Origin: a virus
Direction: 5' to 3' (one strand)
Length of the DNA: 64,000 bases
Virus record (IMG/VR): IMGVR_UViG_3300040802_000094
Span: 1-64,000 of that record
In this document: positions 1 to 64,000 of the stretch, piece by piece
How the letters are laid out: each line of letters starts with the position of its first letter
Numbering within the stretch: the first letter of the stretch is position 1
Notes under the pieces: model-generated
Seen by the model: the letters and a program-made list of their open reading frames with translations, nothing else
Told to the model about the DNA's origin: nothing
The model's database searches: none
Made by a program: the position numbers and the translations under genes

Positions 1-51
1 CTGTACAGCCTACTCTGAATGCTTAAGGCCGTCCTTCTCGGGCGGCTTCTT

Positions 52-1077
52 TTATGGCCGCCCTTCGTATTGTTCGGCGATCCGGGAAAAGACTTCTTTC
101 CCGAACGCGACGGGGACTCCGTTGCCCAAGATGCGCCCCGCGTCGGATTTACGTTGGGGGAGGTAGAAATCGTCTCTCACCGTCATGAATCGCTGCAACC
201 CCCGAATGGGGATTTCTACGATTCCGAGATCGGGGAGGTACGCCTTAAACCGACACCAGTGGCCGCTTCCTCCAAATGCCCGGATCGTAAAGGTCGGGAG
301 GTCTTGATCGCGGACGGAGAACGACCCGGTTCCTACTCCCACCGTCGGAATCAACAGGGCGCGATCGCGGAATTCGATTCCTTTTTTCTCGATTTCTTTC
401 CGAACCCATAGGGGGAGTTCTTTTTTTGGAAAGTCGCGAACGATATCCGCGATCGCTTCCAGCCAGCCGATGTTTCGGGGATGCCGTCGCGGTTCGAGTC
501 CGAACCAGTAGAAGCTTTCCCTGCCTTCCCTGCCTCCGATCAATGCGGGTTGGTAGGAAACCTCGCGAAAGTATTGCAAGCGATCGCGACGAATGAACTT
601 CGCAAAAATTCTAACCCGGGATTGCGGCACCCCGTATTTTGCCATTTCAAAGGGCGTATCGTAGTCGTAGCTCGGGATGTAGCCCAGCTCTTGCAGCCCC
701 TTCGACAGCTCCCGCCAGGGTTGAGATCCCACGTACCCGCGAACGTTTTCAATCGTTACGACGACGGGAGAGGCTTCTTTGACGGCCCGAAGTACGTGGC
801 TGCCCGCCTCTGCGTCCGCGTGCTTGCCGATCGCTTTGGAGCGGGCGATCGAGAAGTTCTGACAGGGGGGGCTGGCGTGCAGCAAAAAGATGCCGTCGAA
901 CTGCCGGAAGTTGACGTCTTCGACGGGGGACACGATCGTCTCCACCGTCGGGTGATTTTCGCGGTGGCACTCGGCGGCAACTTTCTCGCGTTCGATCGCG
1001 GCGATCGGCGTAATTCCAGATTGGGCGATCGCCTCCGTACAGAGTCCGCCACCAGCAAAAATATCGATTGCTTCCAT
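52..1077 (-). CDS. DNA (cytosine-5)-methyltransferase, orphan
   Basis: Motif I FAGGG, motif IV SPPCQ, motif VI ENV, motif VIII QSRVR, motif X GNGV; no adjacent restriction enzyme seen. Confidence 0.93.
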   Translation of the reverse strand: MEAIDIFAGGGLCTEAIAQSGITPIAAIEREKVAAECHRENHPTVETIVSPVEDVNFRQFDGIFLLHASPPCQNFSIARSKAIGKHADAEAGSHVLRAVKEASPVVVTIENVRGYVGSQPWRELSKGLQELGYIPSYDYDTPFEMAKYGVPQSRVRIFAKFIRRDRLQYFREVSYQPALIGGREGRESFYWFGLEPRRHPRNIGWLEAIADIVRDFPKKELPLWVRKEIEKKGIEFRDRALLIPTVGVGTGSFSVRDQDLPTFTIRAFGGSGHWCRFKAYLPDLGIVEIPIRGLQRFMTVRDDFYLPQRKSDAGRILGNGVPVAFGKEVFSRIAEQYEGRP

Positions 1078-1186
1078 ATTGATTGATTTTTTACTACGAA
1101 TATTAGTTTATAGCGTTGAACAAAAAGGCAGAAATTTCCCTTGATTCGTGGTAGTAAGTAAGGTGACTTATTTTATCAAGGCAAGG

Positions 1187-1738
1187 ATGAACAAAAAACG
1201 AGCGAAAAGAAAGCTAGCCAAGCGCAAGAACGCTAGAAAAAAACGAAATTGTACTTGGAAGGAGCCGTCCGTTTTGACTCGCCCCTCCAAAAGAGATCGT
1301 CGAGAAGAAATTGACGAACCCGAGATCTGTATAAATGCAAAGAAGACTCCCCTGGGATACGAAGTCGAGATTGGAGTGGGCTACCTCGCTCGGCTGCTTT
1401 ACCATACTTTTGGTACGAGGGGGATGGTCTGTCAGGGCGGCGATCGCGGGGCGTATTACATCATCGAGTCGGCTCTCCAGGAGACCCCTGCCGATCGCCG
1501 CACGTTGGCGGAATACAATCCGAAGACAGAGTTCCTGTTGACTTGGCCGATTCCCGCCAAGCACGGCTTATTCGACCATGCCCTTTGGGCGATCGCTTCG
1601 CACCCGATCGCTCCTTCGCCGTTCATTTCGATCGAGTTTCGGGTAGAGTCCTTGGAGTGCGTTTACCAAACTCTTTCGGATAAAAGGTTTCTCGAAGAAT
1701 TCATCCTCGATAAAAAGATGCTCCTCGGGCAAGAGTAG
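1187..1738 (+). CDS. Hypothetical protein with basic N-terminus
   Basis: ORF 1148..1738; ATG at 1187 after an AT-rich intergenic region. Confidence 0.55.
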   Translation: MNKKRAKRKLAKRKNARKKRNCTWKEPSVLTRPSKRDRREEIDEPEICINAKKTPLGYEVEIGVGYLARLLYHTFGTRGMVCQGGDRGAYYIIESALQETPADRRTLAEYNPKTEFLLTWPIPAKHGLFDHALWAIASHPIAPSPFISIEFRVESLECVYQTLSDKRFLEEFILDKKMLLGQE

Positions 1739-1747
1739 TGAACGACT

Positions 1748-3085
1748 TCATTGGATCTGGAGCGTTTCGAGGGAGGCTTTTATTGTTTCTCTGATGGCCG
1801 TCGGGTTTACCTTGCTCAAAAGTGTGTCGTTAAGGTTTTTGGTTTTATCCGGACTGAGTCCGCCAATCCGATGAAAAGGAAAGGGTTTTCCTTCGAGGAA
1901 GGCTTCGAGGATTGCTTCGTCTTGGGCGAGCGATTTTAGAAGGCCGATCTCGTCGGCACTCAGCGTTCCTCCAATTTCCGGGTTGCTGAGAATGCTTTGG
2001 ATTGCCTTTTGCAGTCCCGACGAAACGTCGTCAAGGGTCTTCGCCTTGACGATTTCTTTTTGGGCTTGTTGCTTGATCGTTTTTCCTAGTTTTGAAATTC
2101 TGCGAACTTCCGGGTTGGGGGACAGTTGGGAGACTTCTTCGGCAATTTGAGCGGCACGCTTCGTCAAGTCTTTCCCGACCGCTACTTTTACTTTGTTGGG
2201 GATTTTCGATACCTCTTTTAATTCGGACAACCCGGAGGGGGAGAGGAGTTTTTTGGCGATCGCGTTCGTGGCCGTACCTGCCGCTACGCCGGAAGCGACG
2301 CGAACGGCTAGGTCGATCCATTTTTTTTGCTTTTCGCTGAAGTCTCTGTTTTCGATCGCCTTTTTCGTTGCGGCGGAGGCACTTTCCGAAGCAGCGAACG
2401 AAGCGGCGGACGTTGCGAGTATCGCCCCGAGGGACAGGGTTCCGCCGAGTGCTGCCGAAATCAGAACTTCGGGTCCGACGGTCAGCGCCATGGAGATCGC
2501 CAGGGGGGCGCTCGCCTTGATCAGCTTTGCCGCCGTCTCCACGACTTCTTCTTTCGTTATTTTGTATTGGGGGTTCGCGATCGCGTCTTCGTAAGCGGCG
2601 TAGCGCGCGATCGCGAACTCCATTTTTTCTTTAAGCGAGGCGTCTTTGTCGGGGACGGGTAGCTTGGTTTTGAGAATGGCCTGCCTCAACGGGGAGTATC
2701 CCCGTCCGTAGATTTCTGCAAGTTCAGTTTCGTACTGCCGACTTAGCGTGTCGAGCTTTCGCTCGAATTCGGGGAAAAGATTGGCAGTTTTGAGGACCTC
2801 TCGCACGAGTTTCGCTCCCATCCGTCCCGCTTCTAGCCCGATCCGCCTTCGGAAGTCCTTGTCTCGCAGCGACTGGGAGACGATTTCCGACGTTACCCGC
2901 AATCCCTCCCGGAGCGATCGCGCGATCGCTCCCGCCGTTGATGTGGCAGAGGCAAAGCGACCGGAGGCGTCGCGGAAAACCTTGCCTCCCTCGATCCATG
3001 GCGCGTCATATTCTTTGGCTGCAAGTATTAGGTGGCATCGCAACAATGCGCATTGCGCCAAAATCGAACTTGTTCTGAGGTTCAT
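1748..3085 (-). CDS. Leader/RDASGRF-motif protein with hydrophobic hairpin (putative head-packaged effector)
   Basis: ILAA-KEYDAPWIEGGKVFRDASGRFAS; helical domain shared with 21824 and 22814; hydrophobic block TVGPEV shared with 13737 and 15807. Confidence 0.75.
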   Translation of the reverse strand: MNLRTSSILAQCALLRCHLILAAKEYDAPWIEGGKVFRDASGRFASATSTAGAIARSLREGLRVTSEIVSQSLRDKDFRRRIGLEAGRMGAKLVREVLKTANLFPEFERKLDTLSRQYETELAEIYGRGYSPLRQAILKTKLPVPDKDASLKEKMEFAIARYAAYEDAIANPQYKITKEEVVETAAKLIKASAPLAISMALTVGPEVLISAALGGTLSLGAILATSAASFAASESASAATKKAIENRDFSEKQKKWIDLAVRVASGVAAGTATNAIAKKLLSPSGLSELKEVSKIPNKVKVAVGKDLTKRAAQIAEEVSQLSPNPEVRRISKLGKTIKQQAQKEIVKAKTLDDVSSGLQKAIQSILSNPEIGGTLSADEIGLLKSLAQDEAILEAFLEGKPFPFHRIGGLSPDKTKNLNDTLLSKVNPTAIRETIKASLETLQIQ

Positions 3086-3128
3086 ATTCAGCCCTGGTTG
3101 TTCGGTTAACCGAAATCTATCGTGTCGG

Positions 3129-4052
3129 TTAACCGAATAGATCGACCTCCGAGGCGCGATCGCCGTTCGGAGGCATTACTTCAGATTTTACTTGCGGAAG
3201 GCGGCTTACCTCGCGATCGTCGCGACCGGAATAGAGGATCGAGGGAGGATCCTCGTTTGCGAGCTGAATGAGATTTCCACGCAAGTTGTCGTTCATGAAG
3301 TTTTTCATTACCTCTGGCGAACTGAAGACGAGCGTCGATCCGTCCAGCCTCGTGTTCAAGTAAGCCAGGTGGGAGACCCCTCTTCGGGCGCAATTTTCAG
3401 CGTCTTTCTTTATTTCGTCGAGGGTTTTCCCCTCGTAGTCGTCGATTTCCCATCGAGATAGCCCCGGAGAGGCGATCGCGTACGATGCGGATCTCAACGA
3501 CCTGTCGAGATCGGCGATCGCGCCTTCAAATGCCTTGTCCGCGCCGTGGTAGCGAAAGGGGCTGCCAGAAAACCCGGTTAACCCCGAAGGATGGGTGGGT
3601 TCTTCCGAAAAGAAAAACCCTTCGTACTTCCACAGGGAGCTTTTCTTGCTTTGGATCAGCCAAAAAAATCCATTTGCCCGAGCGCCGGGCGGTATCAATC
3701 GGAACTCGATTCGAGGCCGCCCTTCCGTCGAGACGCGCAGTGAGATTAAGTCCGGCTGAGCCAACATCAGAAGGAAAATCTGATCGTACCGAAACCTAAG
3801 TCCGAGGTATTCCGGATTTTGAACCAAAATAAATTGCTCGAAAGTCCCGTTTTCTTCCGAGGCTTCCCAGCGATCGCACCCAAATAGAGGGTTTCGGTGA
3901 AACTGAGGTGGATGGGGGTTGACTGCACACAGGAGTGTTTTGCGAGAGTTGAATTCCGGCGAAAGAAACTTGCACGTCCGACAGATTTGTATATTTTTCC
4001 TCTTCGGAGAAGGGGATTGACTTTTCCAGATTGAAGTAGCGATCGTTTTCAT
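3129..4052 (-). CDS. Hypothetical protein with N-terminal Cys motif (CxxC...LCAVNP...C, DUF6464-like)
   Basis: CRTCKF...LLCAVNP...GCDRWE. Confidence 0.55.
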   Translation of the reverse strand: MKTIATSIWKSQSPSPKRKNIQICRTCKFLSPEFNSRKTLLCAVNPHPPQFHRNPLFGCDRWEASEENGTFEQFILVQNPEYLGLRFRYDQIFLLMLAQPDLISLRVSTEGRPRIEFRLIPPGARANGFFWLIQSKKSSLWKYEGFFFSEEPTHPSGLTGFSGSPFRYHGADKAFEGAIADLDRSLRSASYAIASPGLSRWEIDDYEGKTLDEIKKDAENCARRGVSHLAYLNTRLDGSTLVFSSPEVMKNFMNDNLRGNLIQLANEDPPSILYSGRDDREVSRLPQVKSEVMPPNGDRASEVDLFG

Positions 4053-4080
4053 GTTTTTTGTAATTGACTGGGGTTATTTT

Positions 4081-4131
4081 CCCATGCAAAAGGCCACCGT
4101 ATTGCTAAAACACGGTGGCCTTTTGCATGGG
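4081..4131. terminator. Long inverted repeat (20-bp arms), probable intrinsic terminator of the 4132..4491 gene
   Basis: cccatgcaaaaggccaccgt-N11-acggtggccttttgcatggg, abutting the stop codon. Confidence 0.75.
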
Positions 4132-4491
4132 TTAGAAGCGCTTTCTTTCTACGAAACGCTTCACTCTCTCTTTTGACTTAGGAGAGATCACTCCATCCAC
4201 ATGGATGGAGTAGATTGTTGTCGATCCGTTATACGGATCGACCTCCCCCTCGCTGGAGAGGGTTACTGAATCCCCTTCCCCTCGGGGAGGGAAAAGGGGA
4301 TGGTCGGAGGGGATGAAGCAGCCGAGATCGCTGGCTGCTTTTAGGAAGGAGACCAACCCTCCTTCTATCTCCCCTTCCTCTTTAGCCTCGCAGGGCATCT
4401 GTCCTGCGAGGCTAAAATAGGATCGTTCCGAACATGTTTTGTCGTCACCTTCGACGATATCGATAGTATCGATAGTAATGAATGCTTTCAT
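4132..4491 (-). CDS. Hypothetical phage protein
   Basis: 119-aa ORF with ATG after an AT-rich leader and a hairpin after the stop. Confidence 0.7.
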   Translation of the reverse strand: MKAFITIDTIDIVEGDDKTCSERSYFSLAGQMPCEAKEEGEIEGGLVSFLKAASDLGCFIPSDHPLFPPRGEGDSVTLSSEGEVDPYNGSTTIYSIHVDGVISPKSKERVKRFVERKRF

Positions 4492-4587
4492 TTTGTATTA
4501 CTTAAACTTCATCGTTATTCTCCCTTTTTTGTCTCTTTTTTCAAAAAAAAGAGACGCCATAACGCTATTTATTAGTGGAGTACCCGA

Positions 4588-5079
4588 GTGGATTTAGATC
4601 GTTTCATCGATACCTATTCTGCCGATAGCGTCAGTTTTCATCGAAGCGAAGGAACGGAAGATCTGTCCGATACGTTTCTTCGCGCCATTCGAGATAGCCT
4701 AGGAGAAGATCTTTTTTCTGTCCTCCCTTCAATAGAGGTTTACAAGCCAGATTCCGGCATCGTGTCGTGTAGCTTCGATTACGAAGATCGATACCGAATT
4801 TTCCTTTCTCCGTCCAGCGATCGCTATCGCTGGGCGAAAGAAGCCTTGGGACACGATATCAATAACCCCGCATTATTCAATCACCTTCAGTACGATATTG
4901 CGATCCGACACCTGGAAAGAAGGGTGGCAGTTGAAAATTCGGAAGGTTCTTCCGAGCAAGTTTTTATTTACTCTCTGGGTAAAATCGCACTGCGGCGAGA
5001 TTTGGTAGAGGGCGATCGCTTGCGAGCTATACTGCTTTCTTCTTTGAAACTTCTTCGATCGAGGCTTGCGGAAGGATAA
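4588..5079 (+). CDS. Hypothetical protein
   Basis: 163-aa ORF, GTG start with upstream GGAG. Confidence 0.6.
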   Translation: MDLDRFIDTYSADSVSFHRSEGTEDLSDTFLRAIRDSLGEDLFSVLPSIEVYKPDSGIVSCSFDYEDRYRIFLSPSSDRYRWAKEALGHDINNPALFNHLQYDIAIRHLERRVAVENSEGSSEQVFIYSLGKIALRRDLVEGDRLRAILLSSLKLLRSRLAEG

Positions 5080-5193
5080 GTAGGACAGGAGTCGCTGCTG
5101 TCATGGTTGCTTTTGTTGGCTGTCGAATGCCTGCGTCGTTGTCCGATTGCTTGTACTTGCATATAATTCACTTGTTTCTTTGTGGGTGGCCAA

Positions 5194-6195
5194 ATGAGAG
5201 GGAAGCAAGCGCGTGAAATGCGGCGCATGTATCGCGATTCAGTAAAAGCGGCGATGGCGGGTTCTTTTTACAAGTCTTTCGATCGCAGGTATCCCAGAGT
5301 GAAGGGATATATCCCCTATGCTTCGGTTGCGGGACGGCTGGCATACATGCTCGAATCGACAGATCTCGCGATCCGTTCGGGGTATCCCTTATCCGCCGTT
5401 GTAGACGATACAACTTGGGCGGCGATTCTGGCTTCGGTATCGCATCTTTCTCTTAATTCCTTTTTCCCTGTCTGGTGGCTCAGAGGGAAATTGGCTGAAG
5501 CACTCAACCTGACCGACGCCCCGGTCGAAGGTTTTTCGCTGGATCTCCTGTCTTCTCCCTTTGGAGTCGTTATATTGCCCGAAAGCCTTCGTATTGTAAA
5601 TCCCGACGGCGATCGGGTGGACTTCTTGTATTGGGACTCGATTCGGTCGGGCGAATCCCGTCCTCATGTCGCTATCGGGGGAAAGAAGATTCGAGTCCCT
5701 CCCTTCGACGGCGATCGCTTGCATTGGGGGACAATCCTTGCCTCTGGCTCTTCTTACGCCTCGACGGTAGAGGTCACGAGCGAGGGCTTGATTCACGGCG
5801 ACTTTTCTTTCGATCTCGGAAATAAATTCGTCGGATTGAATGCAGAAAAGACGACCGAAGAAGAGTTCATTTTAAAAATTCAAAATTTATTGGTCGGCCT
5901 TTTTTATTATTTATCCATTAGACCGGATGAGGCGATCGATCGCAGTTCGTCTGCTCCTGGAATTGGATTTTCTCGACTACCTAAGCGCGATCGTAATAGA
6001 AGACGTTCTCCTCTTTTTATTGGCGATCGTTTTCAAAAAGAAGAGAAAGGAAAATCTCTTTCTCTTCCAGCCTACGGGACTCACGCCTCTCCTCGAATGC
6101 ACATCCGTCGGGGACACTGGCGATTGATGCGAGTAGGAGAAGGCCGTACTCGGAGGGAGTGGAAATGGATTCGTCCGGCAATTGTAGGTGGCTGA
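5194..6195 (+). CDS. Phage protein with C-terminal HxRRGHxR motif
   Basis: SPRMHIRRGHWR...KWIRPAIVG, a motif common in uncharacterised phage proteins. Confidence 0.75.
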   Translation: MRGKQAREMRRMYRDSVKAAMAGSFYKSFDRRYPRVKGYIPYASVAGRLAYMLESTDLAIRSGYPLSAVVDDTTWAAILASVSHLSLNSFFPVWWLRGKLAEALNLTDAPVEGFSLDLLSSPFGVVILPESLRIVNPDGDRVDFLYWDSIRSGESRPHVAIGGKKIRVPPFDGDRLHWGTILASGSSYASTVEVTSEGLIHGDFSFDLGNKFVGLNAEKTTEEEFILKIQNLLVGLFYYLSIRPDEAIDRSSSAPGIGFSRLPKRDRNRRRSPLFIGDRFQKEEKGKSLSLPAYGTHASPRMHIRRGHWRLMRVGEGRTRREWKWIRPAIVGG

Positions 6196-6322
6196 AATGA
6201 CGGTAGACTGCCCATGAGGACACGGGATATTTGTTAGCAAGGTCGCACTGTGTACGCGGTCTTTTTTTGTTGGCTGAATGTTTTGAGGTAGTATTTGATT
6301 GTTGACTAAGAAGCAATTTGTC

Positions 6323-6715
6323 ATGAATGAACGGACTTTTAAGGAAGTGGAAAAGTTTGTAGAGAACCACGTGCTTCTCTGTGTAACTCCACTGATCGAT
6401 AGCGAAAGTTTCATGGAGGACTGGCTAGATTCCGGCGAGTACGCCTCTTATGAGACGTACCGTCAGGATTGCGACTCGGATTGCGACTCGGATTGCGACG
6501 TACTCCAACTCCAAGATCTTATCTTGGAGTATTGGGCGGTTAGCGACTGTCTCGGTCGCCTCCTTGAAAAAGGAGAGGTCGTACTGAATTACGGGATGTA
6601 TTATGTCTGGGGGCGTCAAGCTTCCGGGCAGGCGATCGCCCAGGATTCCGTGATTCAGGAAATATTCCTCGCCCTAGATCCCCGTCCTGACTCATGCCGT
6701 GACCCGGTTCATTAG
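6323..6715 (+). CDS. Phage protein, WGRxxxGQ family (paralog 1)
   Basis: EYWAVS...GEVV...WGRQASGQAI; internal DCDS repeat; ORF track start 6299. Confidence 0.7.
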   Translation: MNERTFKEVEKFVENHVLLCVTPLIDSESFMEDWLDSGEYASYETYRQDCDSDCDSDCDVLQLQDLILEYWAVSDCLGRLLEKGEVVLNYGMYYVWGRQASGQAIAQDSVIQEIFLALDPRPDSCRDPVH

Positions 6716-6956
6716 ACTTTTTGAGGGTGATAGGTTTGAAAAAACCATAACCTCACAAATCTTTGAAAGAGACTTCCCGGATCGCGAGATTTTGGAAGTC
6801 TGGGGAGTCACGCACTTCCTTGGCGAGGAACTCGCCAAAGAGGGAGAGGCGGTAGTGGACATAGGAGAGGGGTTTCTCCTATGGGGTCGGACAACGTCCG
6901 GCCAGTCCCCGTATAACGATTCCGCGATCGTTTCAATCGCGGAAAGAATGGGATAG
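6699..6956 (+). CDS. Phage protein, WGRxxxGQ family (paralog 2)
   Basis: EVWGVT...GEAVV...WGRTTSGQSP aligns with the preceding ORF. Confidence 0.7.
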   Translation: MTRFIRLFEGDRFEKTITSQIFERDFPDREILEVWGVTHFLGEELAKEGEAVVDIGEGFLLWGRTTSGQSPYNDSAIVSIAERMG

Positions 6957-6971
6957 AGATCCCCTAAAGTG

Positions 6972-7012
6972 AAACATCCCCGTCAGCACAAATAAAGCTG
7001 ACGGGGATGTTT
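6972..7012 (+). terminator. Intrinsic terminator
   Basis: aaacatccccgtcagc-N9-gctgacggggatgttt followed by T-rich tail. Confidence 0.8.
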
Positions 7013-7049
7013 TACTTTTTTGACACAAGCAACTATATGTGAATGTGTA

Positions 7050-7089
7050 TTGACACGTGTATACACAAAGGGATATAATATGGGTGTAG
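7050..7089 (+). promoter_or_regulatory. Sigma70-type promoter
   Basis: TTGACA(7050)-18 bp-TATAAT(7074)-N4-GTGTAG. Confidence 0.8.
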
Positions 7090-7103
7090 AAAAAAAATAA
7101 ATT

Positions 7104-7364
7104 ATGTATATGCAGATCCCAATCGTTTTGATTCCCCCGATCGTCGCGATCGGGGTGTATCTGGGGTTATGGTCACTAACGAGTCTTCCCAAGGCTCGAA
7201 TTGTGAGCATTGTGACAAAGGCATTCATGTTAACACAACTGCTCTGCGTTTATGCAGGGCTTTCCTACCTCGACAGCCAGGAACAGACCTCCTACTCGGG
7301 GGTCTTTCTCCTGCTTGCGATCTCCCTAGCCCTCCTTGTGGGGGGGGTAAGGCGGATGAAATGA
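7104..7364 (+). CDS. Small 3-TM membrane protein (copy 1)
   Basis: 86 aa, three hydrophobic segments, ends GGVRRMK; paralog of 7488. Confidence 0.85.
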   Translation: MYMQIPIVLIPPIVAIGVYLGLWSLTSLPKARIVSIVTKAFMLTQLLCVYAGLSYLDSQEQTSYSGVFLLLAISLALLVGGVRRMK

Positions 7365-7405
7365 AAATGCCCCCGCTAGCAAAAACAAAGCTAGCGGGGG
7401 TATTT
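7365..7405 (+). terminator. Intrinsic terminator (near-identical to 7748..7796)
   Basis: cccccgctagc-aaaaacaaa-gctagcggggg-tattt. Confidence 0.8.
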
Positions 7406-7430
7406 CTATGTATATACGGGCAGTCATATA

Positions 7431-7471
7431 TATTGACACATGTGTCAATAAAAAGTATAATATAGGTGTAG
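7431..7471 (+). promoter_or_regulatory. Consensus sigma70 promoter with 20-bp palindrome over the -35 box
   Basis: TTGACA(7433)-17 bp-TATAAT(7456)-N4-GTGTAG; tattgacacatgtgtcaata (7431..7450) is a perfect palindrome. Confidence 0.85.
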
Positions 7472-7487
7472 ATCAAGGAAAAAGCAA

Positions 7488-7748
7488 ATGGAAGGACAAG
7501 TTCCCATAGTATTGGTTCCGCCAGTCCTTACTCTGGCGATCGCCGTAGCCCTTTGGGGCTTAACAGGCATCTCTAAGGAGCGCATCGTTACGTACGCCGT
7601 TCAGGCATACGTAACGATGCAATTGATAGCCCTGTACGCAGGGCTATCATACATTGACAGCCAGCAGGAAACCCCCTACTCGGGGGTCTTCCTGATTCTT
7701 ATGATCGCCTTAGCCCTCCTATTAGGGGGGGTAAGGCGGATGAAATAA
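7488..7748 (+). CDS. Small 3-TM membrane protein (copy 2)
   Basis: 86 aa, YAGLSYIDSQQETPYSGVFL matches copy 1. Confidence 0.85.
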   Translation: MEGQVPIVLVPPVLTLAIAVALWGLTGISKERIVTYAVQAYVTMQLIALYAGLSYIDSQQETPYSGVFLILMIALALLLGGVRRMK

Positions 7749-7796
7749 AAAAAATACCCCCGCTAGCAAAAACAAAGCTAGCGGGGGTATTTTTTT
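7748..7796. terminator. Bidirectional intrinsic terminator
   Basis: A-run-tacccccgctagc-N9-gctagcgggggta-T-run between convergent genes. Confidence 0.85.
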
Positions 7797-9588
7797 ATGC
7801 ATATACGGGACGGTAGGTCAGGGAGACGATCGCCACGAAAGATCCCGGATTTCCTATTGGGGAAATTTCTACGGTTACGATATCTGGATTTGCCGCGATC
7901 GCCCCAATATCTTGACCGATGTGTGCGTAGCCGATCGTTTCGGACTGAGTGGTCAGCGTGGAACCGATCGCCGCTTCCGGCTCGAAAGATTTGGCCTGAA
8001 AAGTCCAGTAGTTCGAGGCGTCGTTTGTACCTTGCAGATCGACTTCTACGTCCAGGCGATCGAGGTAGATATCGAGTCCCGCAAACTCGGAAACCAGCGC
8101 GATACCGATCGCCGAACTCGTTTCGATCGCCTCCGAAGCGGTATTGGCCGTCAGGCCGATCCAGTTCGACCCATTCCACACCCAGTCGCGGTAAACGCTC
8201 GAAGGAGTGGTATCGTGCCAGTAATCTCCTGCCGAAGGATTGTCCGGCGGCAACCCTTGGTGGTAAAGCGTACTGCCATCCTCGAAGACCCAAGTATTGG
8301 AATATTCTTCGAGGATTTTTTTTGTCGATTTTAGGACGATTTGGAGGGAGTTGGTTGCCGGAGGTTCCGAAAGCGATACTGTAATTGAGTTTTCGTCTGT
8401 CGAATAGATCCGGCAGAATACCTCGTGTCCCGAGGCGATGTCGTAAACGATCGCGCGATCCATGTCGATCGCCCACGTATCCCCGCCGTGAATGAAGGTG
8501 TAGTTTTTATCGACCCCGTTTCCAAAAACAGAGGAATAACTATTTGTGAGTGCGTCATTTAAGGCGGTCGGATCGGAAAGCCAGGTCAGGCCGTCGAGGT
8601 AGAGGGGGGAGACGGAAATTCCGGCTTCGTCAACGACGATACTCCCGTTTGCGGCAAGAACCTTCAGTCCTTCGACGACGGCAGTCGTGCCGTATCCCGG
8701 AGAGATCTCGATTTTTGTCGGGGAGGATTTGTGAAGCCCGTGTCCGACAGAGATGTCTGAAATTTTGGAAAGACGGGTGAAGGTGAGTGGAGAGACGCCG
8801 ACGGTTAGCGTGCCGTCGGCGTCTAAGATAAAAAGGTAATCTCCATTTTCCGTCCCTTCCGCGATCGCGACGATCGAACCCGGATTCGCTGTTGCCCCTT
8901 CGTCAAAATCCGAAGTACGGATCCATTCCCCTCCTTCTACAACTCGGAAGATGCCGTTGTCTGCGGGGTTCGCTTGCCCGGTCGCCAGTACGCGATCGTC
9001 CTGTAGCAGGCTGACTCCGTCGATAACCTGCAGTCCGCTCAAGGCGAGGTTCGTCGTAGCGGCGACGCGGCAGGGCTTCCAGAACGAAAATCCTGTCGCG
9101 ATCGCGGCAGTTGCCGAATCGATCTCTGTAGTAACGTATCCGAGTGTGGTGGCGTCGCTTCCGCCGACGGGAGAGGAAAGCCCGGTCAGTCGGGTAGTCG
9201 TTATTTCGTTGAAGCTTGCATTTCCGGAACCGTCCCGCCGCGCGATCGTATTTTCGGTTGCAGCTTCGGTTGCTGAATTGAGTCGGGCGAAAAGGGAGGG
9301 CGGCATCAACCCGGAAGTCGAGGGACTTGCTTCGGCGATCGCCATCGCCAGTAGCTTGTCGTTTCGCGAAATATTTAGCGAACCGTTGGCACTCGTGACA
9401 GAGTCTAGGGACTGAGAGACGGGTCTCGGGCTTCCGGTGGAGGGATCTCCGAGGAACAGTCGTCCGCCCTGGAATGCGAGTCCTTTCGCTGCCGGGGCTT
9501 CGCTGGCGACGAACGCAGTTGTTGCCGAAATTTTTATATTCTGAATGCTCGCCAGGCCGTCTCCGGAGAGGTGTTCGGGAAGTTTCAT
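7795..9588 (-). CDS. Fibre/head-decoration-like virion protein; fusion paralog of 50216 plus 51589
   Basis: KPCRVAATTNLALSGLQVIDGV...DRVLATGQANPADNGIF...WIRTSDFD phage fibre domain. Confidence 0.8.
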   Translation of the reverse strand: MKLPEHLSGDGLASIQNIKISATTAFVASEAPAAKGLAFQGGRLFLGDPSTGSPRPVSQSLDSVTSANGSLNISRNDKLLAMAIAEASPSTSGLMPPSLFARLNSATEAATENTIARRDGSGNASFNEITTTRLTGLSSPVGGSDATTLGYVTTEIDSATAAIATGFSFWKPCRVAATTNLALSGLQVIDGVSLLQDDRVLATGQANPADNGIFRVVEGGEWIRTSDFDEGATANPGSIVAIAEGTENGDYLFILDADGTLTVGVSPLTFTRLSKISDISVGHGLHKSSPTKIEISPGYGTTAVVEGLKVLAANGSIVVDEAGISVSPLYLDGLTWLSDPTALNDALTNSYSSVFGNGVDKNYTFIHGGDTWAIDMDRAIVYDIASGHEVFCRIYSTDENSITVSLSEPPATNSLQIVLKSTKKILEEYSNTWVFEDGSTLYHQGLPPDNPSAGDYWHDTTPSSVYRDWVWNGSNWIGLTANTASEAIETSSAIGIALVSEFAGLDIYLDRLDVEVDLQGTNDASNYWTFQAKSFEPEAAIGSTLTTQSETIGYAHIGQDIGAIAANPDIVTVEISPIGNPGSFVAIVSLTYRPVYA

Positions 9589-10427
9589 GAGGTTTCCTCG
9601 CTATCAGTAGTAGAAAAGTTCATCCAAAGGGAATTCTCAGGGTAGGAGCGATTGGGGAACCGTAAGGAAAAAACGAGGCGATCGCCGATCCAAACTTGTT
9701 TCCAGAAGATTTCGGGGACGGAGGTACTGCCAATTTTTGCGATTTCGCCCGTCACTCCCGCCACAATTGTAAGCTGGTAGCCCATTCGAGAGAGAGAGCG
9801 ACAGTATTCTTCAAACTCTCGCCACGCTCCCCTATTTAATGTTGGATTTTGTGCGGCGACATTTGAATAAAAGAAGGTCGATTCATTGTCTTCCAGGGTT
9901 CGCGAGCGATCGGCAGAAGGGATTAGGTGTCCCCGATCCCATCCCGTCCCCAGAAAGTCAAGATCTCCTGCTTGGTCGCAAATGACTTTAGGATCTCTAA
10001 TAAAATTATCAGATCGCCGCGCGGAACCAAGCCAAAATGGAGATAGTTGCCAGGCAACCCAGTACGGACGGCGGCGATCGCAGTCGTAGTTCAAGACGTA
10101 CTGCTCCCTGTAGATCGTCGTGCCGTTCTCCGGACTCGGGCTTTTTGGCGGAAGGTGGCTTCCTAGAAATGTCGGCCTTGTTTGGGAGGGAATCTTGTCG
10201 TCGGCGTAGCAAGAGGGGCGATCGCCTCCCTCTCTTTCGTAAGCCGACTTCCCCTCGCACGAATGTCCGGAGATTTGCATATCGTAGGGACAGGTACACC
10301 GCCCAATCGTCGGCAGTCTTACGCGAGATTCGTCAGCTCGGACTTCAAGGGCGATCGCGAACCAACTTACTAAAAAGGATAAAAGAATGGCGGAAAATCT
10401 TACGACAAAATCACTCTTTAAGGTCAT
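9585..10427 (-). CDS. Secreted DNA/RNA non-specific endonuclease (NucA/Serratia type) with Cys-rich N-terminal domain
   Basis: DRGHLIPS, NVAAQNPTLNRGAWREFE, VPEIFWK; hydrophobic signal peptide. Confidence 0.9.
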   Translation of the reverse strand: MTLKSDFVVRFSAILLSFLVSWFAIALEVRADESRVRLPTIGRCTCPYDMQISGHSCEGKSAYEREGGDRPSCYADDKIPSQTRPTFLGSHLPPKSPSPENGTTIYREQYVLNYDCDRRRPYWVAWQLSPFWLGSARRSDNFIRDPKVICDQAGDLDFLGTGWDRGHLIPSADRSRTLEDNESTFFYSNVAAQNPTLNRGAWREFEEYCRSLSRMGYQLTIVAGVTGEIAKIGSTSVPEIFWKQVWIGDRLVFSLRFPNRSYPENSLWMNFSTTDSEETS

Positions 10428-10791
10428 CGTTCAAAGGGTTGTTTCCGAGCTCTTCCGCGATTTTACTCTCCCGGCCTCGGGGGCGATCGAGGCAAACGTT
10501 TCGAGGCACGAGAGGCTAAACATTTACGTGGTCGTTCTTTTGACCCACGATCGCGACATTTTTTGTGAATTCAAGCGCCGAAGAAACCAGTTGGTCGAGA
10601 TGTTTGAGTACTACTTAGATCCATTCAGTCTCGAAGTTTCGACGCGATCGGTTAGTATTGGCGACTACCAGCCGAACCGGACGCAAGGCGTCGTTGACGG
10701 GTTTATCACGACGAATGAAACGGAATATATCTGTTTTAGTTCGGAGGATACGTCGTGTGCCTGTCCTTCCTCATTGATGCGTTCCGAATAA
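10387..10791 (+). CDS. Hypothetical protein
   Basis: 134-aa ORF with AAGGA upstream; overlaps the 5' end of the divergent nuclease ORF. Confidence 0.5.
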   Translation: MAENLTTKSLFKVIVQRVVSELFRDFTLPASGAIEANVSRHERLNIYVVVLLTHDRDIFCEFKRRRNQLVEMFEYYLDPFSLEVSTRSVSIGDYQPNRTQGVVDGFITTNETEYICFSSEDTSCACPSSLMRSE

Positions 10792-10887
10792 TTTCATTCC
10801 TTTGGGGACTTTTTGTTTGCCTCTAGTCGATCGCAAGGCCGAGAGATAGAGATTCGATCGAAAAAAACTCTTATATTCCCCTGAAGG

Positions 10888-10945
10888 GACAATCAACTAA
10901 AAACCCGTTGCGACGTCGGTTGCAACGGGTTTTTAGTTGATTGTC
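10888..10945. terminator. Long inverted repeat (27-bp arms, one G-U)
   Basis: gacaatcaactaaaaacccgttgcgac-gtcg-gttgcaacgggtttttagttgattgtc. Confidence 0.7.
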
Positions 10946-11008
10946 GATGTTATCTTATGTCCTTTTCTAGCAATCTTATATGCTGTTGATGTAGTTAAGG
11001 GACAAAAA

Positions 11009-12040
11009 ATGGACAGCAAAGTCACGTTTTGTGTGATGCCCGGAAAGCAGGGCGATCGCGATTTTTATGTCACCTCCCTGCCTTACGGGCAGTTGGCGGC
11101 GATCGTTCAAATCGCCGATTCCGCGATGCCGATCGAGCTTCGCAATCAACGACAGATCGACCCGCGCAGGGTCAAAAAGATCGTCGATTACCTCGAAGAG
11201 AAAAGATCGAGGTTCGTATTTCCCTCGATCTTTTTAAACCTCGATCCGAAGGCGGAAGTCTCCATCGAACCCGTTTCCTCGGGAGCGATCGAAATGAGCC
11301 TTCCCCTCGGGAAAACGAGGTTGTTCGTCGTTGACGGCCAACACCGACTTACGGCGTTGGCCGAATGGTACGAGCAGACTGGAGACTCTTCAATCCTTGA
11401 AGAGTCTCTTTCTGTGATGATTTTCCGCCTGGACGAGAAGGGTCTCAGGGAGGCGTTTGTCGATATCAACTCGACGGCAAAGCCCGTCGATAAGTCGGCG
11501 ACATCCTTTCTGGGATCCCCGTCGGGCGGTGCCGATCTCGCAAGGGCGATAATTGGCAGAGGCCCAAAGGGTATGGAAGGAGAGTATACGATCCCCGTAC
11601 TTCGGGCGATCGTGGATCCGGACAAGCGCGTGACGGCTACCTCGAAGGTTCCGAAGCTGTTTGGCTTTGAGGCGATCGAGGAGGTCGTTTCAAAGTCGTT
11701 CGGAACGAAAACCCCTTTCCTGCAAAGAAAAAAAGCCGTATGGCGGTTTTGGAAAGGGGTTGCCGAGAACGTCCCGGAATGGGGCGAAGTCGCCGAACTC
11801 AGAGGAATCACCGCGAGACAGGCGGCAATTCGCATCCGCCAAGAAGGGATCGCCGGAACCCTTCTTTTTATCCGAGCTTTGTCTCGGGTATGCGAAAACC
11901 ATCCGGGGAAGGACGCCTTCTCCGATACGGACTTTTCCGGGCTGCGATCGCTCCCCCTAATGAGGGGCGATGAGGCGATCGCCTCATCGCCCCCGACACC
12001 GGACGTATTCGGGCGAATACACGGACAATCGCTCAATTGA
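11009..12040 (+). CDS. DndB-like DGQHR-domain protein (ParB/Srx superfamily)
   Basis: RNQRQID...RVKKIVDYL...FVFPSI...VVDGQHR...AFVDIN; ATG at 11009 after AAGGGA. Confidence 0.88.
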   Translation: MDSKVTFCVMPGKQGDRDFYVTSLPYGQLAAIVQIADSAMPIELRNQRQIDPRRVKKIVDYLEEKRSRFVFPSIFLNLDPKAEVSIEPVSSGAIEMSLPLGKTRLFVVDGQHRLTALAEWYEQTGDSSILEESLSVMIFRLDEKGLREAFVDINSTAKPVDKSATSFLGSPSGGADLARAIIGRGPKGMEGEYTIPVLRAIVDPDKRVTATSKVPKLFGFEAIEEVVSKSFGTKTPFLQRKKAVWRFWKGVAENVPEWGEVAELRGITARQAAIRIRQEGIAGTLLFIRALSRVCENHPGKDAFSDTDFSGLRSLPLMRGDEAIASSPPTPDVFGRIHGQSLN

Positions 12041-12080
12041 GCGAGTTGATCCAAAGTTATATAGCGTAGCCTTGAGATTG

Positions 12081-12114
12081 AAGCCGCCGCAATAATCGAT
12101 TATTGCGGCGGCTT
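12081..12114. terminator. 34-bp perfect palindrome / bidirectional terminator
   Basis: aagccgccgcaataatc|gattattgcggcggctt between convergent genes. Confidence 0.75.
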
Positions 12115-13671
12115 TTCTGTATTTTCGTCGGCTTTATTGAGGGATTCCGTAAAGGCTCCCCAGGCAGAGTGGGCGGAAATCCCCGTTACGTGACGACTCA
12201 TGTGTCCGATGAAATCGTCTTTGCTTTCGTAGGGCGCGCCCTCGCGAAGTTGTCGGACTTGAGACTCGGTCTTGAGTCCGAATTTCTTTTTGAGGTCTTC
12301 GTCGCTACTGTCTGTCGATATTGAGGTATTGATGCCCTTGACGATCGCGGATTCCTCTTTCCCGATTTCCCCTGGAATGTTGAAACTGCCCGACTGTCGC
12401 ATCAGCAGGCCGCACTGGAGGATCCGGAAGGCGCGATCGCCCGCCCGACTGTTTTCGCTCTTGAATAAATCGGAATCCCCGTCGAGGTTGCCGTTGAGGA
12501 CGGATTCGGAGATTAAGTTGTAATCGTTTCGGAGACCCTCGTATTCCGTTTGCCACCTCGGATCGAGCTTGCTCGGATCGCCGGATTCGATCGCCTCGGC
12601 GAGGATGCGATCGTTGTAAGCGACGTCGCCCCGTTCGGATTGTGCGATTCGGATCGCGATATCCTGCCTGAGACGTTCCTTGACTTTTTCGTCTTCCATT
12701 ACGGTTTTGGAGACCATCCCCCCCGAAATCAAGTGCAGTCGGGTATTGGGATCTAGTTCCAGGATTTTTTCGGGGTCTTGAAGACCCCTGGCGCCGTCTT
12801 CCGAGAGGAGGCGATCGACATCGGCTTGCCCTTCCTCTCCCAAGCAATCGCTCAGCAGGGTTCGGGCAACTTCGATTCGCCCCTGAAGTTCTCGCTCTGC
12901 GGCAGTTTGTTGCGCTACGGTTTCGTCGATTGGCGTTGCCGCGTGGGTATCTCCCGTCATATTTGGGGAGCCTTTCCCTCCTAGCAAGACGAAACTCAAA
13001 TCGACGGTCGCGCTACGAAATCCGGCAGATCCCGCGATCGGATTGGACTTTTTGACAGAAACGGAAGAACAGAAGCAAGGGGCGTAGGTGGCGCCCCCAA
13101 CTCTGACGAACAATTTTTCGGGAGTACGATCGCCTTCCGTGTTTAGTCGTTGGAATGCAAAGATTTGTTCGGTCAGGTGAGATACGTCATATCCCTCTCG
13201 AACGTAGAAGGTAATGCTGAACGAGATTTCTCGGGCTGAAAGTCCGGTGAATTTCTGACCTTCGCGAATGTGGTCGCTTCCGTCTGCCTCCAGCTTTGCC
13301 GTTTGGCTTTCGCTGACCTCCGAGACTGCAATCCCCAAAAAGGAAGATCCTCCCGGATCCGTGTCGAAGAGAATCCCCTGGCGAAGTCCGTCGAGGGGAC
13401 GAATTTCAATTCCGTTGGAATGGGGCTGCGATCGCAAGTCTCTGGCTTGAGACTTGATCGGACTTTCTGGCGGCTGCTTCGGGAGTGAAGCGGCAAAGGG
13501 GTCTGACGCCCCCCCTTCCTGCGTGTCGTCTCCTTCTCCTCCTTCCTGCGTGTCGTCTCCTCCACCGCCAAAGCCGGAAAAGAATTTTTGGATGTTCCCA
13601 AAAAAGCTACCTTCCTCTTCGACGATTTCTGTGGTTGCAGGCTCTTCGGGGGCGATCGGATCGGTGACCAT
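12100..13671 (-). CDS. Contractile-tail tube initiator / baseplate protein (gpU or CIS-tube like) with long C-terminal extension
   Basis: FTGLSAREISFSITF...PEKLFVRVG...SSVSVK...RSATVDLSF pattern; possible HhH-like end (APYESKDDF). Confidence 0.55.
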   Translation of the reverse strand: MVTDPIAPEEPATTEIVEEEGSFFGNIQKFFSGFGGGGDDTQEGGEGDDTQEGGASDPFAASLPKQPPESPIKSQARDLRSQPHSNGIEIRPLDGLRQGILFDTDPGGSSFLGIAVSEVSESQTAKLEADGSDHIREGQKFTGLSAREISFSITFYVREGYDVSHLTEQIFAFQRLNTEGDRTPEKLFVRVGGATYAPCFCSSVSVKKSNPIAGSAGFRSATVDLSFVLLGGKGSPNMTGDTHAATPIDETVAQQTAAERELQGRIEVARTLLSDCLGEEGQADVDRLLSEDGARGLQDPEKILELDPNTRLHLISGGMVSKTVMEDEKVKERLRQDIAIRIAQSERGDVAYNDRILAEAIESGDPSKLDPRWQTEYEGLRNDYNLISESVLNGNLDGDSDLFKSENSRAGDRAFRILQCGLLMRQSGSFNIPGEIGKEESAIVKGINTSISTDSSDEDLKKKFGLKTESQVRQLREGAPYESKDDFIGHMSRHVTGISAHSAWGAFTESLNKADENTEKPPQ

Positions 13672-13736
13672 GGTAGTTATCGCTCTCGTTTTGCGAAACG
13701 GTTGCTAGGTTACTATTTTAACGAGGAGGATCTTAG

Positions 13737-15807
13737 ATGCTTTTGAATTTGAGGTTGGCGGCGGCAGTCGCGATCGCGGAATGCAATAGCCTCGGCTTGC
13801 AGGTCGAGGCAAAGGATCGCCTTCGCTATCCGGCGGGATCTGTCGTGGATGGCATCAGTGTTGGCGGTCGCTTCAAGCCGAAAGACGAGGCAGAGGTTCT
13901 CGCCGAAGGAATCCAGACCCTCTCCGATTGGATCTTCAATGGCAACGATCGCCAGATAGAGAAAGGGTGGGACGCCTTTCTGCGGAAGGGCGATCGGAGG
14001 CTGGAGGAAGATCCGTCCTATCGCGATCGCTTTAACGAGATGTTCAAAGCAGTTCGCGACTCTGTTTCCGAGGTCTGGCATAAGGTATCCCCCCCCGATC
14101 GCGGAAGCCTTCGACGCGATCGAGGCCAAAGTCGGCAAAGTCCGCAAGTTCATGTCCGTCGAATCCCTCGACGACTGGATTGGGGGGCGAGTCGAGAAGA
14201 TCGACGAAGGGACGCTTGCCAGACTCGTCGCGGAAACCTTACAAGGGATGACGGTTCATGTCGCTACGGCTGCGCTGAATTTGGCTCCTGAAGTAATTGC
14301 GGGGATGGCGTTCGGCCAGGCGATCGTTCCCATCGTTTTGTCGGGGTTGGTATCCACGGCCATCTTTTCTACCGCTTTTGCTGGCTCTAACTTTTTGCTC
14401 GAAAAGGCGAACCTCCCTCCGGGAGTTAGAGGGGTTTTGTCTACGGGGGTTGCCGTCTTATCGACGTTTGCCCTCGGAGTCAAAAGTCCGGCGATCATGA
14501 AGGCGCTGCGATCGCGCAAGCTGATTTCGTCGGGAGAGAAACTGAGGGAGGCGGGGTTAAAGGTTCTAGCCGAAAAGGGAACCGATGTATCTCTCGTTCG
14601 GAAGTCAATACAAAAAGAAACCGCCGTACTTAAGCAGCATGGATTTGACAGCCTCGAAGACCTAGAAATTCGCCTGGGACAAATCAAAAAAGAATCGAAA
14701 TTTATTAAATCGTTCGACCTGATTCGCTGTACCCCGGGCGGCCCCCTTCAAAGATCTTTAATGAAGCGAGCGGCCAAAGATCTTGGAAAGGACGAATTTC
14801 GTAAGATACGGGAGTATTCTCGGCTTTCTTCGTTGCACAGCAATTCGATCGTCTCAAAAAGGGTAAGGGAACTTTCCTTGTTTGCTCCAGACAGTCAGCA
14901 TTTCAACTGGAGAAGACGAGTTGTTGAAGCGGACGCGAAATACGGACATCACTTGGATGAAATAAAGGATCCACTGTTGCGCAAGAAGGCGTATTCCAGT
15001 TTGATGAGGACACTTAAAAAGGGAAAATCCAACGACTTTAAGTTCAATATAATAAGTCCCGAAGCCCGTTTCCACATGCGATCGTTGAACCCGTTTTTAT
15101 TGCGACTGGATCCCTATACGAAGGATGAGATGTTTGAAGTAGTTCTTCGCGCTAAGTCTGGGTTCAAAGAATTCAAGAAACTTCACAACCATACGGCGGA
15201 GATTTACGTTTTCCCGGTAGGAAAACACAGAAGGGTCGAAAAGGCTGGTTCCTCAGTGTCGTTCATGTGGCGACCTCCCAAGTTGCCGTGGACTTCGCCT
15301 TCTCGTGCCAAGACTACAGTAAAAAAGATCCCGACGGAGCGACCTTCTTTTCTTGAATCGCTTGAAGCGTTGCGGGAGAGTGTTGGCGATCGCGGATATA
15401 TTATAGGGTTTGACGTTCTGGGGAATAACGCCAAAAACGTTAGAATGCTAAAGCTTTTGCCGGAAAAAGATCGAGCAAAAGCCGTCATGTGGCATGAGAT
15501 GACTCACGGGATTATGGCTTTAAATCCGAAGTTGGCGACAGAAACGGGATTGCATGTCGGCACGATTTATGACGAACTCGGTATATTTGGGGGATTTACG
15601 GATGGGTACGGTACGACACTCTATCCAAAACCTTTTTCAACTTCTTTGTATTCGGGGCCTCTTAGTGGTCGATACACGGCCTCTAATAACGAGTTCACCT
15701 CGATTGCCGCCGAACACCTTTCGCACCCCGACATGGCTTCTCAGTTAATCAAAAAAAATAAAGAGCAAATGTTGGCACTCCTGTCTATTCTCGATACGGC
15801 AAAGTAA
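13737..15807 (+). pseudogene. Leader-TM-HExxH metallopeptidase effector 1, frameshifted at a C8 tract (14089..14096)
   Basis: RBS GAGGAGG plus ATG 13737; RYPAGSVVDGISVGGRFKPK leader in ORF 13737..14291; removing one C joins it to ORF 14152..15807 (WHEMTH...NNEFTS), about 689 aa. Confidence 0.75.
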
Positions 15808-17815
15808 TGAAGAATATCAAGTTACATCTCAGCGCTTCGGCGGCGATCGCGGTAACAGAAATCCAACGATTCCTGTTGATTTGCGAAGAGGCTGCCGATC
15901 AACCCCGATGCCCTCCCGGGACGCCGAGGGGCGGGCAGTGGAAATCGAAAAAGGCGGGTGTGGAGAAAAGGCGTCATCCGATCCCTCCGACGACCGCCGA
16001 CCCGATCTCGAATCTGGGTCAACGGCGATCGCCAAAGATAACCCGATCGTCGTCAACGCGGGGGCGATCGGCCAAATCAACAAGATCTTTGACGACACGA
16101 TCGCCGCGTCCGAGGAGTTGCGGGACAACTACGAGCGATACCTGACCAATGCAGGCAAGGCGATGTCGGACGTTCTCGGGGCGATCGCTCCGCAAGCCCA
16201 GAAAGTATTCGATAAAATCTCCCTGCCCGAGGTCGATTCTTCTCCGGCTAACATGATGAACTTGGTCGGAAAGATCGAAAGTAGTGCCGCCGACATGGCA
16301 GTCGGCGAGTTGATGGGCAGCCTTGGAGAGCTTTGTTCTATTTTCCTCTGTCAGGGGCTAAAAGTATCCGCCACTTTGGGGCCGGAAATAGCCGTTGGCA
16401 TGATCGCGGGGCAGGCGATCGGTCCCGCGATCCTTGCCGCCGCAGGGGGCGCACTGGCTACGGTTGTGCTAGAGAAGGGGATCGAGTACACGCTGCGAGC
16501 CGTAGGGGCGGAGGAAGATGTGGCGAGATCGATAGGGAGCGCGATCTCGGTTGCTTCTTGTATTTTCGGCCTCGGCATAACTTCTCCAAAGTTACTTAAA
16601 GCCCTGCGTAGCAGGAATTTAATGAAGAACGCCGATGCTTTGAGGGAGTCTGGAATCAAGATCCTTTCTAAGAGCGGGGTTGACGAAAAGGTCGTTCGCT
16701 CGATCGCCCGGAAAGAAATGAAGGCGATCGAGGCAAAAGGTTTCGCTTCGCTGGAGGAAATGGAAAAACACCTCTTCGATCTGAGGAAGACAAAATTGGT
16801 CAAGCGAATCGAGGGACTCGACTTCGTCCAAGAGGAAAGCGTCCGGAGGGAAGCCATCTCGAACTTCCTCAAAAACGCCTCCCCCGAAGAATCTGCAAAA
16901 CTAAAACAGTTTTCCGAGCTTTCTCGGGTTCACGGGGATACGGTGGTCTTGAAGCGGCTTCGAGAGATTCCGGCGATTCGCGAAGGATCTCCTCAGTTCA
17001 ATTTGAGGAAGCGATTGATCGAAGCTTCGGCAAAATACAAGGACGATCTCGATGCGATTCGCGAATCGGGAGGGGCGACGGCAGAGTATTCGGCTTTACT
17101 CAAGAAAATCAGGCGAAAAGCGAAGAATCCATCCACCCTCCACCGCGCGACCGAAGCACAAGAAGAGGCTGGCGCTAACTTTGCAAAGGCACTAGTGCCG
17201 CAGCACGCAAGCGAGTTCAAAACGCTTGGGGCGGCAGAAAAGAACAAAATCGCCAGTCAAGCTGGCAAGGCTTTTGACGAATTCAAGCAAATTCACGGAC
17301 GAAAGCAGAATATAAAACTTGCGATCGTGGGGGAAGGGAAAAAGGGAACTCCTCCCACTGCCTTCATGCTAAATATCCCGAGAATCAAGAAGGATCTTCT
17401 TGGAAAAACACCGTTGTTTAGAAGGATTACCGATGCTTTTGAGGGGGACAAAAGTGTTTTACTTTTCGACAACAATCTTTCGGTATTGAGGGGAATCGAA
17501 AATCTCGACGAATTCGATCGGGTCAAATCTCTTGTGTGGCACGAATCTATGCACGATATCACTTTTGGCAACCCAAAATTGGCGCAAGAGACTGGCCTCC
17601 TCGTCCGACAGATTAAATCCGAGCTGGGCAGTTTTGGCGGGTTTGTCGATAATTACGCCTCAAAATTGTATGGAAATCCTTTTGAATCAATTAACAACGA
17701 ATCTCTCTCGATTGCGGCAGAAAGTCTATCTCATCCGAAGCTCATGAAAGGGTTTCTCGATCGCGGATCGGAGCAGATGCTCAACCTGCTGTCCGTATTG
17801 GAGAATGCGACATGA
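15807..17815 (+). pseudogene. Leader-TM-HExxH metallopeptidase effector 2, frameshifted near 15948..15970
   Basis: TAATG-coupled start; leader QPRCPPGTPRGGQWKSKK in ORF 15807..16145; body in ORF 15881..17815 (WHESMH...NNESLS); one added base restores about 669 aa. Confidence 0.72.
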
Positions 17816-19443
17816 TTTCCCGACTTTCGCTCTCTCTCCGTCTTTCCGAGATTTCAATGCGTTGCGCGCAGCTCGCGATCGCAGCAGAAATTGAGGGACC
17901 CGAGCGCTATCCGGCGGGGACGACGATCGACGGAGTCAACGTCGGCGGACGATTTAAGCCGAAAAACGCTACGTCGGGGGGATTGTCGGAGGATGCTCGA
18001 GAACTGACGTCCGATTTTCTTCAGAAAAAAGAGTCGATCCTTCAAAAGTTTGCCACTTCAGTCAGGGATTTGGTTTCGGAGGCGATCGCGTCCCCTCTTT
18101 TGCAAAGGCTGATCTACGGGGCTTACAACCGATTAAAAATAAAAAGCGTATCCCAAATCAACAAAGAACTGATCGATAAAGGGGTCGAGATCCTCGCCAA
18201 GGAAGGCGTCAGCAAGCAAGCCATCGAGGCGGCGATCGCTCGCGAGTCTCAAGAACTGAAGCGCAGGGGGTACGATTCTTTTGAGTCTCTAGAGAAAGAT
18301 GTCGCCAAAATCCTAGAGTCCCCCGAGATAAAGCAAATGGCCGCGAAGCTTTATCCTCACGCTGAAATTGAGGCGCTGATCGACGAAGACCCGTCTCTCG
18401 GCAGGAAGCTCAAAGATCTGTTCGACAAGTCGGGACTGCTGTCGGAGTGCGTCGCGACGAGGCGGGCGAGAGAAATGCCTTTCGTCGATCGCGACAGCAT
18501 CGGGTTTTCCTATCGAAAGCGGATCGTCGAGGCGGCGATCGCCTACGGCGGACAAGTAGACGCACTGCGGGGAGCCGAAGATCCCGCGATCGCCCACAGA
18601 CAAATCCTCGACACCTTGAAAGCAAACAAGAAGCACGACGGTAAGATAGACACTCACTTGCTCTTATTTAACGAGGCTGGCAAGAAAGCTACGGAAATGA
18701 AGCTAACCAAAATCTTCTCGCAAAAAGTGGAACTCGTTGACATGAAGCGGGGGGAAGGGAAGGCGATCGCGGATCGCCTTCAGGGTTATGCGAAAGAATT
18801 GTCGGAAATCACCGGATTCTCGTTGAACATCCCCTTCATGATTTGCGATTCCGAGATAAAACCCGGCAACAACCTAATGACGTTCGTCGGGGGTCTGAAG
18901 GATGTCGTCGCTTTCGATCCTCAGTACCTCGACAAGGAGTACCTCGACAATCTAATTTCGTCGTTTACTTCGACCAAGCACTCGGGCAATGTGTTTTCCT
19001 TCAACAAGAATCTTGTCGATATCGACGCCGTACGTCGGTTTGACGATCAAACCCAAAAAGAGCGGGAAAGAGGCTACGTTTGGCACGAGATCGGACACGA
19101 AATCTCCCGTAATAATCCTCAACTGACGAAGGAGACGGGGTTTTTAGTGTTTGATTCGTACAACCAGTTCGGCAGGGTTGGAGGGTTTACCGATTTTTAC
19201 GCGACCTTTGTCCAGCCCGGCATTCCCGATGTCGGACCACTGCCCACCATTCCCGTCAGCGACGCCTTTTCCTTATTAAACAAAATGCACCTTCGACCGT
19301 TCCGCTCGAAGGACGTTTACAATACCGAGGCTTTTTCGATCGGCGTCGAGTCGCTTTCTTCTGCCAACTACGCGCAGTATTTCGCGCAGAGGAGTCCCGA
19401 GCAGTTACTCAACACTTTATCCGTTTTGGAAAATGCTAAATAG
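17812..19443 (+). CDS. Leader-HExxH metallopeptidase effector 3 (intact, lacks the TM module)
   Basis: LAIAA...RYPAGTTIDGVNVGGRFKPK; WHEIGH...GGFTDFYA...NTEAFS; ATGA-coupled. Confidence 0.85.
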   Translation: MISRLSLSLRLSEISMRCAQLAIAAEIEGPERYPAGTTIDGVNVGGRFKPKNATSGGLSEDARELTSDFLQKKESILQKFATSVRDLVSEAIASPLLQRLIYGAYNRLKIKSVSQINKELIDKGVEILAKEGVSKQAIEAAIARESQELKRRGYDSFESLEKDVAKILESPEIKQMAAKLYPHAEIEALIDEDPSLGRKLKDLFDKSGLLSECVATRRAREMPFVDRDSIGFSYRKRIVEAAIAYGGQVDALRGAEDPAIAHRQILDTLKANKKHDGKIDTHLLLFNEAGKKATEMKLTKIFSQKVELVDMKRGEGKAIADRLQGYAKELSEITGFSLNIPFMICDSEIKPGNNLMTFVGGLKDVVAFDPQYLDKEYLDNLISSFTSTKHSGNVFSFNKNLVDIDAVRRFDDQTQKERERGYVWHEIGHEISRNNPQLTKETGFLVFDSYNQFGRVGGFTDFYATFVQPGIPDVGPLPTIPVSDAFSLLNKMHLRPFRSKDVYNTEAFSIGVESLSSANYAQYFAQRSPEQLLNTLSVLENAK

Positions 19444-19452
19444 GGGGAGATT

Positions 19453-19785
19453 ATGGCTGTAGTTAAAATTAAATTTGTCAACGTTGAAGATTCCAGTCAC
19501 TACGTCAAAATTACTTTAGACAAAGTGCCTGAGTTCGAGTCCGACTCCGTCGCCTTCAGGTACGAAACGAACCGGGAAAAGGACGATCGCTTTCTCCTGG
19601 GCTTGGTGGTCGGGAGGCACTGGCGCATGAAGACTGGCGTTTGCAGTGCGGCTGAGATCGTAGACGCCGCATTGCAGACGGCATTGATGGAAGGGTTCCG
19701 CTTGGTCTCCGATATTCCGGAACTCAAGCCAGCGAAGCCGCTTTCAGAAGAGCAGAAAAGAATACAAGACCTCATTATCGATTGA
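19453..19785 (+). CDS. Hypothetical protein closing the metallopeptidase operon
   Basis: 110 aa, RBS GGGGAG. Confidence 0.75.
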   Translation: MAVVKIKFVNVEDSSHYVKITLDKVPEFESDSVAFRYETNREKDDRFLLGLVVGRHWRMKTGVCSAAEIVDAALQTALMEGFRLVSDIPELKPAKPLSEEQKRIQDLIID

Positions 19786-19789
19786 TTTC

Positions 19790-19827
19790 GCCCACCTAAA
19801 TTGCAGACGTCTGCAATTTAGGTGGGC
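19790..19827. promoter_or_regulatory. 38-bp perfect palindrome containing AATTGCAGACGTCTGCAATT (copy 1; parS/operator-like, may double as terminator)
   Basis: gcccacctaaattgcagac|gtctgcaatttaggtgggc. Confidence 0.75.
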
Positions 19828-19839
19828 TTTATTCTAGCC

Positions 19840-21843
19840 ATGAAATACAGCCGCCATTTTTTCTATAACCTGCCCGCCTACGCCCAGCTCATGGACGATC
19901 GCGGTATCTTGGAGCATTTCCTTTCGGGATTGCAGGACAACCTGGACGAAATCCGCAGCCGCCAAGAGTTTCTGCGAATTATTGTTTATTCCGTGGACTA
20001 TTGTCCCGACGAATGGCTGCCGTGGCTCGGGCAGTGGGTCGGCCTTTCCGGAGAACGCGATCGTTTTCTCGGTATGGGCTTGAATCCGGATTGGCCGACC
20101 GCTCACAAGCGGGAGGTCATCCGCAGAGCTTGGGAGTTCTGGAATCGGAAAGGAACCGAATGGGCGATCAGAGAGGGGACGGCGCTGTGGCTGAGGTGGG
20201 AAGAGTCCCACGATCGCGATCGCCTGGAATTCGTCCATCCATTTGGCAAGCAGATCGGCGATCGCCCTCCCCTTTGGCAAGGCTGGGGCGATCTTTGGAG
20301 TGCTGGGGCGACTCGCCTGACGACCGAGCGCCGGAGACTGGGAGGGGGCGATCGCCAGCCGAACGACGTTTTGGAGAAATTTGATTATTTCGTTCCGAGA
20401 TCTCCTCATGGAAATCGCTTCAACAGGCGGTGGCCGACGCGGAATTTGTATCGAATCGATCGCCCCACTTACCGGGAAGGGTCTCGCCTCGGTCCCCACA
20501 GCGTCTGGGAGCGTTTTACCCGGCTGACTGAAAACGAGTGGCATCGATTCTTCCCCGACGTCGTCAAGCTCAACTACGAATTATGGGCGACGGAGGTACG
20601 ATCGCTCCCGATAGGGGAAATGGAGATAGGAACGCTCTCCGTTTCCATATTTCCTGAGAAACCGAAAGTCGTCGTCCGGTCGCACTTCCGCAAAACGTCC
20701 GTGGACGGGATTCAATTTGGGGACAAATTTCCCCGTCGCAAAAGCGGCTTCACCCGGACTTCTCCTGTCGAGACAGGGGGGTGGGCGACGCGGCGGTTCC
20801 TCCGTTTCGGCGATCGCCTGGGAGCTTTTCCCTACGATAGGACTTCGCTGAAGGACGCGATCGTTCTCAACTTTTTCCCAAAGAAAAAGAGTTCGAGTAT
20901 TTACGGAAATCCTTACGGATCGTGCCGAATGCTCGAACTCAAAACAAACCCTTCTCAACTCCCGCACAACCATTTTTGGCTGCTGTCTACCTCTCTGAGA
21001 CCCGGGTTTCCCTGGCCGTCCAGGTTTTTGCCCGGCTCTGTTGAAATTTTTCGGCGAGCTGAAACTGCCTTTTATCCTACAACTTCTCCTGCCGTTTTGT
21101 CTCGCGGCCTCGTCCCGACTACGGAGTTTTATTCCAATACTTCGTGGGGAATGTATGCGGGGCGAGGGAAAGTGCAAGGAGAATCCACCGTCTTCGTGCC
21201 GACATGCGATCGCCCTGGACTGGCAAAAGCCTTTGAAACGTCCCACTGCACTCCGTCGCGGCGATCGTTCGAGGCGGACGTTAAAAACAACCCCTCTCGA
21301 TTCGAGAAAGGTCGGTGGGGAAACCTCTGGTATCGCGAGCGGTTTTTTGTTAGAGGGGTATGGGGAGAAATACCCGGAAATTGTTGGACGGAGAGATCGC
21401 GGTATCCGACTTGCGGGATTTACAAACAATTTTCGCGACGACAAGTTCGCGGGTATTTCTACGAAACGATTGAAGAGAATTCGCCAAAAGAGCGATATCC
21501 TCAAATAAGAGAGATGGCAACGGTCTCTAACTGGGAAATCTTGCTTACTTTAGGTGGAGGACATGCGATCGCCTATCCTTCGGCATTCTTCGGGATTGAC
21601 GAATCTGGCAATCGCGTGTCCTTTTTCTCTCCCGCGATCTCGCGCGGTATCCTCGAATTTTCTATATCGGTCGGCCAGCAAGAGTGGTGTTCGGGGATCT
21701 CGTTGCTTTATAAAAAAGGAAAAATCCGACTTCACAAAGGGTTCGACCGCCCGATCTGTCTCGCTCCAAAAACGATGGGAGTATTTAGGGCAACGATTGA
21801 AATCGATTATATGGAGATCGAATATGATTCTTTTGGAGGCTAA
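19840..21843 (+). CDS. Baseplate/tail protein I-like (P2 gpI N-terminal domain) with long Trp/Arg-rich extension
   Basis: YCPDEWLPWLGQWVG...KREVIRRAWEFWNRKGTEWAI. Confidence 0.8.
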   Translation: MKYSRHFFYNLPAYAQLMDDRGILEHFLSGLQDNLDEIRSRQEFLRIIVYSVDYCPDEWLPWLGQWVGLSGERDRFLGMGLNPDWPTAHKREVIRRAWEFWNRKGTEWAIREGTALWLRWEESHDRDRLEFVHPFGKQIGDRPPLWQGWGDLWSAGATRLTTERRRLGGGDRQPNDVLEKFDYFVPRSPHGNRFNRRWPTRNLYRIDRPTYREGSRLGPHSVWERFTRLTENEWHRFFPDVVKLNYELWATEVRSLPIGEMEIGTLSVSIFPEKPKVVVRSHFRKTSVDGIQFGDKFPRRKSGFTRTSPVETGGWATRRFLRFGDRLGAFPYDRTSLKDAIVLNFFPKKKSSSIYGNPYGSCRMLELKTNPSQLPHNHFWLLSTSLRPGFPWPSRFLPGSVEIFRRAETAFYPTTSPAVLSRGLVPTTEFYSNTSWGMYAGRGKVQGESTVFVPTCDRPGLAKAFETSHCTPSRRSFEADVKNNPSRFEKGRWGNLWYRERFFVRGVWGEIPGNCWTERSRYPTCGIYKQFSRRQVRGYFYETIEENSPKERYPQIREMATVSNWEILLTLGGGHAIAYPSAFFGIDESGNRVSFFSPAISRGILEFSISVGQQEWCSGISLLYKKGKIRLHKGFDRPICLAPKTMGVFRATIEIDYMEIEYDSFGG

Positions 21844-22798
21844 ATGCCTTGCTTGCGAAACAGATTTGACGCGATTGATCGTTCTCGCGCTCGCAGCAGA
21901 GCCGGAGGCGACAAAACCCGGATCTGGAACCGTCGAAAAGTATGCTGCCGACTGGCTCGAAGGTGGGAAGACAATCTACCGCGACGCCTCCGGTCGTTTC
22001 GCTTCGGGGGTGAAGCGAGAAATCGCGAAGCAAGCGATCGAGGATACGGGAAGGAAGGTCGCCCGAACGGCGCAGGACTTAGGGGAGTCCGCCGGAATCG
22101 CGATCGTCTCCATTCCGATCCTTGCGGAAATCGGCTTGGACGCCGTACGAAATTTGGCGACGAACCCGGATTTTCGTCGGCGTGCCGGACTGATGGCCAC
22201 TCAGGCGATGGGGAGCGCGATCGCCGCTTTCGCGAAAAAGCTGTCGGAGGACTCCAAGGTTGCCAAGATTGCGGGAGAATACGCGGCCAGGGCGCAAAAA
22301 GAACTAGAAAAAGAATACGGAGCCTACAACAATCCAGTCACCCAAGCGGTGTGGGAAGCGCGATCGCTTGTGGACTCTACCGTACTGAGTCGCCCCGAAG
22401 CTAGGCTGAGGGGAGTCAAAAAGCAGCTTACCCTCGGAATTTGTCAGTACGTGGCTCTAGAGCAGGCGCTCAAAAAGCCGAGAAAAATTTCCAAGGATAT
22501 ATTGGACGTTTCCAAGGCATCTCTTTACGGAATCGTCATTCCTGCCGTCCTGCTCGGCAGCCCGATCGCCGGAGTGGGAGTCGGAACTGCATTGCTCCTC
22601 CTGTCCGTACCGGGAATCGAGTTGGCGAAGTCCAATTTGCTCGCCTATTTTCGCGAGAAGCAGAAACAGGAGAAGGCGCTAAGGGAGGCGATCGCCTCCG
22701 GGACGAAGACGGTAGAAGACGGTTTCAAGTTATCGATGGAAATTGCTAAAAAATTCATTGACGAGACGCTAAAAGCTATCCAGTCAAAAGGTTCGTAA
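21824..22798 (+). CDS. Leader/RDASGRF-motif membrane protein (putative head-packaged effector)
   Basis: ATG 21824 after GGAG; YAADWLEGGKTIYRDASGRFAS; C-terminal hydrophobic hairpin. Confidence 0.8.
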   Translation: MILLEAKCLACETDLTRLIVLALAAEPEATKPGSGTVEKYAADWLEGGKTIYRDASGRFASGVKREIAKQAIEDTGRKVARTAQDLGESAGIAIVSIPILAEIGLDAVRNLATNPDFRRRAGLMATQAMGSAIAAFAKKLSEDSKVAKIAGEYAARAQKELEKEYGAYNNPVTQAVWEARSLVDSTVLSRPEARLRGVKKQLTLGICQYVALEQALKKPRKISKDILDVSKASLYGIVIPAVLLGSPIAGVGVGTALLLLSVPGIELAKSNLLAYFREKQKQEKALREAIASGTKTVEDGFKLSMEIAKKFIDETLKAIQSKGS

Positions 22799-22813
22799 CC
22801 GGGAGGGTTGACA

Positions 22814-23704
22814 ATGTCTTTCAAAACCAGAATTTCTCCATATTCTTGCACGATCGCGCTTTCGCTATCTCAACTGAGTACGTCGATAGACCTTCGGTCG
22901 GCAGGGACGAAGGAATACGAGGCCGATTGGTTAAAAAGTGGCGTCAAGGTACTGCGGGACGCTTCCGGTAAATTTGCCTCCAAGGCGGGAGATGCCACTC
23001 AGGCGGTAGGGAGTGCGTTCGCGGCAGTTCCCCTGGGGCTGGTGATTTCCGAAAAAATCGTACTCGACCTCGCGACCGACCCCAAGGTAAGGAAGCGTTT
23101 GGGGTTGATGGCGGGACAAAGTACGGCCAAGGCAATATCGAAAGCTGTCGAAAAGATAGACAAAGACTCTGCTTTCGCAAAGCGGATGGGGGAATATGCC
23201 ACATCCTTGCAAACTATGCTTGAAAAAGAATACGGGGAACAGAAGAGTCCTCTACTACAGTCGCTACACGAGGCCGCACTCATCACTGGCGGCGATCGCT
23301 CAAAAAAGACGAAGCTAAAAGATAAGATAGAGTTCGCCGTTTGCCAGTACGCGGCCTTCCACGAAGCGTTGAAAGATCCGAGGAATTTAAAAGAAGAGGA
23401 CATCAATCCAAAGTTCCGCAAGGAGGTAATGAACTTCGGAACCCGCACTTATGTTGAGGGAGTAGCGGTCAGCATCCTATTTGGCAATCCCCTCTTCTTG
23501 ATAACGGGACTTCCGGCATTGCACATCATGTTTCCCGAGATAAAATCCAAGGTTAAAAAAGCTCGCCTCGATCGCTACGCAAAAGGAGCAGGCGAGGCCG
23601 AAGGGCTGTCGAAACAAACCCAGGCGATCGCCGAAGACCAGCGCAAGGCAATTGAAAAATTGCTCGACGAGAGGAAAAAGGAAGCGTCGGCAACCCGCGA
23701 TTGA
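22814..23704 (+). CDS. Leader/RDASGKF-motif membrane protein
   Basis: KEYEADWLKSGVKVLRDASGKFASK; CQYAAFHEALKDP matches paralogs. Confidence 0.8.
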   Translation: MSFKTRISPYSCTIALSLSQLSTSIDLRSAGTKEYEADWLKSGVKVLRDASGKFASKAGDATQAVGSAFAAVPLGLVISEKIVLDLATDPKVRKRLGLMAGQSTAKAISKAVEKIDKDSAFAKRMGEYATSLQTMLEKEYGEQKSPLLQSLHEAALITGGDRSKKTKLKDKIEFAVCQYAAFHEALKDPRNLKEEDINPKFRKEVMNFGTRTYVEGVAVSILFGNPLFLITGLPALHIMFPEIKSKVKKARLDRYAKGAGEAEGLSKQTQAIAEDQRKAIEKLLDERKKEASATRD

Positions 23705-23748
23705 CGACAAGACGGATTTCAAGTAGGGTATCCATAAAGGAGATTTTG

Positions 23749-24789
23749 ATGAATACAGTTTTTGCCATAAAAGCCGTTTCCCTCCGTCACGATTTAAGAC
23801 GTCTGCAACTGTGCTGCGCTTCCAGCAGGATCGAGGCGGCGGAACTCAAGGAGTACGACGCAGACTGGCTCGATGGAAAGAAGGTAATGCGGGATAGCTC
23901 GGGACGGTTTGCTTCCAAAGTGGCCGACACCGCCAGCCAAGTCTCTAAGGCGGCAGGAGCGATCGCGGAAGGCGTCCGATCTCTCGCGGAAGATGTCGGT
24001 TACCTGTCTCAATATGCGGGTCCCCTCGCTACCGCCACGGCGCGAGGGGTAATGAACGCCGTTTCCGACCCTAGATTCTTGAAAAATCTGGCTCTGGAGG
24101 TCGGCAGCCGTGCGGGAGATTTGTATTTGGCGATCGGCGAAATGATTGGAGCGATAGACAACCCTGTCGCTCAAGCTGCCGCGATTCCTCCGTTCGTCGC
24201 CGGAACCTCGCTAAAGATGGCCTTCGGAGCTGGCTTGATGTCCGACTACGGCTCGGCTGGCAGCGCAACGCGGCAGGCGGACAAAGATGTTGCGGAATAC
24301 ATGAAGTCGAACAACAAGCCGGAAGATAAAAAGAAGAAAGTTAGAAATTTTCTAGAGAAGCAGATCCTGGGATTTATCGCTTTTGAAAAAGCACTGGAAC
24401 ACCCCAAGAATGTAGAAAAAGCGAAGGAAAACAAAGAAGAAAATAAGAAGGCGAAGTTGCTCGGACATGCGGCCTTCGGTGGCTTTTGTGGCGGGATGCT
24501 CGCGTTAACCGCGATTAAGAACGGACTGATGAGCGCCGCTCCCGCCACGTCGATCCCCGCAATCTTGATTCCGGCGATCGGCGCTTCGCTCTTCAAAGGA
24601 CTCGATAAGGATACCAGTGCGAACCTGAAAGAGTTCCTTCAAAAATGGCAGAAGGAAGAAAAGGCTGCTAGGGAAGACGGCGTTTCGGAAGAAAAGATCC
24701 AGAAGCAATCCCTCGACTTCATGAAAAAGTTTTTCGCCCTCGGGAAAGGCGCGGTGGACAAGACGGTGGATGCCGCGATCGGCGCATAA
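23749..24789 (+). CDS. Leader/RDSSGRF-motif membrane protein
   Basis: RBS AAGGAG; RIEAA-ELKEYDADWLDGKKVMRDSSGRFASK; glycine-rich hydrophobic segments. Confidence 0.8.
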   Translation: MNTVFAIKAVSLRHDLRRLQLCCASSRIEAAELKEYDADWLDGKKVMRDSSGRFASKVADTASQVSKAAGAIAEGVRSLAEDVGYLSQYAGPLATATARGVMNAVSDPRFLKNLALEVGSRAGDLYLAIGEMIGAIDNPVAQAAAIPPFVAGTSLKMAFGAGLMSDYGSAGSATRQADKDVAEYMKSNNKPEDKKKKVRNFLEKQILGFIAFEKALEHPKNVEKAKENKEENKKAKLLGHAAFGGFCGGMLALTAIKNGLMSAAPATSIPAILIPAIGASLFKGLDKDTSANLKEFLQKWQKEEKAAREDGVSEEKIQKQSLDFMKKFFALGKGAVDKTVDAAIGA

Positions 24790-24822
24790 AAAAACCACCC
24801 AAAGTCGGGTGGCCGTGGCTTT

Positions 24823-25245
24823 TCAGCATTGAATTCTTCTGGCGATCGCCAGACATTCCGGGGTGGGTTTTCCGTCGCCGGGAATTTGCAGTAAATGGAC
24901 GGGAACCTCGGTCTCCAAAATGCGGCGACGGATCTTGGGCTTGAGGTCTTCCCACCTTTGCTTGTCGCTGAGGGGGAAGTCAAATTCAAGTCCCGTCAGT
25001 GCGAACTGGTTCGAGACGAATTCCTCGATCGCCCCCCAGCGCTTCCTTCCGTCGAATATTTCCAACAAGTTGTCCGAAGAATACAGCCAAAATTGACCGA
25101 TAGGGACTCGAATGGCGATCGATTCGATAAATCGGCTTTTCGCCTCCCGGCTCCACCCCTCGCTTCCGGGGTTTCGAGCCGTTCTCAAAAGTTCGGCGAT
25201 CGATATAAACCGACTTTCAATTCTAAGGGTAGTGGGATCCATCAA
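24823..25245 (-). CDS. DUF262 (GmrS/ParB-like) single-domain protein
   Basis: WSREAKSRFIESIAIRVPIGQFWL...EIFDGRKRWGAIEEF. Confidence 0.8.
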   Translation of the reverse strand: MMDPTTLRIESRFISIAELLRTARNPGSEGWSREAKSRFIESIAIRVPIGQFWLYSSDNLLEIFDGRKRWGAIEEFVSNQFALTGLEFDFPLSDKQRWEDLKPKIRRRILETEVPVHLLQIPGDGKPTPECLAIARRIQC

Positions 25246-25403
25246 AATCTCCTTTGTGGATACCCCGCCTGAAATCTGCGATCCAGGCGGGGGTTATTGA
25301 CATACTCTTTGATTCAGTCAACTCCATATCTGAAGTGCGAAACAGGTTATGGAAATAATATATGGCGTAGTGTAATATTCGCAGTAAAATCAATTCATAG
25401 CAA

Positions 25404-25826
25404 ATGAAGGTAATTCATGCATCGCATCTTGGGGGCATAAAATCAGCCCCCGATGTTTTGTATATGCCCGAGTGTCCGGAAGGACCTATTGTTTCCTATT
25501 GGAGGTACAAGGCCCTTCGAGGTGAAAAGGGCAATCTCAAAGACATGATCGAGAACCGTAAGGGGAGGGTCGTGTTCTTTACCCTGCCGGGGTGGGTCCC
25601 GTGGCCTTACGGCGACATTTACACGCTGGATCTTCCCGACGAACAAGAGTGTTTCGCCGGGATTGCGTGTTTGAAGCACGTTCGGACGACGTTAAAACGT
25701 GCCGAAGAAGCTATTTTTACTGCCAACCATCTCCATCCCCTTTTGTGGGACAACCTTCATCACTTGGAGATTGTCATTCCCTGCGAGTGGTTCGACAGCA
25801 AGGGAATAATATTCCCGAAGGAGTAG
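25404..25826 (+). CDS. Hypothetical protein
   Basis: 140-aa ORF after an AT-rich region, followed by a hairpin. Confidence 0.65.
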   Translation: MKVIHASHLGGIKSAPDVLYMPECPEGPIVSYWRYKALRGEKGNLKDMIENRKGRVVFFTLPGWVPWPYGDIYTLDLPDEQECFAGIACLKHVRTTLKRAEEAIFTANHLHPLLWDNLHHLEIVIPCEWFDSKGIIFPKE

Positions 25827-25852
25827 CGGCCATTAAGCTTAGGTCGGGTACT

Positions 25853-25892
25853 GACAAAAGCCCCCATATCAATCGATATGGGGGCTTTTGTC
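25853..25892. terminator. Bidirectional intrinsic terminator (18-bp arms)
   Basis: gacaaaagcccccatatc-aatc-gatatgggggcttttgtc. Confidence 0.8.
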
Positions 25893-26002
25893 TTTAGGGG
25901 GGCGGTTCAAATTGAAGCGATCTTCCTTGTAAGTTGGATGGGTGCGGGACGATCGCGATCGCGCCGGAAAAGGAAGCCCCTGTGGTACGATTGGAGTCAA
26001 TA

Positions 26003-28574
26003 GTGCGATTCGTTCGGGAATCAAATAGGGCTGAAATGCCCGAAATAACCTCCCGGTAGGGCTTTCATCCCCTTGGATGAATATAAGGGACACACCCCCT
26101 GACCAGCCTTATAACTATCCATAGGTTCCAAAGTTTGGTATCACAAGATACCAAATGAGGTCGGAACTCTCAAGGTCAAAGGGAAAGTTGGAGAATCTTA
26201 ACAATTCTTAACAATCCCCGAGAGAGGAGGCGATAGCCACCCCCAGTTTTGGGACTCACAACCCCAGGATTGAAGCGGGGAACGGAAGGCATGAGGTGGA
26301 ACCTGCCACCAATAACTGACCACTGCCAACCATCTATGATTAACCGAAAGGTGAACGTCTGACATGAACCCTCGATACAATCGGGTATCCAAACCAGGTT
26401 GAAAGGATGCTGCTCGAATGAGCAAGTGGAAAGATGGGATGCTTGTTGCCATACCCATACAGACCTTCAAAGTACACCGGGGGAGAGGACGAATCTAAGG
26501 ATGGAATACCCCTATGGATGGAACGAAGTAACCCCATAATGGCTCTTGTTAAATGGTCGATTAAGCAAGTAGTGACGGCAATAGCCAAAAGTGTAAGCGT
26601 ATGCCATATGGGGGTGAGATGTGACCAGAAGCCAATGCCTGAATGTAATGTCCAGGATACGCTGACAGGTCACGGTTCAGTTGTAAGATATGAGGCTCCA
26701 GTAGCAATTTAATGACGAAATCTAGAACATCAAAAGGCTTTGGAAAACCAAAACCCAATGACACTAAGAATGTATGGAAAACTGTCAACTGGGCGAAAGT
26801 CCAACGACAAGTTTTCAAGTTGCAAAAGCGCATCTATCAAGCGGCTCAATCGGGGACTGTTGCAAAAGCTAGAAGGTTGCAAAAACTCCTTTTAAAGTCA
26901 TACTATGCAAGGCTCCTTGCGGTTAGGCGCGTAACCCAAGATAACCAAGGTAAGAAAACAGCCGGAGTAGACGGGGTAAAATCAATATCCCTGAAACAAA
27001 GGTTAGAACTAGCTGAGGAAATCAAAGGAAACTTCAAAGCCAAACCCCTTCGGAGAGTATGGATACCAAAACCTGGGCGGGAGGAAAAACGCCCCCTTGG
27101 TATCCCCACAATCCGAGATAGAGCCAAGCAAGCCTTGGTCAAGATGGCATTGGAACCCTTTTGGGAACCATTATTTGAGGGAACAAGCTATGGGTTCCGA
27201 CCCGGACGCTCAACTCACGATGCCATAGCAAGAATCTTCTTAAGCATCAACAATGGGAATTATTACGTTCTCGATGCTGACATTGCTAAGTGCTTCGACC
27301 AAATTGACCATGACTACCTACTATCCAAACTTCGTTGTCCAACGACCATCAGGCATAATATCAAACAATGGTTAAAAGCCGGGGTCATGGATAATGGTGT
27401 ATTTGACGATACGAAAACAGGGACACCCCAAGGAGGGGTAATTAGTCCACTCCTCGCCAACATTGCACTGGATGGAATGGTGAGGTACATCAATCAAATC
27501 TTCCCTAACAAAAAGGGGCAGAAGATTAAAGCAACTGTCGTCAGATATGCTGATGATTTCGTGGTCATCTCACCGGAACGCGAAATCATTGAACAGTGCC
27601 AGATTGCCCTATCCGAATGGTTAAAGCCCATCGGACTCCAACTCAAACCAGAAAAGACAAGAATTTGTCACACCCTTCAAGAAATTGAAGTAAACGGCGA
27701 AATAGTCCCACCTGGTTTCGACTTTTTGGGGTTCAATATTAGGCAATTCCCAGCCGGAAAACACGTATCCGGAAAGAGCGGTGGCGCAGCCAGTAAATCA
27801 CTAGGATTCGTCACCCACATGAAACCGAGTAAAAAGGCAATCAAAGCCCACACCGAAAAGGTTAAAGAGGTGATAAAGAAACACAGAACATCACCTCAAG
27901 CCGCCCTGATAAGAGACTTAAACCCTGTCATCAGAGGATGGTCGAATTATTACTCAGGGGTAGTCTCAAAAGAGATTTTCGGAAAACTGGATAATACCAT
28001 CTGGTTACAACTTAGGGCATGGGTAGTATCGAGATGTGGAAAGGTAGGTTACGACCAATTCAGTAATTATTTCCGACCAGGAACAGTAAAAATTGGGAAC
28101 GGTCAGGAAAGACACGAAACATGGCTATTCCAGACAAAAGATGGACTAACACTCCACAAACATAACTGGACACAAATAATCAGACACAAGCTGGTCAAAC
28201 CTGAAGCATCACCGTATGACGGAAATTGGACGTACTGGGCAACTAGAAGGGGAACCGCTATTGGAACCCCGCAGCGAGTAGCAAAACTGCTGAAAAAGCA
28301 GAAAGGAAAGTGCAACCATTGTGGTCAGTATTTTACAAGTACAGACTTATTGGAAATCGACCACATCACTCCTCAAAGCCTCGGCGGAAAGGATGATTAC
28401 AAGAATCTCCAATTGTTGCACCGTCACTGTCACGACCAAAAGACTGCCCTAGATGGTAGTCAAAGCCGTACCCATAACAATGGGACAAATGGACTAGGAG
28501 CCGTGTGAGGTGAAAGTCTCATGCACGGTTTTGAATGGGAGGGGGAGATGGTAACATCTCTCTCGACCCCTAAT
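26003..28574 (+). mobile_element. Group II intron (IIB, chloroplast-like class typical of cyanobacteria)
   Basis: 5' GTGCGATTCGTT; domain V gagccgtgtgaggtgaaagtctcatgcacggttt; domain VI ending ctcgacccctaAT; candidate EBS1 TGTTGC (26444) pairs 5 of 6 with exon end TCAATA. Confidence 0.9.
26712..28508 (+). CDS. ltrA: Group II intron reverse transcriptase/maturase with HNH endonuclease
   Basis: GTPQGGVISPLLANI, RYADDFV, LNPVIRGWSNYY (X domain), CNHC...DHI...NLQLLHRHCH. Confidence 0.97.
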   Translation: MTKSRTSKGFGKPKPNDTKNVWKTVNWAKVQRQVFKLQKRIYQAAQSGTVAKARRLQKLLLKSYYARLLAVRRVTQDNQGKKTAGVDGVKSISLKQRLELAEEIKGNFKAKPLRRVWIPKPGREEKRPLGIPTIRDRAKQALVKMALEPFWEPLFEGTSYGFRPGRSTHDAIARIFLSINNGNYYVLDADIAKCFDQIDHDYLLSKLRCPTTIRHNIKQWLKAGVMDNGVFDDTKTGTPQGGVISPLLANIALDGMVRYINQIFPNKKGQKIKATVVRYADDFVVISPEREIIEQCQIALSEWLKPIGLQLKPEKTRICHTLQEIEVNGEIVPPGFDFLGFNIRQFPAGKHVSGKSGGAASKSLGFVTHMKPSKKAIKAHTEKVKEVIKKHRTSPQAALIRDLNPVIRGWSNYYSGVVSKEIFGKLDNTIWLQLRAWVVSRCGKVGYDQFSNYFRPGTVKIGNGQERHETWLFQTKDGLTLHKHNWTQIIRHKLVKPEASPYDGNWTYWATRRGTAIGTPQRVAKLLKKQKGKCNHCGQYFTSTDLLEIDHITPQSLGGKDDYKNLQLLHRHCHDQKTALDGSQSRTHNNGTNGLGAV

Positions 28575-28647
28575 CAATGACTCATTTTATTGCCCTACCC
28601 CGGCTCGTTATTTTGCGAGCCGGGGTTTTGTCTTTGGATTTAAACTT

Positions 28648-30870
28648 ATGCCCGACGACGCTTTAAACCTTTCGGACAACGACCTAGGGGTTTTTCCTAT
28701 TCCGGCGCAATCGCCAGACGACGTGCGCGCCCTTCTCGCAGAAGAGCTGCAACTAGACCTACTGATCGCGCTGCGCAACCTACAGCAATCTCGTCCGCCC
28801 GCCGCCTGGATTCAAAGCCCCGGACTGCTCGAAGACGAAGGACTGGTATCCCTCAACGGACGAGCCATTTTCCCGATTTACCCCGCAAGGGAAGTGGCGA
28901 TCGATACTTCCGTCCAGATTCCCTTGCTTCCCGATGCGGTTGCCTCGGTCGTTCGAGAGGACTTCCTCTCCCTCGTGGCCGTCGTCGCAGAAGTAGGGGC
29001 GGAACAAGATCCCAACCTCGGCGACTTGACTTTTTACTACAACGTCGATCGCCCCGACGGATCGGTGGAGGTCGAGCAACGGACGAGTGAAAATGCCCGG
29101 AGACTTAGGGTCTTTCTGATCGTATTGCTATCCCCCCACTTTCCCACCAAGGAAAGTGTCAAGGCTTTGTTGAGGGCGCAGCACCCCGAAGACGTCGAAG
29201 ACGCCTATCACCTGACGATCGCCAACAAAGAAAAAGAAGGGTTCGCGATCGCCGATTCTCAGATATACGCTTTCGACCCGCACTTCCTCGAAAAGACCTA
29301 TCGCATTTTCCCCGACTACTTAGAATTTTTGGGGATTTGCAAGGTTCGGCGATCGAAAAATCATTCTACTGGCGGCTACATCCCCGACGACGGAATCAGC
29401 ATCCTCCCGTCGATCGAGCTGACGGATGACAATACGAACCTCATCGTCCGCCGACGCTGGATCGAACTTGCCACGGGCATGAATTTGGCGGGGGATTACT
29501 TGCTTTCGGTCAAGAATCTGATCCCCGGAGCGATTTCTCAGCACCAAGGGGCGGAGGGGGAAACGGCCATTTCCCCGAACGGAGCCGGGGTACTGGCCAA
29601 CGGCCAGAGGACCTCGTTTTCCAACCAGGCGATTTCGGATCGCCGTTCTTGTTTCAAGACGATCGCCACCAACGATGGGAACGATCGCCCGATCGTCGCG
29701 ATCGAGGTCAAACCTAACTCTCCTGTCGGGACGAGGTTCAGCGATCGATCGGAAATGCATCGAATTTACTCGATCGATGGAGTGGAGCAATCGAAGCTCG
29801 GTCGGTTCGCCCGTATTGGCGGGAGTCACGGCGTCCTTTCCTGGATCGGCGGCGAGTATTCGACGATCCGCCCGGGAGATCCGTGTTACTTCGCGCCTTG
29901 CATCAACTATCCTGCCGGATCCGGATTTTCCACTGCATTCAAGTCGGTCGAAAAAGTATGGTTTCACCTTCAAGAAATCCATTCCGACAATATTAGAGAT
30001 GCAAGCAAAAACGACGTCCTAGAATACGAAGATCCGGCTGGCGACGAAGACTACATCGTCGTCTGGTCTTGGGATCGGTCTGCAATTCACTATATTTACA
30101 AAAAAATAGAATTAACTGCGAATAGTTTTGGTGTTATTTTTGCGCCTTCCGAGATCGGAGGAAATATCGCTTTCATCGAGGGGATCCAGACCGACGGTCG
30201 GCATCGAATCGACGCCCCCGTGGCGAGGGGGCTGGTACCGAACCATACCTATCGATGCTTAGTCTATTACCCACCCAAGCCGGAAGACCTCTGGCAATTT
30301 CTGTTGAAGTATCCAAGGTATGAAGGAATCGGGAGAGAGGAACCCGATTTTTTGAACGGTGCGGAAATTATTTCCGATCCGATCCTGTTCGTCCATACCC
30401 AAGGGGGTGGCAATCTCGTCTATCGAGGGGATTCAACTTATCGGTATTCCCCGATCGCCCGCTACCTTCCTCGTCTGTCGGAAAATATTCCCTACCCCGA
30501 CCACTCGCTCTACGGGCCGATTCATTTCTTCGGTGCGAACTACCCGGGACCCGTTACTTGGGACGAGGCGCAGATCCAGGCAGCACCCGGAGTCGCACTG
30601 CCGATGCTCGGCCAAACCTTGGCGACATTTTCAAGGCAAAACGTTCACGAGCGATCGCTCAATGTCGCCCTCGCTTTCGGCGGCAACGTCTTGGGTTTCC
30701 GTACTCCCTCGATGGCGCACGACCATCCCTTTCAGAGCGTGCTGATCTTTGCGGTTAAGAAGGAAAATGCAGTGCGCGTGGCGATCGCCACGCACAATAA
30801 CGTTGGGGGGCAGACGGCGAAGCTCGATACGGATCTCGGTACGGCTATTGATATCTTTAAATTGGTGTGA
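28648..30870 (+). CDS. Large hypothetical protein, probably virion structural
   Basis: 740-aa ORF heading an operon of fibre-like and lysis genes. Confidence 0.7.
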   Translation: MPDDALNLSDNDLGVFPIPAQSPDDVRALLAEELQLDLLIALRNLQQSRPPAAWIQSPGLLEDEGLVSLNGRAIFPIYPAREVAIDTSVQIPLLPDAVASVVREDFLSLVAVVAEVGAEQDPNLGDLTFYYNVDRPDGSVEVEQRTSENARRLRVFLIVLLSPHFPTKESVKALLRAQHPEDVEDAYHLTIANKEKEGFAIADSQIYAFDPHFLEKTYRIFPDYLEFLGICKVRRSKNHSTGGYIPDDGISILPSIELTDDNTNLIVRRRWIELATGMNLAGDYLLSVKNLIPGAISQHQGAEGETAISPNGAGVLANGQRTSFSNQAISDRRSCFKTIATNDGNDRPIVAIEVKPNSPVGTRFSDRSEMHRIYSIDGVEQSKLGRFARIGGSHGVLSWIGGEYSTIRPGDPCYFAPCINYPAGSGFSTAFKSVEKVWFHLQEIHSDNIRDASKNDVLEYEDPAGDEDYIVVWSWDRSAIHYIYKKIELTANSFGVIFAPSEIGGNIAFIEGIQTDGRHRIDAPVARGLVPNHTYRCLVYYPPKPEDLWQFLLKYPRYEGIGREEPDFLNGAEIISDPILFVHTQGGGNLVYRGDSTYRYSPIARYLPRLSENIPYPDHSLYGPIHFFGANYPGPVTWDEAQIQAAPGVALPMLGQTLATFSRQNVHERSLNVALAFGGNVLGFRTPSMAHDHPFQSVLIFAVKKENAVRVAIATHNNVGGQTAKLDTDLGTAIDIFKLV

Positions 30871-32525
30871 TCATGAGCGACATTCAAGAGTCAATTAATT
30901 TCGCGATCGCTGGAGGATCTCTCAGTCTGATCGGGGATTACAACCCGACGTTTTCTCGTCCGTCGGCAATTTTCATGGAGTTGGAGGTTGGGGCGGACAC
31001 GTCATTTCTTCCAGTCCGTTCCGGAGAGCCTGCCGTCTACGACGACGGCTCGGTACTGATCGAGCCGGAATCAAAAAATTTCTTACCTTGGAATATCGGA
31101 CTGGAGCGCCCCAATTGGTACAAGGGGAGCAATATTATCGTCCGCGCCAACCTCAGCAACGACAGCACTTCCCGGAGGGAGGGCGATCGCATTGCCGCCC
31201 TTTCTCCGAGCTATCCGCCTTCGACCCCAGAAGAAAGAGCGCAGCAGTCGATCCGGCAAGAGATAGATCTTACGGCAGGGGTTTATACGATTTATGCCTC
31301 CCTTAGCTTGAAGAATGGGATGTTCGGTGTGGCGGACGCTCTACGCTTGGTTGCGGGAGAGCGGGTTCTCGGTTCCGTTCAGTTGAACGAATTGAACGAC
31401 TACCTGGACAAAAATCGGATTGTCGAATTCCAGGCCGAGGTGTCGGAAGCCGATTCGGGACTGTACTTGGAACTGTATATCGAGAATGCAGTGACGCTCC
31501 ACTGGCGAGGCGCGCAAGTTGAGAACAAGCCTTTCCGGTCTTCCTTGATTTACCAGCACGTCACTCCGGAGACGCGATCGCCGACGGTCCTTCGCTACAA
31601 CCGCAACCCGATTTCCGGCCTCAATACTTTTGGACTGTTTTGTCACCTCAAGTATTGGAGGGGCGACGGCAATATTGCCAAATTTGGCAATCTTCACGCT
31701 TACATTGAGGGCGATTACTTAAAAGTAAAGGCCGGATCTTTGACGATCGAGTGTCCGGAGATCTTGCCGAAAAAGGATCTCCGTTTTTTCGTTCAAGTAT
31801 CGTCGGAAGCGCAAACGATCGCCCTGTACCTGAACGAAACACTCGTGGCAAAAGGGGCAATCCAGGGGTTCCGTCCCAGCCAGGATTCGGTAATCTTTGA
31901 TTCGGAAGGGGTGCGCTGCCTGTCTTCCTGCTTCACGACGACTCGATTGATGAGTGACGGGCAAATCGCGATCGGCGAAGTTGCCTTGGAAGACGTCAAA
32001 AACCTATTCATTCCCGACATTATCTCGTTCGAGCTGATGTCGGTTCAGTCCTCGATGCTGCTCCTGAATCCGATAACGATTCCGGCTGCCGCGACCGATC
32101 CGGACGTCGATCTCTTGATCCCCGGGTATGCGAGCGTTCGCCTGCCCTTTATCGCCAGCGACGCCCAGCCGATTCTCGACATTTTACCGGACGACAAAGT
32201 CAGAATTTCTTCGACTTTGAGTTTTGAGGTAGGGATGGCGATCGTTACGTCGCCATCGTTTTCGATCGAGGTAGAGGTGGTCGAAAACGACAGGCTGTCC
32301 AACGTCCTGACGCTTTCCTCTGCAGCATTTTTGAATGTCGGCGACACGATCGCCCAAGCAAAAGCCCAGACGGAAGTAGAGGTCGATCCTCAAAATTACT
32401 ACGTAGATCTGCTCGCTAGCGCCCCTGGAGTCAAGATTGCGCAAAAGTATATCAACGGCTTCATTCTCTCGAATCAAAATACCGAACCCAAGACCGTTTC
32501 CCCTTCAATTTATATCAAGCACTAG
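30867..32525 (+). CDS. Spike/fibre protein with carbohydrate-binding and LamG-like domains
   Basis: LIEPESKNFL and GAQVENKPFRSSLI motifs of phage spike-fibre domains; IALYLNETLV. Confidence 0.65.
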   Translation: MIMSDIQESINFAIAGGSLSLIGDYNPTFSRPSAIFMELEVGADTSFLPVRSGEPAVYDDGSVLIEPESKNFLPWNIGLERPNWYKGSNIIVRANLSNDSTSRREGDRIAALSPSYPPSTPEERAQQSIRQEIDLTAGVYTIYASLSLKNGMFGVADALRLVAGERVLGSVQLNELNDYLDKNRIVEFQAEVSEADSGLYLELYIENAVTLHWRGAQVENKPFRSSLIYQHVTPETRSPTVLRYNRNPISGLNTFGLFCHLKYWRGDGNIAKFGNLHAYIEGDYLKVKAGSLTIECPEILPKKDLRFFVQVSSEAQTIALYLNETLVAKGAIQGFRPSQDSVIFDSEGVRCLSSCFTTTRLMSDGQIAIGEVALEDVKNLFIPDIISFELMSVQSSMLLLNPITIPAAATDPDVDLLIPGYASVRLPFIASDAQPILDILPDDKVRISSTLSFEVGMAIVTSPSFSIEVEVVENDRLSNVLTLSSAAFLNVGDTIAQAKAQTEVEVDPQNYYVDLLASAPGVKIAQKYINGFILSNQNTEPKTVSPSIYIKH

Positions 32526-32534
32526 GAGGTCGAG

Positions 32535-32954
32535 ATGCCCGATCAGAATCTAGATCTGTATCCGGAGGACTTTCCAGATACTCTCAATACGGATTTAACA
32601 GTAGAACAAACCTTAATCCTCCACGCTTGGAGGATCCGTCGGCTGCAATCCTTTCGGATCCAGGGAGGGGCGATCGAGCTGTCTGCGTTGATCTCCGGAC
32701 AGAACTTGAACGTCTATACCTCGAACGAGAGGCTCCCCTCCCTCCCCCAGATGATTTCTGAAAATAACATCCTCGCGGGGGAGGAGGGCGATCGCCTCCT
32801 TCAGGAAAAAAGATACCTCTCCTTGCAGGAGAGCCAAGTAGGGACGGCAACTACCATTTTGGAGATGCAGTCCACGATCGCCCAGATGAGTCAAGAGATT
32901 TCGGATCTGCGGACGTTGATTTACGAAATCACGGGTTCCGCCATCGATAACTAA
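32535..32954 (+). CDS. Hypothetical protein with C-terminal coiled coil
   Basis: RBS AGGAGG; 139 aa. Confidence 0.7.
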   Translation: MPDQNLDLYPEDFPDTLNTDLTVEQTLILHAWRIRRLQSFRIQGGAIELSALISGQNLNVYTSNERLPSLPQMISENNILAGEEGDRLLQEKRYLSLQESQVGTATTILEMQSTIAQMSQEISDLRTLIYEITGSAIDN

Positions 32955-32970
32955 AGGATGCTGCGCCACC

Positions 32971-33186
32971 ATGGCACTAGAACAAAAAATTACAGAGTTG
33001 ATCTCGGCGACCAGCCATCTTGTCGCCGACGGCAAGAAAAATCAAGAAGCGGCGATGTCTAGCGCTCAAAAAGCACTGGCACAAATCACCGCACTGGAAC
33101 GTAGAGTCAAGGCGATCGAGGAGGCGATCGACAAAGCCAAAACGATGGAAGAGTTGAAGCGAATGGTAGAAAAAGGAGGCGCGTAA
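32971..33186 (+). CDS. Small coiled-coil protein
   Basis: 71 aa heptad pattern, in operon. Confidence 0.7.
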   Translation: MALEQKITELISATSHLVADGKKNQEAAMSSAQKALAQITALERRVKAIEEAIDKAKTMEELKRMVEKGGA

Positions 33187-33189
33187 TCG

Positions 33190-33957
33190 ATGGGTATCTT
33201 TGTCGAACCCCTGCCGAAATCTCACTGTCTCTTCAAGAAAAGGCCGTTATCGAGCGTGTCGATTCCCGGGGAGACGGTAAGAATTGAGGAAAAGGTGGAA
33301 ATCTCCGAGTACTCCCTTCCTCCCGAGCGAAAGCACATTCGTGTCCGATGGAAAAATCTCGATTGGTTCGTTTTTGCCGAACATTGTCAGATCTTCGACG
33401 GAGGCAAAAAGGTTTGGCCGGAAGAGGTTCCGAGTAAGGTTTGCCTGGATCTCCCTTATTTGTCTCAGCTCGACAATTACGAAAATCCGACGGGTTCGTG
33501 CAACGTCACGAGCATGGCGATGTGCTTCCGCTACTTTGGGGTCGAGAGAGACCCGAATTATTCGAGATTTTCTCAGCTCGAAGACGAACTTTATAACGTG
33601 ATGCTCGATTGCGGGCGATCGCGGCATTCGCCCCAAGATCTCAAGTGGCTTGCCGAGCGTTACGGCATCGACGATCGCTTTACGGTGAAGGCCACCCTCC
33701 AAGAAGTAAAAACCTGGCTGGCAAATGGAAACCCCGTCGTCGTCCACGGCTACTTTACGAGCTTCGGCCATATTATTGCCATCAAGGGGTATGACGACGT
33801 CCTCCAATCCTTCGTCGTCAACGATCCGTATGGCGAGTATTTCGATTCGGGATACCGCACGGATCTCACTGGGGAATCTCTCAATTATTCGTACGATCTA
33901 ATCCGAAGAACGTGCATGGATGACGGAGATTTCTGGGTTCATTTTTTATCCAAATAG
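33190..33957 (+). CDS. C39-like cysteine peptidase with SH3-like N-terminal domain; putative endolysin
   Basis: PYLSQLDN...GSCNVTSMAM (Cys), FGHIIAIKGYD (His), VNDPYG (Asp); RBS AGGAGG. Confidence 0.85.
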   Translation: MGIFVEPLPKSHCLFKKRPLSSVSIPGETVRIEEKVEISEYSLPPERKHIRVRWKNLDWFVFAEHCQIFDGGKKVWPEEVPSKVCLDLPYLSQLDNYENPTGSCNVTSMAMCFRYFGVERDPNYSRFSQLEDELYNVMLDCGRSRHSPQDLKWLAERYGIDDRFTVKATLQEVKTWLANGNPVVVHGYFTSFGHIIAIKGYDDVLQSFVVNDPYGEYFDSGYRTDLTGESLNYSYDLIRRTCMDDGDFWVHFLSK

Positions 33958-33986
33958 AATAATTACGATCGCAGAAAGGGTGCGAG

Positions 33987-36413
33987 ATGTTTCGACTGAA
34001 GTCTAATTTACATAATTCGAGATTCAGGCGATGGTTTCCCACCGTCTTTCGGTTGATAGACGCGATCGACTACTGGCACTGGTGGCATTTTCGTCACGTC
34101 GAAGACATTAGGGCGGGGCTAGATACGGTTCCCGCCGTATTTGTTCTGTGGAGCAAAAACGAGGGCGTTCGACAATTAAATAACGAATACCTCGCCTCTT
34201 TTTCGGAAGAGTGGGGAACTCAGTTCTCCGAGTTATTTGATATCTCGGAACAAATTCAGCAGTTTCGAGACTCGCCTCGCCAGGAAATTGTTTACGACGT
34301 TTCCTTTCCGATGAACGATGGCAAGTCAAAAGTCGATTATATTTTCTTCTTCCGGAAGTACGATCGCGGCAACAAGATCATTGCGGTAGGACTCGATATT
34401 TCCGATCAAAAAGTTGTCGAGCGGGAGCTTAAGAATGCCTATTCCCAGCAAAAAACAATCCAAATTATTTTAAATCGCATCCGAACGTCTTTAGAGATAG
34501 AAGAAACGCTGCAGCTTGCCTGCGAAGAGGTTCGCAAGGAGTTGAGCTGCAGTCGCGTAGTGATCTATCAGTTCAACTCCAGTTATTCGGAGGGATGGGT
34601 ATGTTCGGAATCGATCGACGACAAAATTGGCTCGATTCGCGGGAGGGATTTGGAAGACCCTTGTTTTAACAAGGTTGCCAAAGAATATATTCGGAAAGGC
34701 TTTGCCGTATGCAGCGACGTTCGGAATACGCAAAGTTGCTACAAAGAAATGCTGCTCGGACTCAACGCCAAGTCCAGTCTCACGGTGCCGATCATGGAGG
34801 AAGACAAGTTGTGGGGGCTGATGGCGTGCCACCAACAAGAGCCGTTCTATTGGGACGAAAGGGCGATCGTTTTAGTTAGGGAAGTTTGTCGCCAGCTTCA
34901 AATTGCGGTACAGCAGCACAAGCTTTACGAACAATTGCGCTTGCGCGAGCAACAACTCAAGGTAGATCTGCAGCGAGAGCAGCTTTTACTGGAAGACGGC
35001 TTGGTTGGAGTTTTGAGATTGAAGTGGAATAAATCTCAAGATTTCACGATCGGCTACGTTCAAAATTCAGAGCAGTTTTTTCGCAGCTCTTCGAGCGCGA
35101 TGTCCGGAAAGAATTTCTTGGACTTTATTCACCCCCAAGACCGAGATACTTTCCTCGCGGTTTGCGAGGCGATCGTTTCCGGGACGACGGGAAATGACGA
35201 TATTTTTTACCGAGTTGTCGATGCGAACAGGCAAATAAAATGGGTTTATAACTTCGTTCGTGTCGCCAGAGCGCACGAAGCGGAAATTGAGATCGACGGC
35301 TACATCGTTGACGTGACGAGCTACAGGCAGGCCGAAGAACGGGCGAAACTACTCGTAAGCTCTTTACCCGTATTCATTTTCGCGATCGACAAAGAGAATC
35401 GATTCGCCCTTTGCGAAGGAAGGAATATCCGGGGAATCCCTTCTCAAATCGTCGGGCAAAACGTGATTGAGGTTTACGCCAATCTCAACTGCTTTGAGGT
35501 TGGCGAGGCGATCGAAGCGGCTAGGGCGGGAGATCCCCTCAAAAAGACCTTCAACTTGAACGGTCAGTTTTATCGCCATTACTTTACGCGATCGGAAAAC
35601 GAAGAATCCGTCTTGGGAGTCGCTTTCGACGTGACGGACTTGACGATCGCCCAGCTCGCCCTAGAGAAAGCGAGTCAAGAAATGGAGGCATTCTTGCATT
35701 TCACGTCTCACGACTTGCAGGCTCCCTTGCGAACCGTATCGAATTACCACAAGCTATTTCTACGTCACCTTCAAAAGCAATACTCGCTGACGCCGGAGGC
35801 CGACCCCGTACTTTCGAGTCACACCGAAAAAATCCAAGCATCCCTGGAGCGGGAACGTCGGTTGATCGAGGATCTCCTGGCTTTTTCGAGAATCAACCGG
35901 GTCGAGTCCGACATCGAACTTCTCGATCTGAACGAAATTTTAAACTCCGTAAAAGCCGTCCTCGCCGATCGCATTACCGAAAATAGAGCCACAATCTTTT
36001 GCAGGCAAACCCTGCCGACGCTGTGGGGCGATCGCACTCAAATCGAGTCGGTATTCCAAAACCTGTTAAGCAATGCGATTAAATTCCAAAGGCCGGATCT
36101 AGACCCCGAAATACGAATCGAATGCGAAGAAAGGCTTCTCGACGGGGAGCGCGCGTGGTACTTCCGGTGGATCGACAACGGTATCGGCATCGCCCCCTTG
36201 GACGGCAGCAAAACCTTCGAGGAAGCGGCGGAAGCTATCTTTTCCCCGTTCAAAAAAATGCATTCTTCCTCCTATTCTGGGACGGGGATAGGGCTTGCCG
36301 TCGTCAAAGCCGTCATCGAAAAACACCGAGGTAAGGTGTGGGCTTCGGAGAACCCTTCGGGGGGGACCATTTTTCACCTGCATCTCCCAGAAGGAAAGGG
36401 GAGGGAGGTATGA
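33987..36413 (+). CDS. Cyanobacteriochrome-type sensor histidine kinase (PAS-GAF-PAS-PAS-HisKA-HATPase)
   Basis: GAF: RVVIYQF...SESI...DPCF...SCY...LTVPI...LWGLMACHQ; PAS: IHPQDR...IKWV; H-box SHDLQAPLR; N-box QNLLSNAIKF; DNGIGI; GTGIGLAVVK. Confidence 0.92.
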   Translation: MFRLKSNLHNSRFRRWFPTVFRLIDAIDYWHWWHFRHVEDIRAGLDTVPAVFVLWSKNEGVRQLNNEYLASFSEEWGTQFSELFDISEQIQQFRDSPRQEIVYDVSFPMNDGKSKVDYIFFFRKYDRGNKIIAVGLDISDQKVVERELKNAYSQQKTIQIILNRIRTSLEIEETLQLACEEVRKELSCSRVVIYQFNSSYSEGWVCSESIDDKIGSIRGRDLEDPCFNKVAKEYIRKGFAVCSDVRNTQSCYKEMLLGLNAKSSLTVPIMEEDKLWGLMACHQQEPFYWDERAIVLVREVCRQLQIAVQQHKLYEQLRLREQQLKVDLQREQLLLEDGLVGVLRLKWNKSQDFTIGYVQNSEQFFRSSSSAMSGKNFLDFIHPQDRDTFLAVCEAIVSGTTGNDDIFYRVVDANRQIKWVYNFVRVARAHEAEIEIDGYIVDVTSYRQAEERAKLLVSSLPVFIFAIDKENRFALCEGRNIRGIPSQIVGQNVIEVYANLNCFEVGEAIEAARAGDPLKKTFNLNGQFYRHYFTRSENEESVLGVAFDVTDLTIAQLALEKASQEMEAFLHFTSHDLQAPLRTVSNYHKLFLRHLQKQYSLTPEADPVLSSHTEKIQASLERERRLIEDLLAFSRINRVESDIELLDLNEILNSVKAVLADRITENRATIFCRQTLPTLWGDRTQIESVFQNLLSNAIKFQRPDLDPEIRIECEERLLDGERAWYFRWIDNGIGIAPLDGSKTFEEAAEAIFSPFKKMHSSSYSGTGIGLAVVKAVIEKHRGKVWASENPSGGTIFHLHLPEGKGREV

Positions 36414-36475
36414 CAAACATCCCGATTCCTCCGAGGAAACGCAGATTCGATCGCTAGTTACTTGAGAGTCTCTTT

Positions 36476-36886
36476 ATGCTCAAAATTCTTTACATAGAAG
36501 ACTCGGAGGACGACTATGAATTCTTCAAAATTGCCTTTGAAGGAAAGGCGGATGTCGAGTGGGAGGAAAGTGCGAGGTTCGCCCTCGACTCGCTCAAGCA
36601 AAGGAGAGTCGCGGACTATCCTGACTTGATCTTTCTCGATTTAAATTTAATCGGCATTTCCGGACTTGAGTTCTTAGAACTGCTTCCCCGAGAAGCCCCT
36701 TACGTCCTCGCCAAAGTGCCGATCGTTATTTTTACCTCAAGCGCGTATTATAACGATATCGACATGGCTTACCTACATCGAGTCTCCAGCTATATCAGAA
36801 AACCCCTGGACATAGACGAACTTTGCGATTGCGCTGAAGTGGTCTGCCAGTTTTACGGGCAAACCTGCATTCTTCCCACAAAATGA
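36476..36886 (+). CDS. Single-domain response regulator, Rcp1-like
   Basis: ILYIEDSEDD, PDLIFLDLNL, PIVIFTSS, SYIRKP. Confidence 0.92.
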   Translation: MLKILYIEDSEDDYEFFKIAFEGKADVEWEESARFALDSLKQRRVADYPDLIFLDLNLIGISGLEFLELLPREAPYVLAKVPIVIFTSSAYYNDIDMAYLHRVSSYIRKPLDIDELCDCAEVVCQFYGQTCILPTK

Positions 36887-37788
36887 CCAATACTGAATCC
36901 GTAATTCACCTTATCGAAGATTCGGACAGCGATGCCGACGTTGCCGAAATACTTTTGAATGAGGCGGGGTTTAGGGTGTTTCGATATCCGACGCTTTCAA
37001 AGGAACGACTGATCCGCAATATCGAAAAATATCCGGAGACGAAGCACATCGTTTTGTTGGACTTATTCGGAGTTTCCCCGGAGTCGCCAAAGGAAATCAT
37101 TGAAAACGTTCAAGGATGTTTCCAGTCGCGCCAGGATGTCGATATCGAAATTGTCGTCCTTTCTGGCGGATCGAGTCCCGAACTTGTTCAGATGGTGAAG
37201 TCCCACGGGTTGCAGTTTCTGTCGAAAAATGAAGCCCTCGACCCCGACACCGACACCTTGGCGGTCAACCTCAAGCAAATCCAACAAGATCGGGGAATTG
37301 AAAAAAGTATATGGATACTGGAATCGAAGCTAGATCAACTGCATTTGAGGCACCAGATGGCGGTCGATCGCTTCTCTCAGGAAATCGGCTCGATTCAAAC
37401 CGCCTACCAGGAAGTTCACCGACTGGTGTATAGCTTGGAAGCAAGACAGAATCGCGACGAAAGCGATCGCCTCGCCGGAGGGCAAAATGTCGAACGACAC
37501 CTCAAAGGACTGGAGGTCAAAATTCAGGAACGAATCGATCGCATCCAGGAAAATTCCGAAGCGACGAAGGTTTTACAGTACCTCGTCCCTCTCGCCGCTC
37601 AATTCCGGCATAACCAAATTGGAGAAGACGAATTCAGGGCGATGGCTCAAGCCATTCGCTCGATCGTATTGATCAAAAAAAATCCCAAAAAGGCGATCGG
37701 GTTGGCCCTCCTGTTCCTGACACTAATGGCGAGCGCCCAGGATCGAATTGTCGCCCTCCTTCGTATGGTATTTGAGATTTTTAAGTAG
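36883..37788 (+). CDS. Response regulator: receiver plus coiled coil plus C-terminal hydrophobic segment
   Basis: IHLIEDSDSD, IVLLDL, VVLSG, FLSK; C-terminus KKAIGLALLFLTLMASA; ATGA-coupled. Confidence 0.85.
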   Translation: MTNTESVIHLIEDSDSDADVAEILLNEAGFRVFRYPTLSKERLIRNIEKYPETKHIVLLDLFGVSPESPKEIIENVQGCFQSRQDVDIEIVVLSGGSSPELVQMVKSHGLQFLSKNEALDPDTDTLAVNLKQIQQDRGIEKSIWILESKLDQLHLRHQMAVDRFSQEIGSIQTAYQEVHRLVYSLEARQNRDESDRLAGGQNVERHLKGLEVKIQERIDRIQENSEATKVLQYLVPLAAQFRHNQIGEDEFRAMAQAIRSIVLIKKNPKKAIGLALLFLTLMASAQDRIVALLRMVFEIFK

Positions 37789-38105
37789 ACTTAATTTTGG
37801 GGACTTGTACTGTCTGTCCGGAATGGAGATCCCAAATTGTCGTGCGGTTGTAAAGCAAAAATCGTTTGTAGCGATCGCCGGGAAATTTATTTTTCTTCAA
37901 AAAAAGTGGAAGGGGATCTCGATACGATCGCAATTCCGCCTCTCGGTAGCGGGGAAGCTTGAAGGGAGGACGTCGATTTAATCGCTCCCAGAAAGGGGTT
38001 GAGGGGTTGGCCATTTTGTCGAGCTATCGTGCTATCCTAAAATCTGAGCGATCGCTATTCGAGCCGAGAGCGATCGCTCTTCACAAAATAGTATTACAAA
38101 ACCGT

Positions 38106-38140
38106 AAAGCGCGGGGACGTTGCAGTCCCCGCGCTTTTTT
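38106..38140 (+). terminator. Terminator-like hairpin just upstream of the head operon
   Basis: aaagcgcggggac-gttgca-gtccccgcgctttttt. Confidence 0.7.
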
Positions 38141-38154
38141 GTTTGGAGCGAGTT

Positions 38155-39861
38155 ATGTCCGATCAATTCATCGAAGCCATCGGCAAAACCCTCAGCCAGA
38201 AAAATGTTTCGCGACTCAAGGAAATTTGGTCGTCGCTTACTGAGCTGCTGGCGAGTACGGGAAACCTCGAAATAGAAGATCTACCAAAAACTTTAATCGA
38301 CCCGCAATCTCAATACGACCTTCACAATATGGAAGGAGAGATTGCCGCTTCCGGGCGAAAAGGTATTGATGTCGGCGCGCAACTCGAATGTACGGCGTGG
38401 GCTGCAAAAGTCAACAGGCTCGCCGACATTTTCGCTCTTTTGTTGCGTACTTATCCTAGGGTATTCAAATACGAACAAGAGGGTGAAGCCGAATTCGAGC
38501 CTCCCGAAGAACGGCTCAGCCGACTGCTGAAGGAGATAACGGACGCCGCTTTTTTGCTTTGTAAGGAAAAACCAGACACCCGCTCAAATGCGGATATTTA
38601 TGCGAGTTCGGGAGAGGGAGAAAAAGAAGACTTCGGCGATCCTTCAATATCCAAGGCCGAAGGGGAAACGGAGTCCGAAAGTACTTCGGATGTCGAGACC
38701 GAAACCTTGATGGCAAGAGATCTCGCGGAAGCCGAAGGCGAGGTTCGCGAAGTTTTCAATATTGAAATTGCCGCGCGAGCGATGCCGACCGCCAAGAAGG
38801 CCGCCAACGAAAGGCCGATCGACGGAATCCTCTTCCAGGTCGATCGGCCCAGCGAGGCAATTCCGGAAGTGGGGCCCGGCTTGCCCCTGTTGATTCCGAA
38901 AGAGGTCGCCCTGGCGGCGATCGCGGACATCACCCCCGGGAAACCAAAACCCTTGGACGCGCACGACACCTTCGCCCGCCATTCCAACCGAGATATTGTC
39001 GGCGCCATGACCAGCGCCTACCTCGAAGGAGACGACCTCGTCGTCCAGGGAGTCCTTTGGGATTACAACCAGCCGGACAAGATTCAGGCGATCGGCCAGG
39101 AGACACAGCGTCTCGGCATGTCCGTCAATGCGACAGCCGACGGACATGTCGCCGAGTGGGGCGGAACGAAAGTCTGGCAGGTAGATCGCCTGCAGATCTT
39201 GGGTGCAAACATCTTGTTTTCGGATAAAGCGACTTTCAAGCGGACGCGGATTATTCGCGCGATCTCGAAATCTTCTTTGGGGGATTTCGAGCAGCCGATC
39301 GCGGCGCGGGCGGAAGATTCGCCGGACTCGGAAGACCTGCCTTTAAACAAAACCTTCGACCCAGAAGAGGACACCATGAGTAACGAAGCAATTTCACAGC
39401 AAATACAAGTGATCGCAAGCTCAGTCAAGGAAGTTCAGACGATCTTCGCCCAGGAACTGGAAGCGTTGCAGGAAGCCGTCCGAGACCTGAGTACGCAAGT
39501 CTCGGATATCCAGTACGAACGGGAGCAAAGTCAGAGTTCGATCCAGGCTGCCGCGCAAGAAGAAGCCAAGCAGAAAGAAAGAGAGGATTTGCTGGCATCG
39601 ATCGCCGAAGTCGTTGACGCAAAACTGGCGAATCTTCCCGGTCCTCGGCGAGCGGGCTACAGCATTCCACTTGCCGCGTCGAGTCCGCCTTCGGCAACGG
39701 CTGGCGATCGGAAAATGGAAATCCAACTGCAATTGAGCAAGTTAAACGGACAGATTGAGGTAATGCAGCGAGATCCCAATATGTCCGGCTCTCCAGAAAT
39801 CATTTCGTTGATCGACAACCGTCGCCAGCTCGTCGCCCAACTAGAATCCTTCGCCAACTAA
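38155..39861 (+). CDS. Prohead protease-scaffold protein
   Basis: Directly upstream of capsid; central domain H...IVGAM...LVVQGVLW...LGMSV...GANIL; acidic coiled-coil C-terminus; repeated [IL]xA[AS] sites. Confidence 0.7.
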   Translation: MSDQFIEAIGKTLSQKNVSRLKEIWSSLTELLASTGNLEIEDLPKTLIDPQSQYDLHNMEGEIAASGRKGIDVGAQLECTAWAAKVNRLADIFALLLRTYPRVFKYEQEGEAEFEPPEERLSRLLKEITDAAFLLCKEKPDTRSNADIYASSGEGEKEDFGDPSISKAEGETESESTSDVETETLMARDLAEAEGEVREVFNIEIAARAMPTAKKAANERPIDGILFQVDRPSEAIPEVGPGLPLLIPKEVALAAIADITPGKPKPLDAHDTFARHSNRDIVGAMTSAYLEGDDLVVQGVLWDYNQPDKIQAIGQETQRLGMSVNATADGHVAEWGGTKVWQVDRLQILGANILFSDKATFKRTRIIRAISKSSLGDFEQPIAARAEDSPDSEDLPLNKTFDPEEDTMSNEAISQQIQVIASSVKEVQTIFAQELEALQEAVRDLSTQVSDIQYEREQSQSSIQAAAQEEAKQKEREDLLASIAEVVDAKLANLPGPRRAGYSIPLAASSPPSATAGDRKMEIQLQLSKLNGQIEVMQRDPNMSGSPEIISLIDNRRQLVAQLESFAN

Positions 39862-39866
39862 GAACT

Positions 39867-40979
39867 ATGGGTATTTCTTTTGCCTCGCCACAAATGGCGC
39901 AAAGGCTGGATTCGTTCGGATTCCAGCGCTCTTACGACTTACAAGCAGCCGCAACTCGACTCGACGGATCTTTTCTGACCCATCGGGACGACTTCATGTC
40001 AACGATCGGACACTATATCAGAAACAGTCAGGACGTCCGGCTGTGGAAGATGATCCGGAAGGAGTTGGCGGAAGCGGATCTGAACAGAGAGGCTATCGAG
40101 GGACAGGATCCCGAGTCCGGCTTCATGAGCAAGAACAACATGAACCCTCCCGTCAACGACGTCGCAAATCCGGCGTCGCACGATTTAAGCGATCCGGGTC
40201 AACTCAATAAAGCGATCGGAGGAATCATCCAGACCGGGCATTATACCGAAAGTATGTGGAGGCAGCAGGGCAAGCCCTACGGAAATCAGCTCTCCGATCG
40301 CACGATGAAGCTGATCAGCTCGATGGTCAAGAATGTCGAGCGCGCTTTATTTCGGGGCAATGCCACGACAAACCCCCTCGAATTTAACGGACTGGAGCAG
40401 CAAATGGATCCCACCCATTTGTTCGAGGCGGATATTACGGCAGGTGACTCGGTAGTCAAGAAGTTGCGAGGGATCGTCCGCCTGTCAATATCCGACGAAA
40501 CGATCCTGAGATCGGTCACGCACATCTTCACGACAGCGTTGGGCGTCCAGCTTCTCGAAGACGAGACAGACATGAAGCTGGAATACCACAACCTCGATCG
40601 CGTTTCTCCGGGGCTGTCGGTTCCGTCGATCGTCACACATCGCGGGCTGATGCCTATCGTGGACTCCCCCTTCCTTCGGGACGAGAAAGGGGCGACCGAC
40701 GCCGACCCCGACTATATTGACTACTGGCTGCTCGACATTAATTCGCTGTGCTGGAAAGGGGTTATTCCGAAAGGGGCGAACGTATCCAATCCCAACAGCC
40801 CTTCCCCGTCGGATTTCGACCCGCAGATTTTCGACATCACGCGATACACCGGAATGGGCGACTTGATGGTCGAAACCCGTATCGGCCTGATGTATGGCAC
40901 GCTATATGCCAAAAACAGAGGACAGGGGATTTGGAAATTGAGAGTTAAAGTTCCGCCGCTAACCGTCGCTTCAATTTAA
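39867..40979 (+). CDS. Major capsid protein (HK97 fold)
   Basis: 370 aa; VERALFRGNATTNPLEFNGL motif; position after scaffold. Confidence 0.85.
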   Translation: MGISFASPQMAQRLDSFGFQRSYDLQAAATRLDGSFLTHRDDFMSTIGHYIRNSQDVRLWKMIRKELAEADLNREAIEGQDPESGFMSKNNMNPPVNDVANPASHDLSDPGQLNKAIGGIIQTGHYTESMWRQQGKPYGNQLSDRTMKLISSMVKNVERALFRGNATTNPLEFNGLEQQMDPTHLFEADITAGDSVVKKLRGIVRLSISDETILRSVTHIFTTALGVQLLEDETDMKLEYHNLDRVSPGLSVPSIVTHRGLMPIVDSPFLRDEKGATDADPDYIDYWLLDINSLCWKGVIPKGANVSNPNSPSPSDFDPQIFDITRYTGMGDLMVETRIGLMYGTLYAKNRGQGIWKLRVKVPPLTVASI

Positions 40980-40983
40980 GTAA

Positions 40984-41460
40984 ATGTCTCTCGTCCGATC
41001 GACGCCCAAGTGGGCTGCCAACCAAATCCAAGTTCCGGGAGTCGGGAGGGTTTTTCGCCCGGTCTCCAACGCCATCGTTACGATGCCCGACGAAGTTGCC
41101 GCGTGGCTGGCGGAAAATGGGTTCGTCGAAATTGTCGGCGGCCTCCCGTCACCCCCTCCGGGGATACCCCGCTCCGTCAAAAAGGAAGGAGGGCGATCGC
41201 CGGATCCTCCTCTCGGTTCGTCACCTCCACCTTCCCCCATGCAAGAAGGATCCGGCGAGGAGACGTGGAAGTCTCTTTTGTTGGAGTATCTAGAACGGTC
41301 TCCCGCAGAGGAGATCATTGAGAATGTTCGGGGAATCGGTCGGGAAACGGCGGAAGCGATCGCCGACCTCCCAAGGCCGCTAACCTGGGAATCGGTCGAG
41401 TCCGTGCTGAAACCCGCACAAATCCGAAACTTGAAAAAATTCTTAGGAGAGGAGGAGTGA
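40984..41460 (+). CDS. Capsid-adjacent protein with helix-hairpin-helix motif
   Basis: ENVRGIGRETAEAI; proline-rich linker. Confidence 0.65.
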   Translation: MSLVRSTPKWAANQIQVPGVGRVFRPVSNAIVTMPDEVAAWLAENGFVEIVGGLPSPPPGIPRSVKKEGGRSPDPPLGSSPPPSPMQEGSGEETWKSLLLEYLERSPAEEIIENVRGIGRETAEAIADLPRPLTWESVESVLKPAQIRNLKKFLGEEE

Positions 41461-41996
41461 TGCCACTCATTACGTCTCACGTCAGCCAGTCCCTCGGGGC
41501 GATCGCTCAGTCCTTGATCGAAACGAAACCCAAATTAATCGCCGCGACGGTTCGGAGGAAGGCGGAAGCTTTCTCCTACGAGGCCGGACAGGCGGTTGTT
41601 CCGTCGGAAGCGAAACTCCTGACTTTTGCGCGGTGTATCCCCGAAGGGGGGAACTCGCTCCTTCTTTCAGCTCAGTTAATTTCCAAGAAGGGGTTTTCCG
41701 GAAAGCTGCTCTTGTTTTCTGGATGCCCGTCGCCCCCCGAAGACGGGAAGGCGGTTGACCCTTCCCGGGACGACATTCGGAAGTTCCTATTTTCTGTCGA
41801 TTTCTCCGACCCTCTCGCCAAGGTAGAAGAGATCGGAGAGTTTCAGTCAATTGAGGTCGTTTCCCACAAAATTGCGGAAAGCGCCGATCGAAACTTGTAC
41901 GGAATTCTCGTCGCGAAAGAGCCTTACGCGGCGATCGCCGAAGAAGAGTTCCTCATCCGGCTTGGCTTCTTTCCCAGAGAACTCAGGATGATCTGA
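41457..41996 (+). CDS. Hypothetical virion protein
   Basis: 179-aa ORF within the head operon, RBS GAGGAG. Confidence 0.65.
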   Translation: MMPLITSHVSQSLGAIAQSLIETKPKLIAATVRRKAEAFSYEAGQAVVPSEAKLLTFARCIPEGGNSLLLSAQLISKKGFSGKLLLFSGCPSPPEDGKAVDPSRDDIRKFLFSVDFSDPLAKVEEIGEFQSIEVVSHKIAESADRNLYGILVAKEPYAAIAEEEFLIRLGFFPRELRMI

Positions 41997-42002
41997 TTTG
42001 TT

Positions 42003-42638
42003 ATGCCTTACCTAACCCCAGAAGAAGCCCGAGATCGCCTGCTCTCGTCGGGGAGGTACGAAGAAAGTACCCTCCCCGACGCAGGCGTACTCGGGCTTTT
42101 GCTGGAGGATATCGAAGAACGCATCGATACTTGGCTGGGATACCACGCGCCTCTAACGGATTACGTAGAAGAATACCGAGTCGATCCGAAAGGGGTCGTC
42201 GTCCTGTCTGGCTTCCCCGTCGCCTCAGTACGACAAGTAGAAATACTTTACGGGATCGAGACGAACAATGCGGAGCAGTCTCCAACCGAAATAGTCACTT
42301 CCGGCTATTGGCTTCGCGGCAATATCGTCGGACTCGGGGGCTGTCCCGGCGATCGCGTCCGGATCTCCTATTCCGCAGGACTAGATCCGCTACCCACCCG
42401 TTTTAAATTGGCCGCGTACAGGCTGTTGCTCGAAGTTTTGGAGAAAGACGGGACGAGTGGCTCTACCGATTCTTTGGACGCGATCGCCCGTCCCGTCACT
42501 TCGCTGTCCGTCCCCGGAATTTCCAAATCTTTCCAGCTCGGGAAAGACCCCGATAGCGGCAAGCCTTTTGGCGAATTCAAGCGGATCGACGAAATCTTGA
42601 GTCGGCTCAAAACCGATCGGAGAAAATTCTTATGGTAA
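42003..42638 (+). CDS. Head-tail connector/adaptor protein
   Basis: MPYLTPEE...IDTWLG...PVASV...VRISYSAG...LPTRFKLA. Confidence 0.8.
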   Translation: MPYLTPEEARDRLLSSGRYEESTLPDAGVLGLLLEDIEERIDTWLGYHAPLTDYVEEYRVDPKGVVVLSGFPVASVRQVEILYGIETNNAEQSPTEIVTSGYWLRGNIVGLGGCPGDRVRISYSAGLDPLPTRFKLAAYRLLLEVLEKDGTSGSTDSLDAIARPVTSLSVPGISKSFQLGKDPDSGKPFGEFKRIDEILSRLKTDRRKFLW

Positions 42639-42919
42639 AAGAAAAGTCAATTTTTAAATCTAAAACCTTATGGGTTTCGGTTCTTACTTTTTGTTACGGG
42701 ATCATGCCCGTCCTTCAGGATGCCTCCGCGACAGAAAAATTTACGCCCGCCCACCTTTTCGAGATTTTCAATTTTGCCGTACTGATGGGCGCGACGATTT
42801 TGACGCGATACCAGGGGAACAGTTCCGTCCTCTTTACACCAAAGGGGTTGCCCGGGATCGACCCGGAGCAGGCCAAGTACATGGCCGAAGTTTTCAATCA
42901 ATCCATGAAAAATGAGTGA
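42632..42919 (+). CDS. Holin-like membrane protein (2 TM)
   Basis: KSIFKSKTLWVSVL N-terminus typical of small phage holins; two hydrophobic segments. Confidence 0.6.
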   Translation: MVKEKSIFKSKTLWVSVLTFCYGIMPVLQDASATEKFTPAHLFEIFNFAVLMGATILTRYQGNSSVLFTPKGLPGIDPEQAKYMAEVFNQSMKNE

Positions 42920-43343
42920 TTTGATTTCCTCGGAAGACTTTCTCGAACTCGCAAAAGAGATGAACCACGACATTCGGATTTATCAACGTCGCGAGACAAA
43001 GTCCGGCGATCGCCGATTGGGATTTCGCGACGACTACGAAGTTCGAGGGCGATCGATCCGAGGATTCATTTCTCCCCGAAAAGAAATAGGCGTCGCGATC
43101 CTCGGAGGCATCGAGTCTTCGACAGATTTGACGGCATACGTTACGGATCTCGACTTCCGGAGTTCCGACGTCACTCCGGAAACGAGAATTGCGGAACACA
43201 ACGTCTACGGCGGCCAGCTATTTCGGGTCAAGTACAAAGGGTACAAGAATGCGGCAAAATACCACGAATTGGAGTTGCTGCAATTGCCAGAAGAATCCGA
43301 CTTCACCAGCGATCGTGCGGGTGAAGTCCTTCATTTAGGCTAG
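42912..43343 (+). CDS. Putative head-closure protein
   Basis: 143 aa beta-rich ORF after the connector. Confidence 0.5.
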   Translation: MSDLISSEDFLELAKEMNHDIRIYQRRETKSGDRRLGFRDDYEVRGRSIRGFISPRKEIGVAILGGIESSTDLTAYVTDLDFRSSDVTPETRIAEHNVYGGQLFRVKYKGYKNAAKYHELELLQLPEESDFTSDRAGEVLHLG

Positions 43344-43352
43344 GAGGAGTAC

Positions 43353-44912
43353 GTGGCAGAGGAAGAAACCAAACCGATCGAGGCAGAAGAGGAAGAGGAA
43401 GAAAAAGAGGAGGGCGAAAAAGAAGGCGAAACGGATGCCGTCGAAGAAATGCAGGAAGAATCGGAAGACGGAGAAGAGGAAGATGTCGAACCCGAATACG
43501 AAGGGCCTCCGGGGCCGCGATACAAAACCTTAATCGAAGTCAAGATCGGCAAAGATACTTTTTCCAATGTCAACGGAGATTTCCTCGACTATCCGACGTG
43601 CAAAATCGTACTGTCAACTTGGTTATTTTCTAACGCACAGTTCGTCTTGAACGACCCGGATGGGGAGATTTTTGAGAAGATCGACGATAGCTCCGAGGTC
43701 GTAATTTCCTTGGGGTTTGCCGGAGCCGAAAAGAAAAAGAAGCTGACGGGAAAGATTTATTCGATCGGACGCATTCTCCCTATCGGTACCGTCGTTAGTA
43801 TTGCCGACGCTACGGCCACGATGAACCGCCCGACAACTTCCGTCAATTCGGACTCGGATGGGACGGCGCCGTCCCCCGAAGACACCCCCGAACCTTGGGA
43901 CGATGTCGTTTACACCACGGGAAGTCTGCTATTTAAAAAATTCAAAGAGATGGCCGACAAGCACAAGGAAGAAGGGGGATCCCTCCCCGTCGTCAACGAA
44001 GACGGGGAGGAAGGGCAGAAAGAGGAAAAGAGCTTTGACGATATTGTCAAAACTTCCGAAAAAGTAAGCGCGCAAATGCTCGAAGAAGGAACGGCACCCA
44101 ATAGGACGACGGCGAGGATGGCGGCTCTGTTTAAAGGGGTTGGCGGCCAACTCAAGGCCAAAGACCGAACCATCGCCAATCCCTCGAAAGGAGGAGAGGT
44201 CTTGGCGATGGCGTCGAGTATGAATGCGGCGATCGTCGAGTCGATCATGAAAGGGAACGTTATCGTAACGGAAGGGAACCAGGTAAAAGAGGTCTCTGCA
44301 GGAAAAGAAGAAAAAAGTAAAATTACGATCGACGTTGCCAACCACACGTTTTACGGCAATCCTCAAATTATCAAAAAAGGTCCCGTCCAACTGGCAAGGG
44401 CTTTCGTCAACGTCAGCAGTCCCGACGCGATCAACAAAACCGTACACAGCGCCACGGTGGGAACGAAGCCTTCCGTTATCGACGCGAGCGGTCCGGTCAA
44501 CGTCCCCGAATGGGGGGAGATCAACCTAGAAGATCCGATCGTCGAAGGCTCTCAGTACACCTGGAGCGACGCGACGGCGGGAGGCGCGCGCGTTCCGGAA
44601 TCCAAGTCCGTGATGGAGGGGATCGCGCGCGTTTGCAAGTGGCTCGATAAATGGACGAACGAAGAAAATGGCGGCGAGAAGTTTTTGATTACTTCGTGGT
44701 ACCGCGAACCTGCCTATAATATGCAAGTGGCGTCGTCGGGGGCGAACGGCCCCCACACGACGGGCAACGCCGTCGATTTTTGGTTCGAGAATTATCTGGA
44801 TTTGTGCGACAAGTTGGATCCGGAGTGGGATGGCGGCCTTGCCTGGAGCCTCAACTCCGAATTCATGCATGTCGATCTCGGCGCGCACGGGAGGTGGAGC
44901 TACGACCACTGA
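43353..44912 (+). CDS. Baseplate hub-like protein fused to a C-terminal peptidase M15A domain
   Basis: AQFVLNDPD...VVISLGF...LTGKI hub-like N-terminus; ITSWYR...N...PHTTGNAVDF...FMHVDLG. Confidence 0.75.
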   Translation: MAEEETKPIEAEEEEEEKEEGEKEGETDAVEEMQEESEDGEEEDVEPEYEGPPGPRYKTLIEVKIGKDTFSNVNGDFLDYPTCKIVLSTWLFSNAQFVLNDPDGEIFEKIDDSSEVVISLGFAGAEKKKKLTGKIYSIGRILPIGTVVSIADATATMNRPTTSVNSDSDGTAPSPEDTPEPWDDVVYTTGSLLFKKFKEMADKHKEEGGSLPVVNEDGEEGQKEEKSFDDIVKTSEKVSAQMLEEGTAPNRTTARMAALFKGVGGQLKAKDRTIANPSKGGEVLAMASSMNAAIVESIMKGNVIVTEGNQVKEVSAGKEEKSKITIDVANHTFYGNPQIIKKGPVQLARAFVNVSSPDAINKTVHSATVGTKPSVIDASGPVNVPEWGEINLEDPIVEGSQYTWSDATAGGARVPESKSVMEGIARVCKWLDKWTNEENGGEKFLITSWYREPAYNMQVASSGANGPHTTGNAVDFWFENYLDLCDKLDPEWDGGLAWSLNSEFMHVDLGAHGRWSYDH

Positions 44913-44989
44913 TCGCCACAGTTGAAAAATAGCAATACAAAAGCCTACCCCGCCTTTTCGGTGGAGTAGGCTTGTCTTTTGAGGAAAAT

Positions 44990-46330
44990 ATGGACCATCA
45001 AGAACTAACGATCCGCGCCCAGCAGATCAAGCAAAACACGCTCGAAGAATTGCAGGCGATCGAGTCGCGGGTCTGCGAACTCGAAAAACTCCACCTACTC
45101 CCCAAGCCGTTGAGACCGTTCGAGTCGATCGACCTAACCTGGCCCGCCGATCCGAAGGTCGAGGTCGTCAACTTGTCCGAAATCGACGACGGACTGGGAG
45201 GAGTTCTCCAGCCTTGCGCGATCGGGGACGACCGGATCGGCTTCGGAACCTACTTTTACGGTTACGAAGGGATGAAAATGGCGGTCTTGAACGTCAACGA
45301 TCCGAGTCTTTCTTCTGTTTTCAACATCAAAGCCTCCACCCCCGACGATATCTACCGGGTCAATAAGACGGTTTTTGACGGACGTTACTTGTACGCGATC
45401 GGGGATATCAATACCAAGACGAAGTACGACTCCCCCCAAAAGCTGATCCGCGTCGATACGACGACCGGATCGGTTTCCTCTTTGGATTTTGGTGCGCCTC
45501 GGGGATTCGCTGCCGCCGTTTACGACGGCAGCCGCTTCCTTTACGCTTTCAGCCGATACCACTATCGAACGAAGCCATATCAGACGATCGCGGAAGGGTA
45601 CGTTACTAAAATCGATACGTACAACTTTTCTCTGGAGTACGTGGAAGAGATCGATTTGAGGGCGATCGACGAATCCCTGACTGGATTCGCGGACGTCGTC
45701 AAAGTGGGGCGGTTTTTATTCGCAATTTCTTTATTGAATCAGCCTAACGGCGCTTATTTTAATCGATTGGTCAAAATCGACACTTCGCTGTTTCCGATGC
45801 GGAAATCGGTCGAGTGGATCGACTGCCTCGAAATCGATAAGAAGCTGGGGGGGATTGACTCGATCGCGACCGACGGAGAATACCTCTACTGTCCCGCCTA
45901 CTATCGATACCATCTCAAAAAAGAAGATGACGGGAATTTCATGAGCTATCGCTCGGGACTCCTTTGGAAGATCTCAATTCAGGACTGGAAGGACAGAAAG
46001 GGGTACGAATGCTTGGATCTAGAGGCAGTTTCCCCGCGATTTCGAGGCCACATCTCGATCGCAATCGTCGGAAATAGGCTCTACATCCCGAGTTACCACA
46101 ACCAGTCCGGCGACAATTACGATCCTGGGTGGGTTTTGTCTGTCGATAAAAACGAGTTTTCTTTGAAATCTCTTAAAAAATTAGAACTCGGCAAAATCGC
46201 GGGGCGGGGAGCGCAATTTCACGGGAACGGAATCGCGATCGGCGATCGCCTGTATTTGTTCTCGTATTATTCGGCTGGTTCGCACGACAATCGAGTTATT
46301 TCATTTGAGGTGTTGAAAGATAATGGATAG
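44990..46330 (+). CDS. Beta-propeller repeat protein (FDGRYLY type) 1, putative receptor-binding protein
   Basis: VFDGRYLYA, VYDGSRFLYA, ATDGEYLYC repeats; N-terminal coiled coil. Confidence 0.75.
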   Translation: MDHQELTIRAQQIKQNTLEELQAIESRVCELEKLHLLPKPLRPFESIDLTWPADPKVEVVNLSEIDDGLGGVLQPCAIGDDRIGFGTYFYGYEGMKMAVLNVNDPSLSSVFNIKASTPDDIYRVNKTVFDGRYLYAIGDINTKTKYDSPQKLIRVDTTTGSVSSLDFGAPRGFAAAVYDGSRFLYAFSRYHYRTKPYQTIAEGYVTKIDTYNFSLEYVEEIDLRAIDESLTGFADVVKVGRFLFAISLLNQPNGAYFNRLVKIDTSLFPMRKSVEWIDCLEIDKKLGGIDSIATDGEYLYCPAYYRYHLKKEDDGNFMSYRSGLLWKISIQDWKDRKGYECLDLEAVSPRFRGHISIAIVGNRLYIPSYHNQSGDNYDPGWVLSVDKNEFSLKSLKKLELGKIAGRGAQFHGNGIAIGDRLYLFSYYSAGSHDNRVISFEVLKDNG

Positions 46331-47693
46331 CCAGCAATTAGAAGCAATTCTCGATCGGATCGAACGCTACGCAATTTCCAAAACAGGAAGTATCGAGCGA
46401 GAGGCCGAGGGAGCGGACGAATTCACTACCTTTTTCTGGGGGACAAAACCAGCAAATTTGACTGTCGATGCTCGTTGGCCGGACAAAAGCGCGATCCGCC
46501 TTTACGACATCGATCGCCAAACCCCCACCGACATAAAGGGGAGCGCCTTGGCTTGCTTGCCCCTGCCCGACGGAAGAGTCGCGATTTCCTACTACTATTC
46601 GATGAAGTCGGCGTACGACAACGGGTTCCTACTTTTCGATCCCAACGCACCCGACAACTCGAAGACCGCACACCCCAAAGCGATCCGGCCCGATTCGGGG
46701 GCGGGATATAACAAGCTTGCCTTTGACGGACGCTACCTTTATTCCGGAGTTCACTACTCGGGCAACAATACGGATTCTAATCCACTGGTACTGACGCGAG
46801 TAGACGTCAATACGCAACAGGTCGAATTTTGCGACATCCCTTCCGAGGAAAAGTCGCTATCAGATGTTTTGTCTCCCGTATACGACGGACAGCAATATAT
46901 CTACTACCCCGTTTACAGCCCGAGAACAATAAGTGGAGGTCTGGTGACTTACCATCCTTCGGGAAGCGTATATCGAATTGATAAAAATAATTTCAGTTGG
47001 GATACCGTCACGATTCGTCGGTGGGAAGGAAGCACCTTCCCTGCCTTTCACAATTCGTTCCGCATTGGCGAATGGATCTACTTATCCAGCCCGAGGTCGC
47101 AGCAAGGCGCGGGCGCCCGTGCCAAAATCTACCGATTTAGACACCGGGATTTCAGCGAATCCGTCGAGATGGAGTCCGTCGATATTGGCGAAGCGTCGCG
47201 GTACGGAGGGGTTTATGGAATGTGGGGCGACGAAAACGCGCTCTACGGGGTTGGCGGGCGAGAGGGGATCGCCTCTGGCGACCAAACGCAAAAAAGGGCG
47301 ATCCGGATCGACCTTTCGCTTGAGTTTGGGAACCCGGAAGCGGTCTCTTTCCTCGACCTGGAAGACGTCGATCCGAGGTTGGGTGGGGGGATGTCGATTT
47401 CGGGCAACGATCGCCACGTCTACTTGGCCACGAATGTGAGGAGCGGGAGAAAGGGGGTGTCTGGCAAAAATATCGTATTTCCCAGGCACAGGGCCACGAA
47501 TGGAACCGTTGTCGCCATCGATCGCCACAATTTCAGCCCGTCCGGCGTAAAGTTTTTGGAAATGGAGGAGATTCACCCGAGATTTAAAAATATTTATTCG
47601 ATCGAGGCGACCGATTCCGACGTATGGACGTTGAGCTATACGGACGGAAAGGGATCTTATCTCAGCTATCTGGCAAAAATTCCGGCACTATAA
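46323..47693 (+). CDS. Beta-propeller repeat protein 2
   Basis: AFDGRYLYS, VYDGQQYIYY, LDLEDVDPRL. Confidence 0.75.
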   Translation: MDSQQLEAILDRIERYAISKTGSIEREAEGADEFTTFFWGTKPANLTVDARWPDKSAIRLYDIDRQTPTDIKGSALACLPLPDGRVAISYYYSMKSAYDNGFLLFDPNAPDNSKTAHPKAIRPDSGAGYNKLAFDGRYLYSGVHYSGNNTDSNPLVLTRVDVNTQQVEFCDIPSEEKSLSDVLSPVYDGQQYIYYPVYSPRTISGGLVTYHPSGSVYRIDKNNFSWDTVTIRRWEGSTFPAFHNSFRIGEWIYLSSPRSQQGAGARAKIYRFRHRDFSESVEMESVDIGEASRYGGVYGMWGDENALYGVGGREGIASGDQTQKRAIRIDLSLEFGNPEAVSFLDLEDVDPRLGGGMSISGNDRHVYLATNVRSGRKGVSGKNIVFPRHRATNGTVVAIDRHNFSPSGVKFLEMEEIHPRFKNIYSIEATDSDVWTLSYTDGKGSYLSYLAKIPAL

Positions 47694-47706
47694 CGCGAGC
47701 GAGCAA

Positions 47707-49140
47707 ATGTCTTTTGAGATTATTTCGGCAGTCAACGCAACGAAAGACGCGATCGACGAATACGAACGCAATTTAACCGAGAGGATTTCGGCGATCGTCG
47801 CCGAAAATAACGAAAATTTTGACGTGACGACTCCCGCAACGTGGCAGTCGTACGACGACAACTTCTTCGAGCGCTACTACAAAGGACTGTGGCATTACGG
47901 GATAAACATTTTTGAAGCGAGAAAACTCAACCCTCGGACGTGGGACCTTACCGACCTGCATCCTCGACTGGAGGGGAATTACTCGATCGCCTCGGCAGGC
48001 GATCGCCTGATCGTCGGCAATTACTACAACGAAGGATCCTACCGCTACCCCGTCTTGGCGAAGATCGATCCCAAGAACTTCCACGACGGCAGCAGCGTTC
48101 TCGCGCTTTACCAACTGAGTTCCAACTATCCCGTCTGCGGGGGCGAGTTCGCTTTCGACGGGAACTGGATCTACTTGTCTCCGTGGTACCAATTGGGCGG
48201 ATCGGGGAGCTACTCGGGGTTGTTCCTGCGCGTCCGGTACGACGACTTTTCTACGGTGGAGTATATAAACCTCCCCGGAATTGACACGAAGTATCGAGGG
48301 TTTCGCTCCGTCGCCTGCGTCGGAAATTACGTTTACCTCCTCGGCGGCTACCATTCTTCCGCCGATATGGGCGCCACCATCCACGCATACCATCAGTCCT
48401 TGGTGATTCGCGCGGACGTCAATAACTTTACCGCCGACGGGGTTGTGGCGATCGATTGCAAGGAGATTCTCAACAATCCTCGGGTTTCACGCCTCCATGG
48501 CAGCACGACGCACCGAGGTAGGATTTACGCGATCGCCTACCAGCCCGGAGAAAGTGGAATCGTCGAAATCGATCCGGCCAAATTTCCCGATCCGGACTGC
48601 ATTCGCTACCTTTGCCTCGACGACATCTGCGAAGAAAAAATTCAGGCGCTCGGGTTGACGAGTCTCGACCCCTACGAGAATGCCTTGGCCTTGGGAAGCT
48701 ACCTCAGCAATTTCCTCGCCAAAGTCAACCTAGACGATTTTCCTTCGCCGGATTGCGTTAAATTAATGCGAATGCCGATGCCTCTGGCGGGGTTTGGGGA
48801 TTCGCCACGCAGTGCGGGCGTTTGGAACAATCGGAACCCCGTATTGGCGACACTCCCGATCGTCGGCGGTAGCAGCGACTGGGGAGTGTATTGGCTGCCC
48901 AGTCAAGCTCGCCCGGGGTTCCTGGTGCGACACCGCCTCAACAACCATCCCAGTGGCTACTACAACGCCCCTTTCAACTGGGCCAGAGGATTTAGCAACC
49001 TGGCCATCAGCGACCTTTCGGAAATAAACGGGTTCTCTGGGTGCGGCGGTGGCGCCGTCTATCTCGACGGATATATCTACGGTTTGGGCTACAGCGACAG
49101 TACGCCAAGTTCGATGTTGTTACAACTGACTCCGTTTTAG
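47707..49140 (+). CDS. Beta-propeller repeat protein 3
   Basis: AFDGNWIYL, DLTDLHPRL, YLDGYIYG. Confidence 0.75.
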   Translation: MSFEIISAVNATKDAIDEYERNLTERISAIVAENNENFDVTTPATWQSYDDNFFERYYKGLWHYGINIFEARKLNPRTWDLTDLHPRLEGNYSIASAGDRLIVGNYYNEGSYRYPVLAKIDPKNFHDGSSVLALYQLSSNYPVCGGEFAFDGNWIYLSPWYQLGGSGSYSGLFLRVRYDDFSTVEYINLPGIDTKYRGFRSVACVGNYVYLLGGYHSSADMGATIHAYHQSLVIRADVNNFTADGVVAIDCKEILNNPRVSRLHGSTTHRGRIYAIAYQPGESGIVEIDPAKFPDPDCIRYLCLDDICEEKIQALGLTSLDPYENALALGSYLSNFLAKVNLDDFPSPDCVKLMRMPMPLAGFGDSPRSAGVWNNRNPVLATLPIVGGSSDWGVYWLPSQARPGFLVRHRLNNHPSGYYNAPFNWARGFSNLAISDLSEINGFSGCGGGAVYLDGYIYGLGYSDSTPSSMLLQLTPF

Positions 49141-49141
49141 T

Positions 49142-49363
49142 ATGAAGGTTAAAGTTACTGCCGAAGGCAGAATTTACTACTCCGGCCCCAACGGGGATAA
49201 AACGATTCCCCCCGAACTTTTGGGGTACCCCACGGACGACCTTCGTTACGACGAAGGTTCGAGCCAATTTATTTACGACCCAATTCCAAAAGACCGATTT
49301 CCCCGACAACCCATTTCACCCTCGGAGATCGATCCGGCCCTCCACCCAGAAGGACTGCCATGA
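49142..49363 (+). CDS. Small hypothetical protein
   Basis: 73 aa, tightly coupled on both sides. Confidence 0.6.
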   Translation: MKVKVTAEGRIYYSGPNGDKTIPPELLGYPTDDLRYDEGSSQFIYDPIPKDRFPRQPISPSEIDPALHPEGLP

Positions 49364-50142
49364 CTTCAATCGTCCCGCTCCCTTTTTACGAAGTGGGAGG
49401 ATCTCGTCCCTCCCCTTCTCGGCTGCTGGAGACGGCGATCGCCCTTCTCGCGCTCCAGCAGCCGAGACCGCGCCCTCCCGCCAGGAAAGAAGACGATCGC
49501 CTTTGCATTCCCGTCAAAACGATCGAAGCCATCCCTCAATTTAGCGGGGTATCGCTTGCCGGAACCGACGGCAATTACCTTACCGCCAAGAAAAGGAGCA
49601 ACCTTTCCGAAATCGTCTTGGGGATTAACGAGCGCCCTCTCGAAGAGAACCAAATCGGAGAAGTTGTTCGAGAAGGGTTGTTGTGGGAGGAAGTCACCCC
49701 TCCTCAAGATGGGAAGATCGGTGCTTACGTCATGGTTGACGAAGCGGGTCTTCTCAACTACGACCGGGGGGTGGTCGTGGGAATGTACCTCGGGAAAAAC
49801 CGCATTTTTATCGACCCGTCGCTCAAATCCGACGATCGCGCCATTAAAGAATTGTTAGAAAATCCCCCCGAAGGCTTTTCAGGGGACAGCCTTCGGGCTA
49901 TCTTGGATCAGATGGCTGCGGCGATCGCCAAAGGACAGACCTACGTCTACGAGTTTGCTTCCCCCGCGCAAACCTGGATGATCGACCATCCCCAGAAGGA
50001 ATATCCTTCGGTCGAGGTGTATCTCTGGAATCCACTTTCGGAATCCTTTGAACATACGATGGCAAATATCGAGCAGCCTTCTTCGACCTCGACAGTGATT
50101 TTGCTGTCGTCCCCAGAATCGGGAAAGGTCCACCTTACCTGA
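49360..50142 (+). CDS. Virion decoration/fibre-associated protein
   Basis: C-terminal AQTWMIDH...YPSVEV...SGKVHL module common in phage fibre proteins. Confidence 0.6.
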   Translation: MTSIVPLPFYEVGGSRPSPSRLLETAIALLALQQPRPRPPARKEDDRLCIPVKTIEAIPQFSGVSLAGTDGNYLTAKKRSNLSEIVLGINERPLEENQIGEVVREGLLWEEVTPPQDGKIGAYVMVDEAGLLNYDRGVVVGMYLGKNRIFIDPSLKSDDRAIKELLENPPEGFSGDSLRAILDQMAAAIAKGQTYVYEFASPAQTWMIDHPQKEYPSVEVYLWNPLSESFEHTMANIEQPSSTSTVILLSSPESGKVHLT

Positions 50143-50215
50143 TTCCTCAATAAACAAGAACCAGTAACGACGGCTCGATCGCTTTTGCGATGAGCCGTTT
50201 TCTTTGGAGAAAAAG

Positions 50216-51505
50216 ATGCTACTACGAACGCACTTAGTTGGCGACAACACCGTCGAGCTGCGCAACCTAAAAATTCGAGAGTCGGTAACGCTAGAGAGCG
50301 ATCCGACGGGAACTCCCGCTAACGGGTCGATCTTTTTCCGCAGTGGGGTCTTAATGGCCGCGCATCCCGATACCGGAGTGGAGTCCGCAGTGGATGCCGG
50401 GATTACGTCGATCGACGTTTCTCCGGCAGGCGGCGCCCTTTCCGCAGAACAAACGGGAAGGGCCGTCACTTTGACGATCCGCGACGCCTCGACGACGGAA
50501 AGCGGCGTGATGTCCTCCGCGTTTTACAATCTACTCAACGACGCGACCGAACTCGCCACTGCCGGAACCTTGGCCATTCGAGACGGATCCGGCAACGTCG
50601 CATTCAACGAAGTAACGAGCGTCAGAGTTACCGGGCTGAGTTCGCCGAGCGAGGCGAGCGACGCGACCAGCAAGGATTACGTCGATACCCAGCTTTCGAC
50701 TGCCGTCTCCGGACTGGCGCAAGGTCTCGCCGTCAAGCAGGCCGTCCGGGCAGTCGCCACGACGAACATCACCTTGAGCGGACTACAAACAGTCGATAGC
50801 GTCGTCCTGGCCGCAGGCGATCGCGTTTTGGCTGCGGGGCAAACCGACGCAACGACAAACGGTATTTATACCGTCGTCGATGGGGGAGCTTGGACGCGCT
50901 CTACGGATTTTGACGAGGATAGCGAAGTCGCGTCGGGAATCGTGGTCGCCGTGACGGAAGGTTCGACCTCCAACGCCGACTCTTTGTATATCTTGCAGTC
51001 CGACGGAACGCTGACCGTCGGGACTTCGGAGCTGAATTTCACCCACCTGGCAAAGCTGACGGACATCGCCGTTGGGGACGGGCTGTACAAAGTCGATCCG
51101 ACAACCTTGGCCGTGCAGGCTTACCACGGGATCGCGACGAGTGCCAATGGCGTTTCCGTTCAAGCGGCGGATTCGAGCCTCGTTGTCGATGCCTCGGGCG
51201 TGGCCGTCAACCCCACGTGGCTCGATACCCCGGCCAACTGGCTCTCCACGCCGAGCGCCCTCAACGACGCCCTTACCGACGAGTTTACCCAGGCGTTTGG
51301 CGACGGTACCAACACCGTCTACTCGATCGCTCACAACTTGAACGGCAATATCATCGATATGGACGTCGCGATCGTTCACGAATTGGCGACGCAAGAAGTG
51401 GTGATGTGCGACCTCGTTTCTACGGACGTCAACACGGTACAAGTGACGCTGACCTCCCCTCCCGCGAGCAATGCCTTTCGACTGAGACTCAAGAAAGCCA
51501 AATAA
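50216..51505 (+). CDS. Fibre/head-decoration-like virion protein
   Basis: DATSKDYVD...VKQAVRAVATTNITLSGLQTVD...DRVLAAGQTDATTNGIY...WTRSTDFD; GDGTNTVYSIAHNL. Confidence 0.82.
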   Translation: MLLRTHLVGDNTVELRNLKIRESVTLESDPTGTPANGSIFFRSGVLMAAHPDTGVESAVDAGITSIDVSPAGGALSAEQTGRAVTLTIRDASTTESGVMSSAFYNLLNDATELATAGTLAIRDGSGNVAFNEVTSVRVTGLSSPSEASDATSKDYVDTQLSTAVSGLAQGLAVKQAVRAVATTNITLSGLQTVDSVVLAAGDRVLAAGQTDATTNGIYTVVDGGAWTRSTDFDEDSEVASGIVVAVTEGSTSNADSLYILQSDGTLTVGTSELNFTHLAKLTDIAVGDGLYKVDPTTLAVQAYHGIATSANGVSVQAADSSLVVDASGVAVNPTWLDTPANWLSTPSALNDALTDEFTQAFGDGTNTVYSIAHNLNGNIIDMDVAIVHELATQEVVMCDLVSTDVNTVQVTLTSPPASNAFRLRLKKAK

Positions 51506-51506
51506 A

Positions 51507-51549
51507 ATGAAAGGGCGAGCGGATCGAATCGATCCGCTCGCCCTTTCAT
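51507..51549. terminator. Inverted repeat with 21-bp arms and 1-nt loop
   Basis: atgaaagggcgagcggatcga-a-tcgatccgctcgccctttcat right after a stop codon. Confidence 0.7.
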
Positions 51550-51588
51550 GAGCGTCGGGAACATATTTCGCTTCTAAGGAACAGGGCA

Positions 51589-52122
51589 ATGCCTATTTTC
51601 CCAAACGATTTAAAATTTCAAAACGGAACCACCCATTACAGGCAGGAAACCGAACCCGCTTCGCCCCAAGCCCAAGACGAGTGGCTGGATACGACACTCT
51701 CTTCACTGTTTAAGCGGTGGTACTGGGATGGAACCGACTGGCTGAGTTTAGATCCTTTTTTAATCAAAGAACACCTTCTGGTTTACGACGAGCTGAGTGC
51801 GGCGATGCTCGCACCGATCGCGAACCAAGCTTGCGCCTTGCAACGCATGGATCTGCGCTGGAATCTAGGGGGCGCCACGGATGCGAGCAATTATTGGAAC
51901 GTACGCGCAAAATCTTTTAAAGACGACGTCGAAACGACTCTCGGAACGGGAATCGCGATCGCCGACCAGCCTTCGGGGTGGGGGTCTTCCTCCGACTCCT
52001 TCTCGGGGGTGTTGGAGCCGGGAAATTTCGACCTCGTCACCGTGGAAATCTCTCCCGTAGGATCGCCTCCGGCTCCTCTGGAGATCTTTTGTACGCTGTT
52101 GTATCGAATCGTGAGGAGATAG
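51589..52122 (+). CDS. Fibre-tip-like protein (WxWDGTDW / DASNYW family) 1
   Basis: Matches the C-terminus of 7795..9588 and ORF 52127. Confidence 0.75.
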   Translation: MPIFPNDLKFQNGTTHYRQETEPASPQAQDEWLDTTLSSLFKRWYWDGTDWLSLDPFLIKEHLLVYDELSAAMLAPIANQACALQRMDLRWNLGGATDASNYWNVRAKSFKDDVETTLGTGIAIADQPSGWGSSSDSFSGVLEPGNFDLVTVEISPVGSPPAPLEIFCTLLYRIVRR

Positions 52123-52126
52123 GGAG

Positions 52127-52654
52127 ATGGCTAGAATTGCAAAAACGGCGGCAAAAAGGGACTACTACGGAGCGGACGCCAGGCAAGATACCGCTCCCGC
52201 CAGCCCCGGACTTTGGGATACCTGGGAATCGACTCAAGCGGGAGAGGCGATCCGACGGTGGCGATGGGACGGAACCGACTGGATTTCGGAAGGACACGCG
52301 ACGACGGAAACGCTGGAGATTTACTACGATACGGAGATCGACCTCGTCGATCCCACTACGGCCTACGACGTAGGAATGTCCGCCTGCTCTTTAGTCGTGA
52401 CGACGGAGTCCGCATCGGATGCCAGCAACTATTGGACGGTCGAAGTCTCTTCGGAAACTGCGGCAAACGGAACGCAATCGATCGCCGCCATTTCGACACA
52501 AAACCAAGGAGCGGGGACGCAGACGGGGGATTCGACCCCTTCAACTCGACTGACTGGAAGCGATCGCGTATTCCTTTCCGTCGTACAAACTGGGTCTCCC
52601 CCAACCCCAGTAAAAGTCAAAGTCACCAATATATATCACTGGATTCATGGCTGA
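52127..52654 (+). CDS. Fibre-tip-like protein (WxWDGTDW / DASNYW family) 2
   Basis: RWRWDGTDWIS, SDASNYWTV, GSPP. Confidence 0.75.
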   Translation: MARIAKTAAKRDYYGADARQDTAPASPGLWDTWESTQAGEAIRRWRWDGTDWISEGHATTETLEIYYDTEIDLVDPTTAYDVGMSACSLVVTTESASDASNYWTVEVSSETAANGTQSIAAISTQNQGAGTQTGDSTPSTRLTGSDRVFLSVVQTGSPPTPVKVKVTNIYHWIHG

Positions 52655-55600
52655 TTATATTTGCGCTCCTGACGGACTGGCGACGAACTCGGGAACCCTT
52701 GCCAGCCCCTGGAGCTTGACCAAAGGACTGACCGACGCGCAAGCCGGAGATCGCCTTCTTTTGAGGGGTGGGAAGTATTTCGAGGAACCGAGGCCGAGCA
52801 ACTTCGGGACGTCCGGCAATCCGATAACGATCGAGTCCTATTCCGGAGAGCGCGCGCGAATTACCAGTTTCGAGGAACTCGACAATCAAAACTGGACGGT
52901 TCATAGCGGAAATATTTACAAAATTCAGCTAGACGCGAGCTACTCTCCAGGACTGGGATACGAGCAGGTCGTCTGCGACGGCGTGTTGATGCCGGAGGCG
53001 CGATATCCCAGCCTTCCCGTCGGGCAGAGTGCGGCCAAAATGTATCGCGGCCTGATGGCGTTCATGGACGGGGCGACTTTCGACGACCAGCAAACGCCGG
53101 ATGGCGAAGGTTACTATTCGGTCACGATCCAAGATGCCAACTTAAACCAGTCGGCAGGATTTTGGGTGGGCGCGCAAGGAGTGATCGTCCCGGGACACGA
53201 ATGGCACGCTTACGAAATGTTCGTGACGGCCTCCGCTCCGGGATCGATTACGGCAAAGTACAAGTGGAACGGACTGAATACCGCGATCGCCAAGGCGGGC
53301 AATCCTTTTTGGCTGTGGAACAAACTCGAAATCCTCGATACGGAAGGGGAGTGGTACTTCGATCGCGACGGCGTCTACGGCCCCGCATACACCTTGTATT
53401 TTTATCCCCCTGGAGGCGCGATCGGAACCCAGGTTGTCGAGGTCAGAAAAAGTGCCTTTTTCCTAAACATTCCCGCGAACGCCGCCTATTGGGAATACAA
53501 GCACCTCGATTTTTACGGGATGGGGGTCGAGGTCCACGATACCGCGTCGAATATGTACTTTGAAGACATATTGATGCGGCTCCCGGCACACAACCTCGGA
53601 GGAACGAGCGACTGGAAGCGATCGGGAATCCGACTGAAAGGAAGCGATCACGTTTTCAAAAATTCTTCGGTTTTGGAATCGGCTTCGACGGCGATCGAAA
53701 TCAATTCTTCCAATTGCTTGATCGAGAATTGCGCGGTAGTGGATACGGGATACCTCGCCTTAAACGTAGAAGGGATTCAGTCCGGCGCCCTCTCGATCGC
53801 GAGTACGATTCGCTATTGCAGCGTCGCCCATTCTTCGGGTATCGGAATTTCTTGCTTGGGCGAAGACCTGACCGTCGAAAACTGTTACGTGACTGACTGC
53901 GGACGACAAAAAACCGATATCGGCGTGTTCAACGTTTACGGCGGCGGACACAGCAATAACGAGATCGCTTACAACTTCGCCAACGCGAACTCTATTTATA
54001 ACGAGTACAATCCCGACGAATCGAAGTGGGGTATTGTTTGCTACCGCATCGATAACGGCGGCGCCACGGAAGCCGGAAGTGGCTACAACTTTCACCATAA
54101 TTTAGGGATGTCGGCGACCACGGGCAAGCACGAAGGGTTTACCCTGTGGACGCTGCCCTCGACCGATCCTTACTACGGCAATTCCGGCAATAAAATTTAC
54201 AACAATACTATCTTCGGAACGTTTAATTTTCGCGATGGCGACGCGAACGGCCACGGCGGAACGGAGGTGAAAAATAATATTTTTAGCGGGTATGCCAACT
54301 TTGGCTCCGGGGAAATTCCGACGGGGGCGATCGTCGAAGACAACTTCTTTGCCGACACCGCAGTGACTGGGAACTTCACGGGGGATCCGGGATGGATCAG
54401 TCCGTGGGAAGGCAACTTCTTACTCAGAAGCGACGCTGCGGCGATCGACGCGGGACAGGTCCTCGCCGGATGGACGGACGGCTACTCGGGTTCGGCTCCG
54501 GACGTGGGGGCGATCGAATATGGCGCCTACCCCCCTTCTTACGGCGCTTACGAAATCGATATCGACCCGTCGTCCCTCACCTACGAAATCGATACGTCGG
54601 CAAAATCGAAAGTCAAGGTAACTGGCTTCGCGGAGGGACGGGGGTTGCCGCCGACGTTCCGGATAAAAGTGGGTGCCGGAGGGACGGCCAGCGATCGCTA
54701 CTACAACGTCCTCGAAGACTCCTACGCGATCCTGGATTTCGATCTGACGGGAGTAACTCAGCCCACGAATATCTTCGTCAGTGCGGATTCCGGTTCGACG
54801 TGGCACGACACGGGACTGGCGATCGATCCCAACCGCATTCAATCCACAGCATCCACCCCCAACGGAGATCCTCCCCCGATCGGAAGAGTAATCTCGCGTC
54901 CGGCCAAAAGCTTCGACGTGATTTGCCACGGTTCGCGATCGATCGCCCTCAATTTCAACGGAGACGGGACGTATACCCTCCAAATCCTGGGTAGGGGATT
55001 TCAGACAATCCCCGAACAACGGGTTCCTGTCACCGGATATTTCGAGGGATACTCCGACAAGTCCCCCTACCCTGCCCAAAACCCTCCCATCCTGCTGCGG
55101 CTCGATTCGACGCTGGCGGCGAGTGCCGGAATCAATGCAGAGGGGAGCAACGTCCGCGTTTTTTCGGAACACAAAGAATTCGATTACTGGGTGGAAACTC
55201 CTCCGGGGCGAGGAGGGGAATGCTTGATTTGGTTTAAAGAGAAAGCACTTAAAGATGCCAGCCTGGGGTATCCGACGTTTGAAGGCGAATCGGCAGGGGT
55301 TTGGTTGTCGATCCTCGACAGCCCGATTTCCGAAAGCAACGTTGACAACCTCTTTCCGATCTTCAATCGAGCCTCCCTGCGATCGTGGCTCAAGGGACAC
55401 GAGATGGATTTGGGATCGCTGGAAACCTGGAGTTCGGCCAAGCACCCGGGAACGAACGCGACGCTGAACGACGCAACCCAGCCCCTCGTTGCCAGCAGAC
55501 CTTCGGTGGTCGAGGGGGCGCTTAACGGCTTCCGCGAAGTCAGCTTTGACGGGAGTGACGATTGGCTCGACTTTGGAGACGTCATGGGCTTGGCAACGGA

Positions 55601-56150
55601 TATCACCGTCGCCCTAGTGTACCGAAATCCAGACCCGGGAACGCAGCTCTACCAGCGCATGTATTCCGCGAGCAGCGACTCTACCAGCGATTCTACCGGG
55701 ATCGCTGGATATACTAGTATGACGAGCGGCACGTCCAACGCCTACCCTGGAGGAGCCGTGCATATCGGTCGATATACGGCAAAAGATTGTGAAAATTTCA
55801 TCATCGGCGCCAGGAATAACGCCACGCACAGCAACGCTTACAAAGGAGCCTTTCCCGAGATCGTCATCTTTCAAGAACGTCTCGACGATACGGGGCGAGA
55901 CGCCTTGTACAGCTATTTAAGACCGAAATACGGGGTGGATGCGACACCTTTCGGGGAGGCTGGAGCGGATTTTTCTGGAGCGCGATCGCCTATCGAGGTA
56001 AAAGTCGGAGCGCAAGTCGTCCCCGTTGATTCAGTTTCCGGCGATTCGATCCAATCGACCTTCACTCCGACGGGGAGTGGAACGTTTGACGTGACGGTAA
56101 CGATGCCGGATGGGGAGGTTCTCGTGTATCAGGACGCGGTCTCGATTTAA
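52647..56150 (+). CDS. Tailspike/depolymerase-like protein: parallel beta-helix plus DUF2341-like plus LamG-like domains
   Basis: SGTLASPW...AGDRLLLRGGKY, GNKIYNNTI, VKNNIF, LRSDAAAIDAG, FDYWVE...IWFK, VSFDGSDDWL, YKGAFPEIVIF...YLRPKYG. Confidence 0.82.
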   Translation: MADYICAPDGLATNSGTLASPWSLTKGLTDAQAGDRLLLRGGKYFEEPRPSNFGTSGNPITIESYSGERARITSFEELDNQNWTVHSGNIYKIQLDASYSPGLGYEQVVCDGVLMPEARYPSLPVGQSAAKMYRGLMAFMDGATFDDQQTPDGEGYYSVTIQDANLNQSAGFWVGAQGVIVPGHEWHAYEMFVTASAPGSITAKYKWNGLNTAIAKAGNPFWLWNKLEILDTEGEWYFDRDGVYGPAYTLYFYPPGGAIGTQVVEVRKSAFFLNIPANAAYWEYKHLDFYGMGVEVHDTASNMYFEDILMRLPAHNLGGTSDWKRSGIRLKGSDHVFKNSSVLESASTAIEINSSNCLIENCAVVDTGYLALNVEGIQSGALSIASTIRYCSVAHSSGIGISCLGEDLTVENCYVTDCGRQKTDIGVFNVYGGGHSNNEIAYNFANANSIYNEYNPDESKWGIVCYRIDNGGATEAGSGYNFHHNLGMSATTGKHEGFTLWTLPSTDPYYGNSGNKIYNNTIFGTFNFRDGDANGHGGTEVKNNIFSGYANFGSGEIPTGAIVEDNFFADTAVTGNFTGDPGWISPWEGNFLLRSDAAAIDAGQVLAGWTDGYSGSAPDVGAIEYGAYPPSYGAYEIDIDPSSLTYEIDTSAKSKVKVTGFAEGRGLPPTFRIKVGAGGTASDRYYNVLEDSYAILDFDLTGVTQPTNIFVSADSGSTWHDTGLAIDPNRIQSTASTPNGDPPPIGRVISRPAKSFDVICHGSRSIALNFNGDGTYTLQILGRGFQTIPEQRVPVTGYFEGYSDKSPYPAQNPPILLRLDSTLAASAGINAEGSNVRVFSEHKEFDYWVETPPGRGGECLIWFKEKALKDASLGYPTFEGESAGVWLSILDSPISESNVDNLFPIFNRASLRSWLKGHEMDLGSLETWSSAKHPGTNATLNDATQPLVASRPSVVEGALNGFREVSFDGSDDWLDFGDVMGLATDITVALVYRNPDPGTQLYQRMYSASSDSTSDSTGIAGYTSMTSGTSNAYPGGAVHIGRYTAKDCENFIIGARNNATHSNAYKGAFPEIVIFQERLDDTGRDALYSYLRPKYGVDATPFGEAGADFSGARSPIEVKVGAQVVPVDSVSGDSIQSTFTPTGSGTFDVTVTMPDGEVLVYQDAVSI

Positions 56151-56350
56151 ATGCCAATCGACCCCTTGGCATTTTGTCGGCATCGATCTAAAATGATTCA
56201 AGATAAAAGAGAAAGTTAAATAAAAATTTAGAACTTTTCTTTCATTGTTCTCCTTTCTTGAACTAAAAGCCCGCCCCAAAAGGCGGGCTTTTGCTTTTGC
56301 AAGGATATAGAGAAAGAATAAAAATGGAACCTGAAGTAAAAAAGTGAACG

Positions 56351-56659
56351 ATGACAATAACGATAGAAGAGAAAAGAGCAAAATGTAAGGAGCTCATTGT
56401 ACGGATCCTTTCCAAAGGTGAGGAGATGACCGAAAAGGAAGTTTTCGATCGCCTAAAAGAAACCCATTTTTATGGGGAAAAGCGTCATCCCATATATGGA
56501 AAAGCGCTGGTAATCCGATCGCTAGAAGCATTAGAGGTCAAAGGAGTCGTTGCGGTCAGAAATGGAGATACCTATCGTGCAGGAAAAAGGTATTCCTTGA
56601 TTGAGTCTCGGAATCGGCAATGTTCTAACATATTGGAGTCGGGTAAATCGAGAGAATAA
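56351..56659 (+). CDS. Putative winged-helix DNA-binding protein
   Basis: IVRILSKGEEMTEKEVFDRL...VIRSLEALEVKGVV...RYSL. Confidence 0.5.
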   Translation: MTITIEEKRAKCKELIVRILSKGEEMTEKEVFDRLKETHFYGEKRHPIYGKALVIRSLEALEVKGVVAVRNGDTYRAGKRYSLIESRNRQCSNILESGKSRE

Positions 56660-56783
56660 AGAAACTTCTTGACGGAAATCCCGTATCCTCAAAAGGAAAA
56701 TGCCGGGAAAGAAATGGCATCCTAATATTTTTTGTGAACGAGGTAAAAGAATCTACAATAAGGAGGTAGTAACAAAAAAAAGA

Positions 56784-57104
56784 ATGAAAACCCCACACTT
56801 GCTGAGCAGACTGGACGGGAAAGAGAAGCGCCTTCTCTCGAAGGCAGAGGAAGAATTTCACCGGGATGACGCTAACAGGTGCAACATCAATGACTACCCG
56901 GAAAAGACGGGACTCCTTTGGCTCGCCAAAAGGCGGGTAGAGGAGGTTGTTGACTCATTCCTGAAAAGAGAGGGAAGCTGCCTGTATGTTTACAGACAGC
57001 TAAACCCTCTGGGGTCTTCTTTGTACGTGGGGCTAACGCCCCTCGACGACCAAAACTACGACACGGAAGGAATTTCGTGTCATGGTCTCGCAACCAATGA
57101 TTAG
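56784..57104 (+). CDS. Hypothetical phage protein
   Basis: ORF 56700..57104, likely ATG 56784; YVYRQLNPLGSSLY. Confidence 0.55.
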   Translation: MKTPHLLSRLDGKEKRLLSKAEEEFHRDDANRCNINDYPEKTGLLWLAKRRVEEVVDSFLKREGSCLYVYRQLNPLGSSLYVGLTPLDDQNYDTEGISCHGLATND

Positions 57105-57107
57105 TAA

Positions 57108-57153
57108 TTAAGCACAAACGCCGCACAGTCAACTGTGCGGCGTTTGTGCTTAA
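57108..57153. terminator. Inverted repeat with 22-bp arms
   Basis: ttaagcacaaacgccgcacagt-ca-actgtgcggcgtttgtgcttaa. Confidence 0.7.
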
Positions 57154-57170
57154 GCGGAAAATCCCAGAGA

Positions 57171-57578
57171 ATGGACGAAACAAAAGAAGACCAGACCAAG
57201 CCTATGAAGGGTAAAATTAAAGACATATCCTATTACCAGAAACACCCCTTACTGCCCTTGATACAAAAAGCAGTAAAAGGCGTCACACTTGCTAGAAAAA
57301 CGGCAGGCAAGCCTTCGTTCACGGCGACCGAGTTCGGAGCGATCGTCCTCATCGAATTGGTTGATGCAGAGTTCGACGAGAACTCCAGATTCTTTCACGT
57401 ACTCAAAACAGCGTGGGAGTCTGCAACAGGGGAAGAGATAAACGCTCAGTACCTCAAATCTCTGAAACGGGCAATCCAGTCCAACCAAAAGCCAAATATC
57501 GTTGCTTCGGCGATCGCGATGATCGCGCAAAGCTACCGCCAACGGCGCAAGCCCTGGTTGCGGCGACGGGCTATATGA
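57171..57578 (+). CDS. Hypothetical protein
   Basis: ORF 57135..57578; the GTG lies inside a hairpin so ATG 57171 is preferred. Confidence 0.55.
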   Translation: MDETKEDQTKPMKGKIKDISYYQKHPLLPLIQKAVKGVTLARKTAGKPSFTATEFGAIVLIELVDAEFDENSRFFHVLKTAWESATGEEINAQYLKSLKRAIQSNQKPNIVASAIAMIAQSYRQRRKPWLRRRAI

Positions 57579-57591
57579 TGTATAATTAAAG

Positions 57592-57787
57592 CATAGAAAC
57601 CGGGGTGGCGCCCGGTAGACCAAAAACGCCACTCCCGCAAGGGAGGTGTTACCAGGCTGAGCAACCTGAAAGCAAAACTGCTCTTTGCGCGCAAAATAGA
57701 AACGATAATAAAATATTTTGCACCGGGGTAGCGCCCGGTAGACCAAAAACGCCAAAGAGTCGTAGCATTCGCTGCGGCTCTTTTTTT
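57592..57787 (+). ncRNA. Candidate structured sRNA with two 33-nt repeats
   Basis: TTGCGG-17-TATAAT(57581); repeats 57599..57631 and 57722..57754; terminator gagtcgtagc-attc-gctgcggctc-T8. Confidence 0.55.
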
Positions 57788-57795
57788 GTGTCAAC

Positions 57796-57819
57796 CAAAT
57801 TGCAGACGTCTGCAATTTG
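57796..57819. promoter_or_regulatory. Palindrome AATTGCAGACGTCTGCAATT (copy 2)
   Basis: caaattgcagac|gtctgcaatttg. Confidence 0.75.
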
Positions 57820-57820
57820 A

Positions 57821-59047
57821 CTAACGGGCAACTACCCTCAAAGATCCTTGGACTTCGAGAAGGGCATACGGGGGAATTTCTATTTCGCTTAAAGGCTTTT
57901 GGGTCTCGGAGTGCTTGAGAGACATCTGCGGAACGCTGTAAATACCTTCCGCTTTTTCGAGTGCCGTCGCCAAAGTTTTCTCAAACCCCCGATCGCCCCA
58001 AATTCCGTGAGGGGGATTGACTCCGGACTGAATCGCCCTGGCAACGAGATTGAAGGCTTCCCGATTCGGATCGATCCCGAAAGGCTGGCGGACGAGGCCG
58101 ACCTCGACGACCCCATTGATGGGAACGATCTCGGCCTGTCGGACGCGCAAAATATGGCCGCAGGGGCTGAGGTCGGCAAGCTGCTGGCGGATTTCGCTAA
58201 GGATGGGGGAGTCCTCCGATACTCCCGGGAACCAAACGGCGATCGTCACCCCCGGGGCAACATGCCCGGGGAGTCCGTAACTGCTAGTCAAAATCAACGT
58301 TTTTTGGCTTCCCATTGCCCGAGCGGCTTCGTAGTAGTCGGAAGGCGTCACCAGTCGCCCGAAAGGACGGTTCTCACGATCGCGTGCGTTCCCCCTCCTC
58401 AGTCCGTCCCTGGCTCGTTCGACGACTTCGATCAGTGTCTCTACGGGGCGCCCCGGAGAAATCACCTTGCCGTCGTTGTAGATCTGAGCGAGATAGGGAA
58501 TGAATGGAGCGTCGGAAATTTCGCCGACTCTGATTTTGGAGACGAGGCGAGGGTCTCCCGCGAACCTGGCGGCAACTGTCGCCGATTCATCCGACCCCTC
58601 AATCGTTACGTCGGAAAGCGTGTAACAAAATATGGACGGATCGACGATCGATCGCACTTGAGTATGGATCGGAACTTCGAGGGGGAGACGCCGCGCGATC
58701 GCTTCCCGCGATCGTTTGACGACCAAGTTGAGGATCGGAGACTCGGCAGGGTTACGCTCGACCCCTAGCAATCTCAAGTGTCCGACCAGATTGGCGTCGG
58801 GGAGAAGATTGAGTTCCTGCCCGAAGTACCCTAGATGTCGGACGAAAATGGAGGCCAGCACCGCATGGGCGGACGTCGGAGTCAGGGAAGAGAAAGGACT
58901 AGGACTCCCATCCGGCAAGGGCTTGGCCGCAGCGACCAGAAAGCGCTTCAGCATTTCTTGCTCGTCTACCGCCCACAGCTCGGGAGACTCGATCAATCGA
59001 GTTTGGGTTTCGAGCCATTCCATCAACTGGTAAAAATCCTCGTACAT
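57821..59047 (-). CDS. Baseplate J-like wedge protein
   Basis: ELNLLPD...LRLLGVERNPA...PVETLIEVVERAR...RLVTPSDYY; follows gp25-like gene. Confidence 0.8.
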   Translation of the reverse strand: MYEDFYQLMEWLETQTRLIESPELWAVDEQEMLKRFLVAAAKPLPDGSPSPFSSLTPTSAHAVLASIFVRHLGYFGQELNLLPDANLVGHLRLLGVERNPAESPILNLVVKRSREAIARRLPLEVPIHTQVRSIVDPSIFCYTLSDVTIEGSDESATVAARFAGDPRLVSKIRVGEISDAPFIPYLAQIYNDGKVISPGRPVETLIEVVERARDGLRRGNARDRENRPFGRLVTPSDYYEAARAMGSQKTLILTSSYGLPGHVAPGVTIAVWFPGVSEDSPILSEIRQQLADLSPCGHILRVRQAEIVPINGVVEVGLVRQPFGIDPNREAFNLVARAIQSGVNPPHGIWGDRGFEKTLATALEKAEGIYSVPQMSLKHSETQKPLSEIEIPPYALLEVQGSLRVVAR

Positions 59048-59562
59048 CAGAAAAGAGGCTCCCGGTTCAATTCAACGGTAAGAAAAAAGTCGTTCAACAG
59101 GGAAGTGTCGGCAAGCCCTTCAACGTAAGAAGACCAGCTAAACAGCAGGTTCTGCCGTCCGATCGCGGAATATTTCGCAATATCTCGATCTTTCCCGCCG
59201 GGGGCGATCGTCTTGGGAACGAAATCAATTTCGGCGATCAATTGATTTTCGGCGTCGAGGCGATCGTGGGGGATTTCCACCGTCAGGCTCTCGATCCCGA
59301 CCACCCACTGAAGAATTTCTCTTTGCGCATTGTACGCCCAATACTGGGCTTCGCTCCGACTCAGGGGATCGAACAGTTCCGGAGCGATACCCAGGGCGTA
59401 GTGCGGCACCTCTCCGGGCTGGATGAGTAAGACGCTGATAATATCGTGAGCGATCTTTCTCTCTCCCGCGACTAAATTGAGGTGGCCGCGATCGTCGTAA
59501 GGAGGCCAAAAGCTCAACCCCCGACCGAGGTATTCGAGTCCCAAATTCATGGGTGAATTCAA
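59047..59562 (-). CDS. Baseplate wedge gp25/gpW-like protein
   Basis: LGRGLSF...IAHDIISVLLIQPGEVP...LGI...ELFDP; start uncertain (ORF track 59580, alternative ATG at 59550). Confidence 0.75.
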   Translation of the reverse strand: MNSPMNLGLEYLGRGLSFWPPYDDRGHLNLVAGERKIAHDIISVLLIQPGEVPHYALGIAPELFDPLSRSEAQYWAYNAQREILQWVVGIESLTVEIPHDRLDAENQLIAEIDFVPKTIAPGGKDRDIAKYSAIGRQNLLFSWSSYVEGLADTSLLNDFFLTVELNREPLF

Positions 59563-59640
59563 AATGAACGACGCCCACATTTTATCTCCTCACATGCAGG
59601 AATAAAGAAAGCCCCGGCTAAATACTGCCGGGGCTTTTTT

Positions 59641-60114
59641 TTATTTGATGCGGACAAACTTAAATTTATGATGCCTCCACTCTGGATAGGCTTTCATCAT
59701 TTCGGACAGAAAAGTCAACGCGACAGGCACTGATTTTAGCCTGACAATTTGGAATTTAAATCGGTTGAAATCTTGAGTCTTCCAACTGTAAACCGGAAGA
59801 GACGTCCCCAACAATTGCTTTTGAAGATCTTTTGCTTCGACCAAATACAACAACCTTCGATCTTTGCCGTAAACCGCGATCGCCACTTCGCTCGTCCAAC
59901 GTTTTTGAGCATTATTGAACTCCCCGTAATTCAGAGTGATGTCAAAGGGGAGGGCGGTAAGCCCATCGGAAACGTAATACGCTCCTCCTAAGTAGAAGAC
60001 GGAGCCGATTTCCGAGTAGGCAACGATCGCCCGAGGTGAGTCGTGAAACCGAATCTGTTTTGCACCCATTTTCCCTAGAAAGGAGGATAAGCTTTCCTTG
60101 ATTTCAAAGTTCAT
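59641..60114 (-). CDS. Hypothetical protein
   Basis: ATG at 60114 after GAGGA; hairpin after the stop. Confidence 0.6.
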   Translation of the reverse strand: MNFEIKESLSSFLGKMGAKQIRFHDSPRAIVAYSEIGSVFYLGGAYYVSDGLTALPFDITLNYGEFNNAQKRWTSEVAIAVYGKDRRLLYLVEAKDLQKQLLGTSLPVYSWKTQDFNRFKFQIVRLKSVPVALTFLSEMMKAYPEWRHHKFKFVRIK

Positions 60115-60177
60115 CCGATCGTCCTCAAGTAAAACCAAAATTACTTTACAAGTAGCTATACAAGACAGCAAATACTG

Positions 60178-60217
60178 TTGACGTTATACATCATCAAGAA
60201 ATATAATAAAGGTGTAG
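60178..60217 (+). promoter_or_regulatory. Sigma70-type promoter
   Basis: TTGACG-18-TATAAT(60202)-N4-GTGTAG, same architecture as 7050 and 7433. Confidence 0.75.
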
Positions 60218-60237
60218 TTAAAGGAAGAAAATAAAAT

Positions 60238-60459
60238 ATGCTACAGCAGATCGTGCTTCAACTCCCCGGGGAACTCCTCGGGGAGTTAGCCGCAGCCACA
60301 GTTATGTGGTTAGTTTTGTCTGGTTTTCGGGAGATCCGAAAACCAGACAAAACTAAGGAGAAGGAGATCGATGCCCTGGCCTTCCTCAGACAAGTGACAT
60401 TGTCCGAGGAAGACCAAAAAATTCTCCGCCAAATGGCGGAGAAATATAAAAAAGACTAA
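60238..60459 (+). CDS. Small single-TM protein
   Basis: 73 aa with its own promoter and terminator. Confidence 0.7.
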   Translation: MLQQIVLQLPGELLGELAAATVMWLVLSGFREIRKPDKTKEKEIDALAFLRQVTLSEEDQKILRQMAEKYKKD

Positions 60460-60513
60460 AAGGAAGAAGCCCCGGATAGAGTGTGTATCTATCCGGGGCT
60501 TCTTCCTTTTAGT
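60455..60513. terminator. Bidirectional terminator with 26-bp perfect arms containing both stop codons
   Basis: actaaaaggaagaagccccggataga-gtgtgta-tctatccggggcttcttccttttagt. Confidence 0.85.
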
Positions 60514-60796
60514 ATGAAATACAGGCGATCGCGCGATCGCGAATCAGAATCTCAAAATCCTCTTGAGATTCTATCTTTAGACCGTCTATTGCTTCCGCCA
60601 TAAAATAGATCGTCTTCCTTTCGGGAAACCAATCCATTCTGACCAATAACTCATCCGTTATCGGATCGATAGTTTTCGAGATTTTTACGAAAACCCCGAA
60701 AGCTCTCAAATGGCTTTCTAGTTCGGAGAAAGCTTTTTGCATTTCTCCTTCTAGCAAATAAAGAGCGGAGATTTTCTCCGCCAAAGAGACTTCCAT
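60509..60796 (-). CDS. Hypothetical protein
   Basis: 95 aa; upstream TAATCT-N4-ATGTAGTTAAGG. Confidence 0.7.
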   Translation of the reverse strand: MEVSLAEKISALYLLEGEMQKAFSELESHLRAFGVFVKISKTIDPITDELLVRMDWFPERKTIYFMAEAIDGLKIESQEDFEILIRDRAIACISY

Positions 60797-60892
60797 GATG
60801 TATTTTCCTTAACTACATTTATAGATTACAAAACAAAATATCTTTTACATAAAAAAAGGGAAGGCGTGAAATCGTATCACGCCTTCCCTTTT

Positions 60893-61147
60893 TTAGGTTT
60901 CTACCTCAGCTCGACATTCCCTAAGCAGTGACACGAGTCGGATATAATTCTCCTCCTCGTCGTCGCAGAGAGGAACACAGCTCTGGCGATCGAGAAGCAT
61001 CGCCAGATCGCAGGTAAAGAGATCTCCTCCCCCCAAAGAGATGACAATCACGTCATCTCTTTGGGGAGGGATAAAACATTCCGTTTCACCCAAAATGACG
61101 TCCAGGAATGCCTTGATTTTGTCAATCATTTGTTTACAATCGCTCAA
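60893..61147 (-). CDS. Hypothetical protein
   Basis: 84 aa, followed by a hairpin at 60851..60893. Confidence 0.55.
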   Translation of the reverse strand: MSDCKQMIDKIKAFLDVILGETECFIPPQRDDVIVISLGGGDLFTCDLAMLLDRQSCVPLCDDEEENYIRLVSLLRECRAEVET

Positions 61148-61173
61148 CTTTTAACTATCAAAAGAATAACAGC

Positions 61174-61821
61174 ATGATACTTTTTCGGAAAAAAAAGAGT
61201 ACCGCAGTACATTATTTAAAACAGGAGAAGCGTATGTATAAGCATCAATACATCAATTTTGACAATGGTGGAGAAATGCATTCCCTGCCCTTTTGCGGGG
61301 AGTTCGATCGAACTGCAAAAACAATCGTAGTGCAAGGGAATCCCCCCTTGCTTTACTTCAGACTTCGAGCCGTTTTTGACGGTGAAGAATGGATCGTAAC
61401 GGAGAGTACCCTCCGTTTCTTGGCGAAAGAAATGCAAGGTTTTCACTCGATCGCCCTAAGCAAAGAAGCACCACCAAAAGCTTCTTTCTTGAAAGCACAA
61501 TTGGACATGCTTTCTGAGGGTACCGTAAATGGCTGGGTGCCTCAGAGCGTTCCTCCGGGGCTTCCAGAAAAACTGGAAAAGCTTCCACTCAGGGAAGGCT
61601 ACCTGTGGACGAGAGGGAAAATCCCAAAGAGCTTTCGCTTTAGAGCGGGGGAGAAGAGAAAAATAGTTCTAGCCCCCCCAGGAACTTATGTGGCGATCGT
61701 TCATACCCCGAAGGATCCCCTGGTTCCGTCGGGAGTGGCCTTCTACTGTAGGGAGTACTGCAGACCGGAGACATGGAGAGTTGCTCCCATGTCTCGGCAC
61801 TACATGTGGAAATACATGTAA
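61174..61821 (+). CDS. Hypothetical protein
   Basis: 215-aa ORF (possible start 61234 after AGGAG), followed by a hairpin at about 61843..61880. Confidence 0.6.
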   Translation: MILFRKKKSTAVHYLKQEKRMYKHQYINFDNGGEMHSLPFCGEFDRTAKTIVVQGNPPLLYFRLRAVFDGEEWIVTESTLRFLAKEMQGFHSIALSKEAPPKASFLKAQLDMLSEGTVNGWVPQSVPPGLPEKLEKLPLREGYLWTRGKIPKSFRFRAGEKRKIVLAPPGTYVAIVHTPKDPLVPSGVAFYCREYCRPETWRVAPMSRHYMWKYM

Positions 61822-61901
61822 TGTGGGGACTCCTTAAATAATAAAAAAGCGACGTCATATTTACATGACGTCGCTTTTTTGTTGGCTATTGTTGGTTTTT
61901 G

Positions 61902-63707
61902 CTAGCTAGCAAAAGTTCCTTCCTTCGCCGACTTGAGGGCGAAAATCATCTTTTGCTCGTTAGGGGTCAAACCCTCCCATATCGCCTTTTTGATTTCATC
62001 CACGATCGCCCCCTGGCGATTGCCGACGATCGACTCGACATGGTGGACGACTTCCTCGTAAAGGGGGTGAGACTGACTTAATAAGCGAGAAAGATCCAGG
62101 ATCTCCTGCTGGTAAGTCTTGACGTCTTCATTCCCAAAATAGCGTTCGTATTCGACCCACTTTTGGAAGGCTGTCGTTTCTCGTTTGTAGCCGATCGCCT
62201 GACACAAAAATCGAAAGTCTCCGAGAGACAGGCGAAACCTAGGATCGCTCGACCGCCTGTCGATCAGTCGATAGAAAATCCAGTTCGACTGATACCCTCG
62301 TTGCTTCGCTTCGTGCAACAGATCCAGAGCGTAAGAGAGATACGGGCGTTTCGGGATTGCCTCCCCGCGTCGCGGGACGACGACGGGGGATAGAGAGATG
62401 CGCTGACGATCGCGCCGCAACTCTCGCAAGAAAGAAGCGGGAAGGATTTTTCCTTCTCCTGAAGGAGGAGACTTCTTTCTGGGAGGGGAGACGGGAACCA
62501 TGGTGCCGCACTCGGGACACTCAGCCAGTAACCTTTGGCGATCTTCTGGCGTCGGAACGATCGCGTACCCGCACTCGGGGCATTGGAGCGCCCGGCGCGA
62601 TTTATTCTTAGGCTGACCTTTGAGACTCCAGGATTCAACATCTTGCGGCCAGGGTAAGGTACTAAACGTCCTGGTGAAATCGACGACGACTAAGTGATCC
62701 TTCCCCTGCCAAGGGCGAAGCCCGCGCCCGAGAAGCTGGTGGGCAATTCGGAGCGACTTTGTCGGACGACAACACAGAATCGCGTCGATCCAGGGGATAT
62801 CGAGTCCTTCTACGGCAATTTCGTATTGGAATAAAACTTGAATCTCTCCATCGCGAAATTGCTGCAAAGTATTATGACGATCGTCTTTTGGGGTCGATCC
62901 ATCCAAATGGGCGGCAGCGATCCCTTTCGAGACGAATAAGTCGGTCAAGGATCGGCTGTGTTCGACCCCTGCTGCAAAAACCAGGGTTCGACGATCGCTA
63001 CAGTACTGCTGCCAGCCCGCAAAAACCTCTTCGTCTTGGAGGTGCGATCGGACAAAATCCTGTAGCATGGCCTGACTGTAATCAGCCCCGGAACCTCGTT
63101 TGTCCGGATCGGGAATCAGATCCCGGGAGACGAATACCTTGAAAGGACAAAGAAACCCCTGAGATTTCAGTTCCTCGAAGGAAGGTCCCTGAATTAGCTC
63201 CTGATATCCTTCGACTCCTCCAGACAAAAGATCCAGCCCCTCACCATCCGTGCGACACGGCGTAGCCGTAACGCCGAGGATTCGACTGTAGGGGTATTCG
63301 AGGAAGATCCTCGCGTACTGCCCGGCAAAGGTGCGATGGGCTTCGTCGATGACAATCAGACCGACCTTCGGTAGAGATCCGTTTCTGAAATAGCCTTGCA
63401 GCGTACCGACGGAAACTACCTGAATCGGCGCCTCCAAATTTGGCTTGATGCCGCTTTTGATCACTCCAATCTCGGTTCCTTCGGGGAGGAAGGCTTGGAG
63501 TTTGTCGTGAGCCTGCTGGATCAATTCCTCTCGGTGGGCGACGATCGCGATCCTTTCTCCCGCTTCGTAGGCGATTCGACAAACCTCGGAAAGGATTACA
63601 GTCTTTCCGCCCCCGGTGTAAAGCTGGACGAGTACGTTCTTGATTCCCCTGTTCCAGGAATCTAGGATTTTCTCGACCAAATCGACTTGGTAATCTCTTA
63701 ATTTCAT
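61902..63707 (-). CDS. SF2 DEAH-box helicase with zinc ribbon (phage RadD/YejH-like)
   Basis: LRDYQ, TGGGKT, IDEAH, GVTATP, EGLDIP, QLLGRGLR, CPEC...CPEC. Confidence 0.93.
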   Translation of the reverse strand: MKLRDYQVDLVEKILDSWNRGIKNVLVQLYTGGGKTVILSEVCRIAYEAGERIAIVAHREELIQQAHDKLQAFLPEGTEIGVIKSGIKPNLEAPIQVVSVGTLQGYFRNGSLPKVGLIVIDEAHRTFAGQYARIFLEYPYSRILGVTATPCRTDGEGLDLLSGGVEGYQELIQGPSFEELKSQGFLCPFKVFVSRDLIPDPDKRGSGADYSQAMLQDFVRSHLQDEEVFAGWQQYCSDRRTLVFAAGVEHSRSLTDLFVSKGIAAAHLDGSTPKDDRHNTLQQFRDGEIQVLFQYEIAVEGLDIPWIDAILCCRPTKSLRIAHQLLGRGLRPWQGKDHLVVVDFTRTFSTLPWPQDVESWSLKGQPKNKSRRALQCPECGYAIVPTPEDRQRLLAECPECGTMVPVSPPRKKSPPSGEGKILPASFLRELRRDRQRISLSPVVVPRRGEAIPKRPYLSYALDLLHEAKQRGYQSNWIFYRLIDRRSSDPRFRLSLGDFRFLCQAIGYKRETTAFQKWVEYERYFGNEDVKTYQQEILDLSRLLSQSHPLYEEVVHHVESIVGNRQGAIVDEIKKAIWEGLTPNEQKMIFALKSAKEGTFAS

Positions 63708-63763
63708 CTAAGGCTCTCCTTTTCAAACGAGATCATTATCGGCCATGCCTACTCGAATCAAAA

Positions 63764-63787
63764 ATAATTGCAGACGTCTGCAATTAT
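63764..63787. promoter_or_regulatory. Palindrome AATTGCAGACGTCTGCAATT (copy 3)
   Basis: ataattgcagac|gtctgcaattat upstream of the helicase. Confidence 0.75.
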
Positions 63788-64000
63788 GTTGACTTTTTAG
63801 TCAAGCCCAGGGGGATCTTATCTGAGGAGAGCGGGTGGGAAGAGGCCAGCCAGGAGAGGGGATGCTCTCGGTTCTCGGGTCTCCCCTTTCGCTTACCTCC
63901 CCTCTTTCCTTGCTCGCCTGATCGCGCGTGCGCGTACACACATGGATTTAGATTTTTGTTAAAGAGATTTGATATTGACCAAAATTGTGCAATGGATTGC

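Follow-up and report, generated by a model that had tools for sequence, protein, structure and literature searches.

The region analysed, hereafter the window, comprises the 64,000 nucleotides at positions 1 to 64,000 of the virus record IMGVR_UViG_3300040802_000094, which stems from a large, uncultured phage. All seven genes for which the first-pass annotation had reported N-terminal leaders were found as described, in their open reading frames and in the N-termini of their translations. The leaders are 23–31 aa long and terminate in ILAA, VEA, EEAA, IAA, LAA, LRSA or IEAA. By their sequences the seven genes fall into two families, with four genes in family A and, in family B, three whose products have an HExxH domain, and the single seven-member family proposed earlier did not stand, as an HMM of the A-type N-module gave no match to the family B N-termini within the window. 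The sharing of leaders between the two types became visible only through a relative, L045, in which one leader precedes both motif types. The distribution of two post-leader motifs over four and three genes, also noted earlier, was confirmed.

Family A comprises A1 (1748..3085, minus strand; 445 aa; leader of 23 aa ending in ILAA), A2 (21824..22798, plus strand; 324 aa; LAA), A3 (22814..23704, plus strand; 296 aa; LRSA; also P0002) and A4 (23749..24789, plus strand; 346 aa; IEAA). Its members share the motif Y.A.W..G...RD.SG.FAS, with local BLASTP E values of 1e-10 to 1e-31 among them. In A1, which scores E 1e-16 against the N-module HMM, the leader is followed by KEYDAPW...RDASGRFAS, a helical core, a hydrophobic GPE hairpin (residues ~191–225) and a long helical tail. 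A2 carries an extra 13-aa linker before EKYAADW...RDASGRFAS, a helical core and hydrophobic segments; A3 has KEYEADW...RDASGKFAS, a helical core and one hydrophobic segment; and A4 has KEYDADW...RDSSGRFAS, a diverged helical core and a hydrophobic segment. The counterparts of A4 from other assemblies, P0004 and P0044, are frameshifted.

Family B comprises B1 (13737..15807; leader ending in VEA), B2 (15807..17815; EEAA) and B3 (17812..19443; 543 aa; IAA), all on the plus strand, with the motif R[YC]PxG...GG[RQ][FW]K, a conserved WHExxH C-domain and local BLASTP E values of 1e-28 to 1e-72 among its members. B1 has RYPAG...GGRFKPK, a hydrophobic hairpin and an HEMTH domain; B2 has RCPPG...GGQWKSKK, a hydrophobic hairpin and an HESMH domain; and B3 passes from RYPAG...GGRFKPK to an HEIGH domain without the hairpin. 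B3 is intact, whereas B1 and B2 are not intact in this assembly. The frame of B1 is lost at the C8 run 14089–14096, where one base less or two more would restore it, and that of B2 shifts by -1 within ~15948–16090, with the A5 run 15948–15952 and the A4 run 15966–15969 as candidate sites.

In the C-domain of family B the HExxH is invariant and Glu residues further downstream are conserved, and no sequence match to it was detected in Pfam, PHROG or the PDB. An AF2 model of residues 215–543 of B3 (pLDDT 61.8) found zincin peptidases as its best structural neighbours, weakly and with all Z values (≤5.6) under the level counted reliable by the structure-comparison tool: the Bacteroides zinc metallopeptidase 4l7a (Z 5.6), PPEP-3 (Z 4.9), PPEP-2 (Z 4.7), lethal factor (Z 4.3) and an MtfA-like hydrolase (Z 3.5). 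A Foldseek search gave no match. The domain resembles the gluzincins (M34, anthrax lethal factor and Pro-Pro endopeptidases; M90, MtfA) in the HExxH, the downstream Glu and these weak neighbours. For B3, a language-model feature search listed one cluster labelled 'DdrB domain protein' as a weak neighbour (score 0.88), which is no more than a lead in the comparison with the Dar system of P1.

The leader genes of this phage sit outside the head operon and on both sides of a gene (19822..21843, plus strand; 673 aa) whose product has an N-terminal Tail_P2_I match (Pfam E 1.6e-10) and also matches PHROG tail families. By synteny, one leader ortholog keeps this neighbour directly downstream in L001, L002, L020 and L021.

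The downstream modules had been described as shuffled, and the comparison confirmed this. The hydrophobic GPE/APE region of A1 matches the B profile weakly (E 7e-4), and in L001:1967-4315 an A-type N-module and core are followed by the HExxH domain of the B-type (hhalign 96.9%, E 1.9e-10). Fusions of this kind also occur in L037 and L021.

The check that had been suggested, a profile search for attached C-terminal domains, was carried out exhaustively with the family A profile and yielded 91 cluster representatives, of which four are proteins of this phage. About 78 of the representatives open with a leader (median 27 aa) and KEYxAxWL…RDxxG[RK]FA. Many matches cover only profile positions ~20–70, at the protein's own N-terminus, in proteins of 60–1179 aa. 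The C-termini behind this tag are unrelated and include ADP-ribosyltransferase (ADPrib_exo_Tox; P0047, P0070), kinase (Pkinase; P0054, P0080), GNAT (P0053) and zincin-like or B-type HExxH domains. P0017 is 94% and 85% identical to two paralogs over residues 1–282 and has no similarity to them thereafter, a sharp swap of the C-terminal cassette between close paralogs. In L045, eight consecutive leader genes follow the capsid gene, with one leader and four post-leader motifs that include the A- and B-types (B-profile E 1e-5). The tag is conserved in many phages, with as many as eight or nine paralogs in a single one, and its occurrence reaches well beyond the window.

From these comparisons a loading module of two parts is proposed. 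The first would be the leader of ~23–31 aa, rich in L/I/Q/A, predicted to be helical and ending in A/E-A/G. The second would be a short basic beta-hairpin, either A-type, KEYxAxWL...RDxxG[RK]FA, or B-type, R[YH]PxG...GG[RQ][FYW]K. In the AF2 model of A3 the leader forms a helix (residues 9–30) and the motif a beta-hairpin (33–36/45–48; hairpin pLDDT ~80). As a whole, the AF2 models of A3 and B3 are of modest confidence (pLDDT ~62). The hydrophobic pattern of the leaders is strongly non-random, with a periodicity peak at 150–160 degrees (z ~11), and the periodicity analysis detected no amphipathic signal at 100 degrees. Positions -2 and -3 of the leader ends are G/A-rich. The leaders had been called Cys-rich; cysteine is indeed common in them (46 of 70) but not universal.

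The head genes of the window lie elsewhere. The major capsid protein is encoded at 39867..40979 (plus strand; PHROG major head protein, E 7e-5). Residues 25–29 of this protein are LQAAA, and its alignment to relatives begins at residue 19–24. LQAAA is proposed to be a propeptide junction because it lies just ahead of the part conserved with relatives. The candidate processing enzyme is encoded upstream (38143..39861, plus strand) and combines a putative prohead protease domain (residues ~219–380) with a C-terminal coiled-coil, scaffold-like region, with SIQAAA at residue 467. Its ESM Atlas model reached a TM of 0.72 against prohead protease clusters of Peptidase_S77 and of 0.66–0.70 against capsid maturation protease-MuF fusions. 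The product bears a conserved H...GMS.NA...LGAN block, and Pfam found no prohead protease family in it. Its assignment as a prohead protease is tentative and follows a single line of evidence, the prohead-protease-like fold. In the relatives G001, L023, L024, L027 and L031 the gene order is protease-scaffold, capsid, a small gene and leader genes.

The leader end resembles the N-terminus of the phage's own capsid protein in three lineages (LQAAA; LLQAGA against LLQAEA; QTEA). With the strict junction motif [LI]QA[AEG][AG], which was picked after the sequences had been seen, the only matches in real genes of the window (25,958 aa scanned) were the capsid LQAAA and the scaffold SIQAAA. The same motif gave five matches in 15,829 aa of G001: the ends of three leaders, residue 20 of the capsid protein and residue 13 of the protease-scaffold protein. 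In L045, QTEA is confined to residue 22 of the capsid protein and residue 20 of two leaders. When 25,182 windows were scored with an unbiased leader-end PSSM, the capsid site of this phage came only 6th and the scaffold site 11th, in the company of unrelated proteins, and the G001 capsid site was not within the top 22. The agreement of the capsid junction with the leader ends of the window itself (ILAA, VEA, LRSA and others) is loose.

The earlier proposal that diverse cargo carries one N-terminal addressing tag gained independent computational support from the ~78 representatives, the unrelated C-termini, the cassette swapping, the head-gene linkage and the capsid-like leader ends. We consider it reasonably probable that the leader is a propeptide-type capsid-targeting tag for packaged and ejected effectors. 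Since the tag recurs on diverse enzymes and its end is similar to the beginning of the capsid protein, it probably loads injected effectors into the head. The leader would dock the precursor onto the scaffold/protease core during prohead assembly, and the prohead protease fused to scaffold (38143–39861) would cut it at the junction resembling the capsid N-terminus. The mature proteins would then remain inside the head and exit with the DNA. The cargo of this phage would be four helical proteins with hydrophobic hairpins and three HExxH zincin-like peptidases, two of them also with a hairpin; in relatives, ADP-ribosyltransferase, kinase, GNAT and other domains are attached to the same module. 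The conduit or pore role that the first-pass annotation gave to the membrane-inserting members, and the anti-host or anti-defence role it gave to the peptidases, are conjectural.

Delivery to the tail, baseplate or tail lumen instead of the head, as contractile-injection-like cargo or as tail-tip proteins for membrane penetration or wall degradation, is unlikely. The genes flanking the Tail_P2_I-like gene, the ortholog that stays directly upstream of it in four relatives, and the hydrophobic hairpins and peptidase, reminiscent of tape-measure C-termini (which can be membrane-active and wall-degrading), would all fit such a role. However, the Tail_P2_I match spans only 80 N-terminal residues, most leader genes of several relatives come immediately after those for protease-scaffold and capsid, the leader ends are like the capsid N-terminus and scaffold sites, and the ADP-ribosyltransferase, kinase and GNAT cargo points to action in the cytoplasm. 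It is also rather improbable that the proteins are made after infection and act in the host outside any virion, with a leader that is not cleaved and serves as a helix for oligomerisation or membrane association. The non-random hydrophobic pattern and the hydrophobic segments of most members are consistent with this, but the linkage, in relatives, to genes for head structure and the leader end common to the capsid N-terminus argue against it. So does the constancy of the leader within one phage, whose cargo differs from member to member; this constancy fits a partner that the phage encodes and that all members share.

Export or processing leaders of the double-glycine type, cut in the manner of bacteriocin precursors by the C39-like cysteine peptidase of the phage (33190–33957; Peptidase_C39_2, E 7e-21), are very unlikely despite the G/A-rich -2 and -3 positions: the cargo consists of large enzymes and not peptides, the junction motif is also on the capsid protein, no C39_2 match was found in the partial sequences of three related phage records, and the hydrophobic spacing misfits the -4/-7/-12/-15 positions of double-glycine leaders. 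Sec or lipoprotein signal peptides exporting the proteins from the infected cell are hardly credible, since the weakly positive start of the window's leaders and the 8-residue apolar run before VEA in B1 are outweighed by the lack of export-signal features: family-wide, the net charge over the first 8 aa is 0 or negative in 54 of 70 leaders, and the longest apolar run, broken up by Q, E and R, has a median of 4 and a maximum of 8; there is no lipobox, and in no leader does a 19-aa window reach a Kyte-Doolittle value of 1.5.

The capsid-targeting tag, in the best reading, would work like the capsid-targeting sequence of T4 and the signal of P1 DarB, yet it would represent a new sequence family. 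The T4 internal proteins carry a short N-terminal capsid-targeting signal that directs them to the prohead scaffolding core (PMC3012670), and T4 Alt, which enters the host together with the DNA, is the best-known example of a packaged ADP-ribosyltransferase (PMC5512222). The tag described here shares with that of IPI-III and Alt, which is cut off by gp21, its position as a short N-terminal element on otherwise diverse proteins, an ADP-ribosyltransferase among the cargo and, if it is cleaved as proposed, removal by the protease that also trims the capsid protein. It differs in showing no sequence similarity, in its length (~27 aa plus a conserved beta-hairpin motif of 25–30 aa, against ~10 aa in T4), in its junction (A/E-A/G against L/I-x-E) and in its much larger cargo, often with a hydrophobic core domain. 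In P1 DarB, 30 aa or less of the N-terminus are enough for capsid incorporation (PMC9024508). DarB is a very large, ejected, multi-domain enzyme with an N-terminal packaging signal, but the anti-restriction Dar proteins have no recognisable consensus tag (PMC9024508), whereas the tag here is conserved.

The ejection (E) proteins of phiKZ-like giant phages such as SPN3US are also paralogous. They lie inside the head, and the prohead protease cuts off their N-terminal propeptides at a short motif that they have in common (A-x-E). Two propeptides of SPN3US head proteins are of 20–24 aa (PMC10052503), whereas most are of 111–254 aa, and they lack a common tag-plus-hairpin module. Homology of the leader proteins to SPN3US-type ejection proteins was not detected in the Pfam and PHROG searches. 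MuF polymorphic toxins and polyvalent proteins combine a conserved virion-association N-part with swappable C-terminal enzymatic effectors, among which are ARTs and metallopeptidases of zincin-like type (PMC5512222). The analogy with MuF-type toxins drawn in the first-pass annotation holds for this logic, which the sharp recombination boundary follows, but not for the domain: MuF (PF04233) is absent from all members, and the conserved part is instead a cleavable-looking leader, a hairpin and a helical/hydrophobic core. Finally, a polyvalent protein is one giant polyprotein, whereas the proteins described here are several separate paralogs in each phage.

The source is a single virus record of 84,955 bp with a CheckV completeness of about 45%, of which the first 64 kb were studied, and most genes in the window had no Pfam or PHROG match. 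The seven leader-bearing open reading frames of the first-pass annotation were all found, with the N-termini that it had given, and local BLASTP placed them in two families of paralogs; its description needs correction in that B1 and B2 are frame-broken here. Family A comprises A1 (1748-3085, minus strand), A2 (21824-22798), A3 (22814-23704) and A4 (23749-24789), in which Y, A, W, G, RD, SG and FAS are invariant directly after the leader and are followed by a helical domain. Family B comprises B1 (13737-15807), B2 (15807-17815) and B3 (17812-19443), with R[YC]PxG...GG[RQ][FW]K after the leader and an invariant WHExxH in the C-terminal domain. The hydrophobic segments were located as previously described: A1, B1 and B2 have a GPE/APE hairpin, A2-A4 have different hydrophobic stretches, and B3 lacks such segments.

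Other landmarks of the window were a sensor kinase cassette and a complete group II intron reverse transcriptase/maturase with an HNH domain (26712-28508, plus strand), which separates the last leader gene from the conserved genes for 740-aa and 552-aa proteins; the relatives have no intron gene at this place. Two fibre-like paralogs, at 7795-9588 (minus strand) and 50204-51505 (plus strand), matched PHROG 'head decoration' and tail-fibre families (E 6e-31 and 2e-49), and in relatives such genes form tandem arrays of three or four close to the head genes. Just upstream of the family B genes lie a non-specific DNA/RNA endonuclease with a hydrophobic N-terminus (9585-10427, minus strand; Endonuclease_NS, E 3e-36) and, adjoining it, a DndB-like protein (10937-12040, plus strand; E 1e-34).

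Built from the four proteins of the family, the family A profile had 91 matches (45 below 1e-10) among 1.84 billion representative proteins, and four of the matches (P0002-P0005) are products of this phage itself. The whole leader-motif-helical core was common to about half of the remainder; the other matches covered only profile positions of about 20-70, at about residues 10-60 of proteins of 60-1179 aa. A leader followed by KEYxAxWL(5x)VxRDxxG[RK]FA[SK]K was present in 78 sequences, namely 75 matches and three window proteins, with a median leader length of 27 aa (range 17-37). Leader sequences were variable but constant in character, being rich in L, A, Q and I, with Q as the third commonest residue, and poor in K, R, G and P, and they end in A/E/C, A/E and G/A/E followed by one aliphatic residue. 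AlphaFold2 modelling of A3 with 43 sequences predicted the leader as a helix (residues 9-30, pLDDT 60-70) and the motif as a beta-hairpin (33-36/45-48, pLDDT about 80), the remainder being low-confidence helices.

Neither Pfam nor PHROG matched any of the seven proteins to a family, and single-protein scans of IMG/VR gave no homologs. Word-based homolog searches retrieved nothing for B3 or for the family B alignment, and for A3 only itself, and a broad alignment of 43 sequences proved too diverse to locate further loci. Among 50,697 GenBank phage records no homolog was found, either by megablast of the region or by tblastn of the homolog P0017 and of the capsid protein, nor any cultured relative. 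Profile searches of PDB sequences with the family A, family B and protease-scaffold alignments returned only coiled-coil noise, and Foldseek of both AlphaFold2 models against the PDB and BFVD gave no significant match. The only match among species-representative prokaryote genomes was a metagenome bin holding contigs of the same phages. A Lake Mendota metagenome bin, labelled Acetobacteraceae bacterium, includes several contigs of these phages (L005-L008; JBIPLY010000571-573), each with multiple leader genes; as the contigs are either prophage or viral DNA that was binned along with it, the label is of little use for assigning a host.

The earlier claim that one tag is common to both families was borne out by the relatives and not by the window alone, since the window B N-termini were not detected by an HMM of the A-type N-terminal module. 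In the related locus L045 (2631-12923 of Ga0209229_10000212), eight consecutive genes in tandem downstream of the capsid gene carry one and the same leader, followed by four types of motif: A-type, B-type, F-K-D-K-x-G-N-T-I-N-R-K-R-G and K-E-F-D-E-S-K-V-K-R-N-x-F-G-M-F. The B-type motif, RHPVG...GGQYK, matched the family B profile (E 1e-5). All four types contain a basic stretch and G-[KRQM]-[FYL], a sequence pattern which suggests a single structural motif with several sequence solutions. The second line is a fusion in the relative L001 (1967-4315, 782 aa), in which an A-type module and core precede a B-type HExxH domain (hhalign 96.9%, E 1.9e-10). Similar fusions were present in L037 and L021, and L034 encodes the HExxH domain alone, as a 301-aa protein. 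Genes sharing the tag numbered seven in the window, eight in L045 and at least seven in the related phage genome G001.

H211, E212 and H215 of the family B C-terminal domain were invariant in all seven sequences compared, the window forms being HEMTH, HESMH and HEIGH, and the equally invariant E292 and E299 are candidate downstream metal ligands. The domain model (pLDDT 61.8, pTM 0.67) had no match by Foldseek against the PDB, nor did the domain in sequence searches. Exhaustive structural alignment ranked zincin peptidases first (4l7a, Z 5.6; PPEP-3, 4.9; PPEP-2, 4.7; lethal factor, 4.3; an MtfA-like protein, 3.5), all at values below the reliability level of the tool. Thus, of the peptidase proposed in the first-pass annotation, the HExxH motif was recovered and the zincin fold was matched only at weak Z scores (≤ 5.6); the domain is probably a very divergent gluzincin-like peptidase. 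The 211-aa protein encoded at 42003-42638 (plus strand) has homologs that directly adjoin the leader-plus-peptidase gene in L001, L002, L018 and L032, and it may be a functional partner.

The family A profile search, of the kind proposed earlier as a way to catalogue the attached C-termini, retrieved homologs with several types of cargo domain. Pfam identified ADP-ribosyltransferase exoenzyme domains (P0047 and P0070), protein kinase domains (P0054 and P0080), a GNAT acetyltransferase (P0053), TPR and thioesterase domains, and, weakly, an M90-like peptidase (P0073). P0017 shared 94% and 85% identity with two close paralogs over residues 1-282 and was unrelated to them beyond residue 282. This sharp swap point indicates that the conserved unit is the leader, the hairpin and the helical/hydrophobic core, behind which the C-termini are exchangeable.

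B1 changes frame at a C8 run (14089-14096), where repair needs +1 or one base fewer, and B2 (tcg-aaa-aag-g) changes by -1 within about 15948-16090, with candidate sites at A5 (15948-15952) and A4 (15966-15969). B1 is colinear with B2 once the frame is followed through, and each is accordingly a single gene carrying an indel in this assembly. Both breaks are at slippage-prone sequences (C8 and AAA-AAG), and stop-codon recoding is unneeded, since both are frame changes. Programmed frameshifting is unlikely: the two breaks agree in neither position nor direction, B3 and the versions in all relatives are unbroken, and other assemblies of this phage have indels elsewhere (P0004 and P0044), so that assembly error or strain variation is the more likely cause. 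In the full record (G000, 1-84955) homopolymers never exceed 8 bases, a length that 15 runs reach, a pattern with a likelihood of about 1% if each run of at least 8 had a 25% chance of extending, which hints that long homopolymers were truncated in this assembly. P0004 and P0044, versions of A4 (23749-24789) in other public assemblies of the phage, change frame immediately behind ...KKVMR, at a site without a homopolymer, so that this gene family has indels in more than one assembly. An identical A3 protein is also encoded on other contigs, one of them of 99 kb.

The leader genes are associated with head genes. In G001 and in four related loci (L023, L024, L027 and L031) the protease-scaffold gene is followed by the capsid gene, a single small gene and then two to five leader genes. 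In the window, the capsid gene (39867-40979) matched the PHROG major head protein family (E 7e-5). The central domain (residues 219-380) of the product of the preceding gene (38143-39861), which is followed by a coiled-coil tail, gave an Atlas model TM of 0.72 to Peptidase_S77 prohead protease clusters and of 0.66-0.70 to capsid-maturation-protease/MuF fusions. Pfam did not recognise this protease domain (S78 was not found), and a single line of evidence, the predicted structure, points to a prohead maturation protease encoded by the phage.

Junction motifs, picked after looking at the sequences, also relate leader ends to the capsid N-terminus. The only matches to [LI]QA[AEG][AG] in real genes of the window are at residue 25 of the capsid protein and residue 467 of the scaffold; G001 has five matches in 15,829 aa, of which three are at leader ends, one at residue 20 of the capsid protein and one at residue 13 of the protease-scaffold; and in L045 QTEA is found only at capsid residue 22 and at residue 20 of two leaders. 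The capsid proteins of the window, G001 and L045 lineages are alignable only from just after these sites. With a PSSM of leader ends, the window capsid and scaffold sites ranked 6th and 11th of 25,182 windows, beside unrelated proteins, and the G001 capsid site fell outside the top 22. The resemblance is therefore suggestive, lineage-specific and strongest for L045, and is not proof of cleavage.

The main alternative to loading into the head is targeting of the proteins to the tail or baseplate, and one ortholog always adjoins the gene for a Tail_P2_I-like protein (19822-21843 in the window). A non-virion, intracellular role was given a small probability, roughly one chance in eight. Processing of the leader by the C39-like peptidase of the window (C39_2 domain, 33190-33957), in the manner of double-glycine leaders, whose GG/GA end is cut by a cognate C39 peptidase co-conserved with its substrates, is possible but unsupported. 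G/A is enriched at leader position -2, and three related records, themselves incomplete, had no C39_2 match. Sec export is unlikely, as a Sec signal combines a positively charged n-region with an uninterrupted apolar h-region (about 7-15 residues) and a c-region of the AxA type, whereas the first 8 aa had a net charge of 0 or below in 54 of 70 leaders and the longest apolar run had a median of 4 and a maximum of 8; no 19-residue window in the seven window leaders reached a hydropathy of 1.5. The same features argue against lipoprotein signals, and inspection ruled out a lipobox. An amphipathic helix was likewise rejected, the hydrophobic moment at 100 degrees being below shuffled controls; leader periodicity was strong at 150-160 degrees (z about 11).

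If the proteins are loaded into the head, the leader would, by analogy with T4, P1 DarB and SPN3US, dock the precursors onto the scaffold/protease core, possibly with the hairpin as docking element for protease, scaffold or shell; once the protease had cut off the leader at the A/E-A/G junction, the mature proteins would exit together with the DNA. That the hydrophobic core serves as conduit or pore and that the peptidases have an anti-defence role, as proposed in the first-pass annotation, is speculation. We consider it an even chance that leader and beta-hairpin form a previously undescribed, sequence-recognisable capsid-loading tag for polymorphic effector delivery across a whole clade of large, uncultured phages from freshwater and mats, in which every phage loads 7-9 paralogs into its head, on a membrane-active core with swappable enzymes (zincin peptidase, ADP-ribosyltransferase, kinase, GNAT), and that the tag co-evolves with the phage's own protease-scaffold and capsid N-terminus.

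Proteins injected along with the DNA are the first weapons of a phage against the host and its defences, and they are hard to find because the known targeting signals (the T4 capsid-targeting sequence, P1 DarB) are short and not conserved. The putative signal described here is a conserved, searchable module. Dozens of cargo architectures from uncultured phages have already been catalogued with it, among them ADP-ribosyltransferases, kinases, an acetyltransferase and a zincin-like peptidase family that is new, and its cassettes are swapped as in polymorphic toxins. Should the reading as a capsid-loading tag hold, a single HMM would be enough to list, straight from sequence, the effectors that these phages inject. 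Confirmation of packaging would provide a sequence rule to predict the effectors injected by a clade without cultured phages, a natural protein-packaging tag and an example of co-evolution between a targeting tag and a capsid maturation site.

Among known systems, T4 has a capsid-targeting sequence on diverse internal proteins (PMC3012670), and its Alt is a packaged ADP-ribosyltransferase (PMC5512222); in P1 DarB, 30 N-terminal residues are enough for packaging (PMC9024508); and SPN3US has paralogous ejection proteins whose propeptides are cut at a shared motif (PMC10052503). As in the T4-type system, one short N-terminal tag is present on several otherwise different proteins of each phage, but the seven proteins, which matched no PHROG or Pfam family, showed no homology to the T4 IP/Alt N-termini. 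The analogy with MuF polymorphic toxins, drawn in the first-pass annotation, held for the variable effector C-termini (ADP-ribosyltransferase, kinase, GNAT) behind a conserved N-terminal part, and did not extend to the Phage_Mu_F domain (PF04233), which Pfam did not find in the seven proteins and which is unlisted among the 25 most frequent families of 86 homologs. The principle of a packaging tag is known; what is new is the module with its conservation and its bipartite form, how many tagged paralogs each phage has, and the list of cargo.

Follow-up and report, generated by a model that had tools for sequence, protein, structure and literature searches.

A putative two-component module with a cyanobacteriochrome-type sensor kinase in a tailed phage from a microbial mat

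Does a tailed phage of cyanobacteria encode its own light sensor, and what would such a sensor control? The question is raised by a histidine kinase gene and two receiver genes that follow a peptidase gene on a virus record. The original prediction took them for a photoreceptor cassette attached to the lysis gene, a candidate switch of lysis or late development. To our knowledge, the light dependence of cyanophage infection is known only via host photosynthesis and host regulators. If functional, the kinase would be the first phage photoreceptor kinase. The virus itself would then perceive its light environment by means of a sensory module of a class new to viruses, and it would become a testable question which phage decision depends on light. 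The sensor domain is a very divergent dual-cysteine GAF with a short cysteine spacing, and may also interest engineers of bilin-based optogenetic tools.

Phage contig and borders of the cassette

The window is the whole stretch analysed, 64,000 nucleotides from the start of an 85-kb IMG/VR phage record of microbial mat origin (IMGVR_UViG_3300040802_000094). Judged by its gene content, the contig is a genuine tailed phage. Capsid, connector and tail genes lie on one contig, as in Caudoviricetes: an SU10/HK97-type major capsid protein (39867–40979, plus strand; Atlas score 0.98–0.99, TM 0.83 to SU10_MCP clusters, mostly viral; phrog_212, 7e-5) 2 kb downstream of the cassette, a head-tail adaptor (42003–42638) and a Tail_P2_I baseplate protein (19822–21843). 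Terminase and portal genes were not found within the 85 kb of the record, the completeness of which is 45% by CheckV. The genes upstream of the cassette, described earlier as fibre genes, gave no family match in profile searches.

The open reading frames of the cassette were verified, with coordinates and placement as claimed. The first encodes a C39-like papain-fold cysteine peptidase of 255 aa (33190–33957, plus strand; Peptidase_C39_2, PF13529, E 7e-21) with Cys104, His194 and Asp212; it also matches phrog_29753 (5e-29) and phrog_10051, 'endolysin' (4e-19). It is probably a cell-wall hydrolase. Its family was found by tblastn in 78 GenBank phage records, all cyanophages, and is confined to cyanophages within the GenBank phage collection; some of the records label it endolysin. 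The kinase gene starts on the same strand after a gap of 29 nt, as predicted. Downstream of the cassette, a 13-bp G+C-rich inverted repeat followed by a T run on the plus strand (38106–38137) is read as an intrinsic terminator. This strong putative terminator sets the cassette apart from the head genes, so that membership of the late operon is not upheld.

The cassette appears, from assembly and composition, to be neither a chimera nor a recent insert. A single DNA contig covers 28501–38994, and DNA contigs from a different assembler run through the cassette into its two flanks without a change in depth. The identical kinase is present on five other contigs and the identical product of the last gene (301 aa) on nine; the longest contig has 99,392 b. 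The tetranucleotide distance of the cassette from the whole contig is typical (z = −0.28; intron region about +3), and no IS-type flanking repeats were found around it, in agreement with the original prediction. HIP1 sites number 97 in the window against 2.6 expected; three are within the cassette, where they had been claimed, although the kinase gene, at 0.41 per kb, is poorer in them than the contig mean (1.66 per kb). The full-length protein closest to the kinase shares 31% identity with it over 21% of the query, and no near-identical cellular copy of the cassette proteins was found among billions of proteins. Phage-like composition and lack of a close homologue argue against a recent pick-up from a host.

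In two metatranscriptome libraries made from the same mat sample, contigs extend over 29806–34133, 30102–33887 (including the C39-like gene) and 38122–43584 (head genes). They leave 34242–38045 almost bare, with a summed depth of 0–1.9 against 11–16 in the flanks, at a flat DNA depth of about 8; as these data are contigs of one sample with possible DNA in the libraries, the bare stretch is not counted as evidence on expression.

Sensor kinase and its GAF domain

The sensor histidine kinase (808 aa, 33987–36413, plus strand) has a PAS-like N-terminus, a cyanobacteriochrome (CBCR)-type GAF domain, two PAS-like regions, HisKA and HATPase_c. Pfam domains are GAF (residues 169–309), PAS_3 (371–433, right at the cutoff), HisKA (567–637, 5e-7) and HATPase_c (681–802, 2e-22 over the full profile); the protein is thus of the HisKA class. 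In the PAS-GAF-PAS-PAS order proposed earlier, the GAF domain stands and one PAS domain is borderline; the other two PAS domains are recognised by end motifs only (DISDQK at 137, VDVTSY at 441, FDVTDL at 547). The kinase core (35685–36392, plus strand) bears His575 (codon at 35709–35711) within SHDLQAPLR, the N box NLLSNAIKF (692–700), the G1 box DNGIGI (730–735), the F box FSPF (752–755) and the G2 box GTGIGL (765–770). H, N, G1 and G2 boxes are intact, as predicted. Among solved structures, bacteriophytochrome kinases come closest to it (E 5e-29), and it is 36–42% identical to Cph1/BphP-type kinases from many phyla.

PAS_2 (PF08446) and PHY (PF00360) domains were not found flanking the GAF domain at E<0.01, whereas the bacteriophytochrome encoded on viral contig L009 shows both. 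The kinase is therefore not a Cph1-type phytochrome (PAS-GAF-PHY). The Cph1 analogy of the original prediction holds for the kinase core and the first receiver, which are of the phytochrome-associated class, but not for the sensor, which is of the cyanobacteriochrome type. Cph1–Rcp1, CphB–RcpB and bacteriophytochrome–receiver pairs share with the phage module a kinase core of the same class (SHDLQxPLR H-box) and a single-domain receiver; they differ from it in that the phage kinase carries a CBCR-type GAF domain between PAS-like regions, without PAS_2 or PHY, and is accompanied by an extra putative receiver fused to a coiled coil.

By sequence, the GAF domain (residues 143–328; 34413–34970, plus strand) has its neighbours among the dual-Cys DXCF cyanobacteriochromes (class definition from PMC11284453). 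The DXCF motif is D224-P-C226-F (34656–34667, plus strand) and the canonical cysteine is in Cys251-Tyr252 (34737–34742, plus strand). Matches to PDB sequences by phmmer are 6oap (7e-21), NpR6012g4 (1e-17), TePixJ (7e-15) and also miRFP670nano; in all four, a CH or CY dipeptide supplies the Cys that is aligned to Cys251. The AF2 model has a pLDDT of 93, and bilin-binding GAF domains make up all of the Foldseek matches listed (to rank 49), with TM up to 0.85. GAF fold, canonical Cys and Asp-Xaa-Cys-Phe of the DXCF lineage are all present. In the 100 nearest cellular domains the canonical site is Cys in 99 and both cysteines occur in 85. Family-conserved positions are kept at 46 of 65 sites, including R190, E208, H282 and W289, at no more than 41% identity to any of the 100 best-scoring related domains.

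The domain departs from its family in several respects. Where His usually adjoins the canonical Cys, the phage domain has Tyr252; as 44 of the 100 nearest domains and the bilin-binding miRFP670nano likewise have Cys-Tyr, this is regarded as a natural variant, not as a disqualifier. The Cys226–Cys251 spacing is 25 residues, not the usual 28, which is found in 173 of 198 dual-Cys relatives (range 26–38, none at 25 or below). The Arg of the family motif Y-x-Q-G-R is lost by one deletion. Positions conserved at 90% or more are altered (D189S, R287F, A263S), and Ile stands at site 214, where most relatives have an aromatic residue. The GAF domain of TePixJ (PDB 4GLQ, 3VV4, 2M7U) is of the same class and collinear with that of the phage: no net indels in the alignment, DPCF on DPCF, Cys251 on the canonical Cys. 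The phage domain differs in having Tyr in place of His after this Cys, a spacing of 25 instead of 28 and several conserved sites altered. The output of TePixJ is a chemotaxis transducer, that of the phage protein a histidine kinase.

Receivers and a second carrier

The first receiver (136 aa, 36476–36886, plus strand; PF00072, 6e-13) contains D9, D13, the phospho-acceptor D55, T87 and K109. Single-domain, Rcp-type, no output domain. Among solved structures it is closest to RcpB (E 1e-15); RcpA and Rcp1 also match, in accordance with the Rcp1-like receiver predicted. The gene of the 301-aa protein (36883–37788, plus strand) overlaps it by 4 nt. The protein has no Pfam match even at E<5, and a search of 5.8 billion proteins returned only itself. 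Residues 1–130 (36883–37272, plus strand) form a putative divergent receiver with E12, D13, D60, S94 and K115, followed by LDPDTDTL. Against a receiver profile, hhalign gives E 8e-5 with E12/D13, D60, S94 and K115 in register; the Atlas model of this part matches Response_reg clusters only (TM 0.71–0.77), and the AF2 single-sequence model has a pLDDT of 49. No DNA-binding domain was found in the 301-aa protein, as had been stated.

The remainder (37273–37788, plus strand) is a long helical, coiled-coil-like region with a C-terminal hydrophobic run; the protein is an orphan. The AF2 single-sequence model of the protein has helices at 124–300, at low confidence. The hydrophobic run comprises 15 residues (271–285; 37693–37737, plus strand) and is below the usual threshold for a transmembrane helix. 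No 19-residue window in the cassette reaches Kyte–Doolittle 1.6. The membrane anchor attributed to this protein accordingly reduces to this sub-threshold run.

Kinase core and second receiver were modelled together with ESMFold2. The ipSAE is 0.40 (runs 0.40, 0.43, 0.37) and that of the best of three controls 0.00; the runs share at least 68% of contacts, and the partner pLDDT is at least 80. Of 78 solved complexes, 51 attain this ipSAE mark, as do 2 of 108 mismatched pairs. Scores at or below 0.60 are rare in solved complexes (5 of 78), yet include all four passing mismatches (of 180), and solved kinase–receiver complexes exist, so that the pass may mirror likeness to them. The model therefore lends weak support to a pairing of the two. 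On sequence grounds, a complete and intact set of one kinase and two receivers, the second putative, carried by the phage is supported.

Relatives were sought for the whole cassette. Searches with the kinase in IMG/VR, with the capsid protein in GenBank phages and IMG/VR, with the cassette DNA against phages, and with the 301-aa protein and the first receiver among phages gave no useful relatives; the kinase and capsid searches yielded no related phage for a conservation check. A narrow family-alignment scan of IMG/VR recovered one locus only, a high-GC bacteriophytochrome. The kinase search of the GenBank phage collection gave one bona fide phage match, Microcoleus phage My-WqHQDG (E 2e-33); the other matches labelled 'phage' are host contigs or mislabelled bacterial DNA, e.g. 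MW462191 with PleC, PepN and GlnE.

The My-WqHQDG module (OR578706.1, 88856–91946) encodes a kinase, an Rcp-like receiver, a second receiver and a coiled-coil protein. As in the present contig, the order is GAF-PAS-HisKA-HATPase kinase, Rcp-like receiver, second receiver and coiled coil with hydrophobic helix, in tightly overlapping genes. The second receivers share VVL(S/T)G...L(D/E)PD(T/S)DTL and match locally (E 0.005). The N-terminus of the kinase matches a CBCR-GAF profile (hhalign probability 95%, E 4e-8). The coiled-coil protein ends in a C-terminal transmembrane helix. Differences are equally clear: the My-WqHQDG GAF domain lacks both cysteines, having neither DXCF nor the canonical Cys; second receiver and coiled coil are separate genes, here fused; the module is flanked by primase and helicase genes, among replication genes and not beside the C39-like gene, a homologue of which is on another genome fragment; and the genome is otherwise unrelated to the present contig. 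A common phage clade of the two kinase cores was rejected, as that of My-WqHQDG ranks 114th of 168 and is not the nearest relative. The gene-order parallel is newly recognised here. The shared order of the four parts points to a signalling module in circulation among phages that infect filamentous mat cyanobacteria; the two carriers known so far both infect cyanobacteria that glide and form mats (bioRxiv 10.1101/2023.04.12.536658). With a second, independent carrier, a single oddity becomes a candidate family of signalling modules among the phages of benthic mats, toxic Microcoleus mats included. The Cys-less GAF domain indicates that such a module can apparently do without covalent bilin.

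Proposed relay, rival readings and known viral sensors

The best explanation, given even chances, is a mat cyanophage with a long-resident three-gene two-component module, consisting of a kinase with a CBCR-type GAF domain and two receivers. The predicted parts are the GAF domain, the phytochrome-class core (His575), the Rcp-type receiver (Asp55) and the divergent receiver (Asp60) with its coiled coil and tail. The module would be read through from the side of the C39-like gene, stopping at the terminator that precedes the head genes. Inside an infected cell, the GAF domain would take up host phycocyanobilin on Cys251; Cys226 would give a short-wavelength photocycle, violet/blue versus green/teal. 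The light state would set kinase autophosphorylation, and phosphate would move to both receivers. Neither receiver has a DNA-binding domain, so that the output would be by protein contacts or at the membrane, not transcriptional. The module more probably controls how the host behaves, or its physiology, during infection than it controls lysis.

That the kinase is a working virus-encoded two-cysteine bilin photoreceptor, in a phage-specific four-part relay with a Cys-less form in Microcoleus jumbo phages, is a tentative reading; the phage would then sense the colour of light from within its host. Somewhat doubtful is its main rival, a working phage two-component system whose GAF domain no longer binds bilin and whose input is a small molecule, redox via the cysteines, or the PAS regions, reporting the metabolic state of the host. 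The shortened cysteine spacing, the altered conserved sites, the Tyr after the canonical Cys and the Cys-less counterpart in My-WqHQDG fit this rival, and CBCR homologues without bilin binding are known according to a passage of PMC12481020 that cites earlier work. Retention of both cysteines, of Asp and Phe of DXCF, and of H282 and W289 at such low identity to the best-scoring relatives argues for bilin binding instead, and Cys-Tyr is common among dual-Cys relatives. Action on host signalling is improbable: either host receivers of the Rcp/CheY kind would be targets of phosphorylation by the phage kinase, or the phage receivers would draw phosphate off host phytochrome-class kinases, with phototaxis, motility or acclimation reset. 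It is consistent with a kinase core and first receiver of the same class as those with which host phytochromes and CBCR kinases work, with receivers devoid of output domains and with the gliding, mat-forming hosts of both carriers; yet it is built on inference, and a complete kinase and receiver set needs no host partner.

A lysis gate, in which the 301-aa protein would be a phosphorylation-controlled holin, antiholin or membrane timer, is very unlikely. It was suggested by the 29-nt distance from the C39-like gene on the same strand, the endolysin label of that family in some records and the hydrophobic end of the 301-aa protein. However, the C39-like family occurs in 78 cyanophage records and the kinase in one bona fide phage of the same collection, in which the linkage is absent. 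No holin-like transmembrane protein was found near the cassette in a hydropathy scan, and the two small upstream ORFs have no transmembrane segment at threshold. A second endolysin-like candidate lies elsewhere (43353–44912), and the head genes lie beyond the putative terminator. With neither a transmembrane helix nor a conserved endolysin linkage, the cassette lacks the marks of a lysis timer, and the attachment to a lysis gene is not supported. Least probable of all are decaying passenger genes or host DNA mis-assembled onto a phage, as a single lineage of metagenomic origin, the incomplete contig and the low HIP1 density of the kinase gene might suggest; against them stand three intact ORFs with all catalytic residues, typical composition, bridging contigs of even depth from another assembler and the lack of a near-identical cellular copy. 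The favoured reading remains the resident module with a CBCR-type sensor.

The claim that no phage photoreceptor kinase is known needs qualifying where viruses at large are concerned. Phaeovirus EsV-1 encodes a phytochrome (PMC4525182), and the hybrid kinases of EsV-1 and FirrV-1 have a phytochrome-class GAF domain with Foldseek TM of 0.72–0.76 to the present model; these are brown-algal giant viruses with canonical phytochrome-type hybrid kinases, neither CBCR nor phage. Stand-alone CBCR-like GAF folds were reported from phages in 2025 (PMC12481020). Several of these, which include CrV-01T ORF 65, are Foldseek matches of the present model. Unlike the present kinase, they are small, stand-alone proteins with an N-terminal transmembrane helix and without kinase or receivers; they are recognisable mainly by structure, with 7–16% identity to the present GAF domain, whereas the latter matches CBCRs by sequence. 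Clostridioides phage phiCDHM1 is also reported to carry a sensor histidine kinase, of the quorum-sensing (agr) class and without a photosensory domain (PMC3901668).

Candidate photoreceptor kinase and its GAF domain

The cassette (33190-37788, plus strand) is, judging by sequence, a candidate phage-borne photoreceptor relay of the cyanobacteriochrome (CBCR) kind in a new place: a known kind of signalling system, here in varied form within a phage genome. In cyanobacteria, signalling through a CBCR kinase and Rcp-type receivers is standard. The observation behind the original prediction is confirmed, as are the positions of its four open reading frames. Its interpretation is right in part: the assignment to the Cph1 type and the tie to lysis and the late operon are not supported.

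The 808-aa kinase (33987-36413) starts 29 nt after the C39-like peptidase gene and consists of GAF, PAS, HisKA and HATPase_c; of the proposed PAS-GAF-PAS-PAS arrangement, Pfam shows the GAF and a single PAS. His575 lies within SHDLQAPLR as predicted, and none of the boxes N, G1, F and G2 is damaged. Pfam found neither PAS_2 nor PHY in the kinase, which rules out a Cph1-type phytochrome.

By sequence the GAF matches CBCR GAFs (6oap, 7e-21; NpR6012g4, 1e-17; TePixJ, 7e-15; also miRFP670nano and AnPixJg2). In HMMER alignments its LEDPCF falls on IEDPCF of TePixJ, and Cys251 aligns with the chromophore-binding Cys in all five. Relatives number 7,739 among 1.84 billion representatives; 699 GAF domains were excised from the best 149. 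Of the 100 best-scoring among these domains, all but one carry the canonical Cys (99) and 85 carry both cysteines; the dipeptide at the canonical Cys is Cys-His in 48 and Cys-Tyr in 44, so that Tyr252 is a common natural variant. The AF2 model of the GAF (33 relatives as input) has pLDDT 93, and every PDB match listed by Foldseek (down to rank 49) is a bilin-binding GAF from a CBCR or a phytochrome. The second Cys defines the DXCF class, driving PCB-to-PVB isomerisation and reversible C10 ligation (PMC11284453). Three features count against this kind of sensor. Cys226-Cys251 spacing is 25; of 198 dual-Cys relatives, 173 have 28 and none has 25 or less. Arg of Y-x-Q-G-R is lost through one deletion, and 19 of 65 family-conserved positions are changed (e.g. 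D189S, R287F, A263S). Bilin binding is predicted to be slightly less probable than its absence.

In the literature, no phage was found to encode a CBCR kinase together with cognate receivers. Brown-algal phaeoviruses encode phytochrome-like kinases (PMC4525182). Phage proteins of 'CBCR-like GAF fold', reported in 2025, are stand-alone, highly divergent, without kinase output and with an N-terminal TM helix (PMC12481020); they share 7-16% identity with the present GAF. Among BFVD matches of the GAF model they are listed alongside T4-type holins (Serratia phage PS2 T holin, Proteus phage Stubb class III holin). Both groups are about 200 aa long. Given the shared list, the size and the TM helix, these published proteins may belong to the T-holin family and not be photoreceptors.

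Receiver and putative second receiver

The 136-aa receiver (36476-36886) has RcpB as its closest solved structure (1e-15); RcpA, Rcp1 and bacteriophytochrome-linked receivers are also matched. The gene of the 301-aa protein (36883-37788) shares 4 nt with the receiver gene. In this protein Pfam finds no domain, no homologue was found among the 5.8 billion proteins searched (orphan), and its AF2 single-sequence model is poor. Residues 7-128 align with a profile built from four receivers (E 8e-5), and the acidic pair, Asp60, Ser94 and Lys115 fall on the corresponding receiver sites. The Atlas model of residues 1-130 matches Response_reg clusters only (TM 0.71-0.77). Co-folded with the kinase core, this putative second receiver gives ipSAE 0.40 (best control 0.00). 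Among solved complexes 51 of 78 reached this mark, among mismatches 2 of 108; the range of 0.60 or less holds just 5 of the 78 solved complexes but all 4 passing mismatches (of 180). The runs share at least 68% of contacts, with partner pLDDT no lower than 80. The co-fold gives the receiver reading weak support, since kinase-receiver complexes have been solved and the pass may stem from likeness to them. Profile alignment, Atlas model and co-fold point to a putative receiver at the N-terminus. The remainder is helical, ending with a 15-residue hydrophobic run below the standard TM threshold.

Origin and second carrier

Recent pick-up from a host and assembly error are both rejected. For the full-length kinase, the best match after itself among 5.8 billion proteins has 31% identity across 21% of the query. 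The tetranucleotide make-up of the cassette resembles that of the contig at large (z = -0.28), in contrast to the group II intron region (about +3), and no repeats were found flanking the cassette. The kinase core has 36-42% identity to Cph1/BphP-type kinases of many phyla. A 10.5-kb contig from another assembler bridges 28501-38994 at even depth.

In 50,697 GenBank phage records the sole bona fide phage match of the kinase is Microcoleus phage My-WqHQDG (OR578706.1), a jumbo phage genome from benthic mat metagenomes (bioRxiv 10.1101/2023.04.12.536658). Its module (88856-91946) comprises four overlapping genes, encoding a 545-aa kinase (PAS, HisKA, HATPase_c), receivers of 138 and 171 aa, and a 179-aa protein. 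The kinase, annotated hypothetical, begins with hydrophobic segments and a degenerate, Cys-less CBCR-type GAF; this N-terminus (88856-89500) is blank in Pfam and matches a CBCR-type GAF profile by hhalign (probability 95%, E 4e-8). It lacks DXCF and has a 7-residue deletion at the canonical-Cys site, whereas the present GAF has both cysteines. The second receiver shares VVL(S/T)G...L(D/E)PD(T/S)DTL with the 301-aa protein. The 179-aa protein, which is helical and has a clear hydrophobic helix at its C-terminus, matches the last two-thirds of the 301-aa protein by architecture; no sequence match between the two was detected. From the shared motif and matching architecture, the 301-aa gene therefore corresponds to two adjacent My-WqHQDG genes, fused. 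The genomes have almost nothing else in common, and the two kinase cores do not pair as nearest neighbours; the module may have a single origin or may have been assembled twice.

Many other GenBank 'phage' matches of the kinase (Listeria, Staphylococcus, Enterococcus sets) were rejected as unannotated contigs of doubtful viral origin. MW462191.1, a 103-kb 'Bacteriophage sp.' record with PleC, aminopeptidase N, GlnE and HigB around the kinase, looks like bacterial chromosome. High-GC IMG/VR contig IMGVR_UViG_3300035696_002323 carries at 7278-9955 a canonical 749-aa bacteriophytochrome (PAS_2-GAF-PHY-HisKA-HATPase), then a receiver, near an AAA_25 protein. Apart from the present cassette, the LWGL..H GAF pattern turned up in IMG/VR at this locus alone, which could be viral or flanking host DNA.

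Peptidase neighbour and phage contig

The Peptidase_C39_2 protein (33190-33957; E 7e-21) has Cys104, His194 and Asp212. Its family occurs in 78 GenBank phage records, all 78 cyanophages (Synechococcus, Leptolyngbya, Arthronema, Microcoleus, Acaryochloris), annotated variously as endolysin, cysteine protease or carboxypeptidase. The kinase search of the same records gives one bona fide phage, in which primase and PIF1 helicase genes flank the module and the C39 homologue is on a different genome fragment. The proposed attachment to a lysis gene is not supported. Adjacency to the peptidase is real, yet is the sole argument for a lysis link. No TM protein was found in or just upstream of the cassette. 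A G+C-rich 13-bp hairpin with T run (38106-38137) cuts the cassette off from the head genes, against its placement in a late operon.

The IMG/VR virus record is linear, 84,955 b, with CheckV completeness of 45%; the window covers its first 64 kb. Among its phage marker genes is a major capsid gene of SU10/HK97 type (39867-40979; phrog_212), with an Atlas score of 0.98-0.99 and a structural match (TM 0.83) to SU10_MCP clusters, most of them viral. Head-tail adaptor at 42003-42638, P2 gpI-like baseplate protein at 19822-21843. A single giant ORF, longer than 4,753 codons, continues past the contig end (L002:5742-20000, beyond the window; contig 69742 to end); giant ORFs occur in My-WqHQDG too (4,151 aa at 69922-82377). 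Most contig ORFs had no family in the family search. The HIP1 octamer GCGATCGC occurs 97 times in the window versus 2.6 expected, an excess that speaks for a cyanobacterial host. Public runs containing the stretch are only those of one microbial mat sample. C5 cytosine methylase, Endonuclease_NS (non-specific endonuclease), DndB-like protein and D12 adenine methylase (window 52-1077, 9585-12040; L002:666-1790) look like a DNA-modification or anti-restriction set. A group II intron (26229-28574) lies between tail-region genes, with a reverse transcriptase/HNH maturase ORF (26712-28508; phrog_1423, 1e-95) and Rfam Intron_gpII domain V-VI (28496-28574; 58 bits). Tetranucleotide make-up of the intron region is atypical (z about +3). 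RNA-library contigs over it reach a depth of 100-240 and have loose ends (26229, 26290, 28494), a sign that the sample may contain further copies or spliced forms.
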